From: Escherichia phage T4
DNA length: 64,000 nt
Reading direction: 5' to 3' (one strand)
Sequence record: OL964745.1
Shown: positions 1 to 64,000 of the stretch, piece by piece
How the letters are laid out: each line of letters starts with the position of its first letter
Position numbering within the stretch: the stretch's first letter is position 1
The notes under the pieces: model-generated
Told to the model about the DNA's origin: nothing
The model's input: only the letters and a program-made list of their open reading frames with translations
Database searches by the model: none
Translations under genes and position numbers: made by a program

Positions 1-204
1 TTAATTCATATTACGCTTAATAACTTCAGCAACTTCTAGTAGTTCATCTTTAGTTGCGGTGTCGGATTGAATTTTATCTCTAATATCTTTAAAGCGGGTT
101 TTAAATTCTTCGGCTTCTCCCATATCGAAAAAGCGTTGAATGATTCTATATTCTCGATGAACTGCTTTATCAAAAAGTTCTAAATTTACTTTATATGATT
201 TCAT
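1..204 (-). CDS. rIIA.1: small early protein, rIIA.1-like (67 aa)
   Basis: Complete minus-strand ORF immediately downstream of gene 60; position matches T4 order. No functional motif recognised. Confidence 0.45.
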   Translation of the reverse strand: MKSYKVNLELFDKAVHREYRIIQRFFDMGEAEEFKTRFKDIRDKIQSDTATKDELLEVAEVIKRNMN

Positions 205-228
205 TTCAATATCCTCATTTGCCCAATT

Positions 229-259
229 AATTATACCACATCCTTGTGGTAAAGTAAAC
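229..259 (-). promoter_or_regulatory. sigma70-type T4 early promoter
   Basis: Minus strand reads GTTTAC (rc of 254-259), spacer, TGGTATAAT (rc of 230-238), upstream of the 1..204 ORF. Confidence 0.5.
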
Positions 260-791
260 TACTGGCTCATCCATTCTTTACGAAGGTCAGCATTATCTCC
301 CATGAGCATTTCAAAAAGCTCTTTCCAGTTCTCAGGAAGTTTAACAACATCATATACTGGGTTTTGAATCATCTCACGATATTCAGATTTTTCCAAAGAG
401 CCAAGTCCCTTAATATAACGGATGCTATGTTTAGGTAGAGCATCTTTGGCACTCTCATATTCAGCGACTGTATAAAACCATTCTTGTTTTTTACCGACCT
501 GAGCGATGATTACAGGAGTTTTGACAAAGCGAATTCGTCCTTGCTCAAACAATTCTGGCCAATTACTAAAAAATCCGAGCAGAGAAGGATAAATAGAACC
601 TAATCCAATAATCTCTTAATTATGAGGTATTTCTATAGATAGCCCGAAGGCTATCCATCGTGATCTGCGTCTGTCATAATAGCGACATTCGCATAGTTCA
701 TTGAAGAGGATTTAATAGAACGACGAACATTGTTCTGCAATTTATATTTTTTCATATCAACGCTAGAAGAATCAATTTTTACAAATTTCAT
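259..791 (-). CDS. 60: DNA topoisomerase II medium subunit gp60; two coding segments (654..791 and 259..603) joined by ribosomal bypass
   Basis: N-terminal 46 codons MKFVKIDSS...MTDADHDG end at GGA followed by UAG; coding resumes LGSIYPSLLGFFSNWPELFEQGRIRFVKTP...KGLGSLEKSEY. 46+114 = 160 codons. Confidence 0.92.
604..656 (-). promoter_or_regulatory. gene 60 translational bypass (hop) element
   Basis: Minus strand: take-off GGA (654-656), UAG (651-653), hairpin CCUUCGGG..., 47-nt gap, landing GGA (604-606), resume codon UUA (601-603). Confidence 0.88.
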
Positions 792-1590
792 TATACACCT
801 CATAGAACTTTTCATCAGGAATCCAACCGCGTTTAAATTCATTAAATGCTCGGCCGAATAATTTTGAATTCACAGTTATATTATTAACTGATTTCCATTT
901 AGCAACTCCCGTTCGTTTATAATGATCGGGGTCATATTTCGTGACGTACCATTCATATAAATTTGGTATTAATTTTACAGCCTCTGGATTTGTCGCTGAT
1001 TTATTATACCATGGTTTCGCTTTTTCAAGTTCAGCTGCTTTTGCAGTAGCAGCAACAGTATTTCCAATACCAACTAATTTTTCAGTTTTAATGCGTGGAT
1101 CATTAACATGAAGACGAAAAACTTCGCCCTTTTCATTTTTAAAGCATGTCATGCCTTTAATTCCAGGAAGCTTAACACCTTTATTAACACCGCACCATTC
1201 CTTTGGGTTAAATGATCCTTTAATTAATAAGGCGCATTTACCCGATTTAATACTTCTCATTAAAACTTTATCTTTCATAAAGTTTTTTGACCATTCAGAT
1301 ACTGCTCTTTGATGGTAAATTCTAGCAATTTCATATAATTTACTAGAACGTAAATATTTTTCAGTGTTTAACATTCTATTCATCGCATATGCCATTTCAC
1401 GATTACGATGAATTTTATATAGTAGAAAATGTGCTAAAAAGTGTTCACGAAAAGTCAGTTTCACCAAATTTTCTTTATCATCAGAACCTCCCATTGATCT
1501 TGGAAGGATATGATGAATTTCACCCTTAAATTTAGAAACGCGGGTTTTACCCCGCACTATTAAGTCATTATAGATTTTTTCGTAATTCAC
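772..1590 (-). CDS. mobA: HNH homing endonuclease, MobA-like, inserted between genes 39 and 60
   Basis: HNH motif EIHHILPRSMGGSDDKENLVKLTFREHFLAH; lies between the two topoisomerase genes. True start may be downstream of the first in-frame start. Confidence 0.7.
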   Translation of the reverse strand: MNYEKIYNDLIVRGKTRVSKFKGEIHHILPRSMGGSDDKENLVKLTFREHFLAHFLLYKIHRNREMAYAMNRMLNTEKYLRSSKLYEIARIYHQRAVSEWSKNFMKDKVLMRSIKSGKCALLIKGSFNPKEWCGVNKGVKLPGIKGMTCFKNEKGEVFRLHVNDPRIKTEKLVGIGNTVAATAKAAELEKAKPWYNKSATNPEAVKLIPNLYEWYVTKYDPDHYKRTGVAKWKSVNNITVNSKLFGRAFNEFKRGWIPDEKFYEVYNEICKN

Positions 1591-3121
1591 CTACTGTTAT
1601 CCATTTACCATTAATCTGTACTTCATCATTTTCATTTACGATAATTGTATCGCCATTTAGCTCGAAAGTAAACCACTCGCCATCTTCTTTTTCTTCAAAC
1701 GCTTTTTCACCGAGAACTAGACCAGTGATTGCGCAAATATCAAATAGTTCTTTGTTTTTAAGCATATCTGCATAAGACATACCCCAACTGTTGAGAACTT
1801 TACCACGCAATGGATAACCACCGTGAAGTTCTTTATCACGAACATCAATAAGATATCCGATAGCCGAATCACCCTCAGTCAAGAAAAGAGTAGTATCAGC
1901 ATCTTTACCGCAAAGATTCGCTTTGATATGTTTATGAACCTTAGCTTTAGAAGCCTTTTTAGCTGCTTTAGTTTCTGCTGCTTTTTCTGCCGCCAATTTA
2001 CGAGCCAAAGCAGCTTCAATAATCGGCATTAGAATTGCTTCATTATTTAGAATAGCACGTGAAATCTTTTTAGCATCAAGTTGAATATGACTACGAATTT
2101 CGCCAAATGGAGAAGTCAAACGCTCTTTAGTTTGAGAATCAAATCGCATGTTTTTCATATCACGAACAAACATAACGATAGTCAAACATTCTTTGACACG
2201 TGCTTTAGTCACATCAATTTTGAACTTACGTTTGATTTGTGGAATAAGGTCTTCACAAATATCATCCATAGCGCAGTCAATGTGATGGCCACCATTCTTA
2301 GTATGAATGTTATTGACGTATGTTAATTGACGAAAACCATCCGGTGAACGACCAACCGCAATAGAACAATTTTCTTGCTCTTGAACAATAGCATGTTCAT
2401 CATACTGCCGTGCATATTTCTTAAAATTGCCCTGAACCTTTTTACCATTAAAGGTAAATTGAATATCAGGATAAACTACAGCAAGTGTCTGGAGACGATC
2501 CAGTGTAATGTCAAGATAAACTTGGGACAGCTCATTAGTTTCAAATGACATAAAATCAGGAATGAAAGTAACACGAGTTCCTTTCCATTTTCCAGGAATA
2601 TCTTCCCATGATTTATTTTCCATGCCATTTGAACAACGAACTACAATATTATTTTGACCGTCGCCAGTTTCACCGACAAACATCACAGAAAAAATGTTTG
2701 TCAAACTAGAACCAACACCGTTCATACCGCCGGTGACGCGTTCTTTATCATCACCAAAGTTACCACCTGCTTTTGGAATAGTCCATGCGGCAACAGGACC
2801 AGGAATTTCTTCACCGGTAGGTGTTTTAACCATCGCTTGTGGAATACCGCGACCGTTATCTTCAACTGTTACTTGATTGTTTTTAATAGTAACATTAATT
2901 TTATTCGCGAATTTAAACTTAGTACGAATACCTTCATCTACTGAGTTATCGATAATTTCATCAATAAGCTTAACAAGACCAGGTACATACTGAACACTTT
3001 CCCATTTACCAAACATAAAGCGCTCATGCGTTTCATTAGCAGAAGAGCCAATGTACATGCCACTACGCTTTTTGATATGTTCAATATCGCTCAGAATTTT
3101 AATTTCATTCTTAATCATCAC
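1568..3121 (-). CDS. 39: DNA topoisomerase II large subunit gp39 (GyrB-like ATPase)
   Basis: 517-aa ORF with GHKL ATPase signatures (IIDNSVDEG, GRGIP, GxxGxG-like loop). Confidence 0.92.
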   Translation of the reverse strand: MMIKNEIKILSDIEHIKKRSGMYIGSSANETHERFMFGKWESVQYVPGLVKLIDEIIDNSVDEGIRTKFKFANKINVTIKNNQVTVEDNGRGIPQAMVKTPTGEEIPGPVAAWTIPKAGGNFGDDKERVTGGMNGVGSSLTNIFSVMFVGETGDGQNNIVVRCSNGMENKSWEDIPGKWKGTRVTFIPDFMSFETNELSQVYLDITLDRLQTLAVVYPDIQFTFNGKKVQGNFKKYARQYDEHAIVQEQENCSIAVGRSPDGFRQLTYVNNIHTKNGGHHIDCAMDDICEDLIPQIKRKFKIDVTKARVKECLTIVMFVRDMKNMRFDSQTKERLTSPFGEIRSHIQLDAKKISRAILNNEAILMPIIEAALARKLAAEKAAETKAAKKASKAKVHKHIKANLCGKDADTTLFLTEGDSAIGYLIDVRDKELHGGYPLRGKVLNSWGMSYADMLKNKELFDICAITGLVLGEKAFEEKEDGEWFTFELNGDTIIVNENDEVQINGKWITVGELRKNL

Positions 3122-3165
3122 TTATCCTCGTTTGGTTTCGGGAATATTATACTCCGGTAATCATA

Positions 3166-3191
3166 AAGCTAAAGGCCCGAAGGCCTTTTAT
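3166..3191 (-). terminator. UUCG-tetraloop hairpin
   Basis: Plus aaaggcccgaaggccttttattt; minus-strand RNA AAAGGCC-UUCG-GGCCUUU followed by a U-containing tract. Confidence 0.45.
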
Positions 3192-3446
3192 TTAAAACGA
3201 ATAGTTGAATCCTTAAAGAACAGCCCAGAACATACTGTTCCTTCTACTTTCTGCCCGGTAGGTCCAATAGCACGAAATCCAGTATGCTGGAAATCATTTT
3301 CAGAGCAACCGAACCAATTATATCCAGTGATTTCAATATTAGTAAAACCACTTGAAGACAAAACTTTGGTTGCATTATCAGCATCAGTACATCCTATTAA
3401 AGACACTGCTAATACTAATGCTGCAATAGAACGATTAATATTTCAT
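3188..3446 (-). pseudogene. small lipoprotein gene with frameshift between start codon and signal peptide
   Basis: ATG AAA TAT TAA at 3446 is out of frame with the downstream signal peptide and lipobox (..SIAALVLAVSLIGC TDAD..); restoring 2 nt (TATT to TATATT) gives one ORF. Confidence 0.4.
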
Positions 3447-3454
3447 AATTACCC

Positions 3455-3625
3455 TTTAAGCAAGTCGTAAAATCCACCATTCACATGCTTAGGAGCGGAA
3501 ACTAACCGAACAGCCAGCCGATGACAATCAGGACATACATCAGTATCTCTTTCAGAAATTTTCTTGATTTTTTCGTATTCTTTTGCACAGTCTTTGGATT
3601 GACATTTATAATCATAAAGCGGCAT
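3455..3625 (-). CDS. small zinc-ribbon protein (about 56 aa)
   Basis: Hand translation MPLYDYKCQSKDCAKEYEKIKKISERDTDVCPDCHRLAVRL...; two CxxC pairs; below the ORF-track size cut-off. Confidence 0.45.
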
Positions 3626-3627
3626 AA

Positions 3628-4053
3628 TTATTCCTTAAAGTAAGCTTTCAACATCTGATATAAAGACCACGCCTGATCATTATTTTCAATAGTAACTTTC
3701 ATGACTGGGAATTCTGTGAAATCTTCTATTTGTTCTTGCTCTTTCTCTTCCTGCTCTTGCTCTTCAACCGCCTGATATGGATTTTCCACTTCATCAAAGA
3801 ACCCAGCTTCGTTAGTAGAGAGCCAGATAAAGTTTTCGTCAAGGATATCACCGCCGGCACAACGTTTGAGTACACCTATGGATGTCATAATTTTAGTAGG
3901 ACGCCCAAGATAATCAGCATCTAAAATTTTAAAAGGCTCCATACCTAAACGTCGTGCATAGATTCCGTTATCAGTATGGTCTTTAATAAAATTTTCTTGA
4001 GCTTGTTTATTTTTAAATTGATACCATTTATTAACTTCAAATTTAATAGCCAT
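3628..4053 (-). CDS. hypothetical early protein (141 aa, acidic C-terminal region)
   Basis: ORF track; tight packing with neighbours on the coding strand. Confidence 0.45.
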
Positions 4054-4268
4054 TAATAAATTTCCTTCCAGTAAGTTGTGCCGTCTTCAGTAATTTCACG
4101 AAATACACCATAAATTGGCTGTTTATCACCGACTTTCTCATACACATAAACAGAAGTCAAGTGAGTAAACTTGCTAGTATGTTCCTTTTGAACTACTACC
4201 AAATTTGGATCAAATAATACATCTTCAAATTCATCATTAGTGCAATTCTGAACAATTTTACGTTTCAT
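4053..4268 (-). CDS. hypothetical early protein (71 aa)
   Basis: ORF track; start overlaps upstream stop in T4 style. Confidence 0.4.
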
Positions 4269-4436
4269 TACAATTTCCTCATTAATTGAACAGTGGAGCG
4301 ATACGTTTCAGAAGAGTATCAACACCTTTAGCGAATTTTCCATTTTATTCTCCAAGTTGTTTTCTGTATCAGTAGTTGATATTGATATAGTACCATAATC
4401 AACTACTGATGTATAGTTTTATGAAAAATTTAAACT

Positions 4437-4922
4437 TTATGCATAGAGAGCATTGCTATAGTGTTTAATCCAACTTTCAGGAATGACTTTGTATGTTCCT
4501 AAAAATACCACGTTGTACAACTTAACACCATCTTCTACCCATTGATCGGTAATGTATCCACACATAGCGCGAGTATAAACAACCCTTCCATCATCTTTAA
4601 TAAAGTTAAATTCACAAGGAGCAATGAACTTGATAGCCTGACCGAGTTTCCACTTAAAGTCTACACCTACATGCGAAGTATCAATCGTTTCAATTCCTTT
4701 AGCAGGAACAGCTTTTAAAAACGCAGACTCAAGAAATTTCGCACGAACATAGCCAAACTGGGGTTTAGACTTTCCATCTTTAGGAATGATACGCACTTTT
4801 ACTTCAGAATCTTCATCTTTAACACCATGCTTAAGCTGAATGCTTACAACTTCGACCAATTTTCCTGCTGCTTTAGAACGGGATTTATCAGATACACGAG
4901 CTAATTCACCAATATTAATCAT
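4437..4922 (-). CDS. motB: MotB-like early protein
   Basis: 161-aa ORF at the T4 motB position; shares a C-terminal domain with the next ORF. Confidence 0.5.
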   Translation of the reverse strand: MINIGELARVSDKSRSKAAGKLVEVVSIQLKHGVKDEDSEVKVRIIPKDGKSKPQFGYVRAKFLESAFLKAVPAKGIETIDTSHVGVDFKWKLGQAIKFIAPCEFNFIKDDGRVVYTRAMCGYITDQWVEDGVKLYNVVFLGTYKVIPESWIKHYSNALYA

Positions 4923-4998
4923 AGTTATCTCTCACTTGTTAAAAAGATTTTATACTCCACGGGACCATTATACTCTGGTCCCAAGAGTTTGTAAACTA

Positions 4999-5430
4999 TT
5001 AATTCAAAATAGCTACCACTGCACTACGAGGAACTACGGAGTACTCTCCAGCATGAACTACGTTCAGAAGTTCAACGCCATCTTCAATCCATTGGTCAGT
5101 TACCCAACCACCAATCGGATTCGCAAATGGACGACGAATGTAAACTGCCTTACACAACAAATCAGTCGGGTCTTCAGGTTTTTCAATTTCTGTCAATAGA
5201 TTAAAATCTTCTTCATAGATGATGAATGATGATACCCTTCCATAATAGTTTCTAATTTCCATGTACACTGTACCAATGAGAATTCCACTATTAACACTAA
5301 TGACAGTAAAAGGATATCCGCCAGTTGTACCAAGAAGTTCCCAAAATTTGCTATCAGTCGTATTCGACATTGTCTGAAAATCAATTTCAGATGGTTTTTT
5401 CATTTGATACGCAGTATTAATTTTAATCAT
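4999..5430 (-). CDS. MotB paralogue (143 aa)
   Basis: C-terminal GGWVTDQWIEDGVELLNVV resembles ITDQWVEDGVKLYNVV of the preceding ORF. Confidence 0.45.
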   Translation of the reverse strand: MIKINTAYQMKKPSEIDFQTMSNTTDSKFWELLGTTGGYPFTVISVNSGILIGTVYMEIRNYYGRVSSFIIYEEDFNLLTEIEKPEDPTDLLCKAVYIRRPFANPIGGWVTDQWIEDGVELLNVVHAGEYSVVPRSAVVAILN

Positions 5431-5543
5431 AATTTTCTCTTTAGTTTAAGGTAATAAAGCCTTTTAGTTCGGCATAGGATTTTATTATCCTCAGTAGCTA
5501 TGGTGTTATAGTACCACAACTAACCGAGGAAGTAAACAACTTT

Positions 5544-6227
5544 TTATCGTTTTGTTGGAAGAGATAGAGGATCGCATTCTTCCTCTGATGGAGCATCTTC
5601 AAGACCCATAGCATATCGCAAAGCATACTTCATCATCAGGATGTCTTTCGCACAGTCATGAATAGAATCATGTGCAACGAATCCATCTAAAGTTCCCTTT
5701 GGAAGAGGACACGTTGTCATATCACGAACAAGCAGAAGTGCTTCAATTCTAGTACGAATATCACGCTGATTCCAAAATTTACAAGGTTCTAACTTAAATG
5801 TATCAAGCTCATTCTCGGAAACGCCGTTAAGACGTTGAATATCGCGAATAAGATCGACTAAAATTGGAAAATCAAACGACATTCCACGGCACCAGCCTTG
5901 AGATTTCCAAGGATCGATATTATGTGCATTGATGTAATCATTAAATTTTGCAATACCGTCGATAGTGCTTACATCTTCATCGGATGGTGCAATATTTTTT
6001 CGAGCTTCAGGAGATTGATTCTTCCACCATTCGATAGTACTTTTAGTAAAAAGACGGTGTCCTTTTTGGCTTTTTAAATCAAATTTGATTTTAATGCCAC
6101 GTGAAACTAATTCATCGAATGTTTCAACTACTTCTGGATTAGGGTCAAAAGCAATTACAGCCAAATCAATAACCGCTGCTTTTTCACCACTTCCCATTGT
6201 TTCAAAATCTATAATAAAATCAAACAT
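5544..6227 (-). CDS. dexA: exonuclease A (DexA), DnaQ-like 3'-5' exonuclease
   Basis: 227-aa ORF with DEDD-type motifs (FDFETMG, HDSIHDCAKD). Confidence 0.85.
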   Translation of the reverse strand: MFDFIIDFETMGSGEKAAVIDLAVIAFDPNPEVVETFDELVSRGIKIKFDLKSQKGHRLFTKSTIEWWKNQSPEARKNIAPSDEDVSTIDGIAKFNDYINAHNIDPWKSQGWCRGMSFDFPILVDLIRDIQRLNGVSENELDTFKLEPCKFWNQRDIRTRIEALLLVRDMTTCPLPKGTLDGFVAHDSIHDCAKDILMMKYALRYAMGLEDAPSEEECDPLSLPTKR

Positions 6228-6424
6228 TAAATTTTCCTCGCTAAATCACGAATTTGACCTACAGTATAGTCTTGAATATAAACTTTATTAATAGGCTCAT
6301 CAATAAATTTTGCCATAGATTCAATATCTTTTTGTATTTCTTCAAGACTGTATACTCTTTGAAGCTTTTTCGCGAATAGTGATATTTTCAGGACCCGGAT
6401 TTTCTTGAATGACAACTTTAACAT
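6227..6424 (-). CDS. hypothetical protein (65 aa)
   Basis: ORF track; position of T4 dexA.1. Confidence 0.4.
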   Translation of the reverse strand: MLKLSFKKIRVLKISLFAKKLQRVYSLEEIQKDIESMAKFIDEPINKVYIQDYTVGQIRDLARKI

Positions 6425-6459
6425 TTGTCATAAGAGATTTAAACTGGTACCAACTTAAT

Positions 6460-6720
6460 TCAATCATTAATAATCGCCTCATAAAGATAGCTAATTTCGC
6501 CTAAAACATAATCATTGATTGTAACAGTTTTAACTTCACCGCAAAAGAATTCTAACGCAATTAAATCTCGTTCAATTTCTTCTAATTGAAGCATCAACTT
6601 ACTAGATTCAATTTTTACAGTTTCACGATTTTTGCTATAAGCTATTTCATAAATTTCGCTTACTTTATCTTGAAGAAGATAAAACTGATCTTTAGTTATT
6701 TCCACGAATAGCTTCCTCAA
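6460..6720 (-). CDS. hypothetical protein (86 aa)
   Basis: ORF track; position of T4 dexA.2. Confidence 0.4.
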   Translation of the reverse strand: MRKLFVEITKDQFYLLQDKVSEIYEIAYSKNRETVKIESSKLMLQLEEIERDLIALEFFCGEVKTVTINDYVLGEISYLYEAIIND

Positions 6721-6726
6721 ATTTAA

Positions 6727-8046
6727 TCATACATAAAACACATCATAACGACCACGGGTGACACCAACATAAAGAAGTTGTTGAGCTAATTCAGCATCTG
6801 CATAATGAATACAAGGCGTATAAATGAAAGCACGGTCTACAGACATACCCTGCGCTTTATGGAATGTTGATGCAGGAAGTGCTTTCACTTTACTAAACTG
6901 TGATTTAGCATCCCAAAAATCACTCCACGGAGCTTTTCCGCCTTTGTTCCAATTTTTATAAGTTTCTGCTGTTTTACCTAAAAATAGGTTAAACTTATAC
7001 AATTCTTCGTCAGATGAAATTATTTTAATCTTTTCACGATAATATTCATCATCGCCATAAGTTTCTACTGTTAAATCCCAATGACGAATTAGATATTCTC
7101 CAGGAACACCACGGGCTTTAACAAACGTTGATGTATACTCTGCTTCTATAATACGAACTAATTGTCCGTTATTAAAAATAATTTCTGACACAGGCTTTCC
7201 ATCAATTTTATATGTTTTAATTAATGGTTCCTGCATTACAATAATTTCACCGACAATAAAATCTTTATCAGTTTCAAAAATCTTTTTACGAATAATGCTA
7301 TTTAACTTGTCAACAGATTTATTCGTAAATGCCATTACGCGATTTTCAAACAAATCATCTAGTGATTTGACGATTGAAAAATAATTTACCATAAAATCGC
7401 GTAAAGCGGTATCACCAGTAAATCCACGTACTCCATGCCCGTCAACAACTTTATCATAAATCCACTTACCGTTGCGAACGTCAGTAGCTACATCAATAAT
7501 AGGAGCATTACTGCGTTTAACTTCAGTGAGTTCACACTGATAAAAATCTTTATGTGTAAAGAATGGACTGATATAAGCAGTATTTTCTCCTGGGTCAACA
7601 GGTCTGATTTGCTTATTATCCCCTATTCCAATTATAGTACACCAAGGTGGAATAGTTGAAAGCAGAATTTTAAATAGCTTTCTATCATACATTGACACTT
7701 CGTCGCAGATTAATACTCTGCATTTGGCTAAATCAGGTACTTCTTTTTGTTCAAAAAGAACATTTTCTTCATATGTTACTGGGTTAATTTTAAGAATACT
7801 ATGAATAGTACTCGCTTCTTTCCCTGATAGTTTTGAAAGAATCTTTTTAGCTGCATGTGTAGGAGCTGCTAAAATAATACCAGTTTCACCCGTAGATATT
7901 AAAGCTTCAATGATGAACTTAGTAAGAGTAGTCTTACCGGTACCAGCAGGTCCATTAATAGTTACATGATGTTTCTTTTCTTTAATAGCCTTCATAACAA
8001 TGTTAAAGGCATTTTTCTGGCCTTCGGTCAAATCATCAAATGTCAT
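6727..8046 (-). CDS. dda: Dda DNA helicase (SF1B)
   Basis: 439-aa ORF; Walker A GPAGTGKT, Walker B LICDEVSM; N-terminus MTFDDLTEGQKNAFNIV as recalled for T4 Dda. Confidence 0.95.
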   Translation of the reverse strand: MTFDDLTEGQKNAFNIVMKAIKEKKHHVTINGPAGTGKTTLTKFIIEALISTGETGIILAAPTHAAKKILSKLSGKEASTIHSILKINPVTYEENVLFEQKEVPDLAKCRVLICDEVSMYDRKLFKILLSTIPPWCTIIGIGDNKQIRPVDPGENTAYISPFFTHKDFYQCELTEVKRSNAPIIDVATDVRNGKWIYDKVVDGHGVRGFTGDTALRDFMVNYFSIVKSLDDLFENRVMAFTNKSVDKLNSIIRKKIFETDKDFIVGEIIVMQEPLIKTYKIDGKPVSEIIFNNGQLVRIIEAEYTSTFVKARGVPGEYLIRHWDLTVETYGDDEYYREKIKIISSDEELYKFNLFLGKTAETYKNWNKGGKAPWSDFWDAKSQFSKVKALPASTFHKAQGMSVDRAFIYTPCIHYADAELAQQLLYVGVTRGRYDVFYV

Positions 8047-8354
8047 CGTAAATTCCCTGCAATTGGTATACTAACAATACGCCCAGTATCTAAAATTCGC
8101 TGATATAATCTTTGCGTGTCTACGTCAGGCTTAACATGTTTAACTTCTATTTTATTAAACCAAAATTTACGTGGAGTCTCAACTAATCTTGGAATTCCCT
8201 TACCTAAAGCTAATCGATACTGCTCTTTAAGAGTGGTAAATACTTTATCAGCAATCTTCCATTCAAAAAATACAGCAGGACGATGTTCATCAAGCGGAAC
8301 TGGCGCTGTAAATCCGTCTTTGTCTCGGTAAACTATCGCATATACATAAACCAT
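8043..8354 (-). CDS. hypothetical protein (103 aa)
   Basis: ORF track; position of T4 dda.1. Confidence 0.45.
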   Translation of the reverse strand: MVYVYAIVYRDKDGFTAPVPLDEHRPAVFFEWKIADKVFTTLKEQYRLALGKGIPRLVETPRKFWFNKIEVKHVKPDVDTQRLYQRILDTGRIVSIPIAGNLR

Positions 8355-8467
8355 ATTATCCTCGGATAAGTTTAAAAATTGAACAATTTAGCGGATATCC
8401 TCTTTTCAGTTTAAGTTTATCAATAAAAGACAAATTTTGATACCGCTCTACACCTTGAATAATTTTA

Positions 8468-9100
8468 TCACACATCATATTGCATTTCTGCTTCTGACAA
8501 CTTTTTCACAATTTTCCAATCCGAGCCTTTAAGAAGAACGTTCAATTTAACAACTTCAGCGCCTTCTGCTATGCGAGAACCATCAATACGTGCTTTAAGT
8601 GCTATAATTCTCAGCTTAATGTCAGAGGTCTGTTTTGATTTAGAAAGCTGAGAAATGTGTTCAATTCGATTTTCACGTTTTTTCTGTATAGCTTTAATTT
8701 GATTATAAGTCTTTTTGATTTTAGCCCATTTCTTTTCATCTAAATTTAGTTTATGAACTTTTTTCGCAGATGAACGACCAATTCGCAAAGCAAATAAATC
8801 ACGCTTTTCAATCAACTCTTCTAAAGTATAATCAGAACGAAATGTATTATACTTTTTCTTTACTGCAATAACATTCCCTTTAATGTATCCAACGTTATTA
8901 TCAAAACGTTCTAATGATAATTTCTCTCCTTCAATACGATTATCAAAAGGTTCTCCCGAGTAAGCACAAACTTTTTGATCTAAAATGTTCTTAATGTAAT
9001 TGAAGTCTAAGTTAAAATCTTTAGAACGTCTTTTTGCAGATGCCTGAGTATGCTCTAAACGACGTTTAATTTTACGAATTTGGTTATTAGACAGCTTCAT
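8468..9100 (-). CDS. srd: basic early protein, Srd-like (210 aa)
   Basis: Lys/Arg-rich ORF between dda and modA; name by position only. Confidence 0.4.
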   Translation of the reverse strand: MKLSNNQIRKIKRRLEHTQASAKRRSKDFNLDFNYIKNILDQKVCAYSGEPFDNRIEGEKLSLERFDNNVGYIKGNVIAVKKKYNTFRSDYTLEELIEKRDLFALRIGRSSAKKVHKLNLDEKKWAKIKKTYNQIKAIQKKRENRIEHISQLSKSKQTSDIKLRIIALKARIDGSRIAEGAEVVKLNVLLKGSDWKIVKKLSEAEMQYDV

Positions 9101-9222
9101 ATTTTTCTCACATCTTACGGACGGTTAACTACTTATACTATAACATTTTTACTTTAACTTGTAAACAACTTTATGAAAAATGCTTTAAAACTTTCATGGT
9201 ATAATGAATCTAAGTCCTTCCA

Positions 9223-9825
9223 TTATAGATTAAATCCTTCAAAATCAAGAGTATAGATAGTGTATGTTGAACACTTTTTATACTCATATCTATCTGCAAT
9301 TCTAAATACACTTCCAGCTGGTATCATTACTTCTTGTTCATCTGAAACTAATTCCATATTACGATAACGATGACTATCCGGAAACTTAAAGTTTGGATTG
9401 TATTCTTTACAGCGTAGAGCTTTTATAGCATACTCCTGGAAATTGAATACCATAGGAGCTTTGAATTCAAAAATAACTTGTGTGTTATACTCTAAACCAG
9501 AAGCAAAATGTAGAGCTATATTTTTATCATATGAAGCTGATACGACTTTATCAAATGTAATAATATCAATTCCTTGATTTAATACTTGTTTAGTCTCAGC
9601 TGGAACACCTCTCCAAAGAGGTTTATCGTTTGGAACCAAACGAGATTTGATTATTTCATTTAACCAAGAATGGTCATCTGGTTTATTAGTAATACAATGA
9701 ATTAAAAGTTCAATTTCAGATAAATTAAACCCTTCAGAAAGTAATTCTTCACGAATAGAAGCACGCACCGATGCATCCATTGATTTTATTTTAAAATCTT
9801 TTAGTTGCATTACTGAGTATTTCAT
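9223..9825 (-). CDS. modA: ADP-ribosyltransferase ModA
   Basis: 200-aa ORF adjacent to a 207-aa paralogue; size and order match T4 modA/modB. Confidence 0.75.
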   Translation of the reverse strand: MKYSVMQLKDFKIKSMDASVRASIREELLSEGFNLSEIELLIHCITNKPDDHSWLNEIIKSRLVPNDKPLWRGVPAETKQVLNQGIDIITFDKVVSASYDKNIALHFASGLEYNTQVIFEFKAPMVFNFQEYAIKALRCKEYNPNFKFPDSHRYRNMELVSDEQEVMIPAGSVFRIADRYEYKKCSTYTIYTLDFEGFNL

Positions 9826-10445
9826 TCAACTACCTCAATATCATAAACTTTAAATGTTCCAAATGAATCGTGTAATTTTTCTTTTGAAATAGAAGTTATT
9901 TTATACTTTCCAATTGGAATCATCCATTCTTGTTCACGCACAATCATCATTAAGTTATCAGTACGCTCTGAATCTAATCCATCAGTATCTTCATACGTGT
10001 ACTTAAACTCAGTATTAGGAGAAGAAAGTATAATATCGCTGATATGGTCAGAATAATTAAAAGCTTTATCAGTTTTTAAACGAAGTATTGTTTCAGTGAA
10101 ATATTCAGCATAAGAAAAAGAACACGCTGTATGCAAACTAGTAGTAAATGAATCTACCCTGTTCGTTGAAAACACTTCTCCAACTTGTAAATCTTTAATG
10201 AGTTCTTTTGTCGATTTTGATATACCACGATATAATTGATAAGGCGATTTAGTTAAATGCTTTTTAATGATTTCATTTAAATGCTTATGAAGAGCTTCAT
10301 TCTTTTTGGCTTCCATACATTGCCAAAGAACAGACTGCTCAAAGTCAGTAAATTTTTCACAGACCTTTTTATACATATCATATTGAAAATCAACGCTTTC
10401 AGCTTTTATAGATAACTGTTCAACATCTGCAAGATTAATAATCAT
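9822..10445 (-). CDS. modB: ADP-ribosyltransferase ModB
   Basis: 207-aa paralogue of the preceding ORF. Confidence 0.75.
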   Translation of the reverse strand: MIINLADVEQLSIKAESVDFQYDMYKKVCEKFTDFEQSVLWQCMEAKKNEALHKHLNEIIKKHLTKSPYQLYRGISKSTKELIKDLQVGEVFSTNRVDSFTTSLHTACSFSYAEYFTETILRLKTDKAFNYSDHISDIILSSPNTEFKYTYEDTDGLDSERTDNLMMIVREQEWMIPIGKYKITSISKEKLHDSFGTFKVYDIEVVE

Positions 10446-10512
10446 GATAGCCTCCGTATACTTCAGAAGCTATCATATCATCGTTAGAAAGGAAAGTAAA
10501 CAACTTTTTGAA

Positions 10513-10695
10513 TTATTTTGCCCAGGGAGCCCAAGGCGGAGGGTCAAGATGGTATGAAGCTAGTTCTTCTAGAAGAGCATCTGGGGCTTCAATTCCATAA
10601 TTCTGTAATACTATACGGTACTCTTTCTTATAATCACTAGAATCATTCTGGTTATTCGTAGAATGATTATCTTCTAACATCTCAAATAAATCCAT
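10513..10695 (-). CDS. hypothetical protein (60 aa)
   Basis: ORF track. Confidence 0.35.
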   Translation of the reverse strand: MDLFEMLEDNHSTNNQNDSSDYKKEYRIVLQNYGIEAPDALLEELASYHLDPPPWAPWAK

Positions 10696-10703
10696 ATTAA
10701 TTC

Positions 10704-11174
10704 CTAGCGATAAAAACCAAATTTACGATTAGTTTCAATGATCTTTCTTTCTTCTTCGGACATTCTCCAGCGTAGTCCAACATCAAAATGAGCCCAGACC
10801 ATCCTAACAAATGCATTTATATCTTTAATATCTTCAATAATGAATGTTTTACTTTTAGAAGGTTGACTCGCTAATTTAACTTTATCGTCTTCAAACATGT
10901 CAAAAAGACCATATTCATGAGCTCTTTTATAGCCTTTAATAGTTAAAGCTTCAGAAGAAGAAAATGGTGAATCTGTATTCTGCAAAATATCTTCAGTATG
11001 CTTTATAATTAGAATAATATTTTCTGGATATTTTCTTTCTTTTATATCTTTAATTAAAAAATCCGGATTTTCTGCTAAAGGAATAATTAATGAGCAATTT
11101 TTATCAAGTGTATTTACTGATTTACCTTCTTTAGACATAAATTCTATTGAATATAATTTTGCTACTTCAATCAT
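10704..11174 (-). CDS. hypothetical protein (156 aa)
   Basis: ORF track. Confidence 0.45.
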
Positions 11175-11327
11175 GTGATTTCCTTTTGCCTACTAATGGA
11201 CCGTCAGGAATTTTATTTTCCTGGATATATTTCTCATTTTCTTCCATCATTTTACTGCCAATTTTAAGAAGCAAATCCATTGCTTCATTTGCTTTTGCTT
11301 TAGCTTCTTCTAACGTCATATCTTTGT

Positions 11328-11531
11328 TCATGATTTATCACCATAGATGTCTCTCATCAATTTAAGCGCTGAGCGTTCTAGTTTCTTTTCTTTCTCAGCA
11401 CTAATCATTGATTTCATCCATTCTTCTGATTCATTCTGCATTTCTTTATTTGCTTGTTCAACCCAACCGTCATCAATATACATTGAGTTTGGTCTATTGA
11501 ACCATTCAAGCATCTTCTTCAGAACTTTCAT
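11328..11531 (-). CDS. hypothetical protein (67 aa)
   Basis: ORF track. Confidence 0.4.
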
Positions 11532-11805
11532 TCGTTTTACCTAAAACAATAGTAGGAGCATCGTCAAATTTATGAATTTTTAGCAAATTTGGATTTAAAT
11601 TATTCCATAAAGAGGTAATAAAATATGATAGCGCACTTTCGTCCGTAATTATAAATTTATTTCCTTTATCTATTTTCCAATCATATATTGAATCATATGA
11701 ATAGAAGGATAACGGTTTATTATTATAATATGCTTCAGCAACATCAATAGTTAGATTTAGTAAATGCTTGAATTGCCATAAATGGAGAATTTTGTACAGT
11801 TTCAA
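11506..11805 (-). CDS. hypothetical protein (99 aa); may be the 3' part of a frameshifted gene
   Basis: Overlaps the next ORF by 62 nt in another frame. Confidence 0.35.
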
Positions 11806-11971
11806 TAATTCCGATCTTTTTAAGTTTTATTTCAACATCTTCTGGAATTGGCATTGAAATAAAATCTTCTACTAGATACATATTATTGTCATATCTTTTA
11901 TCAATCATTACTGCTACAGTAATTGGAACATCCTTGACAAACGCCATACTTACTATTGATAGACATTTCAA
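11744..11971 (-). CDS. hypothetical protein (75 aa); may be the 5' part of a frameshifted gene
   Basis: ORF track; long overlap with 11506..11805. Confidence 0.35.
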
Positions 11972-11995
11972 ACAAAATTGCTTCCATAATTTTCC

Positions 11996-12229
11996 TCAAT
12001 CACAAGATGTAGATGAACAACTAGAATCACAAGAACTTCCACATGAATCACCTGCCCATACATGAACAGGAACATTAGTATCATATGAATCAGAACTAGA
12101 CTGTGTATTCTGTGTGTTAGATGATGTAGTAGGTGTTGACCAGCGCCAAGGATTTTTATAATATTCTTGGGCTTCTTCATAAGTCATAGTAACTGCTTCT
12201 ACTGTTCCATCTCCCATAAACATATTCAA
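11996..12229 (-). CDS. hypothetical Cys/Ser-rich protein (77 aa)
   Basis: C-terminal CGSSCDSSCSSTSCD. The overlapping 11968..12180 ORF is judged spurious. Confidence 0.4.
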   Translation of the reverse strand: MNMFMGDGTVEAVTMTYEEAQEYYKNPWRWSTPTTSSNTQNTQSSSDSYDTNVPVHVWAGDSCGSSCDSSCSSTSCD

Positions 12230-12334
12230 CTACAGTTAAAGGAAGGTAGTCATTTGAAATAGGAACTACACCTTCCCCAGGAGTTGTAGAGAAAAAATCC
12301 GTAAAGAAACTTTTAAACCAATTAAAGATAAACA

Positions 12335-12541
12335 TTACAAAAAGCCTCTTTTGAATTCGACTTGCTTCTCACCATAATCATATCGAATCTCTGCATTAAA
12401 TTCGACAGAACCATCTGCGTACATCATAAATGAATGCACAACAACTTCTGTAGACCATGGTTGTAGTTCATATTTCTTCATTACATGTCGTGAAATGATA
12501 ATATCTAAATCTTCATTTGGTTTAATCCAACGATTTAACAT
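12335..12541 (-). CDS. hypothetical protein (68 aa)
   Basis: ORF track. Confidence 0.4.
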   Translation of the reverse strand: MLNRWIKPNEDLDIIISRHVMKKYELQPWSTEVVVHSFMMYADGSVEFNAEIRYDYGEKQVEFKRGFL

Positions 12542-12604
12542 AGTACTCTCCTCTATAAGATAATTCTATTATACCATACTCATTTTGGAAAGTAAACCAT
12601 TTAA

Positions 12605-12633
12605 ATGAAAAAAGGACTCCCGAAGGAGTCCTT
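12605..12633 (-). terminator. rho-independent terminator after soc
   Basis: Minus RNA GGACUCC-UUCG-GGAGUCC followed by UUUUUU. Confidence 0.6.
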
Positions 12634-12639
12634 GAGTTA

Positions 12640-12882
12640 TTAACCAGTTACTTTCCACAAATCTTCATTTGCAGCAATCCATTCAGTACGTTGATTTTCT
12701 TCATATACTGTAGAATATGCTGCTTTTTCTGAAGGGAATGTCTGGTAATGAGCGCCAGAAATTTTGTGAACGTCAGAATAAAGAGGGAAAGCTACAGAAA
12801 TTTCCTTTCCTTCAATTTTCTTATTTCCATCTAATTTCTGCTCAAATGTTTTGATATTAACATAACCGCGAGTACTAGCCAT
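12640..12882 (-). CDS. soc: small outer capsid protein Soc
   Basis: 80-aa ORF MASTRGYVNIKTFEQKLDGNKKIEG... matches T4 Soc as recalled. Confidence 0.95.
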   Translation of the reverse strand: MASTRGYVNIKTFEQKLDGNKKIEGKEISVAFPLYSDVHKISGAHYQTFPSEKAAYSTVYEENQRTEWIAANEDLWKVTG

Positions 12883-12914
12883 GTAATTCTCCTTTATTTA
12901 AATTACATGATTAT

Positions 12915-13505
12915 TTATACATCTTCTTTTCTGAATAAGTAAATTAAATTCTTAAGAGCCGAACTTGTTACATCATATTTTCCTTTAAGCGCCTTTACAA
13001 CCGGGCCTGTTGCTGGTTTACCTAAAGAAACCCATAACTCGTGTATTTCGCTTTTAAGTGGTTCATGCCAATGCGGTGCTTTTCTTTGCGCCCTTGAAGT
13101 TCCTTCTGAAATCTTTTTATTTCCGCCATTCGAATAAAACTTTTTCATTACTTCAGATTGCCGAGCTTTTCTTTCTGCCCTATTTTGGGCTATACGTTGT
13201 GAATTCTTCATCCGAGTTTTTGTTTCAGGATTGTTTAATCTAAGTTTATGTTCTAATCGTTGTTGCTCAGTCCATTTTCTTCCTTCTCCACCCTGACCAC
13301 CAGGAGAAATATTAATGCAAGTATCTGGGTGTTTACGTTTTAATGCAGATTAGCTCACGTTCAACTTCATATGATTTTTCTCTAGAACCATGGCATTTTG
13401 ACCATCGTATTTTATAATTATCCATACTTACGATATATGTTCCATAGTATTTTACCTGAACCCGGATATTTATCATTATATGGATTTACAATAAATGATT
13501 CATGT
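12915..13505 (-). pseudogene. segF: segF-like homing endonuclease remnant in at least three frames
   Basis: Fragments ..YPGSGKILWNIYRKYG*, MDNYKIRWSKCHGSREKSYEVERELICIKT*, and a 144-codon C-terminal frame with ISPGGQGGEGRKWTEQQRLEHK; resemble SegA/SegB. No intact GIY-YIG N-terminus. Confidence 0.45.
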
Positions 13506-13514
13506 TTCCCAGCG

Positions 13515-13540
13515 TACCAAAAGACGCCTTTCGGCGTCCT
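13515..13540 (-). terminator. hairpin terminator after gene 56
   Basis: Minus RNA GACGCC-GAAA-GGCGUC followed by UUUUGG. Confidence 0.55.
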
Positions 13541-13572
13541 AACTTTTACTATATGTTCTATAAAATTTTTGT

Positions 13573-14103
13573 TTAATATCCATTATCTTGACGTTCAAAA
13601 TTATGTTTGTTCTTCAGATAATAAAGTTTAAAGATTTCTTCCGCATTCATTCCAAGGCCAACAAACATATTTAATACGAAATGAAATATATCCACAAGCT
13701 CAAATTTAATTTCGAGCTGGTCTTCGGGGGACATTTCATCAATGCGTTTTTCTTGCGCTTCAATATAACGTGCTTTCCATTTTTTCCATACAGCAGAAGC
13801 TTCTTTTTCACCACGTGACATTTCACCAAGAGAAGTCAGAAGTTCGCGGAATTCATCATCAATACAGTCTTTTTGTTCACGCATCCAAGAAACAACATCA
13901 CCGGCAGTTTCTAATTTATCTGGATGATAGCAGTATTCGCGGACATTAGCCAAACGAATCTGTAAAGACCGCTGCATATCAAGCATAACTTGCAGCGGAT
14001 CTTTTTCATCACCGAGAATATCCCAGTATTCATTTTGAGCTTTATCAACACCTTCGATCAAATGAGCACATTCATTAAAGTGAGCCATTAGTTTTCCTTT
14101 CAA
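13573..14103 (-). CDS. 56: dCTP/dUTP pyrophosphatase gp56 (MazG-like)
   Basis: 176-aa all-alpha ORF at the T4 gene 56 position. Confidence 0.8.
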   Translation of the reverse strand: MKGKLMAHFNECAHLIEGVDKAQNEYWDILGDEKDPLQVMLDMQRSLQIRLANVREYCYHPDKLETAGDVVSWMREQKDCIDDEFRELLTSLGEMSRGEKEASAVWKKWKARYIEAQEKRIDEMSPEDQLEIKFELVDIFHFVLNMFVGLGMNAEEIFKLYYLKNKHNFERQDNGY

Positions 14104-14123
14104 TTCATTAATAAGTTAAATAA

Positions 14124-14920
<797 letters not shown>

Positions 14921-15220
14921 ATTCTCTCATTTATTGCAGCAAAAATGAATTATACAATTCTTCATCATATGTATTTGATAGTAATACTAACACGTTTTGC
15001 GATAAATATTAATTTAAAGGAGGATATGGTACAAAAATTAATGGCACTTGTTAATGCCATAAAAGGTAATAAGAAACGTATAGCTTTTACTTTCTGCTAT
15101 GGTAGGAATTTTACTCTGGAACTTTATTTTATCACCTGTTGCAATTGCACATGGTGTTAATATTCCAGTAGTTACTCTTGATACATTCGTAGATTTAGCA
15201 TTTGCTTTAGTTGGGTTAAT

Positions 15221-16249
15221 TTAAATCTTAGCATATTTAGATAGCCGCATTTTAGCCATTAACCCCTGGGCAATATTATTTTTCATATATTCCATAATTT
15301 GTTCAGGGGTTGCACCTTCCTTTCTAATCATATCATTAACATCTTTTGATTTCCAGGGAGATTTATCCCAAAACATAACCCTTTCTCCTGCATCAACTAA
15401 TTTAGTCATTCGTTTAATAGTGTCAGGGTGACGAGGTTCATTATCTAAGACCCACACACGTCTATCTTTAAATGGAACAACTTCTAGGTCTAATTGACCG
15501 CCCGTAATAGCTATACCATTTTCAATAAAAAGTGAATCTATAGGTCCTTCTAGAACATATACATCACCATCTTTAACTCGTTCGACTCCATAGATTTTTG
15601 TTGCCTCAGGATAAGCTTTGATGGTGATATATTTTTGAGGAGCATCTTTCTTTAATGCACGTCCTTGAAAAGACTCAGCTTTTCCATTAGCATTATAAAT
15701 TGGAATAACAAGACGAGGCTCAGAAATTTCCTTTTTGTATGTTCCCGGTGCTATGCTATTAACTAATTTAGGCCATTCGGTTGTAAACCAAAGATATTTC
15801 CATTTATCCTTTGGAATACAACGAGCTTTTACGTATTTTATAATTGGATGGTCTTCCGCCAGTTTATCTAATCTAACACATGACGGAAGAGATTTAATTA
15901 TTTTCTTCTCGGGTTGTTTAGGAAGTTCTTTAGGTTTTTCTATTGGACGACTTTTACCTTTTTCTTTTCTTATTTCAAAGATATACTCACGATATAAATC
16001 GGGTTCAAACTCCTTTAAATATATTCCGATTGGTGCATGATAGTTACAGTTATAACAATGAATATTTCCTTCATTATTATCACCATAATACCATCCACGG
16101 GCTTTATTCTGGTCGGTTTTTGAATCTCCACAAACAGGGCATCTAAACCGTAATTTAAAAGTTGAACTATTATTTACTTGTGTGAATTTAGGTAAATGAG
16201 CTAATGCACGGTATGCAAACTCATTATCAATCCAAGGTATTGATGACAT
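15221..16249 (-). CDS. 61: DNA primase gp61
   Basis: 342-aa ORF with N-terminal zinc ribbon (CPVCGDS...CYNC) and TOPRIM-like region. Confidence 0.92.
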   Translation of the reverse strand: MSSIPWIDNEFAYRALAHLPKFTQVNNSSTFKLRFRCPVCGDSKTDQNKARGWYYGDNNEGNIHCYNCNYHAPIGIYLKEFEPDLYREYIFEIRKEKGKSRPIEKPKELPKQPEKKIIKSLPSCVRLDKLAEDHPIIKYVKARCIPKDKWKYLWFTTEWPKLVNSIAPGTYKKEISEPRLVIPIYNANGKAESFQGRALKKDAPQKYITIKAYPEATKIYGVERVKDGDVYVLEGPIDSLFIENGIAITGGQLDLEVVPFKDRRVWVLDNEPRHPDTIKRMTKLVDAGERVMFWDKSPWKSKDVNDMIRKEGATPEQIMEYMKNNIAQGLMAKMRLSKYAKI

Positions 16250-16251
16250 TT

Positions 16252-16416
16252 TTACTCTTCTTTTTCTTTAGATTCCTCTTTTTTCTTTTTAGGAATCTGT
16301 TCAGGACCTTTATTTACTACAGCGCCTGATGTTGTTCCAGTAGAGATATTTTCAGGATTACCACCTGAATCTCCAGCGACCATATCTTCTTTGATAAATT
16401 CTTTAAATGTTTTCAT
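16252..16416 (-). CDS. small protein (54 aa), 61.1-like
   Basis: Hand translation MKTFKEFIKEDMVAGDSGGNPENIS...KKKKEESKEKEE. Confidence 0.4.
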   Translation of the reverse strand: MKTFKEFIKEDMVAGDSGGNPENISTGTTSGAVVNKGPEQIPKKKKEESKEKEE

Positions 16417-16417
16417 A

Positions 16418-17044
16418 TTAACCTCTATTCATAAAAGCATTAAAAATTTGGTCATCAATAGAAACATTTACTTTAGGCTGTTTTTCAGATGGCAATTCAT
16501 ATCCACATATTACAATTTTATGATCAATATCAAAATACACAGAAGCAATATGATTAATGATATTTTCAGTAAAGTCTAAATCAACATCAATATCTTTTTG
16601 ACCAAAGCCCAAAGGATAAATAATGCGAGTAATTCGATTATCTTTAACAAAGATTCCACCGACATACTCTGTGCTGCGTTTAAAGTCTACACGCCGACGA
16701 AATGAAAAATATTCAGGCTCTTTATGAGCTCGGCTCATAGGACACAACGAATAACTAGAATAAGAGATGTCAAATCCTACGCCTTCAATATGAACTAAAT
16801 TGTCATGATTAAACCAATTATAATCATATGCCAAGTCCATTAGATTGTCATATGTGAAAGGCACCGGATTAACATCATTGGTCACAAGCATATAATTAGC
16901 AACTGCTATAATTTCATTATTTTTAACGAATACAAACCGTGATTGATGCGAATGGCCTGGACCTGCGTTTTCACGATTAATGATATAACACTGGGCACCT
17001 TTATATTTGTACGTGTCTTTACACTTGTGCATTTGATAAAGCAT
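16418..17044 (-). CDS. hypothetical protein (208 aa), 61.2-like
   Basis: ORF track; tightly packed after primase. Confidence 0.5.
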   Translation of the reverse strand: MLYQMHKCKDTYKYKGAQCYIINRENAGPGHSHQSRFVFVKNNEIIAVANYMLVTNDVNPVPFTYDNLMDLAYDYNWFNHDNLVHIEGVGFDISYSSYSLCPMSRAHKEPEYFSFRRRVDFKRSTEYVGGIFVKDNRITRIIYPLGFGQKDIDVDLDFTENIINHIASVYFDIDHKIVICGYELPSEKQPKVNVSIDDQIFNAFMNRG

Positions 17045-17337
17045 TATTCACCTACCACTTCAGCGATGATATTTTTGTTATTAAAGTTTTTATCGCAATA
17101 CAGAACATAATTATACTGCATTACACCACCAGACTTAAGCTGTTTTTGCACTTCAGCTTTCATTTCAGGACGATCACGCTTAACGATATTCATAATATCT
17201 GCTTCAATTTGAGTTTCAACCTCAGTCTGATCCGCAGTCATAGACCATTCGCACAAATCTTTATCATAACCTGCCATAGCAGGCTGAGCAGCACAAGAAG
17301 CTAAAGCAAAAATTGTAGCAAAGATGAATTTTTTCAT
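17044..17337 (-). CDS. sp: Spackle (Sp) periplasmic protein
   Basis: 97-aa ORF with signal peptide MKKFIFATIFALASCAAQPAMA at the T4 sp position. Confidence 0.8.
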   Translation of the reverse strand: MKKFIFATIFALASCAAQPAMAGYDKDLCEWSMTADQTEVETQIEADIMNIVKRDRPEMKAEVQKQLKSGGVMQYNYVLYCDKNFNNKNIIAEVVGE

Positions 17338-17397
17338 GATAATCTCCTCAGTAGTTTATGTTTATATAGTATCTCAATTTCCAACAAAAGTAAACAG

Positions 17398-17697
17398 TTA
17401 TTTTAAAATTTCTGCGTAATCACATGTTACAAACTGTTTCTCTAACTTGACGATTTTACGAAAGTATCTTTTGCATTGGCGAATCTGCCTCTTCGTAGGG
17501 CGAACAGCAAACTTAATAAATTCCACTCGACCAAATGGAGGGCTTTCTTCTGCTGGAATATCTAACACCAATTCCCACGTATCTGCAATAAGTGCTTTGA
17601 ATTGCGTATTTTTCCTGACGTTATACGGAGTAGGTTTAAATAAAACAATATGCATATTATCCTCGGCAATCCACTTCACATACTTTCTTGTCATCAA
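17398..17697 (-). CDS. hypothetical protein (99 aa)
   Basis: ORF track. Confidence 0.4.
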   Translation of the reverse strand: MMTRKYVKWIAEDNMHIVLFKPTPYNVRKNTQFKALIADTWELVLDIPAEESPPFGRVEFIKFAVRPTKRQIRQCKRYFRKIVKLEKQFVTCDYAEILK

Positions 17698-17839
17698 TGA
17701 AAGCTTTAACTAATGCTTTATTAACTTCAGCATATTGAGTAGTAGCCCATTGAACGTCATCTTTCATCATTGTGATTTCTTTAGTAAACATGCTTTCATT
17801 CTTAAACCACCCCATAAAAACTACCTTTACCAATTCCAT
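17657..17839 (-). CDS. dmd: Dmd, discriminator of mRNA degradation
   Basis: 60-aa ORF immediately downstream of gene 41; size and position as in T4. Confidence 0.75.
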   Translation of the reverse strand: MELVKVVFMGWFKNESMFTKEITMMKDDVQWATTQYAEVNKALVKAFIDDKKVCEVDCRG

Positions 17840-17867
17840 AACAATCTCCTCATTTAACCGACAAGAC

Positions 17868-17898
17868 TACTATACCATAGTCTTGTCAGCTTGTAAAC
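17868..17898 (-). promoter_or_regulatory. T4 early promoter upstream of dmd
   Basis: Minus strand GTTTAC (rc 17893-17898) then TGGTATAGT (rc 17868-17876). Confidence 0.45.
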
Positions 17899-19325
17899 TA
17901 AAATTTTAATTCATTCGCCAAAGCATCTAACTGAGCTCGAGTCGATTCATTTCTTTGATAGCGATTCTGCTCAGCCTGAATCTGTTGTGAACCTGCTACT
18001 TCGTTCACTTCAGTTGGAGTAGAATCTTGTTCAATTTCTACCCATTTTTGATTTCCTTTTTGAACACCCATCAAAAACTTATTCCACTTATTCTTATCAC
18101 CATATCGTGATTTGATTTGCTTAATGAGTTGTTGTTCAGCAGCTGCTAGCTCCTCGGTTTCAATGACCGCAAGCATAAAATCGGCTGTTGCTGGAAGACC
18201 GGCAGATTCTGCAATATCGCTCATGTTAACATCGGAAGAGTCCCAAGCTTGTTTACCAACCTGTGCTGCAGTCCAAAGAACAGTTTCGGTTTCAACAGCC
18301 AGAGCACGTAATTCCTCTGCAATAGCTTTAACAGTTGTGTAACTATTTTCTGAATAAACTCTAATGCGGCAAGATTTACAAATACCTAGATAGTCGACAA
18401 TAATGATTGTTGGAACAAAATTCTTCTTGAGCTTCAATTCGTTTAAAAGTGATCGAAATGTATTAGCGTCTGCTCCACCAGTAGGATACTGTTTAACGAT
18501 TAAACGACCAAGAGTAGATTTCTCACGCCATTTTTCCATTTTTCCTTTATACTCAGCGTAAGAAATATGCCCATCATCAATGTCATCAAGAGAAACATCA
18601 AGCATATTAGCGTCAATACGTTTAGCACAGACTTCTTCTGCCATTTCCATGGAAATGTAAAGAACATTATGTCCGAGCTGTAAATAATCTGCCGCTAATG
18701 AACACAATCCTAATGATTTACCAACGTTAACGCCAGCCATTAAAACGTTCAGTGTTCCAGTTTCAGCTCCGCCTTTCGTAATTTTGTTCAGAATTCTGAG
18801 TTTAAATGGAACCTTACGAGCTTTATTCATATAAGATAGCCAACGTGCTTCGTAGTCATCCATCCAATCATGACCAACGTAACTATCAAATGAAATTGAT
18901 AATGCCTGGCGCATGATGTCAGGAATAGCACCAACATCCGGCATTTTCTTATTTCGTTTTTCCGGAGGAAGCTCAGCATTAGTTTGAATTTCGATTATTT
19001 TAGACGTAGCATTAAACATCGCCCTTTGCTGAACATATTTTTCTGTTTCTTTTACTAACCAGCTGTGGTCTTCCGGAGAATCAGCCAGTTTTGAAATAAG
19101 TGTTTTTACACCAGAATATTCTGTTTCAGTAAATGAACTATTTTCTAATGCAACATTTAACGCATTAATAGATGGAACGCTATGGTACTCATTAACATGA
19201 GATTTAATTAATTTGAATGTATTTTTAGCTGGACCACTTTCAAAATATTCTGAATCCATATATGGCCAAACTTTTGAAAAATAAGCTTGATCAAATATGA
19301 GATGAGAAAGAATAATTTCTACCAC
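17898..19325 (-). CDS. 41: replicative DNA helicase gp41 (DnaB-like)
   Basis: 475-aa ORF with Walker A GVNVGKS and RecA-like fold motifs. Confidence 0.95.
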   Translation of the reverse strand: MVEIILSHLIFDQAYFSKVWPYMDSEYFESGPAKNTFKLIKSHVNEYHSVPSINALNVALENSSFTETEYSGVKTLISKLADSPEDHSWLVKETEKYVQQRAMFNATSKIIEIQTNAELPPEKRNKKMPDVGAIPDIMRQALSISFDSYVGHDWMDDYEARWLSYMNKARKVPFKLRILNKITKGGAETGTLNVLMAGVNVGKSLGLCSLAADYLQLGHNVLYISMEMAEEVCAKRIDANMLDVSLDDIDDGHISYAEYKGKMEKWREKSTLGRLIVKQYPTGGADANTFRSLLNELKLKKNFVPTIIIVDYLGICKSCRIRVYSENSYTTVKAIAEELRALAVETETVLWTAAQVGKQAWDSSDVNMSDIAESAGLPATADFMLAVIETEELAAAEQQLIKQIKSRYGDKNKWNKFLMGVQKGNQKWVEIEQDSTPTEVNEVAGSQQIQAEQNRYQRNESTRAQLDALANELKF

Positions 19326-19334
19326 ACTTACTCC

Positions 19335-19697
19335 TTAAAAGAATTTAAATTTTTTCTTTGACCTTTTATTAAATGCATCTTGCAGTTGCATTGTAATACA
19401 TTTTTCTACATGAGGAGCTAACTCAGCTTTTCTTTCTTGGTCAAGAACAGCAAAGTCCATTACAACCTTTCCATCAACCCAATCCAGTTTAGTTACATAC
19501 ACTATATGCGTAGAACCATCTTCTAGTTTAATGACAATCTCCTGGATAACATTTTCCATAGCAGATTTAATTATCTTAAGAGACTCATTAAAAAGACGTT
19601 CTTTTCTTTCTTCTTCCCCCTCCGAAGAGGGGGATTCATCGATAATTTCTAGATCTAAATCTAAATCATCTTTATTCATTAAATTCTTCCATATCAC
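19335..19697 (-). CDS. 40: gp40-like protein (120 aa)
   Basis: ORF between uvsX and 41, as in T4. Confidence 0.55.
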   Translation of the reverse strand: MIWKNLMNKDDLDLDLEIIDESPSSEGEEERKERLFNESLKIIKSAMENVIQEIVIKLEDGSTHIVYVTKLDWVDGKVVMDFAVLDQERKAELAPHVEKCITMQLQDAFNKRSKKKFKFF

Positions 19698-20847
19698 TTA
19701 GCTGTTCGAGGTCAGTTTCTAAATCAGCAGCTGATTTACTTTTACTTTCTGGAGATTTAAATTTTTCAACCTTTGAGTTAATCAATTCATCAACTTCAGC
19801 TTCAACAATTTCATTACTATCAATAGCACCTAACTGATAAGCACGTTTAATAGCATCTCGGAATGGTTGATGCTTAAATAAAGGACCCCAGAATGTAGTG
19901 CAGTTGGTATCTTTTGCACGCCAAGATTTTTCTTCGCGAATCATCTCGCCAGTTTCTTCGTCAAGAAATTCACGAGCATACCAGCCATTTTTAGGTTTTA
20001 CCACGAATCCTAATTCTAGAGCCATATCTAACAATCCAGAATAAGGATCGATACCACCGTCAAATTTAACATCAATAAAGAATTTACTTTTTTCTTTAAC
20101 GGTACGAGATTTTTCTACATTTAGAACAAATTGATACCCCTGAAGATCAGAACCATCTTTAATCTGGCGTTTACCGATAATGAATACGGTATCAGCCGAA
20201 TACATCGGTCCAGTACCACCTCCCATAACTGTTTTACTAAACATTTCTTGTGTTTCGTATGTATGGTTAATAGCAATACATGGAATATTTTTAGTACTAA
20301 AATAGGGAGTTACGATACGAAATAAGCTTTTCATTGTTTTAGCTCTAGTCATATCACTAACAACTTTTTCATTTAAAGCATCTTCAGTTTCTTTCTTAGA
20401 AGCTAAGTTACCAAGTGAATCGATAAAAACGACTACCTTTTCGCCGCGTTCAATTGCATCCAATTGATTAACCATGTCAATACGTAATTGCTCAAGTGAT
20501 TGAACCGGAGTATGAATTACTCGTTCTGGATCGACTCCCATAGACCGCAAATAAGCAGGAGTAATACCAAATTCACTATCATAAAACAAACATACTGCAT
20601 CAGGATATTGACGCATGTAAGATGACACCATTGTTAATCCAAAGTTTGATTTAAATGATTTTGATGGACCTGCCAAAATTAACAGACCAGATTGCATACC
20701 ACCAGTAATTTCACCAGAAAGTGCAATATTCATCATAGGAATTTTTGTTCGAACTACATCTTTTTCATTAAAGAATTTAGATGCTGTTAATTCTGCAGTC
20801 AATTTAGAAGTAGAAGCTTTAATCAAACGAGATTTTAAATCAGACAT
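19672..20847 (-). CDS. uvsX: UvsX recombinase (RecA/Rad51 family)
   Basis: 391-aa ORF with RecA-like ATPase core. Confidence 0.95.
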   Translation of the reverse strand: MSDLKSRLIKASTSKLTAELTASKFFNEKDVVRTKIPMMNIALSGEITGGMQSGLLILAGPSKSFKSNFGLTMVSSYMRQYPDAVCLFYDSEFGITPAYLRSMGVDPERVIHTPVQSLEQLRIDMVNQLDAIERGEKVVVFIDSLGNLASKKETEDALNEKVVSDMTRAKTMKSLFRIVTPYFSTKNIPCIAINHTYETQEMFSKTVMGGGTGPMYSADTVFIIGKRQIKDGSDLQGYQFVLNVEKSRTVKEKSKFFIDVKFDGGIDPYSGLLDMALELGFVVKPKNGWYAREFLDEETGEMIREEKSWRAKDTNCTTFWGPLFKHQPFRDAIKRAYQLGAIDSNEIVEAEVDELINSKVEKFKSPESKSKSAADLETDLEQLSDMEEFNE

Positions 20848-20855
20848 ATAATACC

Positions 20856-21533
20856 TTATAGTAGTGTTCTTGTTCCACGAAATACTTCGAGCATTCTTGC
20901 ATAAGATTTATTTGGAAATCCAGCTTCAATTGCTAATTTTTTAAGCTTAATAGCACCGGGTTTTCCAGAGTTTTCCCATATTTCTTTAATCTTTTCAATG
21001 TTATCCCACATTATTGGGTCACGTTTATGTGATGGTTTATTTCTATTATAACCATATGGATTATTAAGCAAAGCTTCTTTTCGTTTTGCTTTAGTTTCTT
21101 CTGACTGCTTTTTGCCTAGCTGGGCTTTCCGGCAAACATCACTAAATCCAAGATGTTTTGGTTTTCCTTTTTGAGCTTTTGAAATTTTTTCTTTGGTTTC
21201 TGATGAAACTCTATAACCAATTCTTCTACCACCCTCTCCACCAATTTTTAAATTATAAGTCATAGGATCATTTACCACATCTATTGTTACTAATTCTCTT
21301 TCAGCATCACGGGCTGATTTAAAATCTTTATAAAACCCAAGAATGCTTAAATTAAAATTTTTCTTACCATACTTTTTCTTGGCTTGTGCTAATAAAGTTC
21401 CTGATCCCATATAACCATCATTTAAATCATCGGTTGAATGAGTTCCATAGTAAATTTTATTATTAACTAAATTAGTTATAACATAAGTATAATTATATTT
21501 CTTTTCTTTATGTCTTTTCATGTCATTAATCAA
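20856..21533 (-). CDS. segA: GIY-YIG homing endonuclease SegA
   Basis: 225-aa ORF; GIY-YIG-type YTYVITNLVNNKIYYG plus NUMOD-like HSEETKxK repeats; between uvsX and beta-gt. Confidence 0.8.
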   Translation of the reverse strand: MINDMKRHKEKKYNYTYVITNLVNNKIYYGTHSTDDLNDGYMGSGTLLAQAKKKYGKKNFNLSILGFYKDFKSARDAERELVTIDVVNDPMTYNLKIGGEGGRRIGYRVSSETKEKISKAQKGKPKHLGFSDVCRKAQLGKKQSEETKAKRKEALLNNPYGYNRNKPSHKRDPIMWDNIEKIKEIWENSGKPGAIKLKKLAIEAGFPNKSYARMLEVFRGTRTLL

Positions 21534-21685
21534 CTGCTATTCGATGAACTTCTCTCTTTTCTAATCAATATAACAAAAGAAGTCCCAAAAAGCAAACAGA
21601 CCTAAACCGATAATAAGCAATAAAGGTCCTAACATTTATTCCACCGGTTAAAGATAAATAACTTTCTAATAATAGTTCATAATTT

Positions 21686-22741
21686 TTATAAATCAATAGC
21701 TTTTTTGAACGCATCTTGCCATTCGGCTTTCTTTGCACGGGTTTTATTTAAAATATCATGTTGAATAGAAAGCATCTCTTTACGCAAAACATCACTGTGT
21801 TTTAACTCATTGACTCTATCAATGAGTTCAGCACGATTATTTACATAAAAACGAGCATCATTAATAATTCGATGTTTGGTATCAAATTCTTCGTCAATTA
21901 GCATCACTGCATCAGATGCCATTGTTTCCCAGACGCGTAAGGTAATAAAGTTGTCATTATAATTCTTGTCACCAATAATTAATGCAGCAATAGCTTGACT
22001 ATTCTTTTCAGATACCATGTTCATAGGAATTTTTCCAGTGAACACCGGAGCTTTGGTCCAAGGATATTTAGGATTTTTAAACTGTTTTTCTCGTGCATTG
22101 CCAAAAAACTCAATATTTAAACCGGTGTCAAATAAGAATTCTACCATCTTGGATTCGCGTTGACCGGACCGAAATGAACCGCCATAAATAACATCCAAAG
22201 TTTTCTTGGTAGGCTTAGATAATTGAAAATCGTTCATATGAATTTTATATTGTTCAATAGGAAAATATTCAAATTCAATAACATTATCAACTTTCTTATG
22301 CGCAGCCTTAGCAATGTCTAAATTTATACCTTGGGAAATCACTTTAATTGGTGATTTAATTAATAGCTCTTCTTCAGTGTACAAATATGCCCATGGTCTA
22401 TTTTTAACATTTGGCCAAGACTGCGAAAACGGCAAACGTATATCTGTAAATAAATAATAAATTTTACTTTTGTATTTTGCCATAAATTTTTGCGCAGATA
22501 AAATTGCTAAATTAGGTTTACCGCCAAAAAAGTTAATAGAAGAATTAACAACTATCAAACGGTCATAATCATTAACATCTACTTCATCAAAAGATTTAGT
22601 GTAAACACCATTTTTAAGAGAAATAATGTCGACATTAAGACCCATTTCAGAAATAACTTTAAAAAGATAAATAGTTTCAGAAGATGGAACAGTTTTAAAA
22701 TTAATAACATTATTACCCATATTAATTATAGCAATTTTCAT
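21686..22741 (-). CDS. bgt: DNA beta-glucosyltransferase
   Basis: 351-aa ORF beginning MKIAIINMGNNVINFKT, consistent with T4 beta-gt. Confidence 0.9.
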   Translation of the reverse strand: MKIAIINMGNNVINFKTVPSSETIYLFKVISEMGLNVDIISLKNGVYTKSFDEVDVNDYDRLIVVNSSINFFGGKPNLAILSAQKFMAKYKSKIYYLFTDIRLPFSQSWPNVKNRPWAYLYTEEELLIKSPIKVISQGINLDIAKAAHKKVDNVIEFEYFPIEQYKIHMNDFQLSKPTKKTLDVIYGGSFRSGQRESKMVEFLFDTGLNIEFFGNAREKQFKNPKYPWTKAPVFTGKIPMNMVSEKNSQAIAALIIGDKNYNDNFITLRVWETMASDAVMLIDEEFDTKHRIINDARFYVNNRAELIDRVNELKHSDVLRKEMLSIQHDILNKTRAKKAEWQDAFKKAIDL

Positions 22742-22764
22742 ATTATTCCTTTTATGTTAAACGA

Positions 22765-23505
22765 TTAAGCGTATTTTCCTACATAATCTTTTTTCGAAAT
22801 ATGTGTTTCGCCAGTTTTCCACCAATGATCAACCAAATAAAAATGACGAGAATACACATGTAGGCTTCCAACATTCCATATAATGGAACCTGCTTTATAC
22901 TGGCGAGTTGAATCACCTGCATTCAAATCAGATACTAATTTATCTAATACGTATTTTTGCCATGCATAATCATTACGGAATCCGAAGACCACGTCATTTG
23001 AGCGCATGTTAACAACCGCATTGATTTTCTTGTCACGAATCAGGTATTGTACTGTATTCGTGCACATGAAATCTGACATACCATCTTTATTATAGTCAAA
23101 CTGCATAGATGGACGAGTATAAATCATGATACCACGTCGAGAATCAGGATTTTGACCAAGTTCAGCTAAACACATGTCATACTGAGCATAGTTATCTTCT
23201 GACCAGATAGCCCAACCATAATTCGAGTTAATTTCACCTTTAGAAGATGCTACTTGTTGCCAAATCTTCGGTGTTTCACCCGGAATATCTTTAACGAACA
23301 AGCTTTTAGATTTATACCATTCAAGTTCACGCTGAATGTATTCATCATTAAGAGCGCCAAAAATAAACGGTTCATCTGCTACAAATGATGCGCCAATAAT
23401 TTCAATAGTTTTAACACCTGTTTTATCAACTACGAAATCTTTTTCTTTTAATGCAAGCCCCAAATGAAGACGGATTTCTTCAACTGTCATAGAGTCACTA
23501 ATCAT
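22765..23505 (-). CDS. 42: dCMP hydroxymethylase gp42
   Basis: 246-aa thymidylate-synthase-fold ORF. Confidence 0.92.
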   Translation of the reverse strand: MISDSMTVEEIRLHLGLALKEKDFVVDKTGVKTIEIIGASFVADEPFIFGALNDEYIQRELEWYKSKSLFVKDIPGETPKIWQQVASSKGEINSNYGWAIWSEDNYAQYDMCLAELGQNPDSRRGIMIYTRPSMQFDYNKDGMSDFMCTNTVQYLIRDKKINAVVNMRSNDVVFGFRNDYAWQKYVLDKLVSDLNAGDSTRQYKAGSIIWNVGSLHVYSRHFYLVDHWWKTGETHISKKDYVGKYA

Positions 23506-23658
23506 TTAAACCTCAATTGATACATTCATATTTAACTTGTAACAGTAATAAACTCCAACCTAAAATAATAGTTGGAATCATAAGAGGAACCGTTACACTA
23601 TAGTATATACTTATTATAATCATCAAGATTAAAAGCAATGCTGCTATAATTTTGCTTT

Positions 23659-23910
23659 TCATTCCTTCTCTCTGATGATAATTACCTGATTTGGCTGCGC
23701 AGACTTTTTAGTTTCACCTGCAATTGACCAAATAAATGTAATAAACCAACCAATAATTGACCAGTTAAACAGTAAAGATGCGAAAAAGATTCCTACTGTC
23801 GATTTTGACCCACGCATCAAGGCGATAAACCATGGAAGCATGTATATAATAATAGCCAACACGCCTGAAACTAAAACCATAAAAATTGAACCTGCTACTA
23901 AAGTTTCCAT
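23659..23910 (-). CDS. imm: Imm immunity (superinfection exclusion) membrane protein
   Basis: 83-aa ORF with two hydrophobic helices. Confidence 0.85.
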   Translation of the reverse strand: METLVAGSIFMVLVSGVLAIIIYMLPWFIALMRGSKSTVGIFFASLLFNWSIIGWFITFIWSIAGETKKSAQPNQVIIIREKE

Positions 23911-23917
23911 GTTTTCC

Positions 23918-24310
23918 TCACTTAGTCAAATTTTTTACACATGAATTATAAGAATTCACTACATACTCCATCGGAGCGTTTTTACCTGTACGCCACTGGT
24001 AATTATTAGCCCAATTTGCCCAAAGCTCAGCGCAGTAGTTTTCAATTTTTTCTTCGCGTGTAATTACATCTGAATTACGATATGCTTGAGCAGATTCATC
24101 TGGACGAATAGCTTCGTCAAAATTCGCCTGCATTTGTTCTACTGTCTGTTTTGGAGCTTCTTTATAACACTTGACATTAGGATTATAAAATTTGCTTGAA
24201 CAGTTTACAATTTTTCCTACATCAGACTGATTTACTACCGGTCCTTGAGCTACACAACCAGCAAGACCTAATGCAATAACCAAAATAGCGATTTTCATTT
24301 CATTCTCCAA
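23918..24310 (-). CDS. lipoprotein (130 aa), imm.1-like
   Basis: Signal peptide with lipobox LAGC. Confidence 0.5.
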   Translation of the reverse strand: MENEMKIAILVIALGLAGCVAQGPVVNQSDVGKIVNCSSKFYNPNVKCYKEAPKQTVEQMQANFDEAIRPDESAQAYRNSDVITREEKIENYCAELWANWANNYQWRTGKNAPMEYVVNSYNSCVKNLTK

Positions 24311-24385
24311 ATCCGTATCAGTAGTTGATAGTTGTATAGTACCATGGAAGAACAGTCTTGTAAACAGTTTTGTGAAAAAATTTTT
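24305..24385 (-). repeat. conserved early promoter plus 5' leader element
   Basis: About 80-bp element also at 49601..49675, 60773..60862, 4347..4440, 48166..48225, 63647..63715; minus-strand core GTTTAC...GGTACTATACAACTATCAACTA...GGAG. Confidence 0.55.
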
Positions 24386-24447
24386 AGGGAATCCAAAGGG
24401 TCCAGAATCATCTCTTTTTCATAAGTATAGATTTATATTACTTGTAT

Positions 24448-24470
24448 GAAAAAGGGACCTGGAGGTCCCT
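24448..24470 (-). terminator. hairpin terminator after gene 43
   Basis: Minus RNA GGGACC-UCCA-GGUCCC followed by UUUUU. Confidence 0.55.
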
Positions 24471-24482
24471 AGATTTATTCTA

Positions 24483-27179
24483 TCAGCCAAACAGGAAGTC
24501 TAACGAAGCTTTTTCTTCATAGTCCATGCCAGCCGATTCACACATACCCGCAAGCGGTTTAACAAACGATTTTTGGAACAAAGTTGAGTGGTCAATCCAA
24601 GATAGCACATCAGAACGAATTTCTTTTGGAAGTTCTGTACCCGATGGCCAAGCAATGCACTTGTCACCAAATGGATTTCCTTCACGTAATGGAAGAACCA
24701 TTACTTTATTTCCATCCAAAATTGGAGCTACACCTAAACCGCTAACAGCTCGACGATAAGTTAGCACACCACGAATATGGAACGGGCATTTAAATCCTGG
24801 CCAACCTTTATCATCATATTTCGCTATATCGTTCGCAGTTTTTACTTCAGCAATAACTTTATAGTCAAGTTGACGATATTCTTTCTCGAAGTTCTTGTAG
24901 TATTCTTGGACAGACTCTTCACCTTCCTGAAGAATACGACGAATACTTTCTTCGAGAGCTTCTTGCACTGCTTTTGGTGTTGAACTCTGCTGAGTTTCCA
25001 TACCCATGATTTTTAGATGCGGTTCAGCAAATCGCTTATCTTCCATATCATAAACGTTCAGAGCATAACGCTTTTTCGCTTTCCAAAATCCACCAACGCC
25101 CTTTGAACCAAGCGGAGGGCAAGAAATAGCTTCACGGTCCATATGCATCAGATGCTCGCGGTTATTCATATAATCACATAACTCACGATATGCAACATCA
25201 ATCATAGGTTCCATCTTTTTCTTACCGAACTGATTCATGAATTCAACCAAATCGTTCTGCTCTTTGAATCGGTCAAGACCAACTTTTTCAATAACTTTAT
25301 CTACGCAAACATATACCGAATCAGTATCACCTGCTGCAATGAAATCTTCATCATTAGTTCCGCATACTTTATTCAGATATTCATTAATTTTACGAGCAAT
25401 CCACTGAATACCGACTTGGCCGAAAATTGTGATAGCAGTAGCATTTCGCAAATCATAGTAACGGAAATGAATATTACCAAGAGCACCATAAAGACTGTTA
25501 ATGAGAATTTTACGGTTCAGCTGATTTGTATTAGCAAGTGTAGCTGCTTTTTCACATTCTTCAATCAGACTATTGAGAACAGATTCGGTGTAATTCGATA
25601 GTTCATTTAAGAAATCATCACTGAACTTAACATATCGTTCAACTTCTGGTTTAGTTGAACAAGACCCTGCGCCTTTCATAATAATCTTTTTAATAGCTTC
25701 GGCATTCATTTCTTCAGCGAACATTTTCTTTTTCCAGTCTTTACGCTGGAAAAATACTTTAGCGATTTCCTTTGGAATGATACCTTCTTGATGTTTATCA
25801 TACATCCATCCATTCGGAGAACAAGAATATTCATCACTCGGTTTAGGAGCTGTTCCTGCGATATATTCATGAATTGGATGAACTTTAAACTGACCACGAA
25901 TAGTTTCAGGACTAATGTTAACCTGGCGAATAATGCTCGGATACAGAGACGTCAAGTCAAAACTCATAATGTATCGACGTGCAATTGGTTTAGGTTCAAA
26001 CACAAATGCACCCGGAAAACTCTGTTTAACGTGCGAACCTTGTTGAGGAATAACCTTATGTTCACCTTTCAATGAGTTAAAAATAATAGCATCCCAAGTT
26101 TTAATAGGACTCATTACACCAGAAAAAGGCATTTTAGCGTAATAAGACATACTTAAAACTAGATCGATAAACCCACGAATTTTATCGATTGCTTGAACTG
26201 ATTCTACGTCAATGATGTTATAACTAATGTATCGTTGATGATTAGTCTCACGAAGTTTATTAATAGGACCGTCGTATGGTAATTTACCTTTTTTGGTTTC
26301 ATGTTGAGCAACTGATTCCAAAGAGAATGACGGCAAATTAGTAAAAGCGAATTTCTTGTACAAATCTAAATAATCAAGAATAGATACGCCATCAATAGAA
26401 TAAATTTCTTTGCTACCGTACATATTTTGAATTAGTTTAGATTTTACCCGACCGATTGGAGAGAAACGTTTCATACTACGTTCACCCAGAATCATTTTAA
26501 CACGATTCATGATATACGGAACGTCAAACCCCTCAATATTCCAACCAGTAAAAATAGCAGGTCGTTTCTGTTCCCAAAGATTGATATATTCCATGAGCAT
26601 ATCACGCTCATTATCGAATGGCATATAAATTACTCGGTCAAGAATTTCTTGAGGAACTTCATCACCACCTTCACAGTCAAGCTTAGCAGCTAACTTTGCA
26701 TCCCATTTTGATACTGAACCGTACATTGAATTCAAAAGGTCGAAAACATAAAAACGATCGTCAATTGAATCGTAATGAGTGATAGCATCAATTTCATATT
26801 CTGCTTTCATTGGGTCAGGAAATTTATCACCAGTAACCTCAATGTCACAGTTAGCTACACGAACAAATTTTCGGTCATAAACAATTTCTGAACCATATGT
26901 ATCACTTATATAAGCGAGTTTAAAATCGTTCATACCGAGAGCTTCGAGACCGATGTCTTCCATTCGCTTCATCCAATCTCGAGCATCTTTCATTGATGGA
27001 AATTTTTGAGGAGCGCAGTTTTTACCATAGATGTCTTTGTATTTTGACTCTTCCTTACAATGCCTAAACATAGTTGGAAGATATTCTACTTCACGGGTAC
27101 GTTCCTTTCCATTTTCATCAATATAACGTTCAACAATGTTATTTCCGACTGTTTCAATAGAGATATAAAATTCTTTCAT
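24483..27179 (-). CDS. 43: DNA polymerase gp43 (family B)
   Basis: 898-aa ORF with exonuclease and polymerase motifs (YGGF..., DTDS). Confidence 0.97.
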   Translation of the reverse strand: MKEFYISIETVGNNIVERYIDENGKERTREVEYLPTMFRHCKEESKYKDIYGKNCAPQKFPSMKDARDWMKRMEDIGLEALGMNDFKLAYISDTYGSEIVYDRKFVRVANCDIEVTGDKFPDPMKAEYEIDAITHYDSIDDRFYVFDLLNSMYGSVSKWDAKLAAKLDCEGGDEVPQEILDRVIYMPFDNERDMLMEYINLWEQKRPAIFTGWNIEGFDVPYIMNRVKMILGERSMKRFSPIGRVKSKLIQNMYGSKEIYSIDGVSILDYLDLYKKFAFTNLPSFSLESVAQHETKKGKLPYDGPINKLRETNHQRYISYNIIDVESVQAIDKIRGFIDLVLSMSYYAKMPFSGVMSPIKTWDAIIFNSLKGEHKVIPQQGSHVKQSFPGAFVFEPKPIARRYIMSFDLTSLYPSIIRQVNISPETIRGQFKVHPIHEYIAGTAPKPSDEYSCSPNGWMYDKHQEGIIPKEIAKVFFQRKDWKKKMFAEEMNAEAIKKIIMKGAGSCSTKPEVERYVKFSDDFLNELSNYTESVLNSLIEECEKAATLANTNQLNRKILINSLYGALGNIHFRYYDLRNATAITIFGQVGIQWIARKINEYLNKVCGTNDEDFIAAGDTDSVYVCVDKVIEKVGLDRFKEQNDLVEFMNQFGKKKMEPMIDVAYRELCDYMNNREHLMHMDREAISCPPLGSKGVGGFWKAKKRYALNVYDMEDKRFAEPHLKIMGMETQQSSTPKAVQEALEESIRRILQEGEESVQEYYKNFEKEYRQLDYKVIAEVKTANDIAKYDDKGWPGFKCPFHIRGVLTYRRAVSGLGVAPILDGNKVMVLPLREGNPFGDKCIAWPSGTELPKEIRSDVLSWIDHSTLFQKSFVKPLAGMCESAGMDYEEKASLDFLFG

Positions 27180-27231
27180 AGATATTCCTTAGTTTATAGC
27201 CCGAGTTATTAGGCTCTTGATATATTATACT

Positions 27232-27256
27232 CCAAATAAGGGGCCGAAGCCCCTTG
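27232..27256 (-). terminator. UUCG hairpin after regA
   Basis: Minus RNA GGGGC-UUCG-GCCCC. Confidence 0.5.
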
Positions 27257-27257
27257 C

Positions 27258-27626
27258 TTAATTACCAATCGTATATTTAGGAACGAGCTTCCATTCATGT
27301 TTTTGTTTAAAAGAAATAACTCGGAAGTTATTAGTTAAATCTTTCATAAAAGTTCTTTGACCAGGAACGATTTCAATTAGTCCCCAATCTTCTAATAGCC
27401 ATGCAATCGAATCACGACGAACTTCATCTTCTTCTGTCATTTCAACTTGACGACCATCCATACGAAGCATTTCTTTAAAATGAACGATATAGTATAGTCC
27501 TTTTTTCTGAAGAATATGACAGGACTGATATAGAACTTTATCTTTATTATTAGCAATTCCCATACGAGTCAAAGTTTCTTTTACTTTCAGAAAATCTTCA
27601 GGTTTTTTAAGAGTAATTTCAATCAT
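27258..27626 (-). CDS. regA: RegA translational repressor
   Basis: 122-aa ORF between gene 43 and gene 62. Confidence 0.9.
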   Translation of the reverse strand: MIEITLKKPEDFLKVKETLTRMGIANNKDKVLYQSCHILQKKGLYYIVHFKEMLRMDGRQVEMTEEDEVRRDSIAWLLEDWGLIEIVPGQRTFMKDLTNNFRVISFKQKHEWKLVPKYTIGN

Positions 27627-27627
27627 T

Positions 27628-28191
27628 TTACCATTCCAATGCTAGTTTTTTGAGTTGTTTCTGTTCTTTTACGTTCTTAGTCACTTCTTTCAAAAAATCA
27701 TCCGTGACTAAACCTTTTAGTTCTTTTAATACTAAAGGAAGTTTTCCATTTTTAGTAAGAATTGATTTATAGTTAATTGCATCATTTGTATTAACTTGAT
27801 ACCGCTTAGCAAGTAACTTAATAATCAATACTTCGGTGGAATCTTCAACCAGTTTTGCCCATTTACCATATCTTTTACCACGAGGAACTGCAGCCATTAG
27901 ATAATTAAAATGAGCTTCATCACTTAAGCCTGATCCAATTAAATTCATAGCATATACAGCTGGCATACACTCTGGAAATTGTGATAATGCATTTTCAACC
28001 ATGAATTTTGAATAATCTTTTTGAGCAATAGAGCATTTAGTTTTATTATTAATAGCTCCAATTATTTCAAAAAATTCATTTTCTGCTTTTTCTTTAAAAG
28101 AATCAGCAGCGGATTGGACAGCTGTCCAATCTTTTGAATACCAAGCAACTTGATGCTCGTTTAATTGAATATCATCTTTAAATAAGCTCAT
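27628..28191 (-). CDS. 62: clamp loader small subunit gp62
   Basis: 187-aa ORF downstream of gene 44. Confidence 0.9.
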
Positions 28192-28192
28192 A

Positions 28193-29167
28193 TCACTTCC
28201 ACTGCATTTCGCATGCTAATTGAATGAAAAGATAAGCTAAATGCAATTCAGTATTAGCTGCAATACCATGATACTGATTATTTTCGCCGACAATTTCGTA
28301 CATACGAATAATACTTTGTGGAGTTACACGTGAATAGATTTCTTCGGCAAGTTTACCCACGAACCACGAATAATCAGCCGCATATTTTGGTGCTAAAGCT
28401 CTGAGTTGTTTAACATCTTTATTTTTGAGAGACTCAAGAACATCATCAATAGCACCACGATCGTTAGTAACCAGTGATAAAATACCAGCATCCAAAACAC
28501 CTTTAGACGAATAACTATCGAGCTCGCCAATAGTTTTACGAAAATCAGGAAAATTCTTTTTAACCAAAGCTGCTACAACTTTCATATCAGCTATAGCAAT
28601 TCCTTCATGCTTGCAGATTTCAGTCAATCGACGAATCATCTGCTTCATCATTTCAATTTTATCTTCATCAGTTGGTTGACCGAATGTAATAACTCGGCAG
28701 CGTGACTGAAGCGGTTTAATAATACCATCAATATTATTAGCAGTAATAATAATACTACAGTTTGAACTATAAGCTTCCATAAAGGAACGAAGATGTCGCT
28801 GAGACTCTGCTAACCCTGAACGGTCAAATTCATCAATAACGATTACTTTTTGACGACCATCAAATGAAGCGGCGCTGGCAAAATTAGTCAAAGGACCACG
28901 AACGAAATCAATTTTACAATCTGACCCATTCACAAACATCATATCAGCATTTACATCATGACATAATGCTTTTGCTACAGTTGTTTTACCTGTTCCTGGA
29001 GAAGGAGAATGAAGAATAATATGTGGAATCTTACCTTTACTTGTAATAGATTTAAAGGTTTCTTTATCAAAGGCGGGAAGAATACATTCATCGATAGTAG
29101 ATGGACGATATTTCTGTTCAAGAATGTGTTCTTTTTCATTTACAGTAATCATAATTTCCTCATTCAA
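28193..29167 (-). CDS. 44: clamp loader ATPase gp44 (AAA+)
   Basis: Walker [11 protein letters not shown], Walker B VIVIDEFD; real start probably the internal MITVNEKEH. Confidence 0.92.
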
Positions 29168-29179
29168 GTTTTAGTGTAA

Positions 29180-29202
29180 ATTATAAAGGGCCGAAGCCCT
29201 CT
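29180..29202 (-). terminator. UUCG hairpin between 45 and 44
   Basis: Minus RNA GGGC-UUCG-GCCC. Confidence 0.45.
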
Positions 29203-29203
29203 A

Positions 29204-29890
29204 TTAAAAATCGTGGGTAGAATCAGCTTCAAGAGCTACCACATAATTCGCGTGTTCACCTTCAAATTTAGCAGCACCTTGTTTACCTTTTGCCCAAAGC
29301 AGAAGTTTATAATTTCCTGGTTGCATTTTCATATTTGCCATATTGATAATGAAATTAAATGTATTTTCACCATCATAATCACCAAGAGTCAAAGAATATT
29401 TAACACGGGTCAGAGCAGAATCTTCTACTTTATTAAAACCGTTAATTACGATTTTACCTTCTTTTACCGTGATAGCAATTGTATCAATTTGCAGACCACG
29501 AGATACACGCAACAGCTGTTGAAGGTCTTCAGCTTTAATTTCAGTAACAGCAGATGCTACCGGGAATGGAATTGGTTTATTAGGAGCAACTACTGTACTC
29601 GGATCGGCTGCTGGCCAAAAAATTGTTGAGCGGGCATCAGCAATTTTAATATTTCCATCTTCTGACTGGGAAATTTCTGCATCATCATTAACTAAAGACA
29701 GAATACCGAGAAAACCGTTCAAATCGTAAATTGCTACATCAAAATCAATAACGTCAGAAATATTTGCTTCCGCATAAGTTGTACCATTAACTGCGCGAGT
29801 CATAATAAATTGACCGGATTTAAGCATAATACCAGAGTTAATAGTAGCGAAATTTTTAAGCAGAGCAGTAGTATCTTTAGACAGTTTCAT
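29204..29890 (-). CDS. 45: sliding clamp gp45
   Basis: 228-aa ORF at the head of the 45-44-62 cluster. Confidence 0.95.
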   Translation of the reverse strand: MKLSKDTTALLKNFATINSGIMLKSGQFIMTRAVNGTTYAEANISDVIDFDVAIYDLNGFLGILSLVNDDAEISQSEDGNIKIADARSTIFWPAADPSTVVAPNKPIPFPVASAVTEIKAEDLQQLLRVSRGLQIDTIAITVKEGKIVINGFNKVEDSALTRVKYSLTLGDYDGENTFNFIINMANMKMQPGNYKLLLWAKGKQGAAKFEGEHANYVVALEADSTHDF

Positions 29891-29945
29891 GTAATTTCCT
29901 TCAATTCAAATGAGATTTAATTTTATAACTAATTTAATAAAGCAA

Positions 29946-30335
29946 TTAACGATTAAAATCAGCCGCAATTGTTTCCGCAACAATTTGAGCAGCAACAATT
30001 AGACGTTCATCTGCATTACCGCAATAATCATCTTCAAGGCGTTCACCACATGAAGTCATAATAAATTTAGCACCGGCGTTTAGGGATTCTGTAGTATGTT
30101 TGCGCATTAGTTCAATCCATTTATTACTTACTTCACGATCGATAGCTTCATAATACGCATGACGAGCAGGTGCAGATTTAATTTTGTTCTGAATAACTTC
30201 CATTGCGTTATCAGAAAGAGACAAAACCCATGCTCGACGAATTTTATTTTGGTTTTGTGGATTTGATTCAGAACGCACGTGTTTTGGCTGAATATCTTTT
30301 ACATCAACAGTATAATTCACAGTAATTTTAGTCAT
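29946..30335 (-). CDS. rpbA: RNA polymerase-binding protein RpbA
   Basis: 129-aa ORF between 45 and 46. Confidence 0.75.
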
Positions 30336-30344
30336 AATACACCT

Positions 30345-30533
30345 TTAGTCATAATAATCAGTAACAGTCCAAGCTTCATTTCTATTGGACATTATTTTTG
30401 TATATTCTGCTTTAAATGCATTCCTAAGCATAGATTCAGTAACTATATGCTCTTCATTAGAAAAATTATTTCTCAGAATATATCGTTTTATTTCAGGAAT
30501 AGTTAATAGATGCTGTCCAGTTGAATATTCCAT
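30345..30533 (-). CDS. hypothetical protein (62 aa)
   Basis: ORF track. Confidence 0.4.
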   Translation of the reverse strand: MEYSTGQHLLTIPEIKRYILRNNFSNEEHIVTESMLRNAFKAEYTKIMSNRNEAWTVTDYYD

Positions 30534-30588
30534 GTTTTTCCTCCATAGAGATTATACTCTAATAAATTAAAGCATAATCTCTTATAAA

Positions 30589-32271
30589 TTAAACCATTAC
30601 AGTAAATCGACCAACTTTCTTCATTTGAAGATGCTGACCATATTCTTGCGGGTCATGGTCTTTATGCGAAATTATAAAAACGTTAGTGTTTTTCATTGAA
30701 TTTATAATATTAGCTACACCTTTAATACCTTCGGCATCAAATGACCCATCAAACACTTCATCAAGAATTAATGTACTAATACTAACACCAGATACGATAG
30801 AAGCAATATCACGCCAAGTAAATAAAAGAGCAATATCGATTCGTGCCTTTTCACCTTCACTAAATGAAGCATAACTAAAATCTTCACGACCACGGGATTT
30901 AATTGTCTCATTAAATTCTTCATCTAATGTAAACACATAATCCGCTTCCATTATTTTAAGATAATGGTTAATCTGCTTATTAAATAATGGAATGTACTTT
31001 TTAATAATAGCACCTTTAATACCAGAATCTTTGAGCATATCAGTCAAAATTCCTCGGTGGTATTTTTCCATTACTAAATTAGTTTTTGTCTTAACAATTT
31101 TATCAAGTTCTTCTTGAAGCAGTGCTATTTCATCAGCATGGTCAATAAACTCAGAAGATGCTTTTTCTATAGCCGCTTTAACTTTTTTAGCTTTATCTAC
31201 TGCTGCGATCAGAGATTGCTTTTTATTGCGAATATCATTTGCCAACGACTGCTGGGTTTTAATATTATCTCGGTATTCATCAACAAGAACTTTTAAATTA
31301 TCACGATGTGTTGAAAGCTGTTCAAACGAATGTGTGCATTCAGAAACTTTATCTTTAATTTTAGAAACAACTTTATCACCGGAACTCAATTGTGACAAAC
31401 AGGTTGGACATAATCCACCTTCGTGATACATATTAATGACTTTATTATACGAGTCAATTTTTGATTTAATTAAAAATGCTTCTTGACCGATTTTATTAAA
31501 TGCATCAGTCGGGTCTTCGTCCAAAACAATATTAACTAATCTTTCGTTAGCTTCTTCTATTTCCGATTTTAGCGTTCTAGCTTCTTTTGCCAAATCATCA
31601 TACATATTTTGTAGACGAGTAAGGTTGTCACCCGTTAATTTTTTCTGGCGTTCAACATTATCATTATATATTTTAATTTGTTGGATAATACTATCTTTTT
31701 TAACATCAAGCACTTGGTTCTGCGAATTTAATTCACGTATTAGTGCTTTATTAAGCTTATCCATTTCAGCTAATGTTCCTACCTCAAGCAGGTCTTCCAC
31801 AAGCTTTCTTCGCGCAGGGGTCGACAAACCCATGAAAGGGGTATACCCTGCTGTACCAAGGACAACAATCTGCTTGAAACTGGCATATGACATTCCGATA
31901 AGCTGTTCAAATTCTGCTTGGAAATCTTTACTGCTGGCAGATTCATTAAGACGTGTACCGTTAACGGTGATTTCGAAAACGTTTGGTTTTTGTCCTCTTT
32001 TGATATAGTACTTTTTCTCATCATATTCCATCCACAGTTCAACTAAAAGTTCTTTCTTATTTGTGCTGTTTATTAATTGACCTTTCTTTACATCGCGAAA
32101 TGGCTTACCAAAAAGCCCAAATGTGATGGCTTCTAGCATAGTAGACTTACCACCGCCATTTCGTCCAGTAATAAGAGTTTTTTGAACCTTATCTAATTGA
32201 ATGTCAATCCCATTTTGACCAACTGACATTATATTTTTATATTTTACTCTATTAAGTTTAAAATTCTTCAC
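30589..32271 (-). CDS. 46: recombination endonuclease subunit gp46 (Rad50/SbcC-like ATPase)
   Basis: 560-aa ORF; Walker A GRNGGGKST, coiled-coil middle with CPTC zinc hook, signature and Walker B LILDEVFD. Confidence 0.92.
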   Translation of the reverse strand: MKNFKLNRVKYKNIMSVGQNGIDIQLDKVQKTLITGRNGGGKSTMLEAITFGLFGKPFRDVKKGQLINSTNKKELLVELWMEYDEKKYYIKRGQKPNVFEITVNGTRLNESASSKDFQAEFEQLIGMSYASFKQIVVLGTAGYTPFMGLSTPARRKLVEDLLEVGTLAEMDKLNKALIRELNSQNQVLDVKKDSIIQQIKIYNDNVERQKKLTGDNLTRLQNMYDDLAKEARTLKSEIEEANERLVNIVLDEDPTDAFNKIGQEAFLIKSKIDSYNKVINMYHEGGLCPTCLSQLSSGDKVVSKIKDKVSECTHSFEQLSTHRDNLKVLVDEYRDNIKTQQSLANDIRNKKQSLIAAVDKAKKVKAAIEKASSEFIDHADEIALLQEELDKIVKTKTNLVMEKYHRGILTDMLKDSGIKGAIIKKYIPLFNKQINHYLKIMEADYVFTLDEEFNETIKSRGREDFSYASFSEGEKARIDIALLFTWRDIASIVSGVSISTLILDEVFDGSFDAEGIKGVANIINSMKNTNVFIISHKDHDPQEYGQHLQMKKVGRFTVMV

Positions 32272-32531
32272 AAAAGATTCCTTTTAATGTATCTTTTAGA
32301 CCATTCTATCATATCATCATAATCTAAAAAGTATTCATCAAATTCAGCCATGCAAACAACGCCTTGTGCTGTTTTTGATGTGATATAAATTATTCCAACA
32401 TATCTAGAATCTTCTTCGGTATAATCAATATTTGCTATGAATTCATCATTAATGTCAAATGTCGAAAACTTCACAGTATGCATCCTTAATACAAGATACA
32501 GCCATATCTCGTAATGATTTAGGTGTGTCAT
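32268..32531 (-). CDS. hypothetical protein (87 aa)
   Basis: ORF track; overlaps next ORF. Confidence 0.4.
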   Translation of the reverse strand: MTHLNHYEIWLYLVLRMHTVKFSTFDINDEFIANIDYTEEDSRYVGIIYITSKTAQGVVCMAEFDEYFLDYDDMIEWSKRYIKRNLL

Positions 32532-32718
32532 TATCTAAAATGTTGAAGTTAAAAGATACAGCCCAGTCAGTGCAGACAGTAACCTTTTTAATACAATTAT
32601 CTTCAACCTCTAACGGTTCAAACCAGTATTCAATAATTTCTTTATGACCAATATCATCTTTTACTTCACATTTAAAATGCTGACTCATCATAACATTTTT
32701 AAATTCATCAAAAGTCAT
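32455..32718 (-). CDS. hypothetical protein (87 aa)
   Basis: ORF track. Confidence 0.4.
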   Translation of the reverse strand: MTFDEFKNVMMSQHFKCEVKDDIGHKEIIEYWFEPLEVEDNCIKKVTVCTDWAVSFNFNILDNDTPKSLRDMAVSCIKDAYCEVFDI

Positions 32719-33734
32719 TGTGTTGCCTCTACATATAGCTGATTTGCATATTGAATAAGTGCTTCACGGTCAGAATCAGTGATGTCTGGAATTGCATTAA
32801 TATACTCTTCCATTAATGTCTGAAGCGATTGAACTTCAACTTCTTCACTGTCATCTGACTCGACAGAGTTATCAATCTTTGACACAACTCGTAATGAATG
32901 CACAACTTTTTCTAGTTCAGATTCGAACTTCGTCAGATTTTTGTCTACTTCAGTTACTATAACACGTACTGATAGATTTGTAAAATCTTTATAGTCAATT
33001 TTTCCTTTAAATGGATAATGAATTCTACGATGCCAGGTAGTATTGTTTGGAATAAATTCCGTTCGTTCTGTTTCTGTATCAAACATCCAGAACCCACGAG
33101 GGTCATTCTCGTCACCTGCGGTTAGTGTCCATGGTGTCCCAATATATCTGACGTTTGCAGCCTCAGAAATAGTATGGAAGTGACCAGACCACACTTCTTT
33201 ATAAGTCTTAAGGAAATCGGGTTCAAGACCATGAGATTTCATTCCTTTATAAAAATAAAATCCATTCAGTTCCCAGTGACCAACACAAAAAGAAGCAGAT
33301 GAAGTTTTGATATGCTCAAGAATTTCACCAGTATTTTCTTCGCACATCCAAGGAATCAAATCAATCAAACACCCGTCAAAATCTACTGTAGTAGGCTTAT
33401 CATACACTTTAACATTAGGATATTTAGCCAAAAGCTCAGTAGAAGCATTTGGATGCATTACATTTTTATAGTGGAGATCGTGATTTCCTACAATAGTGTG
33501 TAATGTAATTCCAGCATCATCAAGCGTTTGAACTATTTCACGGGCAAACTCCATAGTTTTATGTGTGATCGCTTTTCGCACATCAAAAATATCACCGTAT
33601 TGAATCCAGGTAGTAATTCCATTTTTCTTAGAATATTCTATCGCTTGCTTAATTCCATCAATTTGAATACCGCGAATCCACTCATCATCAGCTTTAACGC
33701 CTAAATGCCAATCACCTAAATTTAAAATTTTCAT
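32715..33734 (-). CDS. 47: recombination nuclease subunit gp47 (Mre11/SbcD-like)
   Basis: 339-aa calcineurin-like phosphoesterase (DWHLG, GNHD, GHWE). Confidence 0.92.
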   Translation of the reverse strand: MKILNLGDWHLGVKADDEWIRGIQIDGIKQAIEYSKKNGITTWIQYGDIFDVRKAITHKTMEFAREIVQTLDDAGITLHTIVGNHDLHYKNVMHPNASTELLAKYPNVKVYDKPTTVDFDGCLIDLIPWMCEENTGEILEHIKTSSASFCVGHWELNGFYFYKGMKSHGLEPDFLKTYKEVWSGHFHTISEAANVRYIGTPWTLTAGDENDPRGFWMFDTETERTEFIPNNTTWHRRIHYPFKGKIDYKDFTNLSVRVIVTEVDKNLTKFESELEKVVHSLRVVSKIDNSVESDDSEEVEVQSLQTLMEEYINAIPDITDSDREALIQYANQLYVEATQ

Positions 33735-33889
33735 ATATCAAGAACCGTCATTGAAATGCAAAATAAAATTATTGAAATAAATCCATCTGGAGTGCTAAAG
33801 AACCCAATCCAACATGCTCTAGTGAATAGATAAAATGCAAGAAAAAGTATCACATATCCAAGAAATATCATTATATCAAACTCCGTATA

Positions 33890-33912
33890 AAGCTAAAGGG
33901 CCGAAGCCCTTT
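33890..33912 (-). terminator. UUCG hairpin after alpha-gt
   Basis: Minus RNA GGGC-UUCG-GCCC followed by a U-containing tract. Confidence 0.45.
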
Positions 33913-35110
33913 ATTTTGTAATAATGTCAAACTGTTCTTTAAAGCAGAAGCTTGAATCTTGATGCTGATACAAAAATTCATATGCTTTTTCTCGCTCACG
34001 GTCATAAAGAGCTCGGTCAGATGACAGTTCTTTAATACGTTCAAATGTTGATTCCATATCATTTTCATCAAACCAAATGATACCGCTATCATGCGAGGTC
34101 AAAGGAGTATTATCAACACGGAATTTTAAATTTTCGCCAGTAGATTTCCAAAATACCGGAATTGTTCCACATGCACCAAGCTCGAGATGAGTATATTCGA
34201 GTGAGCGTTGTAAGTATTTCTGGTTAAGTTTACTCAACTGATATCCAAAGCCAGATTTACTCATTCGTTCAAGCATTTCACTATTAATATAACAATCTAG
34301 GATTTGTGCCGGTTGATTCGGCGCGAGATTCATTTTATCAATCTCACGATTACCGTAATATTCATACGGAATACCTTTTTCCTTAATTGCAATAAAAGCA
34401 GGGGAACGTTCCAGACCTTCCATTACAGTGGATTTACCAGCAGGTTTTAAGAATTTTTCATGAAAATCAAACATCTGGTAAAAACCTTTCCATGTAGTCG
34501 TACGACCAATCCAACGGTTGATATTCATGTTAATTTCAGAAACATCTTTCCAATAAGTTGACCGAACCTTCACAATATCCATAGGAGGCTGAAAATTATA
34601 TACTGTCGGTGCTTCTTCAATATCATCAAACAGAGAAACAGTTTCTGGATACCATTCTTTCATCAGAACTTTATTAAAATCACCATTATCAGAATGGCTA
34701 AAAATAACATCAGCTCGACGAACAGTTTCTTCTAATCCCAAATTTCGACGCAAAGAAAGAACAGAATGATCATGCTGATAAACTACAACACGAATAGAAG
34801 GTTTAATATTATCTAAAAGTTTTTTATAGTTAATCGTAGCTTCTTGAACGGAAGTAGCAGGAACAGAATTAATAATTAGAATATCACAATCATTTACTAG
34901 CTTAAGTGCTTTATCGTATTCTTTAGCTAAAATAACTGGAATTGAAAATGATTTGTGGTCATGAGAACTTGTACGAGTAAATGATTTATCTTTAGCATAA
35001 ACCAAAGTTACTTCATGACCATTTTTAATAAACCAATCACGTTGCTCGAGTGAGAATTTTGTTACACCACAACCTTCAAGACCTCGAGCCATAAAAATGC
35101 AAATACGCAT
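33911..35110 (-). CDS. agt: DNA alpha-glucosyltransferase
   Basis: 399-aa ORF beginning MRICIFMARGLEGCGVTKF. Confidence 0.9.
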   Translation of the reverse strand: MRICIFMARGLEGCGVTKFSLEQRDWFIKNGHEVTLVYAKDKSFTRTSSHDHKSFSIPVILAKEYDKALKLVNDCDILIINSVPATSVQEATINYKKLLDNIKPSIRVVVYQHDHSVLSLRRNLGLEETVRRADVIFSHSDNGDFNKVLMKEWYPETVSLFDDIEEAPTVYNFQPPMDIVKVRSTYWKDVSEINMNINRWIGRTTTWKGFYQMFDFHEKFLKPAGKSTVMEGLERSPAFIAIKEKGIPYEYYGNREIDKMNLAPNQPAQILDCYINSEMLERMSKSGFGYQLSKLNQKYLQRSLEYTHLELGACGTIPVFWKSTGENLKFRVDNTPLTSHDSGIIWFDENDMESTFERIKELSSDRALYDREREKAYEFLYQHQDSSFCFKEQFDIITK

Positions 35111-35158
35111 AGTTTTCCTCTTTTCATTTAATAAATCATGTAAATAATATTTTATTTT

Positions 35159-35940
35159 CTATAAAACGCTACGAATAGGCCCAAACATATCCATAAGCAA
35201 TTTTGCTTTTTCCAGATTGCACTTTTTAATATTAGACATGCATCCTTTAACGGATACAGCTGCGTCTTTAATTCTAGGAAATACTCGTAATAATTTTCCA
35301 GTAGTATCATATTGAAATACTGGCACATTTCTTTTCTGAGTTATCCCACGTAGATTTAGACATTTTTTGTTTAGTTGCATTAGACATCCTAGAGGGCTTT
35401 CCTATGTTATCAGAATAATATTTCCATTGAAATCCTCCAGCGGTTTTCCTTTTACCATCTACACATTGTTTAATTGAAGTTGAACAGCTATGACATATCT
35501 TCTGCAGCATCTGTAATACATCTATATTTGCGAATAAAATTTCCATTTAAATCATATTGATAAATTGGTTTTCCAGCATTTCGTCTAGCGTTAGACATGT
35601 ATTTATTATCATCTTTCCAGAACTCTTTCATGCTTTCCGATATTGAAGAAGATACAGCTGTTTTAATCCATCCATACATTATTATTTAGTCTTGTTCCGT
35701 CAGAACTATAACATCATACGAATAGCTAAAGCCAATTTAGGAAGTCTATAAATTTTAAATAATAAATGCGCGGTAAAATGTTCTTCTGGTGTCAAAAGAA
35801 CTAAATTAGTTTTATCATCTGTACCACCCATACATCTAGGAATTATATGATGTGTTTCAGTATAGTATGTCAAAAGACTTTTATCATTGCCTCTGTTTAG
35901 TCCTTTTTCGATCAGTAAATTATATGTTTAAATAATTCAT
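35159..35940 (-). pseudogene. mobB: HNH homing endonuclease remnant with tandem DNA-binding repeats (mobB-like)
   Basis: ATG at 35940 (MNYLNI*), then HNH motif TETHHIIPRCMGGTDDKTNLVLLTPEEHFTAHLL in another frame; three track ORFs carry repeats PIYQYDLNGNFIRKYRCITDAAEDM and PVFQYDTTGKLLRVFPRIKDAAV. Confidence 0.5.
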
Positions 35941-35967
35941 TTTAGTTTATTTTACCAAAAAATTTAT

Positions 35968-35992
35968 AAAGCAATAGGAGCCGAAGCTCCTA
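35968..35992 (-). terminator. UUCG hairpin
   Basis: Minus RNA GGAGC-UUCG-GCUCC. Confidence 0.4.
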
Positions 35993-36181
35993 TCCACATA
36001 ATACGCCATACAGAGGCTCGTTAGAACTTTTAAATTTTATGCGCTTATATGTTATAGTTCCTTCTGCTTTAGCTTTATCATGAGCCTCTTTAAAGCGTCT
36101 CATCATTTCCTCTCTAGAGGAACGAATTTTATTATAATCTATTTCAGAAGTCGGATGTTCATCTTTCACAGTTGCCACCAT
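35990..36181 (-). CDS. hypothetical protein (63 aa)
   Basis: ORF track. Confidence 0.4.
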   Translation of the reverse strand: MVATVKDEHPTSEIDYNKIRSSREEMMRRFKEAHDKAKAEGTITYKRIKFKSSNEPLYGVLCG

Positions 36182-36372
36182 TTTTTGACTTGATAAGAAT
36201 CAACCCACACTTTCATATTAGGGTCTGCTCTTACAATAGGAGGATTAACTTCTTTGATTGAACTATCACGGTATTCTTTTTCAGAAATTTTCACGCAAAG
36301 ATGACCATTCAAAGATTCAGTAAATCCTGCATTAATTTTAAGACGCTTGAATTTTACGTGTGTAAGCATCAA
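36166..36372 (-). CDS. hypothetical protein (68 aa)
   Basis: ORF track. Confidence 0.4.
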   Translation of the reverse strand: MMLTHVKFKRLKINAGFTESLNGHLCVKISEKEYRDSSIKEVNPPIVRADPNMKVWVDSYQVKKWWQL

Positions 36373-36655
36373 TCATATCCTCAATCTGCGATCTAGTAGT
36401 CTTCCAAAGAATACTGATGAGTTCATCGTTATATGGCTGTTTTAGAATATCCCGACTTTTCTTGATAGCATATTCGTATTGAGCAAAATTATTATTTTCA
36501 GCTGCGATCTGAGCGTGCTTATAAAGACGATTCAGTTCGCGTTTGTTTTTAGACAATAACTTATTTGCTTTTCTTTCTGCTTCAAGACGGTTCTTTTCTT
36601 CAATAGAAGAAATAAGCTTTTCCACTTCATCATTAATTTCGGGTTTATCAGTCAT
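36338..36655 (-). CDS. hypothetical protein (105 aa)
   Basis: ORF track. Confidence 0.4.
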   Translation of the reverse strand: MTDKPEINDEVEKLISSIEEKNRLEAERKANKLLSKNKRELNRLYKHAQIAAENNNFAQYEYAIKKSRDILKQPYNDELISILWKTTRSQIEDMIDAYTRKIQAS

Positions 36656-36656
36656 A

Positions 36657-36902
36657 TTATTTCTCTAATATAAAATAAAAATCATCATCTGTTAAATGAT
36701 ACCGATAGTTTAATTCTACACCATTAGATTTAAAAGCGGTATCATACGGATTTTCTGGATCAATATCAATGTCAAGAGCTAAAACTTCCCTGAGATACAT
36801 TTTAAGTAAATAGGGAATAGCTTCAACTTCAGGTATTTCTTCCAAGAATCCGGAGAGGTTAATCGTTAGCCTCATATAAAAAATCCAAACTAGGAGAATC
36901 AT
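36657..36902 (-). CDS. hypothetical protein (81 aa)
   Basis: ORF track. Confidence 0.4.
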
Positions 36903-37422
36903 CTACAACACTTTTCTTTTCAGCCCCCGGTGTTCTATAGGTTGATTCTTCGTAATGCGTCATTTTATCATAGATGTCTTGAATAAAAGTTTCATCTACT
37001 AACGCAACCATATCGTCGTCACGGCTGTCATAGACATTGTGAACGAAGTAACTATATTTCTTTGCAACTTCCTTACGTTCTTTTTTAATACGTTGGACGA
37101 ATGCATTAAAACAAGCTTGAGTTATATACGCATGTGGGTTTTTATATTTCGTTTCATCAAAATTGTGAAGCCCCTTAATAGAAGCTTCTATACCATCTGC
37201 AATCATTTCTTGTTTCCAAGACTGGGTGTATCCTGAAAAGTTGAAACGTTTAGATAAGCCTTCTGCAATAAGCATAATGGCTAATCCGATAGTATCATTC
37301 TGACGAACTACTTTATTTGGGTCTTTATTATTTGCTAATTCTGTTTTCCAATCAATAATAGCTTGTAAAAGCTCTTTATTGTTTACGTAATTATATTTAG
37401 GCTTAGTTTCTGACATTTTCAC
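36859..37422 (-). CDS. 55: late-transcription sigma factor gp55
   Basis: 187-aa ORF (real start probably MSETKPKY) at the T4 gene 55 position. Confidence 0.88.
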
Positions 37423-37498
37423 CTCTTAGCTCAATTCATAGATCTATTATATCATAATATTTGAAGACCTATCTTAAAGCATAGAGGATGAATCAATT

Positions 37499-37714
37499 TC
37501 AAGCATTCATCAGATTAGCCGCTCCAAGAGCTGCATCTAGTGAATCAAATTGGTCAACATATTCAATTAATTCGCCGTAATTAGCGTATAACCACCATTG
37601 GCTAAATTCATACTCAAGGATGAATCCATTTCCTTCAATTTGAGTTAAACCAATGCCATTTGTATTTACTTCATACCCAGCGAGACGTAAATCGTTAATA
37701 AGAGCTTCGTTCAT
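37499..37714 (-). CDS. hypothetical protein (71 aa)
   Basis: ORF track. Confidence 0.4.
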   Translation of the reverse strand: MNEALINDLRLAGYEVNTNGIGLTQIEGNGFILEYEFSQWWLYANYGELIEYVDQFDSLDAALGAANLMNA

Positions 37715-37716
37715 AA

Positions 37717-38043
37717 TTATACCTTAGTAATTTTCAGGTCTGCAAATTTTTTCTTGCGTTGATTTTTCATGCGACGAATAGTTTTATCGGAAATTTCATG
37801 CTTTTGATAAGCTTTAGATTCTACACCAAAAGCTTTAACATCAAATTCTGACAAGATATATTGAACCAACAATTCACGGACAGTATTGCGTCCAATCTTC
37901 TGATCATTCTGTTTCATCGTTTGATGAAGCTCTTTTTCCCATTTATCCAAAATTTGAGGAGTTACAATATCGCCTTTTTCTAGCAAAGAAACTACTTTAT
38001 CATATGCGTAAGAATTGATGGCGTTTTTAATTTGAATAGTCAT
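37717..38043 (-). CDS. hypothetical protein (108 aa)
   Basis: ORF track. Confidence 0.4.
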   Translation of the reverse strand: MTIQIKNAINSYAYDKVVSLLEKGDIVTPQILDKWEKELHQTMKQNDQKIGRNTVRELLVQYILSEFDVKAFGVESKAYQKHEISDKTIRRMKNQRKKKFADLKITKV

Positions 38044-38095
38044 ACATTATCCTCAATTACGTTAAAATTTTATTATCCAAAAAGGGCCGAAGCCC

Positions 38096-38296
38096 TTAGC
38101 TAAACTTTTTGGCACCCTTCCAGCCTTCGTACATCATTGCGACTGACAATGACAAAGCTCCTTCACATGCTGCATACTTATTATTCCAGAACCAATTTAG
38201 AAAAACTTCATCCTCAATACCGTTGTGTTTCATGTTCTGGAAAAATTTGGCGCGTTCTTCAGCAATTCGCTGCGATAATTTAGATTCAGGATTCAT
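38096..38296 (-). CDS. hypothetical protein (66 aa)
   Basis: ORF track. Confidence 0.4.
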   Translation of the reverse strand: MNPESKLSQRIAEERAKFFQNMKHNGIEDEVFLNWFWNNKYAACEGALSLSVAMMYEGWKGAKKFS

Positions 38297-38512
38297 TTAA
38301 ATTTCCCAATTGCCATTTTCATCAATAAATTTAATCCAGTCATTTACTGACCACTTGGTCGTATCGCCTTTTGGAGTAACATTTAAAGTGTATAGCCCTT
38401 GCTTAAAAAGCATGCGTTTGATATTCATATTTTCCTCAGCTGTAACGATAACACTCGTTTGATTTACGTTTAGCAACTCGTTGAGAAGTATTATAATCAA
38501 AATCATCATCAA
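38297..38512 (-). CDS. hypothetical protein (71 aa; start probably internal)
   Basis: ORF track. Confidence 0.4.
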   Translation of the reverse strand: MMMILIIILLNELLNVNQTSVIVTAEENMNIKRMLFKQGLYTLNVTPKGDTTKWSVNDWIKFIDENGNWEI

Positions 38513-38774
38513 TGTAAACTGATTTTTTCAACTTTCTTACTTCACCGCGTAATTGACGATTTAACTCATCTTTAACTTCTGAATCAATACCTTTCATTCT
38601 ACGCCATTTATCTGAGCGAAAAATGTTTTCAACCATATCTTTATGACTTACCCCATCAGGAGCTTTACGCTTTCCGAAATAGTCATAATCACGCACTTTT
38701 AAGTCTTTACGACGATACGTTTTACCCATGGAGTTTAATTTCCTTAGCAACTGAACTAAATACAGCACGATCAC
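38436..38774 (-). CDS. hypothetical basic protein (112 aa; start probably internal)
   Basis: ORF track. Confidence 0.4.
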   Translation of the reverse strand: MIVLYLVQLLRKLNSMGKTYRRKDLKVRDYDYFGKRKAPDGVSHKDMVENIFRSDKWRRMKGIDSEVKDELNRQLRGEVRKLKKSVYIDDDFDYNTSQRVAKRKSNECYRYS

Positions 38775-38904
38775 AAATCATACGTTTATGTAACTTGAGT
38801 ATAAGATAGTAAACATCAAAACCATTTACATAAGTAACACGAACAACATTACCATTCACGAGATAATACTGTCCCTTTTTAATCTCTTTATCAACCACAA
38901 CCAT
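38722..38904 (-). CDS. hypothetical protein (60 aa)
   Basis: ORF track. Confidence 0.35.
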   Translation of the reverse strand: MVVVDKEIKKGQYYLVNGNVVRVTYVNGFDVYYLILKLHKRMICDRAVFSSVAKEIKLHG

Positions 38905-39035
38905 ATCAATTCCTCAAAGGTAATTCATATGTTAATAATACCACGGTTTGAACTTGTTGTAAACAACTTTGTGAAAAATATTTTAGGGAATGATAAGAAA
39001 GGAACGATAGCTTAGAATGGTAATATACAGAATGT

Positions 39036-39060
39036 GAGAAAGAAAGGCCCAGAGGGCCCG
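39036..39060 (-). terminator. hairpin after nrdH
   Basis: Minus RNA GGGCCC-UCU-GGGCC followed by a U-rich tract. Confidence 0.45.
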
Positions 39061-39062
39061 TC

Positions 39063-39371
39063 TTAATCTTCTATGATATCTCTATCATATCCAAGTGAAA
39101 TGAGAGTTTCTTTGAAGTGTTTAATGTTCTTTTGTCTAGAATCATTAATGAAAATGACTGGATAACGAATGTTAAGAGATGTGAATCCAGCGCGTTTAGC
39201 AAGAGATACAATCAGCGGACGATCATACTCAATCTTACCATTATTTGTAAGAACTTTATAGAAAGTAAAAGGAGCATTGAGCTCCTTTAGAAGTTTTGTA
39301 ACTGATTGACATCCAGGACAACGACCTACTTCATCTGGAATTCCATAGACTTCAATCTTATTTTGTTTCAC
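39063..39371 (-). CDS. nrdH: glutaredoxin-like NrdH
   Basis: 102-aa ORF with CPGC redox motif. Confidence 0.85.
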   Translation of the reverse strand: MKQNKIEVYGIPDEVGRCPGCQSVTKLLKELNAPFTFYKVLTNNGKIEYDRPLIVSLAKRAGFTSLNIRYPVIFINDSRQKNIKHFKETLISLGYDRDIIED

Positions 39372-39373
39372 AA

Positions 39374-39586
39374 CTATTCCTTACTAAGAGCAGCATTCAG
39401 CTTGTTAGTAATTTTATCCAGACGCTCATTGAATTCACTAGAAGATAAGCCCTTTTCTGGAGAAATCAAACTAATCACGAAAAATATAGCAATAAAAGGA
39501 ATAAGGAAAATAGCTCCAACTGCCATAAACAGAAAGAATGTTACAGTTGTAAGAAAATCAGCTAAACCTTTACGAAATTTATACAT
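39374..39586 (-). CDS. small membrane protein (70 aa)
   Basis: Hydrophobic segment FLFMAVGAIFLIPFIAIFFVISLI. Confidence 0.45.
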   Translation of the reverse strand: MYKFRKGLADFLTTVTFFLFMAVGAIFLIPFIAIFFVISLISPEKGLSSSEFNERLDKITNKLNAALSKE

Positions 39587-39701
39587 TTACATTTACCTTT
39601 AATTGATTAACCAAGCATTGATAAGCACTAAACTCTGCGAATAAAATTCTGGACCAAAATGAAAAATCATATCATTTATAGTATCCATAATGTAATTCAA
39701 T

Positions 39702-40055
39702 TTAATCATGTTTCCACACCCCATCGGTATTTGACCAAAGTCGCTGATTATCTGATCCTCGCCACAGCTTTTTGGTCGGAAGATTTTTCTCATACTTCCC
39801 ATCAATAATAACATCAACATATTTAAGCATTTCTAGTTGTTTAATATCTTCAAACTTATATCCTGTCCACAACCAGATATCTTTCTCCGGAAATCTTGCT
39901 TTAACCCAAGAAACTAAATTTGAAATCTCTTCTCGGTTCTGTGGATAAAGTGGGTCACCGCCGGTTAAGGTAAGGCCTTGGATATACGATTTGCTTAAAT
40001 GGGACGCAAGTTCTTTAACGGTATTCATAGTGAATAACTGTCCGTTACGAGCATT
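39702..40055 (-). pseudogene. nrdG: NrdG activase, 3' part only
   Basis: NARNGQLFTMNTVKELASHL..LTGGDPLYPQN...KDIWLWTGYKFED...IIDGKYE...WRGSDNQRLW aligns with the C-terminal two-thirds of NrdG; the CxxxCxxC radical-SAM N-terminus is absent. Confidence 0.75.
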
Positions 40056-40822
40056 CCCCGTTTATATGAAACAATGTAATTTGGATAATTGTCATCTAAA
40101 CACAAATCTTTAATACGACTTGGGTGGAGTTTTAAATCTTTAGCAGCATCCACAAATGATTTATAGATATTGTCATTTATTTTAACATATTCTGGGACGG
40201 GATGAATTGTTATTTTTATATCTATAACATTTGGATGATTACTAACCTGTTCTTCAGAGCATTTAAGAAATTTTGCAGCTGATTTAAAACTTCTAAATTT
40301 ATTTCCGGATTTTAAAGCTATAGAAACAGTCTTTTTAGCCGTTCTACTACCAATATTATTTTTAACATGAGCTTCACTTCTACTATTATTTTTATAATGC
40401 TCAATCAATTTCTCTCGTATCTTATCTTTATGTTTTAAAGATAAGATTTTACCTTTATGGGCATTACTAAGTTTTTGCTTATGTTCTTCTGAATCCGGAT
40501 ATTTGTTAAATTTATATCCACCTATAGATTTATTAAGAATAAATTCGTTATTAAAATATTTCCTAATAAGCATTTCTTCATGTTTAAGGGCCGATTCATA
40601 AGAATCAAAAACTTGAAGAATTATCCACTTAGCTTTATAATCTTTAAGCTTTTCTTTAACAAGCTTAGATGACGAATTGTATTCTTTCCAATTTGTATCT
40701 TTACCATATATAGTTTTGAATTTTTTAAAACCTATATAAAAAGACTTATCAGGAAATCTTACCATATAGGTAAATGCTACAGAATTGGCAATTTTTAAGC
40801 TTTTTCTTAATTTCCATTTCAT
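40025..40822 (-). CDS. GIY-YIG intron endonuclease, I-TevII-like, with altered C-terminal tail
   Basis: 265-aa ORF (FTYMVRFPDKSFYIG plus NUMOD-like repeats) just 3' of a group I intron core; last ~10 codons run across the junction into nrdG sequence. Confidence 0.75.
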   Translation of the reverse strand: MKWKLRKSLKIANSVAFTYMVRFPDKSFYIGFKKFKTIYGKDTNWKEYNSSSKLVKEKLKDYKAKWIILQVFDSYESALKHEEMLIRKYFNNEFILNKSIGGYKFNKYPDSEEHKQKLSNAHKGKILSLKHKDKIREKLIEHYKNNSRSEAHVKNNIGSRTAKKTVSIALKSGNKFRSFKSAAKFLKCSEEQVSNHPNVIDIKITIHPVPEYVKINDNIYKSFVDAAKDLKLHPSRIKDLCLDDNYPNYIVSYKRGMLVTDSYSL

Positions 40823-41057
40823 CGTTTCACCTCGTATTCATATTTATACGAGGATAAACAGCTGCATGTCACCATGCAGTTCAGACTATATCTTCAACTC
40901 TTAGAGTTGTCTGCCGTTTCGGGTCGCTTGACCCTACTCCCTTACATTCATCAGGGATAGTCGTTGGGCATTTACAGCTACTGCTGATTTAGCAACGGAT
41001 TGTCTCAGTGAGAGTTTCCCGTTTTAGGCAGATTTTACATGAGCTTGACTTACGTTA
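40056..41057 (-). mobile_element. group I intron of nrdD (sunY type) carrying the I-TevII ORF; 3' terminus apparently missing
   Basis: Minus RNA from 41057: UAACGUAAGUCAAGCUCAUGUAAAAUCUGCCUAAAACGGGAAACUCUCACUGAGACAAUCCGUUGCUAAAUCAGC... (td-like core), then the endonuclease ORF. About 1002 nt against about 1033 recalled for T4. Confidence 0.75.
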
Positions 41058-41595
41058 ACTCATAAGCTTGGAATGCATCGTATACGTCTTTTTCTGTTTT
41101 AGATTGAGCATAATTCAACGCATCAGCGATTTGCCATTTTTCTGCATCCTCAATATGTTTTGCATAGGTGCGTTTAACATAAGGAGAAAGTACTTTATCT
41201 ACATTCGCAAAAGTCGTTCCGCCGTATTGGTGAGAAGCAACTTGCGCAGTAATTTGTGCCATAATTGCAGTAGCAACTCCAATTGATTTAGGAGTTTCAA
41301 TCTGCGCATTACCAAGCTTAAATCCGTTTTCAAGCATTCCTTTTAAATATACTAAACAGCAATTAGTAAATGGAAGAGCAGGGGAATAATCAATATCATG
41401 CACGTGAATAATTCCGCTTTCATGCGCTTTCATAATAAAAGACGGGACCATATTTTTGGCAATGTGTTTAGACACAATACCAGCCATAAGGTCCCGTTGA
41501 GTTGGAAAAACACGAGAATCTTTATTAGCATTCTCGTTTAAAAGGTCTTTATTAGTTTTATGAATTAATCCTTCAATTTCTTTTTCAATTGTCAT
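41058..41595 (-). pseudogene. nrdD: anaerobic ribonucleotide reductase NrdD, exon 1 only
   Basis: N-terminal class III RNR sequence (ENANKDS, HVHDIDY, FTNCC with Cys at residue 79), ending ..FQAYE at GCTTATGAGT immediately before the intron; no exon 2 in the window. Confidence 0.8.
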
Positions 41596-42065
41596 TTTAA
41601 ACTCTTTCTAAGCTGCTTCTTGAATGAAGCTATTAATTGTGTTTTGGTGTCAGATTCATTATATTCAAATCCTCTTTGAAGCATCTCGGCCATCATTTCC
41701 TCTTTTCCTAAACGAGAAAATTCCTTTGATTTATCTCCAACAAAGTTAGGGTGAATATTATTTTGGGTGTAATCGGATTTTAAATAAGTAAGTAAATTTT
41801 CTAACCATTCAAGATAATCAACACCTTGTCCCTTTAAGCCAGAACGATTAAATTTATGCTTCATTTGACCTTCTGCAGCATTGCATAGATTACAAAGCAA
41901 TCCACGCACCTTTCCTGCTTTTGGTCCATTTAATTCATGGTCATGGTCGAGGTGATTAGCTTGAACATCAGGATTTAGTTCTCGTTGGCAAATTAAGCAT
42001 TTACCGTTTTGTGCATCATAAAATTTCTGTTTTTCTTCTTTGTATAATTTGCCAGTCAATAACAT
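41592..42065 (-). CDS. 49: endonuclease VII gp49 (Holliday junction resolvase)
   Basis: 157-aa ORF with zinc-binding CLICQ...HLDHDH...CNLCN motif. Confidence 0.9.
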   Translation of the reverse strand: MLLTGKLYKEEKQKFYDAQNGKCLICQRELNPDVQANHLDHDHELNGPKAGKVRGLLCNLCNAAEGQMKHKFNRSGLKGQGVDYLEWLENLLTYLKSDYTQNNIHPNFVGDKSKEFSRLGKEEMMAEMLQRGFEYNESDTKTQLIASFKKQLRKSLK

Positions 42066-42106
42066 AATAAACCCTTACCTTAAATAGATAAGGGTATTTA
42101 TTATTT

Positions 42107-42610
42107 TCAAGTATTGTAAAACATTTGATGCAATCGCTTATATTGCTGAATCATTCGGTCAGAAAAAGAAATTTGAGTTTCAAGCCATTCAATGTACTCT
42201 GCGGCAGCTTGCATTAAATTTCCTTCATAGCCATCGTTATTTTCTTGTGCAGCTAATTTAGCTAATGCGTATGAAATACGTTCACCTTGAAAATCGGCTT
42301 TAGGCTTCTGAACAACTTGATTAGTTCGCTCTACAACTTCTTCAATTTCGCCATTTTCTACTGATTCAGTATTCCACAAACACCAATACGTAATTGGCTT
42401 ATCGTAGATGTTAATAATCTTTCCATCAGAAAGTTCAATTTCAATAATTCCAGTGTCAGGCTCTATATCATCTTCACATTCTTTTACAAGTTCACGAACT
42501 TTAAAGACAGTACCTGCACTAAGTTCCGGCCAGTAATTACACAGCCCTGTATCAGCACGATTAATTCTAAACCATTTATCTACTGTAATCATGTCCCATC
42601 TCCATATCAA
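42107..42610 (-). CDS. pin: Pin (inhibitor of host Lon protease)-like protein
   Basis: ORF between 49 and nrdC; real start probably MITVDKW (161 aa). Confidence 0.55.
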   Translation of the reverse strand: MIWRWDMITVDKWFRINRADTGLCNYWPELSAGTVFKVRELVKECEDDIEPDTGIIEIELSDGKIINIYDKPITYWCLWNTESVENGEIEEVVERTNQVVQKPKADFQGERISYALAKLAAQENNDGYEGNLMQAAAEYIEWLETQISFSDRMIQQYKRLHQMFYNT

Positions 42611-42715
42611 TTAAGTCATTTATCGTTGGTTCATTATACACCGTTTCTTCATCAGTGTAAACCGGTTCTTCCGGCTCTGGCTCTACAGTTTCCCATCTAG
42701 CCGCCCACCAAGGTT

Positions 42716-43036
42716 TTATAGCGTAATCCATTCTCGTACTGTCTGAGTTACTACACGTTCTCGAAGCTCAACCAGTTCAACAGTAGGAACTGCATAATAC
42801 CAGTCAGAATGGTAAGAACCTGAGCGAGATTCATTTACAGCCACATGTACATTATGTTTTGGACTAAAATAAACACACTGACGATATTGGCATTTACCAT
42901 CTTGCACCCAGTCTTCTATTTCGATAGGTTTAAGATAGTCGGAAAAATCGAAATCATAGTTTTCCGAAAATGCATCATGGTCTTCAATGATTTCGCTCAG
43001 AACTGCATCAACATCTAATTTATTTTCAATATTCAT
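42716..43036 (-). CDS. hypothetical protein (106 aa)
   Basis: ORF track. Confidence 0.4.
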   Translation of the reverse strand: MNIENKLDVDAVLSEIIEDHDAFSENYDFDFSDYLKPIEIEDWVQDGKCQYRQCVYFSPKHNVHVAVNESRSGSYHSDWYYAVPTVELVELRERVVTQTVREWITL

Positions 43037-43341
43037 TTTTCACACCACCAACTGCTTACTTCAAAATCGGGTTCGCCATGTTCCCAGAACCAGGGGCCGA
43101 TAGGAATCCACTTACCTTCATCGGTGACGTCATATTCTTCGGATTTAAGCCCAACGTATCGCCATTCGACTTCATAAGCGGTACCACCGATTACAACTGT
43201 GTTCTCGCCATACGGGTTAGACACAACAAAGTCTATACCTTCTGCTTTAGCTAACCAAATCATGTATTCATAGAGTTTATATTCCAGGTCGCCTTCTGTT
43301 CCATCGCCTAGAAAAATAATTTGTTCATTTAATTCTATCAT
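43033..43341 (-). CDS. hypothetical protein (102 aa)
   Basis: ORF track. Confidence 0.4.
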   Translation of the reverse strand: MIELNEQIIFLGDGTEGDLEYKLYEYMIWLAKAEGIDFVVSNPYGENTVVIGGTAYEVEWRYVGLKSEEYDVTDEGKWIPIGPWFWEHGEPDFEVSSWWCEK

Positions 43342-43601
43342 TTAAAGTATTCCCGCAATTGGTCAAATCCACCAATATGACTTCCATCAGGAGCAAATAC
43401 CTGAGGCATTGTTAAGCCGATTTGAGTATCACGACCTAGTTTAGTCAGAAGCTCAGCAATTTTCTCATCATCAAAAACACCTTTTTCCGGCATAATGTTG
43501 ATAAATTCAAACGGCTGTTTCTTCACAGTCAAAAGACGTTTTGCATTATCGCAATACACACATTTATGAATGTTGCTATCATAACCATATACTTTAAACA
43601 T
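43338..43601 (-). CDS. nrdC: thioredoxin/glutaredoxin NrdC
   Basis: 87-aa ORF with CVYC active site. Confidence 0.85.
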   Translation of the reverse strand: MFKVYGYDSNIHKCVYCDNAKRLLTVKKQPFEFINIMPEKGVFDDEKIAELLTKLGRDTQIGLTMPQVFAPDGSHIGGFDQLREYFK

Positions 43602-44208
43602 ATTATTCCTTAATTCCTAGTACTTGTTTAAAAGTCTCGTCGTAATCAAGACTTTGGCCCGTTTGTTCTTTATGCTTGTATATAATCACTTACTTCTGAT
43701 AGCATATTTTTATATGAACGAGTTAAAGCAGATTTAAGCACGCTGTATCTATCAGGAAATTTACCGTGTTCATTATAATAAGCTTGCTAATTCACGGACT
43801 GCCTTTTCAGCAGTCTCCATATTCTTTACGCTTTGTCATTTTCTTCTCGGTCAAATCGGTGTTTACAATGGCGACATTTAACGAAGATTATTAGTCTGCC
43901 AATGGACCAATTGCACCTGTTCAGTTCCACATTCAGGGCAATTAGGAACGTTTTTAGAAGCCCTTTCGCGACGTTCAACCATGACCATTACAGAATCCCA
44001 ATTAACAGGAGGGCTAATCATCACAACCATAAATCTTTCCACGCATTTCCAGATCGTCTTCTTCACCAGCCATAATAATTTTAATTAGACTAGAATTACT
44101 TGAAGCTGCAATGTCTTCTAATAGACGCTTTTTCATTTCAATACCTCAATAGCAGTTCTTCTCACTTGGTTAATGATTTATACTCCGAGCCATCCTTGGC
44201 TTTAAATT

Positions 44209-44499
44209 TTACTTAATTAACTGCAAAGCTTGTTCTAGACGATCAAGACGATTAACGGATTCTTCCCAAATCTTTTTAGCCTGCTCATATTCTTTCTGCG
44301 CTTTATTAGAAATTTCTAGAACTTCTTTATAAGCTTTTTCTAGTGCAATAACTTCTGGACGAATTTCTATCGGTTCAGGTGAATCATCAAGACATTCCAT
44401 TAGTTCCTCAAGGGTAGTTTCTTCTTTAGGAGTATTCACAATTTCATCACATTTTTGTTGGTAAATTTCTTTACTAGTAGGTGAATAAGCACATTTCAC
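44209..44499 (-). CDS. hypothetical protein (96 aa)
   Basis: ORF track. Confidence 0.4.
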   Translation of the reverse strand: MKCAYSPTSKEIYQQKCDEIVNTPKEETTLEELMECLDDSPEPIEIRPEVIALEKAYKEVLEISNKAQKEYEQAKKIWEESVNRLDRLEQALQLIK

Positions 44500-44900
44500 T
44501 TCACGAAGGCTAATTACGAGTTTATATCCTTCCCAACCGCATATTCTTAAAAGGATATGTATGAATTTCTACTGTTTCCATACAAAGTAATGCGGTCTCT
44601 AATTGACGAGTTAGTGCTAGCAATTGAGAAAAATTTATTAATATTCTTTTGGTTAGTTTCTGGTGTAAAAAATCCATAATTCACAAATAGATACTTTATT
44701 TTTATCAAGTTCATATTCTTTTATGATAATCATATCAGAAGCCAAAGGATGAATTTGACGATAATCGCCAACATAATTTAGAAGCTGATTTTAGAATTTG
44801 CTTCTTGAAAAGTCTGAAATTACTAATCCAACGACGAGTAAAAATATTCTCAGGGTCTTCTTTATTATTGAGATGATAAGAATTAACATCACCGAACCAA

Positions 44901-45155
44901 TTATCCTACTACATCTTTAGTTCGTTTAATTTCTTTCCCAAAATTACCAAGAATATCCCGATTAACCAAATATGAAAGAAGACGAGACTCTTTAAAGGTT
45001 TTCTTGATAACATCTTTATCTACACGGCTAGAAATTTTACGAATTTCATGAATAAATTTAGTAGAAGAAACAATACTTGCATCAACACTATTGAGCCACT
45101 GATTGATAATAGAAAGAACGCTATTTTGGCCAAACATCGGTATAGCTATCATCAA
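44901..45155 (-). CDS. hypothetical protein (84 aa)
   Basis: ORF track. Confidence 0.35.
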   Translation of the reverse strand: MMIAIPMFGQNSVLSIINQWLNSVDASIVSSTKFIHEIRKISSRVDKDVIKKTFKESRLLSYLVNRDILGNFGKEIKRTKDVVG

Positions 45156-45221
45156 TAACGCTATTGAATGATTTGATATTCGTTACGAGTCATATTAATC
45201 TCCTCAGTAGAAAGTAAGAAC

Positions 45222-45252
45222 ATTATACCACATCCTTGTGGCAAAGTAAACT
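45222..45252 (-). promoter_or_regulatory. T4 early promoter
   Basis: Minus strand GTTTAC (rc 45247-45252) then TGGTATAAT (rc 45222-45230). Confidence 0.5.
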
Positions 45253-45511
45253 AGTTCAGTGCATTTAGTGCATTGTTCAGTTTAGAACGTTGCTTTGTCA
45301 GATTTTGAACCCTTGACTGAGCTTGTTCTAACGCCTTTTCAGCTTCTAGCACTTCATTGGTCGCTTTAACTAATTCAGCATCTACTGCCTTAAGAGACTT
45401 CTCAATCGCATCCGCGTGCCATTTTTCAACAGGTTTAAGACTTGGATTTTCAACAGGAAGAAAATTCACTTTATTGAATTTCCATGCATCTTTATTACCT
45501 GAGCTATACAT
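45251..45511 (-). CDS. hypothetical coiled-coil protein (86 aa)
   Basis: ORF track. Confidence 0.4.
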   Translation of the reverse strand: MYSSGNKDAWKFNKVNFLPVENPSLKPVEKWHADAIEKSLKAVDAELVKATNEVLEAEKALEQAQSRVQNLTKQRSKLNNALNALN

Positions 45512-45539
45512 CCAAAATTTAGGATCGTTTGATAAGTAA

Positions 45540-46271
45540 TTAGATATTTAAGTTATCTTGCACTTCTTGCTTTTTCTCTTGTGTGACTTCGTCCTTTCTC
45601 AAAAATTCATATTTAAATGAAACGATCATATCAAGTTCATATGATGTTGTATCTAACTTAAATCGTTCAAAACGAGGTAAAATCTTAGATTGAACAGCAG
45701 CAACAACATCCATATACTTAAATGCTTCTGTCAACTGCGATTTAAGGCATTCGCAAATTGAAAGAGAATTTTTTGTATTAGGTTTAAAGCTAATTCGTGC
45801 AGTTCTATTATTTTCTTTTAACGGTCTTACTTCCATCTGAAGAGTATAACCATCAAATTTCAGATTCTTTAAGTTAATGTCAGAGCCTTTTAATCGACTA
45901 GCAGTAGACAAAATTTGCTTTAATTGTCTACGGAACAGAGCAATAAATCTCCATTCAATACGATAATGATTTGGATTGAAAAATCCAGATGATAAATCGA
46001 CCTTACTTTGACCAACGCCTTGAACAAATAGAGGATTTTTATAATCAATAGTTTTACAGAAATCGGTGAGCTGTTCACGAGCAGTCATTTGAGTAATATA
46101 CCCTGCTTTACTAAAATTACGCACCCATTCACTGCTATTCGTATACTTAAAGTGATGAATAACACGATTAACTTTATCAGGGTCTAAATTATTTTCACAC
46201 AAAAATGTCATAACATCACGAGTATAGCTGGCATTACGAACCATATCTTCAATTTGAGAACGAGTTTTCAT
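45540..46271 (-). CDS. hypothetical protein (243 aa)
   Basis: ORF track. Confidence 0.5.
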   Translation of the reverse strand: MKTRSQIEDMVRNASYTRDVMTFLCENNLDPDKVNRVIHHFKYTNSSEWVRNFSKAGYITQMTAREQLTDFCKTIDYKNPLFVQGVGQSKVDLSSGFFNPNHYRIEWRFIALFRRQLKQILSTASRLKGSDINLKNLKFDGYTLQMEVRPLKENNRTARISFKPNTKNSLSICECLKSQLTEAFKYMDVVAAVQSKILPRFERFKLDTTSYELDMIVSFKYEFLRKDEVTQEKKQEVQDNLNI

Positions 46272-46279
46272 GGTGTTCC

Positions 46280-47191
46280 TTAAGATTTAAGTAAATCAAC
46301 AATTTTAATTAACTTTTCACGCTCAGATTTAGCTTTACTACTCAATCCAGATAGTCTGAAAATTTCATCATATTGTTGAATAGAAATATTCAGCTCTTCA
46401 ATTTGCTTATTAAAATAATCAATTTGTTCAGAATGTTTTTCGTTACTACGAACTGGTACAGGTTTTGTAGGCAATTTAGTTGAACTGGATTCATTCGGGC
46501 GATAAATTAAAATGCAATTTGAACCAATCGGGCATTTAGCACCAGATGAATATTCTAACGTTCCAGCTTCTTTTAAAACTTCAAAAGCTAAACAGAGATG
46601 ATGCCCCATATTAACATAATCAGTAGAGCGAGCTCTGATGTAATAATCATCTCCACGAGTGCTAAATTTAAAGCATTTAAGGTCTTCTGTATTATTAGTT
46701 TTAAAAATCATTTGTTTATCTAGACCTTTAGCCAATCGAGCACCTAATGCTAATAATCGTCGTTGATTTTCCCACAAATCTGCGATCATTTGGTCAAATG
46801 ATAATTTCGGCATTAGCCGACCATAAAGGTCATATCCTTTATTATAATTGCGAAGGATTTCACTCGCATTAATACGAGACAACGCTCCAATTTTATTAAG
46901 GGCTTTCATAATACGATTAGATAAACTCATTCCAGACCCGTTTGTTCGCTGTAAATGTTTTTCTAATCCAAATCCAATATCAACTTTAAATTTATCTAAA
47001 ATTTCAGCATGAACATCTCTGTCAATAACATTCAAATCCAAAGTTGGGTTAAATCTATGAAAAAATTTATCTGGCTCTCCACGACGTAAAACAGTCCATT
47101 CATTCATCATTTTTTTATTAACTAAAGATTTAATTACTGCGTTGACATTATTAATTACTACTGACATATTTTCCTCACTCAATTTTACCAA
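46280..47191 (-). CDS. hypothetical protein (303 aa)
   Basis: ORF track. Confidence 0.5.
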   Translation of the reverse strand: MVKLSEENMSVVINNVNAVIKSLVNKKMMNEWTVLRRGEPDKFFHRFNPTLDLNVIDRDVHAEILDKFKVDIGFGLEKHLQRTNGSGMSLSNRIMKALNKIGALSRINASEILRNYNKGYDLYGRLMPKLSFDQMIADLWENQRRLLALGARLAKGLDKQMIFKTNNTEDLKCFKFSTRGDDYYIRARSTDYVNMGHHLCLAFEVLKEAGTLEYSSGAKCPIGSNCILIYRPNESSSTKLPTKPVPVRSNEKHSEQIDYFNKQIEELNISIQQYDEIFRLSGLSSKAKSEREKLIKIVDLLKS

Positions 47192-47408
47192 TTACGCGGA
47201 ATAAGATTGAACAGACTATATAAGTACCACATATAGATTGAACTAATGCCATTCCAAAGAACCAAACAATATTATCAAACCATGTCTGTTTTACGTCGAA
47301 AGGACGTAAACTTACAGTAATATTATCACCTTTTTCTATTGAAGAATACATCTCTGGGGGAAATATATTCACTAAATCTATAACCGTCTTTGAGTTCATA
47401 TACAGCAA
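47175..47408 (-). CDS. hypothetical membrane protein (77 aa)
   Basis: ORF track; overlaps next ORF by 83 nt. Confidence 0.35.
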   Translation of the reverse strand: MLYMNSKTVIDLVNIFPPEMYSSIEKGDNITVSLRPFDVKQTWFDNIVWFFGMALVQSICGTYIVCSILFRVIGKIE

Positions 47409-47577
47409 TAAACGATAAACTAGACCCCTTTCCTTGAGTTCCTGTAAGGGTATTAACTACAGTAACATCATAATCTTTATAATGCATATAATCATTAATT
47501 GCGTAATAACCATATGCAATTACTATACATAAACAACATATCAATAAATTCAATCTTTTAATTATCAACTGTTTCAT
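47326..47577 (-). CDS. hypothetical membrane protein (83 aa)
   Basis: ORF track. Confidence 0.35.
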   Translation of the reverse strand: MKQLIIKRLNLLICCLCIVIAYGYYAINDYMHYKDYDVTVVNTLTGTQGKGSSLSFIAVYELKDGYRFSEYISPRDVFFNRKR

Positions 47578-47632
47578 AATAATCTCAATTAAAAGGGCTT
47601 AGAACCATTATACCATCCTTGGTATAAAGCGG

Positions 47633-48220
47633 TTATGCGAGTACCGTATTTAACCGTTCTTCAAACTTCCGAAGAGTGTTCTGGCGTTCAGCTCTTTGCT
47701 TTTTGTAAGTTTCAATACGCTCTGAAATGAGAGTGTATCGTTCATTTACTGATTCTTTCATAAAATCAGGAATTTCACGAGAAGCTTTAATCTCGTCAAA
47801 TTTATCAATAACAGCTTGCTCTTCAGCAATTAAGTTATCATACATCAAAATATCTTTCTTGATGAACTCAATATCTTCTTGAGTTACACGAGATAATTTA
47901 GATGCTTTATCCTTTTTGTACTGTTCGTTAGTATCACGAGACCAGTGTAATGTACGATTTTTATTCGTATTCTTGTAAATTTCTACAATACCAATCTCAT
48001 CGATAATAACGATCCAATTCCAACGGGATTTGTAAATTTGTCCTCCATTAACAGTGATTTCACCTCCGATTGAGATGTCATTAAAGAACTTGCTTTGTGC
48101 TTCTGATTTAAATTTACCATCGTTGTAATTTACCAGGTTGAAAATATCTTTAGCGTTCATTTTGTGTTCCTCCGTAGTTGATAGTTGTATAGTACCACAG
48201 AGGAACGGTCTTGTAAACAA
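47633..48220 (-). CDS. hypothetical protein (195 aa)
   Basis: ORF track. Confidence 0.45.
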   Translation of the reverse strand: MFTRPFLCGTIQLSTTEEHKMNAKDIFNLVNYNDGKFKSEAQSKFFNDISIGGEITVNGGQIYKSRWNWIVIIDEIGIVEIYKNTNKNRTLHWSRDTNEQYKKDKASKLSRVTQEDIEFIKKDILMYDNLIAEEQAVIDKFDEIKASREIPDFMKESVNERYTLISERIETYKKQRAERQNTLRKFEERLNTVLA

Positions 48221-48535
48221 CTAAAAGAAACTTCTTTCACAATTTTTTCCACTGAACCAAGCGCTCACTGCTTTCTTAGTTTCAGGAGCAGTGTTATCCA
48301 TAAACCATTCAAAGGCAGCCTTTTTATGATTCTGGAGGGCTTCTCGGGCTTTAATCTGCTCACGGTCTATTAACACTAACATATGAGCCTTTCTTGTCAC
48401 CAGGGGCTTCTTATGATTTTTTGAATACTCCCAATCATTTGTCCATCGCATCGTTGTTGCGAATTGAAATACAGCTTCTTTAATCTTAGTTTCGTAAATT
48501 TCACGAGCCTTTGAGTATAACATCATTACCTCCAT
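48221..48535 (-). CDS. hypothetical protein (104 aa)
   Basis: ORF track. Confidence 0.4.
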   Translation of the reverse strand: MEVMMLYSKAREIYETKIKEAVFQFATTMRWTNDWEYSKNHKKPLVTRKAHMLVLIDREQIKAREALQNHKKAAFEWFMDNTAPETKKAVSAWFSGKNCERSFF

Positions 48536-48625
48536 TTACCAGTTTAATTCTAGTCATCTTTTTGATGGCAGTCCATATAATCTATTTCTGAACTGCCTTT
48601 TTGTCTTAGAAGGCCTCTTATGAAT

Positions 48626-49606
48626 TTATTTCAGAAGAGTAACCGTAGCGATTTCTTCCCAACCGTTTTTGTCGGTCATAATAAAGTCAGCAAGATAAAG
48701 TGCAGTACGCAGTGAAACATTACGTAAACGGTTAACATTGACTTTCATCCATGATAATGCTTTATAAGTTTCTTCATCAGAAAGACCACGCTTTTGCATC
48801 ATGTCGGTTGAAAGAATAACATCTTCAACCCTGACCATAATTTCTTCATTAGTGTGAACACCCAAATCCAAATAAACTGAGCGGGACACTAATGCTTGTA
48901 AATGTGGAGCAAGTTTAGTACCACGGTCTAATTCGCGGTCAATGTCAACGTTTGTGATAAAAACAATTGTTCCTTTAAATTCAAACTCACGCTCAATGCC
49001 TTTTTCTTCTAAGTAAGAAGATGCAGTGCTCCAGCAGACTTTACGGGTCTCTCCAGTGTCCAGAGCAGCTTTCAGAAGATTAAGAATGTCCATATCAGAG
49101 AAAACATCCACATCATCAATCAAAAGGACAGAATTCTCTTCACGATTATTCCAAAGCTGTTCATAAAGACCGATACCAGAGATTTTACCGTTAATGCTTT
49201 TATACTCAATGTATCCAATATCATTTGCTTTATTCAAAGCTTTATCTAAAGAATATGTTTTACCAATACCCGCCGCACCAGAGATAATTAATGAACGAAT
49301 ATTTCCGTTAATAATACCATTCGTCATCATTCCCATAACATTAAATCTTTTATTAATGCGGGTTTTCATATCTTCATATGATTCTTTAACTTCTTCAACT
49401 TTTACACCATCATATGAAATGTCTGATTTGTAAACCCAAACACCGCGACGTTTACCGTCAATTTCAACAAAAACTTTACCATCTCCTTGTGCATCTACCG
49501 GAGCATTATCAGGGAACCATTCACCTAAGAGCTCAAAAGTTCCAGAGATTTCTTTACCGAAGTAGATACCCTTATTGATAGTTACAGTTTTCATTTTATT
49601 CTCCAA
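48626..49606 (-). CDS. AAA+/P-loop ATPase of unknown function (326 aa)
   Basis: Walker A ISGAAGIGKT and Walker B VLLIDDVD. Confidence 0.55.
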   Translation of the reverse strand: MENKMKTVTINKGIYFGKEISGTFELLGEWFPDNAPVDAQGDGKVFVEIDGKRRGVWVYKSDISYDGVKVEEVKESYEDMKTRINKRFNVMGMMTNGIINGNIRSLIISGAAGIGKTYSLDKALNKANDIGYIEYKSINGKISGIGLYEQLWNNREENSVLLIDDVDVFSDMDILNLLKAALDTGETRKVCWSTASSYLEEKGIEREFEFKGTIVFITNVDIDRELDRGTKLAPHLQALVSRSVYLDLGVHTNEEIMVRVEDVILSTDMMQKRGLSDEETYKALSWMKVNVNRLRNVSLRTALYLADFIMTDKNGWEEIATVTLLK

Positions 49607-49680
49607 ATCCGTATCAGTTGATAGTTGTATAGTACCATAAAGCTTTATGCTTGTAAACCGTTTTGTGAAAAAATTTTGAA

Positions 49681-49708
49681 ATAAAAAAGGGAGCCCGAAG
49701 GCTCCCTA
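49681..49708 (-). terminator. UUCG hairpin terminator
   Basis: Minus RNA GGGAGCC-UUCG-GGCUCCC followed by UUUUUU. Confidence 0.6.
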
Positions 49709-50056
49709 TCATTTATAATAACTTCGATGGTTTTCAAGATAAACCCTCTCAAGGAAGTCATCCCAGAAACTCATGTCTACTTTTTGCTGCATACCGTTCT
49801 TAGAAGCTTCAGTAGATGCTGCTTCTATAAATCCTGGGCATGAAGAATAAAAATGAATTTTATGCTCATCATTAATGCTTACAATTTTATCAGTGTAAGC
49901 ATATTCAATTTGGGTTAAACGAACAATTTCGCTAGGCGTAAAATATAACATGTCATCTTCTTGCGTCAAACGATACATGTTATTTACTTTTTCTATAGCC
50001 AATTCACCAAAAAGTGGACTAACTTCTAATACTAGTCGTTTCGCCTCGCTCATCAT
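49709..50056 (-). CDS. hypothetical protein (115 aa)
   Basis: ORF track. Confidence 0.4.
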   Translation of the reverse strand: MMSEAKRLVLEVSPLFGELAIEKVNNMYRLTQEDDMLYFTPSEIVRLTQIEYAYTDKIVSINDEHKIHFYSSCPGFIEAASTEASKNGMQQKVDMSFWDDFLERVYLENHRSYYK

Positions 50057-50383
50057 TACATACTCCTCTGAATCATATTAATAATGTTATTCACCAGATT
50101 ATAAGTAAACATTGGGTAATTATATTGAATCATCACATATATAACAAACAAAACTTTCATTCTCTTCTCCTTGGCAGTTGACAAGATTACTATACCATAA
50201 TCTTGTCAACTTGTAAACCATTAAATGACGTTTTCGATAAAATTTTGAAGCTTTGTATGAGCATCAACCATGATTTTCATTTCTTCCTTGGCAAAAGCTG
50301 TGCCTCTTTCCCGAGAAGAACATTCATAGTCAGAAACTGCATTAGCATATTCTTCAATTAGCTTCATTAAAAACATCTGTTTT

Positions 50384-50578
50384 TCAGTTTTCATTATTCC
50401 ACCTAATCATTTCAAGATATTGAACTAACTTAGCTTTGGATTTATCCAAATCCCTTTTAGCTGCTTCTATACCGTCGTATGAATATCCTTCACAATGCTC
50501 AACTGCTAATTGATATGAATCTATTTCAATATCATGCGCTAATTTAATGATTTTTTCAAACTGTTCGCGTGTTAGCAT
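50384..50578 (-). CDS. hypothetical protein (64 aa)
   Basis: ORF track. Confidence 0.35.
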   Translation of the reverse strand: MLTREQFEKIIKLAHDIEIDSYQLAVEHCEGYSYDGIEAAKRDLDKSKAKLVQYLEMIRWNNEN

Positions 50579-50580
50579 AC

Positions 50581-50799
50581 TTAAACTCTCGTATTATGAT
50601 CGATAATTTCATCAAGAAACATATCTAACGCTTCTACAGCATTATTAACTTTAGCTTCAAATTCTTCAATACCTGATAAGGCAAAGTTAATGCGTTCCTC
50701 ATCTGCTTTACGAATTAAAGCTACCAATTCCTTAATTTTATCCGCTTGTTCGATACTAATCATTATTCCACCACATATGAAAGAGAGAATATTGCACAC
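50581..50799 (-). CDS. hypothetical protein (72 aa)
   Basis: ORF track. Confidence 0.35.
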   Translation of the reverse strand: MCNILSFICGGIMISIEQADKIKELVALIRKADEERINFALSGIEEFEAKVNNAVEALDMFLDEIIDHNTRV

Positions 50800-51016
50800 G
50801 CCATGTGAGTTGCAACTTCATCACACATTATAACGTTTCTTAAGAAGTTCTACAAGTTCTTCACTAGTAACTTCATCCATGTCGACGAAAAAATCACCAT
50901 TAATGATGACGTAGATATTTCCTTCTTGATTGAGTGCTTCAATTTTCATGATGTTCTCCTCTTTATCCGATGGTTGTATAGTACCACAGCTCAAACGGAA
51001 AGTAAACCGGTAAAAT

Positions 51017-51042
51017 GAAAAAAAGTCTCCCGAAGGAGACTA
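51017..51042 (-). terminator. UUCG hairpin terminator
   Basis: Minus RNA GUCUCC-UUCG-GGAGAC followed by UUUUUUU. Confidence 0.6.
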
Positions 51043-51045
51043 ATG

Positions 51046-51432
51046 TTATTCGAGGGAAAGAAGATACTTACTCTGGTAAAACATTCCAGTAATATCATCT
51101 ATCGTGCTTTGGATGGCTGGAGGCATTTCTTTATAAATGCTGTTAGATTGGTCTAGTATGCGATCAATCATTTTAATTGTGTCGGTAGGAAGTTTACTGG
51201 CATCTGGAATTGAAGGCGTGTATTTTCGACCAGAATACCCCAAATATTGCTCACCAAATTTATCAATCAAATCTGGCAACTCGGAAAAAATAAAATCGTA
51301 TGCTTTGTGTCTAGCATAACTTTTAGTTTCAAAATGTGCAGAATGAAAATAAGCTTGTGCAGCCATTAATAAACCTAAGTATTCATCTGCCTTTGAAGGT
51401 TTTCCACTTTGTGAAAAGTCGCTGAATTTCAT
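51046..51432 (-). CDS. hypothetical protein (128 aa)
   Basis: ORF directly downstream of rI. Confidence 0.45.
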   Translation of the reverse strand: MKFSDFSQSGKPSKADEYLGLLMAAQAYFHSAHFETKSYARHKAYDFIFSELPDLIDKFGEQYLGYSGRKYTPSIPDASKLPTDTIKMIDRILDQSNSIYKEMPPAIQSTIDDITGMFYQSKYLLSLE

Positions 51433-51722
51433 TCAGTCTCCAATTTAATGTTCATAATTCTAGCGTATGATTGTGCCATCTCCGCGCCTCGCTCTATACA
51501 TTCAAAATCAGAAGAGCACGGGTCATTTTTATAGGTCGTTCTCATAAAACTATAGAATTGTTCAGACGATTCTACGCTTTTATTTTCAAAAAGCATATAA
51601 ACGTGCCTAATACCAGATTCCATAAATTTATCAAAATGAGGATCGACATTCGCTTCAATCGATGGAGATAAAACAAATGACAATCCTAGCATGGCAAAAA
51701 GTGCTGTTGCTTTTAAGGCCAT
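51429..51722 (-). CDS. rI: RI lysis-inhibition protein
   Basis: 97-aa ORF with N-terminal signal-anchor MALKATALFAMLGLSFVLSPSIEA, upstream of tk. Confidence 0.75.
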   Translation of the reverse strand: MALKATALFAMLGLSFVLSPSIEANVDPHFDKFMESGIRHVYMLFENKSVESSEQFYSFMRTTYKNDPCSSDFECIERGAEMAQSYARIMNIKLETE

Positions 51723-51980
51723 AAAGGCCTCCTATCATTTTTGTCCTGTATTTACTTTGTGCCGATGCACGGCCTTAACATCAAGGTATTTTTCAAAATT
51801 TCGCAATAGTATAGTCTGCCGGAGATTGGTTGAGTGATACTTCTCGACGCAAAGCTGAAATGATATTTCCAACTTCCCTACGAATTTCATCTAATTGAAG
51901 AACAGTAAGATTGCGAAGTTGCTTTTCAGTTAATTGTAGCATATACCCCTTTAGTTAGATACCTATTTATAACTTTTGCA

Positions 51981-52562
51981 CTAACCGAGCTTTTTAGTTA
52001 ATTCATTCCAATGTTTTCTACACAAAGAAACATAAATTTCATCACCAATACAAATTTGATTACCTTCTTTAACTGGTGTTCCATCTTCCATTAATCGAGC
52101 TGTCATAATCGCTTTTTTACCACAATGACAAACTGCTTTTAGTTCAATAAGTTTATCTGCAATCGCTAAAAGTTCTTTAGAACCTTCAAATAATTTTCCA
52201 GCGAAATCAGTCCTTAGCCCATAAGCCATAACAGGAACATTATATGTATCAACAATTCGGCTCAATTGATGCACCTGTTCAGTTTTTAAAAACTGAGCTT
52301 CATCTACAAATACGCAATGAATATCTTTTTGTGCTTCAGCCCATTTATAGAACTCGAAAATATCCATATCATCTGTAATAATATTCGCTTCCTGCTTAAT
52401 TCCAATGCGAGAAACGACTTCACAGACAGAATCGCGAGTATCAATAGCAGGCTTAAGAACTAATACACTCATTCCACGTTCTTTATAATTATGTGCAGCA
52501 GTCAAAAGAGAAGCAGATTTTCCAGCATTCATTGCTGCATAAGTAAAAATTAAACTCGCCAT
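51981..52562 (-). CDS. tk: thymidine kinase
   Basis: 193-aa ORF; P-loop YAAMNAGKS, FVDEAQF, zinc-ribbon CHCGKKA...C..H. Confidence 0.95.
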   Translation of the reverse strand: MASLIFTYAAMNAGKSASLLTAAHNYKERGMSVLVLKPAIDTRDSVCEVVSRIGIKQEANIITDDMDIFEFYKWAEAQKDIHCVFVDEAQFLKTEQVHQLSRIVDTYNVPVMAYGLRTDFAGKLFEGSKELLAIADKLIELKAVCHCGKKAIMTARLMEDGTPVKEGNQICIGDEIYVSLCRKHWNELTKKLG

Positions 52563-52563
52563 C

Positions 52564-52752
52564 TTAGTCCTTAGTTAAATTTTCTAAATATGTTTCTAAA
52601 TCATTTTCAGCTTTATCGATAGATTTTACTAATTCGTAATATGTTTCGGCATCTCCATATTCAGAAGATATTTCAAAAGACAAATCCTTTTCTAAACTAA
52701 TAATTTCACCAACTAAAAATAATATTTCGTTCTTTTGTTCGCGAGTAATCAT
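52564..52752 (-). CDS. hypothetical protein (62 aa)
   Basis: ORF track. Confidence 0.4.
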   Translation of the reverse strand: MITREQKNEILFLVGEIISLEKDLSFEISSEYGDAETYYELVKSIDKAENDLETYLENLTKD

Positions 52753-52940
52753 AAGGAATTTATATAATCAATGAGTTCTTGTTCTTTATTATCGAATTCT
52801 TTAGAAAGTTCTTCGTACTCGTTTGCGCTAAAAGGACCGCATTCATTACAAACTTTTTCCAATTCACTATTTTTATCCATAACTTCGTGGATAAGAGAAA
52901 AGAGTGTGTCTTTTTGTTCTTTGCTTAAACTCATAACCAT
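52749..52940 (-). CDS. hypothetical protein (63 aa)
   Basis: ORF track; paralogous to 52564..52752. Confidence 0.4.
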   Translation of the reverse strand: MVMSLSKEQKDTLFSLIHEVMDKNSELEKVCNECGPFSANEYEELSKEFDNKEQELIDYINSL

Positions 52941-52962
52941 GTCACCTTTAAGCAGTATTCTT

Positions 52963-53154
52963 CTACATGCTGTTTACGACCTTTCTTATCAATAAAGGTA
53001 TATTCAACGAATGTTCCAATGTAGTCTTATCTACATCATGTGGACTATTAATTGGACATTTAGTGCGACAAATGCGTTCCCATTGACGAATAATTACTGC
53101 CTTATTCTTTGGGTCATATGGATGTGGATAATGTATATTCATAATAGTTCCCAA
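52963..53154 (-). CDS. hypothetical protein (63 aa)
   Basis: ORF track. Confidence 0.35.
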   Translation of the reverse strand: MGTIMNIHYPHPYDPKNKAVIIRQWERICRTKCPINSPHDVDKTTLEHSLNIPLLIRKVVNSM

Positions 53155-53571
53155 TCAACAATCACAATTTCTAATTTAGAGGAATATGTATCTAAAATCC
53201 CCTCAATAATATCCCAGTTCCCTTTACCTATGCCTGCACCAATCCTAGGCATATAGATTGTAGGTTTAATCAGTTTATTTTCACCAAACTCATTTAATTC
53301 TAACATACAATTCATTAAAGCGGAATACTCAATTTGGCCCTGGTTGAAATTGAGTATAAAGATTGAAGCAGTAAGCTTTATGAGTCCTAAAGTATTTTTC
53401 ATAGACTGAGTAAGAACCGAGTTTAGTTACATCACCCCATTCAGTCTGTAATTTATCAGCTTCCAAAATTTTAGGGAAAGCTTTGGTTAATTGACCCGCT
53501 ACGCCTGAACCCATAGTATGAAAACAATTATCCATGTGCAATATTTTTACCTTCAGCGAAAAGGGCGACAA
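53139..53571 (-). pseudogene. macro-domain-like protein split into two overlapping frames
   Basis: 53329..53571 carries HTMGSGVAGQLTKAFP; 53139..53402 carries IYMPRIGAGIGKGNWDIIEGIL; 74-nt overlap in different frames. Confidence 0.4.
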
Positions 53572-53593
53572 TATCGCCCTTGATATTTTACAA

Positions 53594-53941
53594 TCATCTA
53601 GTACTCAATCCTCGATTATAAGAATCTACCAAACGGTCAACCATTGAATGACAAGCGGCTTTATCTTTCTCCTCCGCAACTGAACATTCTAAGGTATTCC
53701 ACTTTTTAGCATATCGTTTTAACAATGTATCGTTTTTGTATCTGCTTGATTTATCTCTTTCTCCGTCTTTATATGCATATATTAATTTCTGTGCAAATTC
53801 AGCTTGGCATGCCTTATTTTTCCCACAATAATCTGCCGCAGTGCGGTTTACATATTCTCTAATTTCAGTATATGATGTATCTGCTGACGCAGAAGCAGAA
53901 AATGAAATTAATCCTATACATAAAACCAAAATTTTAGTCAT
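53594..53941 (-). CDS. vs: Vs (valyl-tRNA synthetase modifier)-like protein with signal peptide
   Basis: 115-aa ORF between tk and regB. Confidence 0.6.
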   Translation of the reverse strand: MTKILVLCIGLISFSASASADTSYTEIREYVNRTAADYCGKNKACQAEFAQKLIYAYKDGERDKSSRYKNDTLLKRYAKKWNTLECSVAEEKDKAACHSMVDRLVDSYNRGLSTR

Positions 53942-54479
53942 TTACTATTTCCAAAAGTTTATTATTTTTAAGGTAATTAGCCTTTTCTAGGACTTCAGAA
54001 GCATATTTAGAACCTGCTTTAACATTCCATCCCGAATTATAAGAGGATATTGCTTTTCTTATATCGCCCTTATGTATATTTAACCAATAAGAAAGTTCAA
54101 TGTACGCCCAGGAAGCTGAATTGGATCGTTTATTCAACATTCTTTTTATTTCAGCATCGGTCATATTATAACCAAGTTCCTTAACTCTTGCTCGCATAGT
54201 AGGCAAATAATTTTGGAACATTCCGTAGGCGTGATGCTTTGGTTTAGATTTTAAATTAACTCCGCCAGAGCTTTCTTGCCATAAAATGGCAGCCATTATA
54301 TGACCTAATCCGCTCTTGTGGATATTTTTGTGTGTTTTATATTTTCCATCCTTAGAAAATTGTTCCCCGAATTGATACGCGTAACGCATGTTATCGAGTT
54401 GGACATTACTGAAATTATGCTCGGAGCTATGTGCCATCATTGAAATGGCCAATAGACCAGCGAGTAGTGCTTTTCTCAT
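53934..54479 (-). CDS. lytic transglycosylase-like protein (181 aa)
   Basis: Signal peptide plus SLT-like motif ...ESSGGVNLKSKPKHHAYGMFQ... Confidence 0.55.
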   Translation of the reverse strand: MRKALLAGLLAISMMAHSSEHNFSNVQLDNMRYAYQFGEQFSKDGKYKTHKNIHKSGLGHIMAAILWQESSGGVNLKSKPKHHAYGMFQNYLPTMRARVKELGYNMTDAEIKRMLNKRSNSASWAYIELSYWLNIHKGDIRKAISSYNSGWNVKAGSKYASEVLEKANYLKNNKLLEIVND

Positions 54480-54486
54480 GCTTACC

Positions 54487-54948
54487 TCATTGAGTTTTAA
54501 TTACTGCTTTAGAAGCCTTTCCTGGTAAACGACGACTGTTGATAATTGCCATCCTACATTGAAGTGACGGGTCTTTGAACTTCTCGTTAGGTTTACAAAC
54601 TGTAAATCCAAGCCAAAGATTTCCATCTGTGATTTCTAAACGTCCAGGACGATATTCAACCCCATCAATAAAATCCTCGTCAATGTCAGGACGCGGAGGC
54701 ATACTCAGGAATTCATTAACTTCTAAAACATGGTCTTTTATTTTATGGAATAATTCAAAAACGTATGTCTCATCAATCTCCCGTTGAATTGCGCGATCAA
54801 GAAGATGTTGAGAATATTTTAGATGAAACGATGAGACTCCTGCTGCTTTTGATGCCTCACGAATCTCATTGTTAATTTGACGAAACTCCGACTCAAAGTG
54901 ACGACGAAGCTTATTTCGACGGATAAAAACTTCTGTATTGATAGTCAT
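54487..54948 (-). CDS. regB: RegB site-specific endoribonuclease
   Basis: 153-aa ORF upstream of denV-ipII-ipIII-e. Confidence 0.8.
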   Translation of the reverse strand: MTINTEVFIRRNKLRRHFESEFRQINNEIREASKAAGVSSFHLKYSQHLLDRAIQREIDETYVFELFHKIKDHVLEVNEFLSMPPRPDIDEDFIDGVEYRPGRLEITDGNLWLGFTVCKPNEKFKDPSLQCRMAIINSRRLPGKASKAVIKTQ

Positions 54949-55092
54949 GTTATTCTCCTCTTAACTGATAGAAAAATTATACCACAGTCAAGAGGAGTCC
55001 ATTTCTGTATTTACCCATTACCGCGCTTGGGCTCGACCTTATTACAGGTTGGCGGGAATCCCTCATATAATCATGAGGTCCAGGTTGTTCCC

Positions 55093-55509
55093 TTATGCAT
55101 AAATCGCCTTACCGTAGTATTTGTACCAAGTAGGACGTTGTGCAATTTTTTCATCTAAACGAGCTTGTGATATAGCAATAGAAGCTTCATGGGGAATATA
55201 ATCACCACGGAATTCCTGAGGAATATCACTAATATCCTGGACTGTAGTATCCTTGATATTAAAACCACGTTTTAAACATTCAGCTATAAGCTCAATTTGA
55301 CGTTTACGTAAGAACTCGAGCTTATCGTAAAAGAATGTAACATGACCTGCGCCAAGGATAAAAGTAGGACTGATTTTAAAATCACGAACACGTTTACCGT
55401 TAGCAACATGCTTACGAACTGCACCAAAAACACGCGGCAATTCACGATATTCAGCCATTAAGTGTTGGTCAGCCAATTCAGATACTAAAGTAAGGTTGAT
55501 ACGAGTCAT
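55093..55509 (-). CDS. denV: endonuclease V (DenV), pyrimidine-dimer DNA glycosylase
   Basis: 138-aa [30 protein letters not shown]... Confidence 0.95.
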
Positions 55510-55569
55510 TTTAGTGTTCTCCTGTAGTTGATAGGTCTATAGTATCATACCTACAGGAGATGTAAACTG

Positions 55570-55872
55570 TTATTTATCTTTAATTGCTTTAGCTGCTTCG
55601 ATAGCCGCTTGCTGAAGGTCATCCATAGACATGCCGAACTTAGAAGCAAAGTTATCAATTTTCTTTTCGACGGCATTCAAAGGCTTGGCCTGTTTACCTT
55701 CATTAGCGCCAGGAAGAGCGAGAATACGCTCTCTGTCAATATAAAGGCTTACAAGTTTCTTACGGTCTTTATCGGGCAAATCATGAAATGAATGGGCCTT
55801 TTTATTTACAGCGGCTTCTAATTTACCTGCGCCCACTCGCGCTTCGGCAATAAATTCTTGATATGTTTTCAT
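55570..55872 (-). CDS. ipII: internal protein II
   Basis: 100-aa ORF beginning MKTYQEFIAEA (capsid targeting sequence). Confidence 0.85.
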   Translation of the reverse strand: MKTYQEFIAEARVGAGKLEAAVNKKAHSFHDLPDKDRKKLVSLYIDRERILALPGANEGKQAKPLNAVEKKIDNFASKFGMSMDDLQQAAIEAAKAIKDK

Positions 55873-55987
55873 ATGTTTCCTTTAAATGTAAATATTTTTA
55901 TTATTCTATCCTAGAATTGTGATAATATATTCACAATTCTAGGAGTTGTAAACTGCTTTTATTTAAGCGTCCCAAGTATAAGCTTTA

Positions 55988-56569
55988 TTAAGAATTACCA
56001 CGGGCTGCATTAGCAACGGCGTAAGCGTACTGAATATTAGCGTCTTTAAACTTACCTTTAGAGGTATCTATTTCTGCCTTAAAGCCGCCTTTAGTCATAA
56101 CATCGGCAAATTCTTTACGGAAAGCCATTGCATCAAGACCTTTCCATGATGATTTATGCTTGGCAAATTCAAGACCTGCGAAGTTGACAGCTTTAGCCAA
56201 TTTATTATCAATGACCCATTTACCGGCTTTAGGCACAAACTTCGGGCCTTTCTGTTTAGAGAACAGTTTTAAATTCCAGCGGCGAAGGTCTGCATCAGCT
56301 TTAACAAATTCTGAGTCTAAGTTACTAGCAACAACATCTTCAATATGAGCAAATTTAAGTCCGTCAACTTCAATATTTAAATCGGTACGCCAGCGAAGTC
56401 CTTCCCAAGCGAAGGCTTTAAAGTCGGAAGCCTTTGTAGCTAAGTACCGTTCAATAGGAGCTGTTTTAGGGTCAAAGCCGTTTCCTGATCGGTAGGTCCA
56501 CTCATCTTTGTTAATGCCTTTGGCCTTTACTACAGAAGCTTCGGCAATAAATTCTTGATATGTTTTCAT
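55988..56569 (-). CDS. ipIII: internal protein III
   Basis: 193-aa ORF beginning MKTYQEFIAEA. Confidence 0.85.
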   Translation of the reverse strand: MKTYQEFIAEASVVKAKGINKDEWTYRSGNGFDPKTAPIERYLATKASDFKAFAWEGLRWRTDLNIEVDGLKFAHIEDVVASNLDSEFVKADADLRRWNLKLFSKQKGPKFVPKAGKWVIDNKLAKAVNFAGLEFAKHKSSWKGLDAMAFRKEFADVMTKGGFKAEIDTSKGKFKDANIQYAYAVANAARGNS

Positions 56570-56656
56570 ATGTTTCCTTTAAATATTTTAATTAGTAATT
56601 GTCTATTCAAGTAATTGTGAATATACTATCACAATTCCAAGAGAAAGTAAACAGCT

Positions 56657-57620
<964 letters not shown>

Positions 57621-57793
57621 TTTAATTTCCTGCATTCAGTGATAAAGTTATTTAAATTTTGAGCATATTTCTTTTCATCAAAAATCTTTTGCTGTCTGCG
57701 TAACCGCCATGGCATTTCAATGAACATACGCCATATTCCTGATAATACTGCTGCTGTAAAAATATTAACAAGTAGTTAAAAGAATCCAATCGC

Positions 57794-58102
57794 CTATTCT
57801 GTCCATTGGATTTTTATAAAAAAGTAAAATACGAATGATGATATAGGAAGACTAATGATATACCACAGAAGAACCTTCTTATCTGTGAACCAATCAGCAT
57901 TCGTTAACTTAGCGCGACCATTTTGAATACACACGAATTTATCATCTGTTACAGTAAATGGCTTAGCTGCTTGATATCCCATTCTAAACTCCCTAATTAA
58001 TCGTTTCTTTGTATCTTCGGAACAACCATTCCAATCAACTCTATCAACTGGAATGCCATCATCCCCATCATCTAAATCATACCAGCGAGTTTTTAAAATC
58101 AT
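57794..58102 (-). CDS. hypothetical membrane protein (102 aa)
   Basis: ORF track. Confidence 0.4.
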   Translation of the reverse strand: MILKTRWYDLDDGDDGIPVDRVDWNGCSEDTKKRLIREFRMGYQAAKPFTVTDDKFVCIQNGRAKLTNADWFTDKKVLLWYIISLPISSFVFYFFIKIQWTE

Positions 58103-58461
58103 TTAATTTTCCTGCAATCAATCACAAACTCTTTCATTGATTCATTTTCAATATAAGACATGTAGCTATTATATTCTTTTAATTGTATTTTGTAATCCTT
58201 TTTTCTTTGCCAATTTATTTTAAAATTATCATAATGAAAATATAAAATGATACCAAAGAATGAAAACAATGAAATAATTTTAGTATAACAAAGCTCGCTC
58301 CAAACTTCTATTATATCTACTGTACCACTGATTTTTAAAATAAAACAGTCAATTAATAGTCCAATAAGACTACCTGTAAGAGCTGCAGCCAACGCCACAG
58401 CAAAAATTAAAAATGACTCAGAAAACGAATATTTGACTTTATTTAGCTTTGGCTTTTGCAT
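58099..58461 (-). CDS. hypothetical membrane protein (120 aa)
   Basis: ORF track. Confidence 0.4.
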   Translation of the reverse strand: MQKPKLNKVKYSFSESFLIFAVALAAALTGSLIGLLIDCFILKISGTVDIIEVWSELCYTKIISLFSFFGIILYFHYDNFKINWQRKKDYKIQLKEYNSYMSYIENESMKEFVIDCRKIK

Positions 58462-58856
58462 CGTGATTCCTTAACAAATTTCATAATTTCATTAAATTCA
58501 TACTCAGCAAGTTTAAGCTGGTGTTCCTTTTTAATCTTTTTGCACTGGGCTTTCCAATCACGTACGCGTTTACGATAATGTCTTCCTTGATACCAGTATC
58601 CTATCCAATTTACGGGTACTAATAAAAATGGAACTACCAATGGAAGAGTTAGCATTAACATAATTATTACGCCAGAATCAATATCAGTCATAACATCTAA
58701 AACACCTCCAATAATCAATAGAATTACAAATGATATAGCTATCACAGGACCTATTAATACATCAGTAGAAATTATCTGGCGCTTTAATTCATACTTCAAA
58801 GGTTTACTTGGAAGGTATAGTGATGGCTTTGACATATTCTCTACATTCCTTAACAA
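58443..58856 (-). CDS. hypothetical membrane protein (137 aa)
   Basis: ORF track. Confidence 0.4.
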   Translation of the reverse strand: MLRNVENMSKPSLYLPSKPLKYELKRQIISTDVLIGPVIAISFVILLIIGGVLDVMTDIDSGVIIMLMLTLPLVVPFLLVPVNWIGYWYQGRHYRKRVRDWKAQCKKIKKEHQLKLAEYEFNEIMKFVKESRCKSQS

Positions 58857-59412
58857 ATTTTTCTAGTAATAAATCACTTTCAAAATTAGGATTTTCCACT
58901 AATTTATCAAAAAGATCATCAACAATATTCAAGATATTTCTTTTACTAAGAATACGTTTATTTTCATGCTTCGTTTCAGAATCAACTATAAGAGTAAAGA
59001 AATATTTCTTTCCCTGAAATTTTACCGTAGTATCAATATAAAATAAATTTGACTTTTGTAAATTACGTTTAAACCATGCGTCACTTAAACTATAAACACC
59101 GAGATAATCAAAATCGTCGTTTAAATAACAAACTGACCATTCAGGAGAAATGAAATCAGTAAATTCAACATCAAAATCACATGTCAATGAATGAATTGAT
59201 TCAATACTGTTAATAAGTATTCCAGGACGTATTAAAGACTTTTTACCTCTGGAAAATCTTCCAGAAAGACTTTCATCAGTTTCATATGAAGAACCCCAAT
59301 AATAATTACGTCCTTTTGCCATATGTTTAAGAGCATTTAGTAATTGGTCTGGAACATCAACGTGTCTTTGGAACTCTTCAAACATTGAATTGAAATCACT
59401 TTGCATTTTCAT
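58804..59412 (-). CDS. hypothetical protein (202 aa)
   Basis: ORF track. Confidence 0.45.
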   Translation of the reverse strand: MKMQSDFNSMFEEFQRHVDVPDQLLNALKHMAKGRNYYWGSSYETDESLSGRFSRGKKSLIRPGILINSIESIHSLTCDFDVEFTDFISPEWSVCYLNDDFDYLGVYSLSDAWFKRNLQKSNLFYIDTTVKFQGKKYFFTLIVDSETKHENKRILSKRNILNIVDDLFDKLVENPNFESDLLLEKFVKECREYVKAITIPSK

Positions 59413-59429
59413 TCCTATTTACTCCAAGT

Positions 59430-59452
59430 AATAGGGGGCCGAAGCCCCTTAT
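59430..59452 (-). terminator. UUCG hairpin
   Basis: Minus RNA GGGGC-UUCG-GCCCC. Confidence 0.45.
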
Positions 59453-59454
59453 CA

Positions 59455-60048
59455 TTATTTCAGAGAATTAATATATTCCTGAACATCGGCAGAGGTAGTT
59501 TCAACCCCAGAAATATTACCATTAAAGGTTTCAACTCGAGCAAGAGTATCTTCAATATCAACCTTAGTCAGTGCTGCAATTTCAACTACATCATCAGCAG
59601 TACTAATTCCAAGGGCATTTGCTGCACGAGTTTCACGGATATATTCCAATTTAACTGCAAGTTCTTGGCGAGCATCATCTAACTCAACTACTTTCTTGGC
59701 GATTTCAATTCGCATTTCAGCATAACCATCAGCTTTAGTAGTCAGCTGTTCAGCTGTTCGACGATATAGCAAGCCGAGTTTAGCATGCATTGTTACATCT
59801 TGACCTTCGGAAAGAAGCTTGCGAATTTCACGCTCTTTTGATTCGGCCTGTTTATTCTTTTCAACAATAAGTTCACGAATACGTTTTTCTTCATTAATAG
59901 ATTTAACAGAAGCAGTTTTTAGGTCTTTAATTTTATCAAGTAGTTTTGCTGCTGCAGCAGTATACTGTTCTTCAACAGATAGATTTTTAGCCATTGCAGA
60001 ACCAAGTTTAGTGCGAATAAACTCAACAATTTTCTTCAGTGTGTTCAT
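59455..60048 (-). CDS. coiled-coil protein (197 aa), PspA/IM30-like by composition
   Basis: Long heptad-like helices; family assignment tentative. Confidence 0.4.
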
Positions 60049-60110
60049 AGTATTTCCTTAGGTTGGTATAATTAGATAATATAATATCACGTTTCTAATA
60101 GATTGTAAAC

Positions 60111-60446
60111 TTATTCTTCGTCTAGCTCGTCGATAAAGGCGTTGATGGCCTCGATAATGGCATCATTGATAGCCAATAAAATAAAATCATCGTCAGTACC
60201 TTTAGAAGATTCTAAAGCATTGATATATGCTTGGTTGACGAGTTCCCAAGCCTTTTTAAAATAAGGAGCTTCATCATCAGGACAAATATCCCGCACGCCT
60301 TCAAAGATACGTTTGGCATAATCTAACACCCATTGTACAGGCATGTTTTGAGAACGTTCGTTAAACTCTTTAAAGTCCTTAGATTCAAAAAGCTCTTCAG
60401 GATAATTATTTCTATTACAAAAAGCTTTACTAAAGTTACGTTTCAT
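60111..60446 (-). CDS. hypothetical protein (111 aa)
   Basis: ORF track. Confidence 0.4.
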   Translation of the reverse strand: MKRNFSKAFCNRNNYPEELFESKDFKEFNERSQNMPVQWVLDYAKRIFEGVRDICPDDEAPYFKKAWELVNQAYINALESSKGTDDDFILLAINDAIIEAINAFIDELDEE

Positions 60447-60502
60447 AATGTTTTCCTCATTTGTATAGGCTCATAATATCTCAATCATGAGCCTATGTAA
60501 AC

Positions 60503-60829
60503 TTATTTCATATTATTGAAATATTCTTCTGCGATTTCGTCGTTATCATGGTAAACTTTAGAAGACAGTTTAACATAACTTTCAGCAGTGAACATGTTAA
60601 TCACAACCTTTACAGTATACCACTGACCGTCTTCATTACCCATTACTGCGTAAGTTTCAAACATCGGATGGTCAGGACCGATAACTTTAATATCATTCAC
60701 CGTACGACCGAAATCTTCTGAAACACATTTCATAAAGAAGTTGAAAAGTTCACCGTAATTATCCATTTTATTCTCCAAGTTATTTTCTGTATCAGTAGTT
60801 GATAGTTGTATAGTACCATGGAAGAACAA
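60503..60829 (-). CDS. hypothetical protein (108 aa)
   Basis: ORF track. Confidence 0.4.
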   Translation of the reverse strand: MFFHGTIQLSTTDTENNLENKMDNYGELFNFFMKCVSEDFGRTVNDIKVIGPDHPMFETYAVMGNEDGQWYTVKVVINMFTAESYVKLSSKVYHDNDEIAEEYFNNMK

Positions 60830-61039
60830 GGATGTAAACAGTTTTGTGAAAAAATTTTTAAAAAGTTTTAGGGAATTCTAGGGCGGAGAGGGGCAATTAA
60901 AAGATAGGATAATATATTATAAAGGGTATAAACTAAATGATGCCTAGAGAGGTCTGGAAAGGCTTAGATACCAAAAAGCCCCAACCTTTCGGTCGGGGCT
61001 AAGCCTTGCGGCAACCTTGTCGGGGTTCCACCTGCCAAG

Positions 61040-61310
61040 GCAAGTGTTTGTACGAAACGCCGGGATTCGAACCCGGTTATTAAGTAGTTGACGCTACTCA
61101 ATATTTTTAAAAGGCCATATCTCAACCATATCCGAACGTTCCGTCAAAAACGCTACTCGGCTTACGGCAAAGATATTTCCTCGAATCGATAATTTGGTGC
61201 GCCGTTTCTGCTGTGATGTAAGAGGGCATCAATAAACGCAAAGATTATTAACGCAATTCCTTACTCAGGGAACATCAGTCCGACGACTTACCGGTAGCGA
61301 CCCGGTTTCT
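61040..61310 (-). ncRNA. tRNA-like small stable RNAs (T4 RNA C / RNA D region)
   Basis: Downstream of tRNA-Arg: segments with T-arm CCGGG-UUCGAAU-CCCGG and ...ACGGCGCACCA 3' end; boundaries approximate. Confidence 0.45.
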
Positions 61311-61314
61311 CATT

Positions 61315-61389
61315 TGGTATCCCGCCCTGGGATCGAACCAGGACCGCAAACTTAGAAGGATCGTATGCTATCCATTACACCAGCGGGAC
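61315..61389 (-). tRNA. tRNA-Arg (anticodon UCU)
   Basis: rc gives GTCCCGCTGGTGTAATGGATAGCATACGATCCTTCTAAGTTTGCGGTCCTGGTTCGATCCCAGGGCGGGATACCA; loop CUUCUAA. Confidence 0.8.
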
Positions 61390-61711
61390 GTAATTTAAAA
61401 TTTCATTTTTCGACCTTTAAACCATCCTTCTGGAATTGGGTCAGTTTTCTTAATACGTTTAGAAACTTTTTCATCTAATGAATGAATCCACATCATACCG
61501 AATTGGGAATTCTTTTCACCTTTCTGGTGATTATTTTTGGCGTGAGATTCTTTCATTTTATTAATAGTTTCAGGAGTATGATGCTTATTTAGATCTGCTA
61601 TTATTTAAAAATTTTTCCCTGTATTCAGGAGTTGACCACAAACGTTTAAATACATTTGAACCAATTTTACGATATTTTTCTTGAAGTAAAATATCATTTT
61701 CAAAACGTGAC

Positions 61712-62052
61712 TTAAACGATAGCTCCTTTTAAGCTAGCATCTTTCTTCTGGTTTAGCATTCCAGGAATATTTACATGATCCCATCCACCTTCACCGCCAA
61801 GTTTTAAATTATACACATCTGGTCTATTTAAAAACTCTTCTGTGACAATATTTTTCTCGGCTTCAAGCATAGATTCTTTATCGTCAAAATACTCTAATAT
61901 TTCTTTAGAAAAATTTTCTATACCATATTTATCTTGGGCTCTTTTTAATAATTTACCAGAACCCATATCCATCATCTAAATTTTCGGTAGAATGCACACC
62001 AATATAAATTTTATTATTAATTTTATTTGTTATTTTATAAGTGTAATAGAAC
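61712..62052 (-). pseudogene. segB: GIY-YIG homing endonuclease SegB-like, frameshifted, inside the tRNA cluster
   Basis: MFYYTYKITNKINNKIYIGVHSTENLDDGY then out of frame into MGSGKLLKRAQDKYG...YNLKLGGEGG (track ORF 61712..61975); TATATG reads TATG at about 61964-61967. Confidence 0.7.
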
Positions 62053-62095
62053 ATAAATATCTCCTATTTCTAAGAGTATTTATGTTCTCAAAATA

Positions 62096-62169
62096 TGACC
62101 CAGACCAGATTTGAACTGGTAACCTTTCCCTTATGAGGGGACTGCTGCTAACCATTGAGCTACAGGGCC
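62096..62169 (-). tRNA. tRNA-Ile (anticodon CAU)
   Basis: Cloverleaf with loop CUCAUAA; T-arm ACCAG-UUCAAAU-CUGGU. Confidence 0.75.
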
Positions 62170-62170
62170 T

Positions 62171-62246
62171 TGGTGCTGATTGACGGAATCGAACCGCCGA
62201 CATCCTCATTACAAGTGAGGTGCTCTACCTACTGAGCTAAATCAGC
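62171..62246 (-). tRNA. tRNA-Thr (anticodon UGU)
   Basis: GCTGATTTAGCTCAGTAGGTAGAGCACCTCACTTGTAATGAGG...GGTTCGATTCC...AATCAGCACCA. Confidence 0.85.
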
Positions 62247-62253
62247 AAAATTA

Positions 62254-62340
62254 CGGAGGCGATAGGATTTGAACCTATGAGTCGCCGGAGCGACTGCCGG
62301 TTTTCAAGACCGGTGCATTAAACCACTCTGCCACGCCTCC
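62254..62340 (-). tRNA. tRNA-Ser (anticodon UGA)
   Basis: GGAGGCGTGGCAGAGTGG...CCGGTCTTGAAAACCGG... long variable arm ...GGTTCAAATCC...CGCCTCCG. Confidence 0.85.
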
Positions 62341-62342
62341 AG

Positions 62343-62416
62343 TCTCCATACAAGGATTTGAACCTTGGACCTCCTGATCCCAAATCAGGCGCTCTACCAA
62401 ACTGAGCTACACGGAG
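62343..62416 (-). tRNA. tRNA-Pro (anticodon UGG)
   Basis: Anticodon arm CCTGA-TTTGGGA-TCAGG; T-loop GGTTCAAATCC. Confidence 0.8.
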
Positions 62417-62426
62417 TAAATTAAAT

Positions 62427-62500
<74 letters not shown>

Positions 62501-62505
62501 AAATT

Positions 62506-62592
62506 TGGTGCGAGAAGTGGGACTCGAACCCACAAGGAAATCATTCCGCAGCATTTTAAGTGCTGTGCCTTTACCAATTTGACCATTCTCGC
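62506..62592 (-). tRNA. tRNA-Leu (anticodon UAA)
   Basis: GCGAGAATGGTCAAATTGGTAAAGGCACAGCACTTAAAATGCTG... long variable arm ...GGTTCGAGTCC...CTCGCACCA. Confidence 0.85.
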
Positions 62593-62593
62593 G

Positions 62594-62666
62594 CTGGGAA
62601 TAAAGGACTCGAACCTTTGCATCTAGCAGTCAAAGTGCTATGCCTTACCAACTTGGCTAATTCCCA
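62594..62666 (-). tRNA. tRNA-Gln (anticodon UUG)
   Basis: TGGGAATTAGCCAAGTTGGTAAGGCATAGCACTTTGACTGCTA...GGTTCGAGTCC...ATTCCCAG. Confidence 0.85.
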
Positions 62667-62760
62667 ATTATTAACAAAGGCTCTCTAACAAGAACCCTTG
62701 ATGATAGAGGGTATTAATCAGTGCGGTATGAGTTAATAACAAATAATTCTTAAAGCATAT

Positions 62761-63036
62761 TTACCATTTATGATGATACGTATTTACGATACATTCAAGA
62801 CCCAAAGGATTCTTGAAAATATCATATTCAAGAGGACCTTTTTCTGTTTCAATAAAGAAATCAAAATTTACTGTATTAAATTTACGGTCTTCCTTTACTA
62901 ATTTAACTTGAGAAGATGAACGATCAATGTAAACCTTTTCAACTTCAAAACACGTTAAAATGCCATAATCATCAATCAAGGCTTTAGCTGCTTCTTGATC
63001 ATATTTATCCATTTTCAACGGATGATACTTTCGCAT
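62761..63036 (-). CDS. hypothetical protein (91 aa)
   Basis: ORF track. Confidence 0.4.
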   Translation of the reverse strand: MRKYHPLKMDKYDQEAAKALIDDYGILTCFEVEKVYIDRSSSQVKLVKEDRKFNTVNFDFFIETEKGPLEYDIFKNPLGLECIVNTYHHKW

Positions 63037-63457
63037 AAAGAATCATCATCAACCTCTATCAACAATAGCATGAGTATGGGCATTTACGATTTGCCACCAG
63101 TCGAAACGATTGGAACCATAATCTGGTTTATTTTCATTTTCTTTAATGATATCACGCAGTTTATCTTCTGTTTCAGCATACGCAATTAAATCATCATATC
63201 CACCACAAGGATAATAATTATCACCTGCGAATAAAAGAAAATTTACCTTAGATGGATTTACGTAATAATGGTCTTTAGGATATAGTTCCTCTCCAATCAG
63301 TTACTTCAACATAACGGTAAGAAAATCCATTTTTACTTTCAATCCAACTCCACGCTTCAAAAGGAGTATTAAAAACTTTATCAGGTATTAAATTACCTTC
63401 AAAATGAGAAGGATTTGCATAATCCCCGGCATAAACATAATATTCGTTAATACTCAT
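63037..63457 (-). pseudogene. hypothetical protein apparently split by a frameshift
   Basis: Track ORF 63275..63457 (..EYYVYAGDYANPSHFEG..) is followed in a shifted frame by 85 start-less codons (..DHYYVNPSKVNFLLFAGDNYYPCGGYDD..) with the same internal repeat. Confidence 0.35.
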
Positions 63458-63643
63458 TTATTCACCTTTAGAAATTTTATCCATAACGATAGCAATTAAA
63501 CCAATTAAAAATGCTACTACAAGTGAAAACACATTTTCTGCTGTAGTTAATAATCCGCATATAAATCCAACAAACATTGAAAAACTAAAAGCAGAAGCAG
63601 AAATTGCAATAGCAACATTTCGAATTAATTCACAGCGTTTCAT
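63458..63643 (-). CDS. small membrane protein (61 aa)
   Basis: Two hydrophobic helices. Confidence 0.4.
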   Translation of the reverse strand: MKRCELIRNVAIAISASAFSFSMFVGFICGLLTTAENVFSLVVAFLIGLIAIVMDKISKGE

Positions 63644-63719
63644 TTTATTCTCCTCAGTAGTTGATAGGGTAATAGTATCACAGCTAAAACCCTATGTAAA
63701 CAACTTTGTGAAATATTTA

Positions 63720-64000
63720 TTACAAAAGATTTTTAGCAATAATCTTGAGATGTGCCGCAGAAATGTGTTTAGCTTTAAACAACGCAGTTTCTTCAGCAGG
63801 AGAGATAACGATTGTAGCACCATCCTTTTTAGCAGACCACCCATCACCTAGGTAAACAGTACCTTTGATTTCTTCGCCATCAACCAGACTAATCATTGGT
63901 TTACCTTCTCGTCCTTTATTTGCTTTAATAACTTCAGAAGTAAGAGTAGCTTCGGTAATGGTAGAAACCGGGGTAGTTGTAGAAGTAAATTCTTTAAATG
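63720..64000 (-). CDS. hypothetical protein, 3' portion only (5' end beyond window)
   Basis: Open frame from the window edge to TAA at 63720-63722 (...GDGWSAKKDGATIVISPAEETALFKAKHISAAHLKIIAKNLL*). Confidence 0.45.
   Translation of the reverse strand, partial: FKEFTSTTTPVSTITEATLTSEVIKANKGREGKPMISLVDGEEIKGTVYLGDGWSAKKDGATIVISPAEETALFKAKHISAAHLKIIAKNLL

Follow-up and report, generated by a model that had tools for sequence, protein, structure and literature searches.

A TACTAT subfamily of bacteriophage T4 early promoters: dispersed promoter-leader cassettes at imm.1 and other early genes

The imm.1 locus and the dispersed copies of its cassette

The window analysed in this work, i.e. the whole stretch of 64,000 nucleotides of Escherichia phage T4 DNA in the record OL964745.1, corresponds to about positions 2200-73871 of the T4 genome (AF158101) according to the whole-window alignment, with the early genes all on the minus strand. 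At the locus under study, an intrinsic terminator 3' of gene 43 closes the upstream transcription unit before the cassette that drives imm.1 (Table 1). The 3 kb around it, which include gene 43, imm.1, imm and gene 42, are 100% identical to phage T4 strains, and protein-based retrieval from IMG/VR yielded only five imm.1 loci, all near-identical. Compared to T4, five blocks (457, 2045, 905, 2046 and 2054 bp) are missing from the window, together with 87 shorter stretches of 1-4 nt each, nearly all of them A/T. The main copies of the element are untouched by these deletions, and none of the five large deletion junctions (0/5) falls inside a listed copy. One of these junctions (54996/7) truncates the early promoter of regB, and the cef copy is 2 nt shorter in the window than in T4, with the deletion in its -35 area.

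The copies share a common layout: an A/T-rich UP tract, GTTTAC, a spacer of 18 nt with TGG at its end, TACTAT, ACAACT, ATCAACTAC, GGAG and ATG. Ten copies in the window precede imm.1, nrdC.10, e.8, cef, nrdC.8, trna.4, mobD.5, denV, sp and motB.2, and six more are found in T4 outside the window, at motA, ndd.6, ndd.4, frd.3, frd.1 and ipI. The initial annotation had listed seven copies, all of which (7/7) were recovered at their coordinates on the minus (coding) strand by a repeat finder and by a promoter-anchored scan, and had left out three members of the set (denV, sp and motB.2). Every copy lies on the minus strand directly upstream of an annotated early-region gene, and several are located just 3' of an intrinsic terminator, as in the case of nrdC.10, where a terminator at 49688-49707 adjoins the UP tract. 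The motB.2 copy corresponds to position 8194 of T4 and hence, by position, to the promoter cited as P8.1 (PMC2988021).

Table 1. Features of the imm.1 reference copy and further copies of the cassette in the window
Feature	Coordinates	Strand	Remarks
imm.1 coding sequence	23918..24298	-	126 aa; N terminus lipoprotein-like; driven by the cassette
Shine-Dalgarno/RegB-S1-type site GGAGAATGAAA and imm.1 ATG (GGAGAATGAAATG)	24296..24308	-	sequence and PMC1702504
Mid-leader TGATACGGATTT, imm.1 copy	24309..24320	-	
Discriminator ACAACT and initial transcribed sequence ATCAACTAC, imm.1 copy	24321..24335	-	
ATCAACTAC alone, imm.1 copy	24329-24321	-	
-10 hexamer TACTAT, imm.1 copy	24336..24341	-	
Spacer AAGACTGTTCTTCCATGG, imm.1 copy	24342..24359	-	18 nt; TGG at end (extended -10 TGn)
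-35 hexamer GTTTAC, imm.1 copy	24360..24365	-	
UP-element-like A/T-rich tract ATTCCCTAAAAATTTTTTCACAAAACT, imm.1 copy	24366..24392	-	
Intrinsic terminator hairpin and T run, 3' of gene 43	24453..24470	-	M37159: annotated putative termination signal
nrdC.10 copy	49592..49685	-	full cassette with GGAGAATAAAATG; U76612: terminator, -35 and -10 of 'early promoter 54.4'
e.8 copy	60764..60866	-	full cassette, leader ATCAACTACTGATACAGAAAATAACTTGGAGAATAAAATG
cef copy	4341..4443	-	e.8-type leader, degenerate -35
nrdC.8 copy	48158..48245	-	short leader
trna.4 copy	63641..63728	-	short leader, GGAGAATAAAATG; adjoins polymorphic ipI locus
mobD.5 copy	50947..51034	-	initial transcribed sequence divergent
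denV copy	55507..55594	-	absent from the initial annotation
sp copy	17335..17422	-	absent from the initial annotation
motB.2 copy	5478..5564	-	absent from the initial annotation; ORF behind it deleted in window

The -35 hexamer GTTTAC is present in 9 of the 10 window copies, the exception being cef. The spacer is the variable part of the cassette family in sequence, and comprises 18 nt (17 in denV) with TGG or TGA ahead of TACTAT; a consensus scan reads the copies as -35/17/-10 promoters with TG before the -10 hexamer. The leaders differ mainly in their middle part. Within T4, the mid-leader TGATACGGATTT is common only to imm.1, nrdC.10 and ndd.6, and the nrdC.10 leader contains 3 nt fewer than that of imm.1. 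In e.8, cef and motA the mid-leader begins with TGATACAGAA instead, and e.8 and cef share ATCAACTACTGATACAGAAAA-AACTTGGAGAATAAAATG in place of the imm.1-type leader. The copies that had been termed partial turned out to be copies with short leaders, in which ATCAACTAC runs straight, or almost straight, into the Shine-Dalgarno sequence (SD). Near-identity of the copies, as claimed initially, thus holds over shorter blocks and with indels allowed, but not for the leader as a whole, since exact and 3-mismatch searches with the full 39-nt leader string returned the imm.1 copy only, and the 30-nt leader quoted initially is likewise exact at imm.1 alone.

The repeat itself far exceeds the chance level. 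TACTAT-N6-ATCAACTAC with up to two mismatches has eight matches in the window, all on the minus strand, compared to 0.33 expected, a count reached in none of 100 dinucleotide shuffles, and chance is thereby excluded. In addition, CTATCAACTAC has five exact matches, each located 4 nt past a TACTAT, and GGAGAATAAAATG with up to one mismatch has six matches, against 0.30 expected from dinucleotide shuffles. The initial annotation had argued for conservation well beyond the promoter, and had named similarity limited to the -35/-10 hexamers as the observation that would speak against it. We found that the 16 nt following the -10 hexamer are identical (16/16) in all pairs of imm.1, e.8, motA and ndd.6, and that the proximal UP tract of these copies is nearly identical, whereas most of their spacers match at only 7-9 of 18 positions. 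The similarity is therefore not confined to the hexamers, and the condition named initially does not refute the claim.

Promoter make-up and the TACTAT subfamily

The repeated element of about 80-100 bp is real, and it is confirmed to consist of a long-known T4 early promoter, a short 5' leader and a ribosome-binding/RegB site. Its promoter make-up is established both by the sequence and by public annotation: the UP tract, GTTTAC, TGn, the -10 hexamer and the early gene downstream, together with the annotation of the nrdC.10 copy in GenBank U76612, bear out the initial reading as an early promoter followed by a leader. The element is thus already known: it is the early promoter of T4 in its classical form, complete with the leader and a RegB-sensitive site for ribosome binding, and represents no new kind of element. 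A literature search for the motif string returned nothing relevant. The early cassettes of T4 are standard textbook material, and Liebig & Rueger (1989, J Mol Biol 208:517) and Miller et al. (2003) are said to be the sources for the T4 early (Pe) promoters. These promoters have the architecture UP/-35/TGn/-10, and their alignments show 'additional regions of consensus' (Hinton 2010, PMC2988021).

In the whole T4 genome we found 37 promoters of the type GTTTAC-N17/18-TAnnnT, 15 of which have TACTAT as the -10 hexamer and 22 another one. The two groups differ in their matches to ATCAACTAC (Mann-Whitney p = 5e-5), and only in the TACTAT class are the UP tract and, 3' of the -10 hexamer, ACAAC-T-ATCAACTAC strongly conserved. 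Within this class both AAAAATTTTTTCACAAAAC and, in the UP tract, TTTTCACAAAAC are near-invariant, and an A/T-rich tract of the UP type is present upstream of the -35 hexamer. When all T4 early promoters are taken together, the majority consensus contains the '+1 region' in a weaker form, ctatcaa, which is more general still in RB69; the first few nucleotides of the leader are therefore part of the promoter consensus. The coherent TACTAT/ATCAACTAC subfamily, in which conserved sequence flanks a variable spacer on either side, accounts for about 40% of the early promoters of T4.

We consider it highly probable that the copies are complete T4 immediate-early expression cassettes, all of a single TACTAT subfamily. 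At the DNA level, each would constitute a very strong sigma-70 promoter, with a UP tract for the alpha C-terminal domains, GTTTAC, an 18-nt spacer with TGn, and TACTAT. Judging from these elements, the copies are expected to act as strong early promoters that use the unmodified host sigma-70 RNA polymerase immediately after infection and need no phage protein synthesis, an expectation to which the annotation 'early promoter 54.4' and the literature on the P8.1 and motA promoters lend indirect support. Transcription would begin at the A of CTATCAAC, as suggested by the 7-nt distance from the -10 hexamer and by the pyrimidine-purine step, which places the probable start of imm.1 at A 24329. The resulting 5' leader, AUCAACUAC..., would be short, G-poor and essentially unstructured, and would lead into GGAG 5-7 nt before AUG. 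In several copies the SD lies within GGAGAAUAAAA, the published target at which RegB, assisted by S1, cleaves early mRNAs and so inactivates them, and a burst of expression right after infection would therefore be followed by a post-transcriptional switch-off. In this way the cassettes may let T4 seize host RNA polymerase and ribosomes in the first minutes and then silence the early messages. In the TACTAT class, whose 15 T4 members are conserved on both sides of the variable spacer, the similarity past the hexamers would have three likely sources, namely the '+1 region' CTATCAA, which is general among early promoters of the T4 type, the module of RegB/S1 site and SD, and gene conversion or recombination among paralogous copies.

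The leader, the RegB site and the spacer hairpins

RegB, together with the ribosomal protein S1, targets the single-stranded 11-nt sequence GGAGAAUAAAA, requires no particular sequence 5' of GGAG, and its substrates exhibit no other conserved position in 48-nt windows (Durand et al. 2006, PMC1702504). Since nothing 5' of GGAG is needed, RegB accounts only for the last 11 nt of the element and not for ATCAACTAC. This published RegB/S1 site matches exactly the 3' end of the element, GGAGAATAAAA, and four window copies (nrdC.10, e.8, cef and trna.4) carry the exact 11-mer. The imm.1 copy is one base off, with a G at position 8, which is one of the three most conserved A positions. GGAG is present in all copies but motB.2, whose GGAU is reported to be cut (PMC1702504). 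In denV, mobD.5 and nrdC.8 the A-rich tract that follows GGAG contains a C and thus departs from the C-free consensus AAUAAAA, in agreement with the weak or absent cleavage reported for these mRNAs (poor for denV, none for the resistant mobD.5, moderate for nrdC.8), while motA is reported as a good substrate (PMC1702504). By their sequences, the imm.1, nrdC.10 and e.8 mRNAs are candidate RegB substrates.

The leader shows no sign of a stable fold. Leaders folded from the putative +1 have minimum free energies of 0 to -3.9 kcal/mol, no better than those of shuffled sequences, with z about 0 or positive in six of seven cases, and a search of the whole window against Rfam 15 at the gathering score matched tRNAs and the nrdD group I intron only, leaving the element unmatched. 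Part of the leader sequence recurs in related phages. At denV, imm.1 and nrdC.8, ATCAACTAC is retained in RB69 at 9/9 positions, with the discriminator and spacer diverged there, and it is also found in e.8 of RB69, in nrdC.8 of JS98 and at a gene of Moon. Among 11 orthologous pairs of T4 and RB69 promoters, the initial transcribed sequence (ITS) is 54% identical, the UP tract 52% and the spacer 37%; the ITS is kept at 9/9 positions in three pairs and is variable in the other eight. With 54% identity overall and full retention in three pairs only, ATCAACTAC is a recurrent module rather than a universal requirement. Different leaders can follow the TACTAT promoters of other T4-like phages, where the mid-leader occurs in variants of both length and sequence. 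A strict coupling of TACTAT and ATCAACTAC was accordingly rejected, given the other leaders in T4-like phages and the ITS kept in 3/11 RB69 pairs. We also discarded the RB69 e.8 match as evidence for constraint, as RB69 and T4 are about 95% identical over the entire locus.

About half of the T4 early promoters have predicted promoter-spanning hairpins, often over the SD.

Pairing between the spacer and the leader was assessed for 38 T4 early promoters, in which the RNA duplex of a promoter's own spacer with its own leader has a mean energy of -11.3 kcal/mol, compared to -6.9 +/- 0.40 kcal/mol for permuted pairings. None of 20,000 permutations was as low, and RB69, T6 and the window itself gave the same result. 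In 19 T4 promoters the duplex reaches -10 kcal/mol or stronger, and for about 13 of them at least 3 of the 4 SD nucleotides are paired in the predicted fold. Within the window, the nrdC.8 spacer pairs with its own SD at -20 kcal/mol, the denV spacer CTCCTGTAG pairs with the SD-containing CTACAGGAG, and the cef spacer ATCAGTAGTTGAT is a perfect inverted repeat of cef's own ATCAACTACTGAT; the long-leader copies mostly lack a hairpin. The denV pairing exhibits a compensatory change between T4 (CTCCTGTAG/CTACAGGAG) and RB69 (TTCCTCCAAG/CTTGGAGGAA), as do the regB and motB.2 orthologues. The duplex of the sense RNA exceeds that of the antisense RNA in stability in T4 and T6, which suggests G-U pairs and a role at the RNA level in these two phages, but this asymmetry was not replicated in RB69 (p = 0.33). 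Promoters with an upstream terminator show only a weak trend towards weaker hairpins (Mann-Whitney p = 0.03, Fisher p = 0.23). It is tantalizing to consider this cognate-specific and statistically strong complementarity of spacer and leader/SD as a general device of translational insulation; if so, read-through transcripts of the hairpin genes could not be translated, in contrast to those that start at the gene's own promoter.

Origin of the similarity and relationship to known systems

Several other explanations of the similarity have to be weighed against the reading of the copies as expression cassettes. That the similarity arose by chance or from the low complexity of A/T-rich intergenic DNA has in its favour the A/T richness of the UP tract and nothing more; this explanation is already refuted, with a practically vanishing probability, by the shuffles mentioned above and by the strand, register and position before the ATG that all copies have in common. 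We regard it as possible, though not probable, that the sequence from the +1 region to the SD is functionless hitch-hiking, i.e. that recent duplicates are kept alike by gene conversion and that selection acts on the promoter and the SD/RegB site only. The patchwork differences between T4 and T6 indeed match paralogues within the same genome: T6 imm.1 combines the spacer of T6 e.8 with a 3-nt-shorter, nrdC.10-type ITS, from which T4 imm.1 differs (the T6 record labels the imm.1 repeat 'attL'). The T4 frd.3 promoter is chimeric, being identical to that of nrdC.10 through +9 and divergent beyond, and the ndd.6 copy includes the imm.1 leader together with the first four codons of imm.1, giving rise to an 8-codon ORF that overlaps the ndd.6 start. 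The imm.1 leader of RB69 is short and lacks TGATACGGATTT, so that the long leader of T4 imm.1 looks paralogue-derived, and the mid-leader variants of other phages point in the same direction. Together with the 3.7-kb T4/T6 indel described below, these cases are direct sequence evidence that the copies convert one another and occasionally act as crossover points for gene-sized indels, and exchange among paralogues, which is part of the preferred reading as well, appears to be the best explanation of the near-identical mid-leader TGATAC(G/A)GA... and of the T4/T6 patchwork. However, conversion should homogenise the spacers too, and most of these are unrelated between flanks that are identical; conserved flanks around a variable spacer favour constraint on the flanks. 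Moreover, ATCAACTAC is retained across genera even at loci with diverged flanks. A dedicated function may be suspected for the 5' part of the leader. In this respect, one could imagine that the invariant 5' leader AUCAACUAC, with or without UGAUAC(G/A)GA, is a dedicated cis-acting RNA signal, conserved as such and not as a part of the promoter. It could be a tag read by a factor of the host or the phage, e.g. one that enhances translation through S1, that determines decay from the 5' end, or that is targeted in early shut-off. The identity after the -10 hexamer in the long-leader set beside near-random spacers, the retention of ATCAACTAC at the three RB69 loci with diverged flanks and its presence in JS98 and Moon would fit such a signal, as would a leader that is G-poor and unstructured, like S1 ligands, and a shut-off of early promoters whose mechanism is unexplained according to the literature (PMC2988021). 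We nevertheless consider it unlikely: RegB/S1 is indifferent to the sequence 5' of GGAG and the published logo is empty elsewhere in the 48-nt windows, the ITS is not kept in 8 of the 11 orthologous pairs, other TACTAT promoters of T4-like phages have other leaders, the +1 consensus that is general to early promoters already covers the first 5-7 nt, and gene conversion among multiple copies could keep the motif without any function. With similarly low confidence we put forward a broader proposal, in which the 5' leader AUCAACUAC(UG) is a functional tag for a trans-acting factor and the hairpins restrict translation to transcripts from the gene's own promoter. About 1/4 to 1/3 of the immediate-early mRNAs of T4 would begin with AUCAACUAC(UG), which is seen again at orthologous genes of other Tevenvirinae genera; if the proposal were true, the tag might be read e.g. 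by the early shut-off activity, or by a 5'-end-dependent control of translation or decay.

Less likely still is that the element primarily serves as a recombination cassette of the PeSL (promoter-early stem-loop) type, conserved because it mediates the modular shuffling of adjacent small genes. T6 lacks a 3.7-kb region of T4 (62799-66483) comprising vs.3 to vs.8, denV, ipII and ipIII, and at the junction in T6 the upstream region of ipIII is fused to the regB promoter inside TGTTTACTTT, i.e. in the -35 region of both early promoters. The replacement of ipI between T4 and T6 has the trna.4 copy as one boundary, and the imm.1-imm pair, located between 43 and 42 in T4, is found between 61.4 and sp in RB69, with these promoters flanking it. 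Other phages have the same cassette before different genes, and PeSLs provide a precedent, which includes a remark of their authors on the IP locus of T-even phages (PMC2839356). On the other hand, the ends of T4/T6 indel blocks are not significantly enriched at promoter cassettes (3/48 vs 1.67 expected, P = 0.23), the homology used in the crossover, in the -35 region, was no longer than about 10 bp and T4 is reported to recombine at 2-10 bp of homology at other loci, no recombinase or specific motif has been implicated, and promoter function alone suffices to explain the conservation. The initial suggestion that the copies are natural substrates for recombination is thus supported by specific cases, whereas indel ends show no general enrichment: recombination can use the copies as substrates, but a preference for them is not demonstrable.

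The preferred reading, in which the copies are immediate-early expression cassettes, can be compared with four known systems. PeSL cassettes were described in RB49 and phi1 (Arbiol et al. 2010, PMC2839356), and the same work remarked on promoter/stem-loop repeats of the T-even IP locus (Repoila et al. 1994), terming the T-even elements analogues rather than homologues. In both cases conserved early-promoter cassettes are dispersed over the genome and extend from an upstream stop codon or terminator to the SD-ATG of the downstream gene, crossovers between copies appear to take place, and many early promoters of T4 are overlapped by a stem-loop. Among the differences between T4 and T6, one clean promoter-to-promoter indel and one boundary case were observed, with no enrichment overall; the ipI boundary and the relocation of imm.1-imm fit the PeSL model and its authors' remark. 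However, PeSLs are promoters of the sigma-70 consensus with G/C-rich stem-loops and are not homologous to the T4 copies, of which the long-leader ones mostly have no promoter-spanning stem-loop. The G/C-rich terminator stem-loop inside the cassette, by which a PeSL is recognised, is lacking here: the terminators, where present, are separate upstream hairpins, and the spacer-leader pairing in long-leader copies reaches -2.4 to -9.9 kcal/mol, with poor ranks.

The spacer hairpins, on the other hand, resemble those that mask the translation-initiation regions of T4 e, soc, 49 and I-TevI (PMC3014915), in that the spacers of nrdC.8, denV, motB.2 and mobD.5 are complementary to their own SD; therefore transcripts started upstream would mask the SD and those from the internal promoter would not. 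The documented hairpins differ in that they contain late promoters, whereas the hairpins described here involve early promoters and are predicted. With the RegB/S1 site, the cassettes share the exact 11-mer in nrdC.10, e.8, cef and trna.4, its single-stranded character and its overlap with the SD. This likeness is confined to the last 11 nt, and denV, mobD.5 and nrdC.8 possess the 5' leader and yet are poor, resistant and moderate substrates, respectively. With the T4 early (Pe) promoters the copies share the UP tract, GTTTAC, TGn, the -10 hexamer, the conserved +1 region and the location on the counter-clockwise strand before early genes. From these they differ in nothing essential, and our finding amounts to the delineation, among them, of a subfamily in which TACTAT is followed by ACAACTATCAACTAC.

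Predicted pairing between promoter spacers and their own leaders

In about half of the T4 early promoters, the spacer between the -35 and -10 hexamers is predicted to form a hairpin with the leader of the same cassette, often covering the Shine-Dalgarno (SD) sequence. The T4 duplexes between cognate spacers and leaders have an energy of -11.3 kcal/mol vs -6.9 +/- 0.4 for permuted pairs, and none of 20,000 permutations reached the cognate value; the same result was obtained again in RB69 and T6. Moreover, comparison of T4 with RB69 reveals compensatory changes in the hairpin arms at denV, regB and motB.2. The predicted hairpins may mask translation on transcripts that read through from upstream. 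The strongest sites in the window are listed in the table.

The cef copy (window 4372-4410) carries such complementarity in the form of a perfect 13-nt inverted repeat, in which the spacer arm ATCAGTAGTTGAT and the leader arm ATCAACTACTGAT flank the -10 hexamer. Its -35 hexamer is degenerate (ATATAC) in both T4 and T6, and in T6 its SD reads GAAG, not GGAG.

Hairpin sites, missing blocks and small-indel clusters in the window
Feature	Window position	Gene or region
Strong hairpin	5478-5564	motB.2
Strong hairpin	17840-17900	dmd promoter
Strong hairpin	48158-48245	nrdC.8
Strong hairpin	50160-50220	
Strong hairpin	55507-55594	denV
Strong hairpin	55880-55960	ipII
Missing block, 457 bp	5479-5482	motB.2
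Missing block, 2045 bp	40057	nrdG-mobC-nrdD exon
Missing block, 905 bp	44154/5	nrdC.3
Missing block, 2046 bp	49827/8	nrdC.11-mobD
Missing block, 2054 bp	54996/7	vs.3-vs.8
Small-indel cluster	1-5500	
Small-indel cluster	11700-15100	
Small-indel cluster	34800-36000	mobB
Small-indel cluster	43700-45200	
Small-indel cluster	50000-53600	
Small-indel cluster	56000-57999	

Departures of the window from reference T4

Five blocks of T4 AF158101 are missing from the window, with microhomology of just 0-4 nt at the junctions; three of the blocks differ in size by at most 10 bp from 2048 bp. The regB promoter loses its -35 hexamer to the deletion at 54996/7. This five-block structure was found in none of the records of the phage collection. 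The window also differs from T4 by 87 small deletions (1-4 nt, mostly 2 nt, and almost all of A/T) and ten single-base insertions, about 12 of these indels falling in or around mobB. Because they would frameshift many ORFs, the small indels look less like natural variation than like errors of assembly or base calling, or intentional changes.

Recombination between cassettes

T6 lacks 3.7 kb of T4 (vs.3 to vs.8, denV, ipII and ipIII; approximately window 54996-56640). The junction, at about 60991-61008 of AP018814 (locus L018) vs T4 62798/66484, lies inside TGTTTACTTT, the -35 region common to the ipIII and regB early promoters, and the difference is a clean promoter-to-promoter recombination. 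Elsewhere in T6, the imm.1 promoter copy (24507-24546, locus L017) carries the GenBank label "attL", presumably an annotation artefact, i.e. an automatic call of a prophage tool set off by the dispersed repeat.

Outside the window, the ndd.6 promoter (T4 166997-167070, locus L006) has a leader of the imm.1 type with a perfect GGAGAATAAAATG, and its region also includes codons 1-4 of imm.1 (MKIA). The arrangement yields an unannotated 8-codon ORF, MKIAEIEL, whose stop overlaps the ATG of ndd.6 (ATGA). It is possible that this is a coupling mini-ORF that arose by cassette recombination.

A direct repeat of 84% identity (window 55841-55914 and 56538-56611) lies upstream of, and extends into, ipII and ipIII. 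It runs from the leader through the SD into the start of the coding sequence (MKTYQEFIAEA), and it agrees with the repeated heads known for the internal-protein genes.

Follow-up and report, generated by a model that had tools for sequence, protein, structure and literature searches.

The sequence at 35159-35940 on the minus strand of the window (the whole 64,000-nt stretch of Escherichia phage T4, record OL964745.1, that was analysed) is identified, by comparison with database sequences, as mobB, the already known free-standing homing endonuclease gene of phage T4. This copy of the gene is predicted to be dead: it is divided into seven pieces over three reading frames, and the piece that encodes the HNH motif has no ATG start. 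The breakage is very probably a recent laboratory product of CRISPR/Cas9 iterative genome reduction (CiPGr), with the window derived from a sibling clone of the mutant T4_583L. Neither the gene nor its laboratory lineage is new, and the window mobB is not a novel element; its fragmentation is no evidence for natural decay or recoding of homing endonucleases in T4-like phages, but the scar of a published genome-reduction experiment.

The wild-type T4 records and those of RB55 and RB59 contain one intact mobB orf of 264 aa each. In NC_000866, mobB is located at 37885-38679 (795-nt CDS, NP_049674.1) between a-gt and a-gt.2, and a 795-nt mobB CDS is annotated in MT984581 too. According to Pfam, the intact protein has an N-terminal HNH (His-Me finger) domain at residues 24-50, a NUMOD1 module at residues 129-166 and a second NUMOD1 near the C-terminus (two stretches, E=1.2e-26), as well as an I-HmuI_NUMOD-like match (E=3e-7). 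The two NUMOD1 repeats, each of ~55 aa, have 40% identity to each other (E=2e-14), and a weak NUMOD3-like linker is found at residues 191-206. MobB also matches a homing endonuclease family of PHROGs (E=4.5e-53), and no PDB sequence matches it at E<=0.01. Its combination of HNH with NUMOD-type modules is shared with the characterised nicking HNH homing endonucleases I-HmuI, MobA and MobE (for the family, see PMC2988022), by analogy to which wild-type MobB would nick its target close to where the gene inserts, and recombinational repair would then copy the gene into the target. Unlike them, MobB has no detectable sequence match to solved structures, and the window copy is predicted to be non-functional.

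The window copy has the locus, the neighbours, the architecture (HNH and two NUMOD1 modules) and the non-gap sequence of T4 mobB, but ten gaps shorten it by 23 nt in total and leave it without a continuous orf. Comparison with mobB of T4 and the RB phages, which the first-pass annotation of the window had proposed, was carried out on a 901-nt stretch, which is 97.3% identical to T4 mobB with gaps as the sole differences, a similarity far beyond chance. Among phage records, megablast found full-length matches to this stretch in 25: the records of wild-type T4, T4T, RB55 and RB59 are each 97.3% identical over 926 nt, and a single record, MZ375356.1, reaches 99.4%. The neighbours a-gt and a-gt.2 are the same as in T4. 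The earlier placement of the gene between alpha-gt and gene 55 is therefore correct with regard to a-gt on one side, whereas the immediate upstream neighbour is a-gt.2 and gene 55 is four small orfs beyond.

A profile search for HNH and NUMOD domains, likewise proposed beforehand, detected both on the fragments. HNH (PF01844) was found at 35706-35873 with a score of 24.5 bits (cutoff 21.4, E=3e-5), and NUMOD1 on the orfs 35488-35679 (E=5.7e-10) and 35159-35380 (E=4.7e-11). The middle orf, 35307-35546, gave weak I-HmuI_NUMOD-like and NUMOD3 signals (the latter with E=0.06); it contains the C-terminal half of the first NUMOD1, severed by a 2-bp deletion, and the NUMOD3-like linker. These three overlapping orfs do carry the DNA-binding part of the protein, as previously noted, but what had been described as a ~25-aa repeat in each of them is in fact two ~55-aa NUMOD1 repeats and the NUMOD3-like linker. 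Identity to T4 mobB together with the Pfam matches upholds the first-pass description of a mobB-like HNH homing endonuclease with NUMOD modules. Identity and synteny, the HNH domain and the C-terminal NUMOD are all found in the window copy, and a single orf is not; on sequence grounds it is a pseudogene of the Mob-type HNH family rather than a functional member.

In a three-way alignment, the window copy differs from wild type by ten deletions of 1-3 bp within the CDS (1, 2, 3, 2, 3, 3, 2, 2, 3 and 2 bp), with a net loss of 23 nt and zero substitutions. Six of the deletions (1-2 bp) shift the frame and the other four are in-frame deletions of 3 bp. The ATG at 35940 does lead to a stop after MNYLNI, as was first observed from the letters alone, and the HNH motif HHIIPRCMGGTDDKTNLVLLTPEEHFTAHLL is indeed in a second frame, with homology extending from 35924 to 35715, a stop at 35706-35708 and a Pfam HNH score above the cutoff. 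The earlier suggestion of a multiply frameshifted gene is likewise accurate, and the enzyme cannot be encoded. The pseudogene, its fragments, its lesions and the neighbouring genes are as follows.

35159..35940, minus strand: mobB pseudogene, the wild-type 795-nt, 264-aa orf minus 23 nt, in three frames
35923..35940, minus strand: fragment 1, MobB residues 1-6 (MNYLNI), followed by a stop made by a 2-bp deletion
35715..35924, minus strand: fragment 2, MobB residues 7-77 with the HNH motif, without its own ATG; one Leu codon is gone (3-bp deletion, 35758)
35681..35713, minus strand: fragment 3, MobB residues 79-89 (CYSSDGTRLNN), in the third frame
35491..35679, minus strand: fragment 4, MobB residues 91-155, N-terminal part of the first NUMOD1; 6 nt lost in frame (DDDNKK to DDNK)
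35352..35486, minus strand: fragment 5, MobB residues ~158-205, C-terminal half of the first NUMOD1 and NUMOD3-like linker; one Tyr codon is gone
35219..35350, minus strand: fragment 6, MobB residues ~206-248, second NUMOD1
35172..35216, minus strand: fragment 7, the C-terminal 15 residues of MobB (SGKSKIAYGYVWAYS), followed by the original stop codon
35218: 1-bp deletion (A) where Cas9 is predicted to cut, 3 bp from a CCA PAM; also in T4_583L
35351: 2-bp deletion (TT) where cutting is predicted for a CCN PAM; also in T4_583L
35414: in-frame 3-bp deletion, one unit of (AAT)3; also in T4_583L
35489: 2-bp deletion in TATAT, with no NGG PAM within 25 nt; also in T4_583L
35605..35608: two adjacent 3-bp deletions (TTT and ATC), outside any NGG protospacer; TTT is private to the window clone
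35679: 2-bp deletion (TT); also in T4_583L
35711: 2-bp deletion (AC of ACAC); also in T4_583L
35758: in-frame 3-bp deletion, one unit of (AAT)3; also in T4_583L
35921: 2-bp deletion in TATATAT, the first frameshift, after codon 6; also in T4_583L
35974: 2-bp deletion (ATATA) that has the a-gt.2 hairpin on one side and TGCTTTA (MotA-box-like) on the other, 34 nt upstream of the mobB start codon; also in T4_583L
33911..35110, minus strand: a-gt (alpha-glucosyltransferase), downstream neighbour, intact except for an in-frame 3-bp deletion at 34830
35990..36181, minus strand: a-gt.2, upstream neighbour, 63 aa, unchanged

The deletion in a-gt removes TTA and leaves a product of 399 aa as opposed to 400 aa; in T4_583L, a-gt is annotated as shorter still (1182 nt). 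The hairpin GGAGCTTCGGCTCC, located at 35977-35990, overlaps the stop codon of a-gt.2. When 35050-36100 was scanned for promoter and terminator consensus sequences, matches were no commoner than in shuffled sequence.

The best match, MZ375356.1, is the record of 'Mutant Escherichia phage T4 clone T4_583L', a CiPGr clone (Yuan et al. 2022, PMC9825161). In CiPGr, the E. coli host contained SpCas9 and a plasmid library, with about eight spacers per non-essential gene and 50-bp homology arms designed to delete either 100 bp or a whole gene, and T4 underwent up to about 600 passages (PMC9825161). Nine of the 11 mobB lesions of the window (ten in the CDS and one upstream) are identical in T4_583L. 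The two records also have a common start at rIIA.1 (reference position 2200), 106 differences from NC_000866 in common, and identical junctions of the motB.2 and nrdC.3 deletions, which are consistent with designed 'cassette-gene' CiPGr edits. The losses of nrdG-nrdD, nrdC.11-mobD and vs.3-vs.8 in the window match undesigned 'large fragments' listed in the CiPGr paper (PMC9825161). Since the lineage lesions, the record start and the designed deletions are shared with T4_583L, the window can be attributed to the CiPGr serial-passage experiment; and since mobB is intact in all wild-type records, the fragmentation is not ancestral. Together these comparisons show that the mobB lesions were gained in the laboratory during CiPGr.

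The two clones are not identical. Their mobB remnants are 99.4% alike and small A/T deletions of one class occur in both across the region compared, but T4_583L has a TA deletion in a TATAT tract of mobB that is absent from the window, and the TTT deletion at 35605 is private to the window. In total, 16 lesions are private to the window and 49 to T4_583L. The whole-gene losses at 5479-5482 (motB.2, 461 bp) and 44154/44155 (nrdC.3, 905 bp) of the window are clean.

For an overview of small deletions in the window, modern wild-type T4 (MT984581.1) was chosen as the comparison genome, against which many of the differences from NC_000866 vanish, being errors of the old reference. The 64-kb window has 71 differences from MT984581.1: deletions of two bp (47), three bp (13), four bp (3) and one bp (3), 1 insertion and 4 substitutions. 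Deletions of 2-4-bp A/T microrepeat units constitute 63 of the 71, and the deleted units are nearly all A/T. Repeat context of at least 1 nt accompanies 44 of 46 two-bp deletions, compared to 36% of control sites, and a search for flanking motifs around the lesions found nothing but the microrepeat itself. Relative to wild type, the lesions of the window are confined to dispensable genes and their immediate flanks. The gene with the most lesions is mobB (10), followed by nrdC.4 (8), tk.4 and nudE (4 each), and segF, segB, dam, rI.1 and nrdC.1 (3 each). The multi-lesion genes include the following.

44541-45176: nrdC.4
53147-53583: tk.4
57234-57569: nudE
13349-13550: segF
61593-61965: segB
14701-14919: dam

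Among 2-bp A/T microrepeat tracts comparable to the mutated ones, 16 of 229 are mutated in nine multi-lesion dispensable genes and none of 480 in the strictly essential genes (16.5 kb). Alternating A/T tracts of at least 5 nt have lesions in 13 of 36 cases within lesioned genes versus 0 of 129 within lesion-free genes; in intergenic regions 5 of 22 such tracts are mutated, all of them adjoining lesioned genes. No in-frame 3-bp deletion is found in essential genes, where about 6 would be expected before selection, an underpowered comparison. In the late-gene region of T4_583L, the same class of lesion is present only in segC, segD, segE, hoc and uvsY.-1. The fate of mobB is shared by segF and segB in the window and by segA, segC, segD and segE in T4_583L.

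Several dispensable genes of the window have no lesions (mobA, e.2-e.8 and a-gt.2-a-gt.5), and segA is also clear. The uneven spread of lesions among dispensable genes (10 in mobB and 8 in nrdC.4, versus 0 in mobA) is not fully explained by relaxed selection. The lesion-free mobA, which is equally dispensable, is largely unannotated in NC_000866 and therefore was probably not targeted by CiPGr spacers. The balance leans towards a local process near targeted genes over a genome-wide one.

The three large-fragment losses raise a question about the reliability of the record. The deletions of nrdG-mobC-nrdD (at 40057), nrdC.11-mobD-mobD.1 (49827/49828) and vs.3-vs.8 (54996/54997) in the window are exactly 2046 bp each, with 0-1 nt of junction homology, whereas their counterparts in T4_583L, with which they share left breakpoints, are 3328, 2688 and 2608 bp and have junction homologies of 17, 10 and 4 nt. 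Because three lengths are equal and the breakpoints are sensible only for longer deletions, the figure of 2046 bp suggests that deletion lengths were capped by the software behind the sequence and does not look like biology, and about 2.5 kb of the window may be absent from the real phage. The lesions of mobB are unaffected by this problem and are corroborated by the second GenBank record.

Homing endonuclease genes undergo a cycle of gain, decay and loss, which would favour the decay considered in the first-pass annotation, here taken to be that of a selfish gene, once fixed, in a wild T4-like phage. Even for the wild type, Edgell, Gibb and Belfort (2010, PMC2988022), who tabulated MobB as a free-standing HNH enzyme, gave its activity as 'ND'. 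Such natural pseudogenisation is nevertheless very improbable: wild-type T4, RB55 and RB59 and the distant carriers fPS-2, G8 and 215Ecol030PP match at full length (about 924-926 nt) with endonuclease CDSs annotated, the changes in mobB are exclusively deletions with zero substitutions, and the lesions recur in a documented laboratory mutant. The intact wild-type carriers, and the lesions and 106 differences held in common with T4_583L, effectively refute it. The fragmentation would be ancestral if reference T4 had it too, but there, as in every other wild-type record, mobB is a single unbroken orf of 795 nt. A sequencing, assembly or consensus artefact that conceals an intact mobB would account for the odd mutational spectrum, and the three 2046-bp deletions, in resembling a software length cap, point to an error-prone pipeline. 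This too is highly improbable, given that technical error is blind to essentiality and the essential genes are spared despite their 480 equivalent tracts, that a record deposited separately repeats nine of the 11 mobB lesions while each clone has private ones, and that the CiPGr authors saw such deletions in population reads (PMC9825161). The distribution of the lesions, their sharing by two deposited clones and the read-level report therefore identify them as real mutations and not sequencing noise, and a pure artefact is rejected. Least credible of all, to the point of being negligible, is programmed recoding (frameshifting or bypass) that yields a functional MobB, for which the annotated translational bypass of T4 gene 60 is a precedent: the ribosome would have to change frame six separate times, the first frame stops after six codons, and wild-type mobB is a plain orf, so that no recoding signals are conserved. 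Recoding was rejected on the absence of the frame breaks from all wild-type records.

The origin of the lesions in the CiPGr experiment being preferred, it may be asked whether every small deletion is a CRISPR escape mutation that destroyed one of the roughly eight SpCas9 targets per gene. The CiPGr authors suggested this for 'some' of them (PMC9825161). In mobB, six lesion loci alter an NGG protospacer, and those at 35218 and 35351 are exactly at the predicted cut position. At about seven sites outside mobB, and none within it, the window and T4_583L each have a small deletion of their own, a few bp apart and mostly PAM-proximal to CCN. Sites with different alleles are found at the following positions.

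4916: motB
11951: mrh
43819: nrdC.1
44685: nrdC.4
53027: tk.3
53147: tk.3/tk.4

These look like products of site-specific selection. In most cases a CCN/NGG PAM is 1-12 nt away, which makes these sites the likeliest to represent genuine CRISPR escape. As a general explanation, escape is unlikely. In tests that scored the lesions against every possible NGG site, the distance of lesions to a Cas9 cut site showed no overall association; 64.5% of deletions are inside an NGG protospacer or PAM, compared to 64.6% of matched A/T sites, with 22 of 62 outside all of them; and a histogram of protospacer coordinates for the 112 distinct deletions of the two clones had no enriched coordinate. In mobB, 31 of the 39 NGG protospacers are still perfect, three lesions in the CDS and the TATAT lesion private to T4_583L touch no NGG protospacer, and the lesion sites in the CDS, when the two clones are united, number 11 versus eight spacers designed per gene. 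PAM or seed substitutions are almost absent, there being only 4 substitutions in 64 kb. Since there is no overall positional link to NGG protospacers, the escape idea of the CiPGr authors covers only part of the lesions. Published escape mutants of T4 resemble the window in that deletions arose under SpCas9 pressure and were joined at short homologies (Tao et al. 2018, PMC5812732; Wu et al. 2021, PMC8262927), but they consist either of base substitutions in a PAM or protospacer or of larger deletions across the cut, between minihomologies of 3-4 nt, whereas most lesions of the window are 2-3 bp and have no relation to NGG PAMs.

A mixture is most likely, in which a minority of the lesions are escape events and the majority are slippage-type losses of microrepeats in DNA free of selection; the cause of individual lesions is inferential. 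Dispensable mobB would have been kept through hundreds of transfers, during which it gathered small deletions. The loss of short microrepeat units, mostly A/T, would be the signature of slippage or misalignment; the minority exactly at predicted Cas9 cut sites may be CRISPR-escape events, and the majority most likely result from a mutational process that favours deletions, in sequence on which selection has ceased to act. A more speculative proposal, to which some weight but well short of an even chance is given, is that the 2-4-bp A/T deletions come from an uncharacterised mutational process that is confined to particular loci, operates in T4 when Cas9 attack is chronic, and is neither classical PAM/seed escape nor ordinary replication error. 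Candidates for such a process may be slippage in repeated recombinational repair or at Cas9-stalled replication forks in targeted genes.

The persistence of mobB in a phage that was being stripped of dispensable genes may have to do with its neighbour. Within mobB there is a promoter that serves the gene downstream (Edgell et al. 2010, PMC2988022), and removal of the whole of mobB would be disfavoured because loss of this promoter would damage the expression of a-gt. With whole-gene loss disfavoured, the body of the gene would therefore have persisted and collected small deletions. The embedded promoter is a plausible cause of the persistence of mobB.

The small-deletion signature (losses of 2-3-bp microrepeats in certain dispensable genes, with no overall relation to PAMs) is the sole point of wider interest in this pseudogene. 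If the signature is that of break- or roadblock-induced mutagenesis, CRISPR pressure would reshape phage genomes beyond simple escape mutations.

Some other features of the two clones were noted. The mobA gene of the window (772-1590, minus strand) is an intact HNH orf of 272 aa that starts with GTG, and the same holds for modern T4 records; in the old reference, NC_000866, about ten errors of one base each at positions 3450-3667 are responsible for the 'defective 114-nt mobA'. A sequence of ~75 bp occurs twice in the window with 93% identity, at 24312-24386 (between imm.1 and gene 43) and at 60786-60860 (e.8-rnaC region), and showed up as cross-matches in the BLAST comparison against T4. In T4_583L (MZ375356.1), hoc has an internal deletion of ~570 bp and a 2-bp deletion (92716-93108), and a 20-bp sequence (TGTTATTGGA) is tandemly duplicated (x2) between uvsY and gene 25, around wild-type position 115356.

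Follow-up and report, generated by a model that had tools for sequence, protein, structure and literature searches.

The closest described relatives of the sequence analysed here are laboratory mutants of Escherichia phage T4 produced by the CiPGr method, in which the phage goes through hundreds of serial transfers with pooled SpCas9 guides and repair templates (Yuan et al. 2022, Nucleic Acids Res 50:13183, PMC9825161). The designed deletions remove either 100 bp or a whole gene, with about 8 spacers for each non-essential gene, and the resulting genomes were assembled de novo with SOAPdenovo (PMC9825161). One clone, T4_583L, has a genome of 151,790 bp. The same paper lists "nrdG-D" as an undesigned large-fragment loss in the CiPGr lineage, and describes the large-fragment losses at the nrdG-nrdD locus as heterogeneous (PMC9825161). 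Microhomology-mediated deletions by which T4 escapes CRISPR targeting have also been reported (Wu et al. 2021, mBio, PMC8262927). The junctions of T4_583L, with 4–10 nt of microhomology, fit that description, whereas those of the sequence studied here, with 0–1 nt and a fixed deletion length, do not.

Affiliation with genome-reduced T4 clones

Judged by its sequence, the window (the whole stretch of DNA that was analysed) comes from a laboratory T4 of the CiPGr lineage with a reduced genome, of which it covers the left 64 kb. Base 1 is common to the window, OL964735.1 and MZ375356.1, the latter two both deposited as "Mutant Escherichia phage T4" clones, and SNPs at MT984581.1 positions 4843, 46126 and 61272 set all three apart from the wild type MT984581.1. 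The window therefore matches deposited CiPGr clones in both linearisation point and stock SNPs. Alignment to MT984581.1 gives 4 SNPs, five large deletions and 64 small deletions, and the change NrdD D83Y (window position 41349, C>A on the + strand) is found in other CiPGr clones as well. Whole-gene deletions of the designed type are present, as are small deletions, which cluster in non-essential genes that were targeted. Our search for a specific CiPGr accession found no deposited record or assembly with the window's junctions.

Two clones allow a direct comparison. The cassette-100 mutant T4_3t3 (OL964735.1) has the record origin of the window and three of its SNPs, including D83Y, and over the first 36 kb of the window deletions are the sole difference between the two. 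However, T4_3t3 has lost about 100 bp at each of three places in this region, in deletions of the designed cassette-100 type that are absent from the window; its nrdG-mobC-nrdD region is intact, and it has no deletions shorter than about 100 bp over the region compared. T4_583L (MZ375356.1) shares with the window, base for base, its motB.2 and nrdC.3 deletions, and also has the same left breakpoints at nrdG, nrdC.11 and vs.3 and the same 108-aa ORF left over from nrdG, whose ATG again lies in an ATGA overlap. It differs in also lacking part of mobA, modA-modB, ipIII and e.2-e.8, and in having more small deletions.

The small deletions are mostly common to these two genomes, with 47 of the 64 identical in T4_583L and 11 more lying within 6 nt. 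The 6 that were not found in T4_583L indicate that the window is a sibling of that clone, neither its direct ancestor nor its descendant. Nearly all of the small deletions (58/64) remove only A/T, and 41/64 are losses of a tandem unit. AT-richness or slippage was nevertheless rejected as their full cause: they are confined to certain genes and shared with T4_583L, which argues for lineage history over context-driven error. Among homing-endonuclease genes, mobB has 11, segF 3, segB 3 and I-TevII none, and the block between gene 61 and the 3' part of a-gt (T4 17.8–37.5 kb), where the genes for replication and recombination lie, is free of them. The share lying no more than 2 nt from an NGG-predicted SpCas9 cut is 33%, against 31% for matched controls; in this comparison, which takes any NGG, a view of the small deletions as scars of Cas9 cutting finds no support.

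The lineage bears directly on how the join between nrdD and nrdG is read, as the earlier note, in its simplest reading, had taken it for a single clean deletion. A spontaneous event of this kind in an ordinary T4 stock or a natural isolate would agree with flanks that are 99.9–100% T4 and with an arrangement found in no wild-type T4 record, but we regard it as extremely improbable. It is contradicted by the Cas9-lineage context and by the accompanying changes, which comprise four other large deletions (two of them ORF-precise and of designed type) and 64 small ones beside only 4 SNPs. In practice it is already refuted by the record origin, SNPs and deletions that the window has in common with published Cas9-generated mutants.

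Architecture of the nrdD-nrdG junction

In the given sequence, nrdD exon 1, its intron and I-TevII abut nrdG codon 39; of exon 2, mobC and the N-terminus of NrdG nothing is left (Table 1). Reading out of I-TevII, the sequence runs AAACGGGG and continues directly with AATGCTCG of nrdG; it is clean across the join, with flanks 99.9–100% T4. Wild-type T4 (NC_000866.4, MT984581.1) has the same exon 1, intron core, I-TevII residues 1–255 and nrdG codons 39–156, with one SNP, but there the intron continues for its final 32 nt, and exon 2 (1280 nt), mobC and nrdG codons 1–38 are present as well. No reference T4 record shows the window's arrangement, the deleted 2046-bp block occurs at no other place in the window, and the junction DNA had no match in INPHARED phage records, IMG/VR or JGI metagenomes.

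Table 1 Features of the nrdD-nrdG locus and of the other large deletions in the window.
Feature	Position	Strand	Basis or remark
nrdG 3' part, 356 nt from codon 39	39702..40056	-	Pfam Fer4_12; comparison with full-length NrdG
I-TevII ORF	40025..40822	-	265 aa: native residues 1-255 plus 10-residue out-of-frame nrdG-derived tail
Deletion junction	40057		MT984581.1 42788 joined to 44834/5; 2046 bp missing; 1 nt (C) microhomology
nrdD (sunY) intron, about 1000 (1001) of 1033 nt	40058..41057	-	Boundaries from T4; Rfam RF00028
Predicted filler at nrdD locus, 1282 nt: exon 1 3' half, intron, I-TevII	40058..41339	-	Difference between 3328 and 2046 bp
nrdD exon 1	41058..41595	-	538 nt, codons 1-179 plus 1 nt; Pfam NRDD; 99.9% identical to T4
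motB.2 461-bp ORF-precise deletion	5479..5482		Designed CiPGr 'cassette-gene' type; identical in T4_583L
nrdC.3 905-bp ORF-precise deletion	44154..44155		From ATG; leaves 22 nt including nrdC.2 start; identical in T4_583L
Second 2046-bp deletion, nrdC.11'-mobD-mobD.1'	49827..49828		Left breakpoint as T4_583L 2688-bp deletion
Predicted filler at second 2046-bp deletion	49828..50469		Reference sequence expected absent from phage
Third 2046-bp deletion, vs.3 to vs.8'	54996..54997		Left breakpoint as T4_583L 2608-bp deletion
Predicted filler at third 2046-bp deletion	54997..55558		Reference sequence expected absent from phage

The 181-aa ORF that begins with exon 1 (41595..41050, - strand) matches only profile positions 1–141 of 562 of Pfam NRDD (E 1.6e-39), and a full-length NRDD catalytic domain is absent from the window's NrdD. 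Exon 2, with the C-terminal glycyl-radical domain (PF01228, which was found in an intact NrdD homologue), is nowhere in the 64-kb window. The exon 1 end, GCTTATGAGT followed by TAACG, is the T4 5' splice site, and the intron opens with TAACGTAAG after the exon-terminal U, exactly as in T4. Rfam Intron_gpI (RF00028) aligns at 40862..41093 (- strand) over model positions 1–253 of 253; its 105.3 bits exceed the family's gathering score of 50, and the catalytic core (P3–P9) is complete. At its other end the intron has lost its last 32 nt, and with them the terminal hairpin, the 3'-terminal G and the 3' splice site.

The I-TevII ORF is identical to T4 I-TevII at 255/258 residues, after which the C-terminal VEK-stop is replaced by GMLVTDSYSL-stop. 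Its Pfam scores lie below the respective cut-offs for SegE_GIY-YIG (21.5 bits, cut-off 25), NUMOD1 (22.3, cut-off 22.8) and NUMOD3 (18.7, cut-off 20.4), and an exact match to the 265-aa fusion protein is found in no public assembly. Its TGA overlaps, as ATGA, the start codon of the 108-aa remnant ORF (40028..39702, - strand), which corresponds to NrdG Met49. The remnant of nrdG matches Pfam Fer4_12 (PF13353, E 2.2e-29) at profile positions 40–136 of 137, and the radical-SAM CX3CX2C motif CLHKCEGC (T4 NrdG residues 26–33) has gone with the deleted codons 1–38.

Much of this had been anticipated in the earlier note, which described a deletion relative to wild-type T4 that leaves only the N-terminal part of NrdD and no exon 2, a td/sunY-like intron core after exon 1 in an intron some 30 nt short, an endonuclease ORF with a new tail and an ATGA overlap, and an nrdG without its radical-SAM cysteine N-terminus. 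These descriptions agree with the sequence data, and their coordinates are essentially right. The proposed end of the deletion at about codon 45 of nrdG must be moved to codon 39, and the proposed size of about 1.5 kb was too small because mobC had been left out; the actual gap is 2046 bp. The note had also proposed that the 3' splice site was lost and anaerobic dNTP synthesis inactivated. The loss of the 3' splice site, of the glycyl-radical exon 2 and of the radical-SAM NrdG N-terminus would indeed knock out anaerobic ribonucleotide reduction, and as the outcome of a deletion this part stands, but the particular 2046-bp junction at 40057 is very probably not physical.

Three deletions of one length

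We judge the junction very probably unphysical because the window has three deletions of equal length, each exactly 2046 bp, that start at the breakpoints of larger deletions in T4_583L. The microhomology at the three window junctions is 1, 0 and 0 nt with reference to MT984581.1. At the same start bases, T4_583L has deletions of 3328 bp (base 42789, 8 nt microhomology), 2688 bp (base 55541, 10 nt) and 2608 bp (base 62777, 4 nt). The pattern is that large deletions below 2046 bp are intact in the window, whereas every deletion above 2046 bp is cut to 2046 bp. The breakpoint homology of several nt that marks a microhomology-mediated deletion is missing at the window's 2046-bp junctions, and the three stretches retained beyond them are 100% wild-type; the one at nrdD has none of the small deletions of the lineage. 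An exact-protein look-up found no record of the ORF that spans the second 2046-bp junction. In both T4_583L and a contig from a Logan assembly of raw reads (SRR22215995), position 42788 of MT984581.1 is joined directly to 46117; the contig encodes gp49, a 95-aa NrdD fragment and the 108-aa NrdG remnant, and its junction is exactly that of T4_583L.

We consider it highly likely that the window derives from a CiPGr-lineage T4 with a 3328-bp nrdG-nrdD deletion, applied in the given sequence for 2046 bp only. Each of the three deletions longer than 2046 bp would begin at the right base yet stop after 2046 bases, and at nrdD 1282 nt of unmodified reference would stay behind, giving the apparent fusion of intron and I-TevII to nrdG. 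From its relatives, we infer that the window's own clone would physically carry the 3328-bp allele, although a sibling with 6 private deletions could in principle carry others.

This same sibling status is one of the points in favour of a reading in which a clone of the CiPGr lineage physically has the 2046-bp deletion and would keep exon 1, a 3'-less intron and a tailed I-TevII. Such a clone would also be consistent with a clean read across a junction whose flanks are 100% T4, and with the heterogeneous losses reported for the locus (PMC9825161). Nonetheless, we think it unlikely, as it needs three unrelated loci to have the same deletion length and the start bases of T4_583L with the available microhomology unused. 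The fusion proteins it predicts are encoded by no public assembly, and the independent raw-read assembly has the 3328-bp junction.

Blunt junctions and deletions of equal length have a non-biological character, and could also point to some artefact that involves no length cap, such as a misassembly or an edited or synthetic sequence based on a CiPGr genome. We hold this to be very unlikely: de novo misassembly does not yield fixed-length gaps that start at true breakpoints, whereas a cap predicts the observed division between deletions below and above 2046 bp. Block-wise loss of data on a fixed grid was also rejected, as the deleted blocks do not fall on multiples of 2046 or 2048 in either T4 or window coordinates. 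The cap itself would presumably come from a reconstruction of the genome from reference plus variants with a fixed limit; against this, the GenBank record of T4_583L shows no truncation of its large deletions, and the CiPGr genomes are reported to have been assembled de novo. Our conjecture for the number is that 2046 is 2048 - 2, with one anchor base and a string terminator occupying the remainder of a 2048-character buffer.

The probable underlying allele and its meaning

In the real phage, most likely, nrdD codon 88 is joined to nrdG codon 39, and both the intron and I-TevII are gone. Cas9 pressure would have selected an undesigned deletion between two copies of the 8-nt repeat AGCATTCC (+ strand), located at nrdG codons 37–39 and nrdD codons 86–88. 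The 3328 bp removed would comprise the 5' end of nrdG, mobC, nrdD exon 2, the entire intron with I-TevII, and the 3' half of exon 1, leaving the 95-aa NrdD fragment overlapping the 108-aa NrdG remnant. The real allele, too, has the ATGA overlap, but behind the NrdD fragment and not behind I-TevII. For the orphan intron with its intact core and the newly tailed I-TevII, unremoved reference sequence is the most likely source. The 3328-bp deletion would abolish the anaerobic reductase, which aerated culture does not require; that T4 passaged aerobically under Cas9 challenge loses nrdD and nrdG only confirms that the enzyme is dispensable there. The nrdG-nrdD loss in the CiPGr lineage is already published, and the join is not new biology.

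The main consequence concerns data quality. The three stretches listed as filler in Table 1 are most likely not in the phage, and to annotate an I-TevII::NrdG' fusion, an intron that lacks its 3' splice site or other junction ORFs would be to describe an artefact. A single deletion length that recurs at unrelated loci can serve as a simple general flag for truncation. Were the 2046-bp allele true after all, the phage would transcribe an nrdD in which the group I core is intact and the 3' splice site is missing, and would produce I-TevII with a new C-terminal end and no homing site left in the phage's own genome, in an accidental test of how an orphaned intron and endonuclease affect the phage.

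Noisy long-read assembly with homopolymer errors was rejected as a source of the window's differences, since relative to modern T4 only 4 SNPs are seen and homopolymer ±1 events are nearly absent. The many mismatches to NC_000866.4, among them those in the mobA region, are errors of that older record.

The nrdD–nrdG locus

Searches with Pfam and Rfam and BLAST against T4 bear out the arrangement described in the earlier note, in which nrdD exon 1 and its intron, with the I-TevII gene, run into a remnant of nrdG. The exon 1 ORF matches the Pfam profile NRDD (E 1.6e-39) over profile positions 1-141 of 562 only, and the exon ends at GCTTATGAGT followed by TAACG, which is the T4 nrdD 5′ splice site. 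The TGA of the I-TevII ORF overlaps the ATG of the 108-aa nrdG remnant, from which the CLHKCEGC cluster motif of NrdG is missing. There is a single junction at this locus, at window position 40057, and BLAST gives a gap of 2046 bp relative to T4; the earlier figure of about 1.5 kb fell short through the omission of mobC. The gap takes out the 3′-terminal 32 nt of the 1033-nt intron, the entire 1280-nt exon 2, mobC and nrdG codons 1-38, and no copy of this block is found elsewhere in the window. The sole remaining similarity to it within the window is a 62-nt stretch of mobB (35791-35852), 81% identical to part of the deleted mobC, which is paralogy of two HNH homing-endonuclease genes.

Features of the locus, large deletions and clusters of small deletions (MT, coordinates in MT984581.1)
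Feature	Window position	Strand	Details
nrdD exon 1 ORF	41595..41050	-	first 179 codons of class III ribonucleotide reductase
Group I intron core	40862..41093	-	complete; Rfam RF00028, 105.3 bits (gathering score 50)
I-TevII ORF	40822..40025	-	255/258 residues as T4 I-TevII, then GMLVTDSYSL and stop
nrdG remnant ORF	40028..39702	-	108 aa, NrdG residues 49-156; Fer4_12 profile positions 40-136 of 137
motB.2 deletion	5479-5482		461 bp; ORF-precise, from ATG, downstream gene start kept
nrdC.3 deletion	44154/44155		905 bp; ORF-precise, from ATG, downstream gene start kept
nrdG-nrdD deletion	40057		window MT 42789..44834, 2046 bp; T4_583L MT 42789..46116, 3328 bp, 8 nt microhomology (AGCATTCC)
nrdC.11'-mobD-mobD.1' deletion	49827/49828		window MT 55541..57586, 2046 bp, no microhomology; T4_583L MT 55541..58228, 2688 bp, 10 nt microhomology (GCTGCTTCTA)
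vs.3-vs.8' deletion	54996/54997		window MT 62777..64822, 2046 bp, no microhomology; T4_583L MT 62777..65384, 2608 bp, 4 nt microhomology (AGGA)
Small-deletion cluster	about 11.7-15.1 kb		mrh, segF, dam
Small-deletion cluster	about 34.8-36.0 kb		mobB
Small-deletion cluster	about 43.7-46.4 kb		nrdC.1-6
Small-deletion cluster	about 50.8-53.6 kb		mobD.5, rI.1, tk.4
Small-deletion cluster	about 57.2-57.8 kb		nudE
Small-deletion cluster	about 61.6-62.0 kb		segB

Relationship to Cas9-reduced T4 clones

Alignment of the window with the older T4 reference NC_000866.4 reveals 143 small differences besides five large gaps. About 80 of these differences vanish when MT984581.1, a modern T4 resequencing, is used as the reference; they reflect mistakes in NC_000866.4, as do most of the SNPs and single-base differences, and are not features of the phage. 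Scattered over several sites, they include successive single-C ‘deletions’ in 60.1-mobA (window about 1250-1480; NC_000866.4 3450-3684), a region that modern records annotate as one longer mobA ORF. Relative to MT984581.1 there are 4 SNPs, 1 single-base insertion, 64 small deletions and five large deletions.

Base 1 of the window is also base 1 of OL964735.1 (“Mutant Escherichia phage T4 clone T4_3t3”) and of MZ375356.1 (“clone T4_583L”, 151,790 bp), which both begin at T4 position 2200. Both are products of CiPGr, the Cas9-based genome-reduction study of Yuan et al. 2022 (PMC9825161), and T4_583L is its smallest T4 mutant. In that study, a pool of SpCas9 guides, with about eight spacers directed at each non-essential gene, was combined with repair templates carrying 50-bp arms, designed for either 100-bp or whole-gene deletion, and phages were passaged through 300-600 serial transfers; undesigned losses of large fragments from T4 were also reported (PMC9825161). 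The three SNPs that separate both clones from MT984581.1 are all present in the window. One of them, C>A on the + strand at 41349, gives NrdD D83Y (codon 83, minus strand); because it is found in OL964735.1 (100-bp cassette type), in T4_583L (whole-gene cassette type) and in the window, it probably goes back to the T4 stock used in that laboratory and is not a selected change.

OL964735.1 carries three ~100-bp deletions in this region that the window lacks, whereas the motB.2 and nrdC.3 deletions are those of T4_583L, base for base, and match the CiPGr whole-gene cassette design. Of the 64 small deletions, T4_583L shares 47 exactly, and another 11 have a counterpart in it within 6 nt; six are private to the window, and some T4_583L deletions are absent from it. 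Because these two large deletions and most of the small ones are shared, the window is identified by sequence as a sibling clone of T4_583L in the whole-gene-cassette lineage. A spontaneous deletion in ordinary T4 is an exceedingly improbable origin for the nrdG-nrdD gap.

Three deletions of identical length

The other three large deletions cross gene boundaries with 0-1 nt of microhomology, and each is exactly 2046 bp. Every deletion longer than 2046 bp has the right start in the window and a length of 2046 bp, and all shorter ones are intact. In T4_583L, the 3328-bp deletion is bounded by two copies of AGCATTCC, in nrdG codons 37-39 and nrdD codons 86-88, leaving a 95-aa NrdD fragment (residues 1-88 plus VTDSYSL and a stop) that overlaps an identical 108-aa NrdG remnant.

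That the 2046-bp allele physically existed in a CiPGr clone is unlikely. Three independent events would have had to share one length and the T4_583L starts while leaving the microhomologies unused, which is not credible biologically, and SRR22215995 (a Logan assembly of raw reads) instead shows the T4_583L junction base for base, with gp49, the 95-aa NrdD fragment and the 108-aa NrdG remnant. Derivation of T4_583L from 2046-bp intermediates would require three second deletions beginning exactly at the old junctions. The I-TevII fusion protein, a second junction-spanning ORF and the junction DNA of the window were found in none of the public collections searched.

The explanation is very probably a real 3328-bp CiPGr deletion cut to 2046 bases at reconstruction of the sequence. 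The actual event would be a Cas9-selected deletion, for which we infer a microhomology-mediated mechanism from the anatomy of the junction; it would have removed the anaerobic reductase system, which is dispensable in aerated passage. Applying this deletion for only 2046 bases would then yield the apparent series of exon 1, intron core and I-TevII::nrdG', a junction that most likely exists in no actual phage. The underlying nrdG-nrdD deletion is already published in the CiPGr study.

The stretches that such a cap would leave (40058-41339, 49828-50469 and 54997-55558) are 100% wild-type, and I-TevII has 0 small deletions, vs 11 in mobB, 3 in segF and 3 in segB. The second and third of these stretches are probably spurious reference sequence. 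The cap equals 2048 - 2, and, as a conjecture, a 2048-character field holding one anchor base and a terminator would account for it; some other artefact is quite improbable. The CiPGr paper's tools were breseq and SOAPdenovo (PMC9825161), and T4_583L's own record shows no truncation to 2046 bp.

Predicted consequences

NrdD and NrdG are predicted to be non-functional whether or not the junction is real. The earlier interpretation is partly correct: deletion and inactivation both stand, but the size was wrong and the CiPGr context was missed. Were the junction real, guanosine binding by the intron core and cleavage at the 5′ splice site could still take place, but exon ligation would be impossible because the 3′-terminal G and exon 2 are missing. 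In sunY, the 3′-terminal domain reportedly contributes to activation of the core as well. The I-TevII protein would carry ten new residues in place of VEK.

Small deletions

The 64 small deletions comprise 45 of 2 nt, 13 of 3 nt, 3 of 4 nt and 3 of 1 nt; 2- and 3-nt losses thus predominate, whereas the CiPGr paper describes ‘one- or two-base deletions’ (PMC9825161). Most remove only A/T (58/64, vs ~26 expected by chance), and 41/64 lose a single copy of a perfect tandem unit (~8 expected). No enrichment was seen at generic NGG cut sites (33% vs 31% in controls), and none lies between gene 61 and the 3′ part of a-gt (T4 17.8-37.5 kb; replication and recombination genes). They cluster in the non-essential genes mobB, nrdC.1, nrdC.2, nrdC.4, segF, segB, dam, tk.4, nudE, rI.1 and mrh, frequently as frameshifts inside the first few codons, and there are almost no SNPs in the genes that bear them.

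Other observations

A 75-bp direct repeat (93% identical; 24312-24386, imm.1-gene 43 intergenic, and 60786-60860, between e.8 and rnaC) is also present in wild-type T4. In the T4-like relative KX130861.1 (170,650 bp; locus 3405-6327), nrdD is intron-less and full-length (605 aa), and an HNH gene comes after it. For nrdG, the annotated 108-aa product coincides exactly with that of the remnant in the window, which suggests either that the start codon was called differently or that nrdG of that phage has a natural N-terminal lesion.

Follow-up and report, generated by a model that had tools for sequence, protein, structure and literature searches.

The segB gene carried by the stretch of DNA analysed here (64,000 nucleotides of Escherichia phage T4, sequence record OL964745.1, referred to below as the window) is interrupted by three separate 2-nt deletions, and it is very probably a null allele of T4's own segB that derives from the CiPGr Cas9-library lineage (Yuan et al., 2022). 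The feature is already documented via this published laboratory lineage and is neither natural nor new. The evidence comes from the structure of the gene itself, from a sister clone in the databases and from the distribution of small deletions along the whole window.

Structure of the segB remnant

The T4 tRNA cluster lies on the minus strand at 61315-62666, in the order Gln, Leu, Gly, Pro, Ser, Thr, Ile, a protein-coding gap and Arg. In the reference T4 annotation the gap between tRNA-Ile and tRNA-Arg is segB (666 nt, 221 codons), which codes for a GIY-YIG homing endonuclease. The seven tRNA genes upstream of it (Gln, Leu, Gly, Pro, Ser, Thr and Ile; 62096..62666, minus strand) and the tRNA-Arg(UCU) gene directly downstream (61315..61389, minus strand) are identical to those of the wild type (MT984581), i.e., eight of eight tRNA genes are unchanged in the window. 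The tRNA-Ile has a CAU anticodon and is called 'Met' by ARAGORN. In the same neighbourhood, a 75-nt stretch between e.8 and rnaC (60786-60860) is 93% identical to 24312-24386, between imm.1 and gene 43, the two forming a dispersed intergenic repeat.

The remnant of segB occupies 61395..62054 (minus strand) and measures 660 nt, against the 666 nt of the reference gene. When aligned with NC_000866, MZ375356 and X03016, all 660 retained bases were identical to the reference, and the three 2-nt gaps were the only difference from it. Putting the three dinucleotides back gives exactly the segB coding sequence and protein of NC_000866 (666 nt, 221 aa), and the gene is therefore segB itself. A previous reading of this DNA, made from the sequence alone, had described a SegB-like GIY-YIG homing endonuclease within the tRNA cluster; the class and the location were right, but "SegB-like" understates the identity. 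Compared with wild-type T4 SegB (NP_049745.2; Brok-Volchanskaya et al., 2008, PMC2330249), the locus, the start codon, the ribosome binding site and the flanking tRNA genes are the same, and the Shine-Dalgarno GGAG at 62061..62064 (minus strand), 6 nt upstream of the segB ATG, is intact. A scan for promoters and terminators around segB found no promoters above the shuffled expectation. The difference is that the wild-type gene is intact, whereas the reading frame in the window is broken at codons ~31, ~113 and ~157. As for the older records, the 1985 sequence of the T4 tRNA region (X03016.1) lacks one C near segB codon 4 (position ~1660, window ~62041), a historical sequencing error that accounts for the shorter 'ORF5' with a downstream start in that record.

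The three deletions remove AT at ~61965, AA at 61720 and TT at 61593. The first (61965..61968, minus strand) turns (AT)3 into (AT)2 at codon 31, inside the GIY-YIG catalytic domain: positions 61965-61968 read GGATATGGG in the window and GGATATATGGG in wild-type T4, and in the alignment with reference T4 GGATATATGG has become GGATATGG, with one AT unit gone and ATAT left at these four positions. The second (61720, minus strand) turns AAA into A, with GCTAAATCG becoming GCTATCG at codon ~113, and the third (61593, minus strand) TTT into T, with AGATTTCTA becoming AGATCTA at codon ~157. The sequence-only reading had located a missing AT unit at about 61964-61967, within 1 nt of what the alignment gives. 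It had taken this loss as the only frameshift, however, and a single frameshift in segB is rejected by the alignment. It follows that re-inserting the AT, although at the correct site, would not restore the frame, as the two further deletions stay.

As a consequence the remnant reads successively in frames 0, 1, 2 and 0, with several stops in each out-of-frame stretch. The start ATG (62054-62052, minus strand) opens MFYYTYKITNKINNKIYIGVHSTENLDDGY, followed by GFW and a stop. This N-terminal ORF (61953..62054, minus strand) codes for 33 aa, of which 30 are native residues that include the YIG motif (Y17, G19), and translation from the native segB start can give no other product. The early stop after the GIY-YIG N-terminus had already been noticed from the letters alone, and so had the continuation in another frame, which is also borne out: MGSGKLLKRAQDKYG...YNLKLGGEGG lies in the next frame, within an ORF of 87 aa at 61712..61975 (minus strand) that holds native residues 31-112 (MGSGKLL...LKGA). 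The end of the feature had been set at 61712, and this has to be corrected, since the stop at that position was created by the second deletion and the gene runs on to 61395. Beyond it come a third-frame stretch at 61594..61719 (minus strand) with native residues ~114-155 (SFKSRFENDILLQEKYRKIGSNVFKRLWSTPEYREKFLNNSR) and a C-terminal stretch at 61395..61592 (minus strand), which belongs to the putative DNA-binding region. Because the net loss amounts to 6 nt, the original frame is resumed for the last ~65 codons. Within this part, the free-standing 53-aa ORF at 61395..61556 is the sole piece annotated as 'SegB' in the MZ375356 record. The catalytic domain and the C-terminal DNA-binding region are thus not joined in frame, and there are stops between the four segments.

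The fragments score accordingly in profile searches, in which the extent of the catalytic domain was taken from the Pfam coordinates. Intact SegB reaches 28.3 bits against Pfam GIY-YIG (PF01541, threshold 22.6 bits) over residues 3-71, while no segB fragment of the window reaches the threshold, with 18.4 bits for the 33-aa product and no match for the 87-aa and 53-aa pieces. A PDB sequence search with intact SegB, aimed at placing the catalytic Arg and Glu, gave no matches. Work on the SegB of phage T6 has identified Y17 and G19 as catalytic residues, and overexpressed SegB with a C-terminal truncation was non-toxic, in contrast to the wild-type protein (PMC13096335), in line with a loss of activity here. 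The C-terminal DNA-binding region of SegB contains NUMOD3 (PMC2330249). The 33-aa peptide is without most of the GIY-YIG domain and without the whole DNA-binding part, so the enzyme is expected to be dead. Judging from its reading frames, segB in the window would be a null allele or pseudogene and not a functional member of SegB.

Relationship to the clone T4_583L

The closest database relative of the window is MZ375356.1, 'Mutant Escherichia phage T4 clone T4_583L', and base 1 of both sequences corresponds to T4 coordinate 2200. T4_583L (151,790 bp) is the smallest T4 mutant described by Yuan et al. (NAR 2022, PMC9825161). In CiPGr, phages went through 300-600 passages and >2000 generations on E. 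coli hosts carrying SpCas9, lambda Red and a chip-synthesised guide library with 50-bp homology arms; there were up to 8 guides per non-essential gene, and essential genes were left without guides. In the clone names Tn is the transfer number and L stands for large plaque. The authors reported 1322 undesigned 1-2-base deletions in the T4 populations, and in T4 only, and suggested tentatively that some of the small deletions are CRISPR-escape mutations. They also noted the poor cleavage of modified T4 DNA by Cas9 and reported that T4_583L, resequenced after 12 transfers, had remained stable (PMC9825161). The main text of the paper does not name segB.

Relative to T4, the window carries five kb-scale deletions and many small indels. 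T4_583L shares four of the five large-deletion junctions, two of them at the left breakpoint only (common breakpoints 7688/8146 and 48941/49847; common left ends 42788 and 55540). It also shares 54 of the 71 small lesions of the window, including all three segB deletions at the same positions. Among the losses common to both clones are an almost exact deletion of motB.2 (461 bp, with an ATTT microhomology, window 5479-5482) and one of nrdC.3 as far as its start codon (905 bp, with a blunt junction, window 44154/44155); both have the appearance of whole-gene deletions templated by a donor, as in the 'cassette-gene' design of CiPGr.

The two sequences are nevertheless different. T4_583L has 142 small lesions against the 71 of the window, has more or larger deletions, and carries a fourth lesion at segB, the loss of AT between the Shine-Dalgarno GGAG and the ATG, which is absent from the window. 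Both also contain private, differing small lesions. This surplus and the private lesions on both sides indicate that the window represents the first 64 kb of a sister or earlier clone and not the same record.

There is one reason for caution about the record as a whole. Three of the large deletions are each exactly 2046 bp long, blunt-ended and off gene boundaries (junctions 40057, 49827/49828 and 54996/54997), and each starts where a larger, minihomology-flanked deletion of T4_583L has its left breakpoint. They are probably a truncated representation of longer deletions, made during sequence building, in which case parental sequence may have been filled in at window positions ~40057-41322, 49828-50459 and 54997-55554. 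This pattern is one sign of artificial construction. The 2046-bp deletions do not touch segB.

Small deletions across the window

The choice of reference matters here. Against NC_000866 the window shows 146 differences, about half of which are errors or polymorphisms of this old reference. Examples are eight single-C differences at T4 3450-3577 (window 1251-1370, from gene 60.1 to mobA), a region where the mobA ORF is annotated as much longer in modern T4 records, and a single C in rnaD (window 61273). These C differences vanish against MT984581, so they belong to NC_000866 and are not lesions, and for the same reason we rejected taking the differences from the old reference at face value. Compared with the modern wild type MT984581, the window has 66 small deletions, one insertion and four substitutions. 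Most of the deletions are of 2 nt (47), and the remainder are of 3 nt (13), 4 nt (3) and 1 nt (3). In 60 of the 66, a short A/T tandem repeat or microhomology has lost one unit, in repeats such as (AT)n, (TA)n, (AAT)n, (ATC)3 and (AATT)2, together with AAA->A and TTT->T. The second and third segB lesions are of the last two kinds.

Not one of the 66 small deletions falls in a strictly essential gene (genes 39, 60, 56, 61, 41, 42, 43, 62, 44, 45, 46, 47, 55, 49 and e; 14.9 kb), with P=2.5e-8 by length. The absence is equally clear when only comparable A/T-repeat sites are counted, 1389 of 6478 of which are in essential genes (P=1.2e-7 by count). Such a distribution indicates that the lesions are real and filtered by selection, and not random sequencing noise. 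Genes hit once by a 3-nt deletion stay in frame, namely a-gt (34830), motB (4916) and nrdC.6 (46365). Unlike these, the multiply hit genes carry frameshifts, which is consistent with selection filtering.

Within the dispensable DNA the lesions are far from evenly spread. There are 10 in mobB, 8 in nrdC.4, 4 each in nudE and tk.4, and 3 each in segB, segF, rI.1, nrdC.1 and dam, and the clustering by gene is strong (chi-square P=2e-15 over 109 non-essential genes; lesion excess P=2e-7 for mobB and P=8e-5 for nrdC.4). The heavily hit regions are mobB 35218-35921, nrdC.4 44541-45176, nudE 57234-57569, tk.4 53147-53583 and segF 13349-13550. At the other extreme, the 7.4 kb that were deleted outright in T4_583L contain no small lesions, where 9.9 would be expected (P=5e-5); without the segments that are possibly filled in from the reference, there are still 0 lesions against 6.6 expected.

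Origin of the segB lesions

Three independent 2-nt contractions of short A/T repeats would have broken segB during the iterative CiPGr passage. The first of them is a plausible Cas9-escape allele: alone among the three, it adjoins a possible SpCas9 PAM (ATATAT|GGG; CCC/GGG, GGG/TGG) at a seed position, and since the loss of AT shifts the target from seed position 5 onward, escape is credible there. The other two may be slippage or microhomology scars of a mutagenic process targeted to the locus, a candidate for which would be error-prone, recombination-dependent repair after repeated and partial Cas9 cutting of the glucosyl-HMC DNA. The scars would then have been fixed because segB was already dispensable. 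Its loss would be tolerated because SegB is a selfish homing nuclease that brings no benefit in single-phage passage; the advantages known for SegB arise only in mixed infection with segB-less relatives or under certain host defences, and neither is present in CiPGr. Extended to the whole set, the proposal would be that most of the 1-4-nt A/T contractions, the second and third of segB included, are PAM-independent, T4-specific scars of locus-targeted mutagenesis and not escape mutations. We hold this wider version as a tentative possibility, rather doubtful as it stands. If it is true, targeted genes can be inactivated with their protospacers untouched.

T4 mutants that escape CRISPR have been studied before (Tao et al., 2018, PMC5812732; Wu et al., 2021, PMC8262927), and as in the window their lesions arose under Cas9 pressure. 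In those mutants, deletions flanked by short homologies are dominant in non-essential genes (PMC5812732, PMC8262927), with minihomologies of 3-13 nt and tens to thousands of bp lost, the protospacer included (PMC8262927). The losses in the window are different, since they measure 1-4 nt and are mostly unrelated to a PAM, as with the second and third segB lesions.

All three segB lesions could in principle be direct escape mutations, each destroying the protospacer or PAM of a designed SpCas9 guide. In favour of this are the up to 8 spacers available against each non-essential gene, the escape proposed for some small deletions by the authors themselves (PMC9825161), the position of the first lesion in a seed beside GGG/TGG, and also the fairly even spread of lesions along the heavily hit genes. 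Moreover, there are sites hit independently in both clones, where the private lesions differ and sometimes lie within 6 nt of each other, mostly inside possible protospacers, so that some of the lesions probably did arise as escape alleles. However, the nearest correctly oriented NGG is 28 nt from the second segB lesion and 33 nt from the third, so that both are outside any 20-nt NGG protospacer, and 36% of the 66 lesions are >20 nt from any NGG PAM. The distances of the 66 to the nearest PAM are those of matched A/T control sites (Mann-Whitney p=0.65). Binned NGG profiles in both orientations and single-site NGG and TTTV profiles, compared with matched A/T-repeat controls, revealed no enrichment after correction either, one nominal bin of PAM distance (p=0.004) being lost when multiple tests were allowed for. 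In the absence of PAM enrichment in three kinds of test, we have rejected CRISPR escape as a general explanation, and we find it unlikely that it accounts for all three lesions of segB. The tentative attribution made by the authors is unsupported at most sites by these PAM tests.

Another alternative is that segB is actually intact and the deletions are errors of sequencing, assembly or consensus at short A/T repeats. All the lesions are contractions of such repeats, a context prone to indel errors, the three deletions of exactly 2046 bp hint at a consensus that was not trivially built, and the records of the window and of T4_583L could come from a common pipeline. Yet errors would hardly have spared every essential gene, clustered 10-fold in particular dispensable genes or preserved the frame wherever an important gene has a single hit. 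Private lesions also differ between the two clones, and other Illumina-era records of wild-type T4 are without these deletions. Besides, 1-2-base deletions were seen by the authors in the reads of T4 populations only, and T4_583L kept its sequence when resequenced (PMC9825161). Taken together, this makes an artefact quite improbable.

Neutral decay, i.e., a raised rate of slippage throughout the genome combined with relaxed selection and no local targeting, has in its favour the >2000 generations of passage, a deletion spectrum that resembles slippage and the dispensability of SegB in single infection (PMC2330249). The density of lesions over dispensable DNA is very uneven, however, with 8-10 lesions each in nrdC.4 and mobB and none in the 7.4 kb lost by the sister clone. 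Gene 43, which codes for the DNA polymerase, has no change able to make a mutator. Uniform drift is for these reasons a very improbable source of the lesions.

Next to no credence can be given to the idea that a wild T4-like phage carries segB as a natural pseudogene or reads it by programmed recoding. Decay of homing endonuclease genes is known from nature (one example is the 'truncated SegB-like protein' annotated in RB51) and translational bypass has a precedent in T4 gene 60, but the 666-nt ORF is intact in every wild-type T4 record, the several stops in each out-of-frame stretch would call for three successive recoding events, other laboratory deletions of the window are shared with the engineered clone, and the three junctions are absent from natural records. 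In BLAST searches of phage records with two junction queries, the segB alleles of the window appeared in 1 of 181 and 1 of 66 records, in both cases MZ375356, and an exact scan of IMG/VR found none of the three junctions in any contig, against 3 contigs with the intact junction. A natural allele is rejected on these grounds. As to RB51 (FJ839693.1), it resembles the window in having a defective segB copy in a T4-type tRNA region. However, it retains an intact ATATAT at the position of the first lesion (97.3% match, with a 2-nt gap relative to the window), so the truncation in RB51 must be a different, natural lesion. Natural decay of segB thus does occur in some relatives. The sequence-only reading had implied either a sequencing error or a naturally defective homing gene, and neither is the best interpretation of lesions that are common to an independently deposited sister clone.

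Expected consequences of the segB frameshifts

The frameshifted endonuclease is best regarded as a by-product of a published genome reduction, and not as a case of natural decay, recoding or simple sequencing error. Its wider interest is limited to the mutational signature, that is, losses of 2 nt at A/T repeats that are clustered by gene and unrelated to PAMs. The signature may reflect repair-associated mutagenesis around partial Cas9 cuts, a candidate mechanism that is the sole part of the story with some novelty.

SegB cuts tRNA sites of the T-psi-C type, with GGTTCRANTCC as recognition core, and secondary SegB sites are present in the tRNA genes of T4 itself (PMC2330249). In the window this core occurs 6 times against 0.13 expected by chance, in five tRNA genes (62185-62615) and in rnaC (61063-61073), and these would be potential self-cleavage sites around a dead nuclease gene. 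In crosses with segB-less phages such as T2L, SegB drives the preferential inheritance of the T4 tRNA region (PMC2330249), and a SegB-dependent segmental amplification has been described for phage T6 (PMC13096335).

For the biology of T4, the broken gene confirms that the phage can do without segB when grown on E. coli MG1655 through hundreds of transfers. Clones with this allele are predicted to be without SegB-dependent marker exclusion and, if T4 SegB acts in the same way as that of T6, they would also be without segmental amplification of the T6 type.
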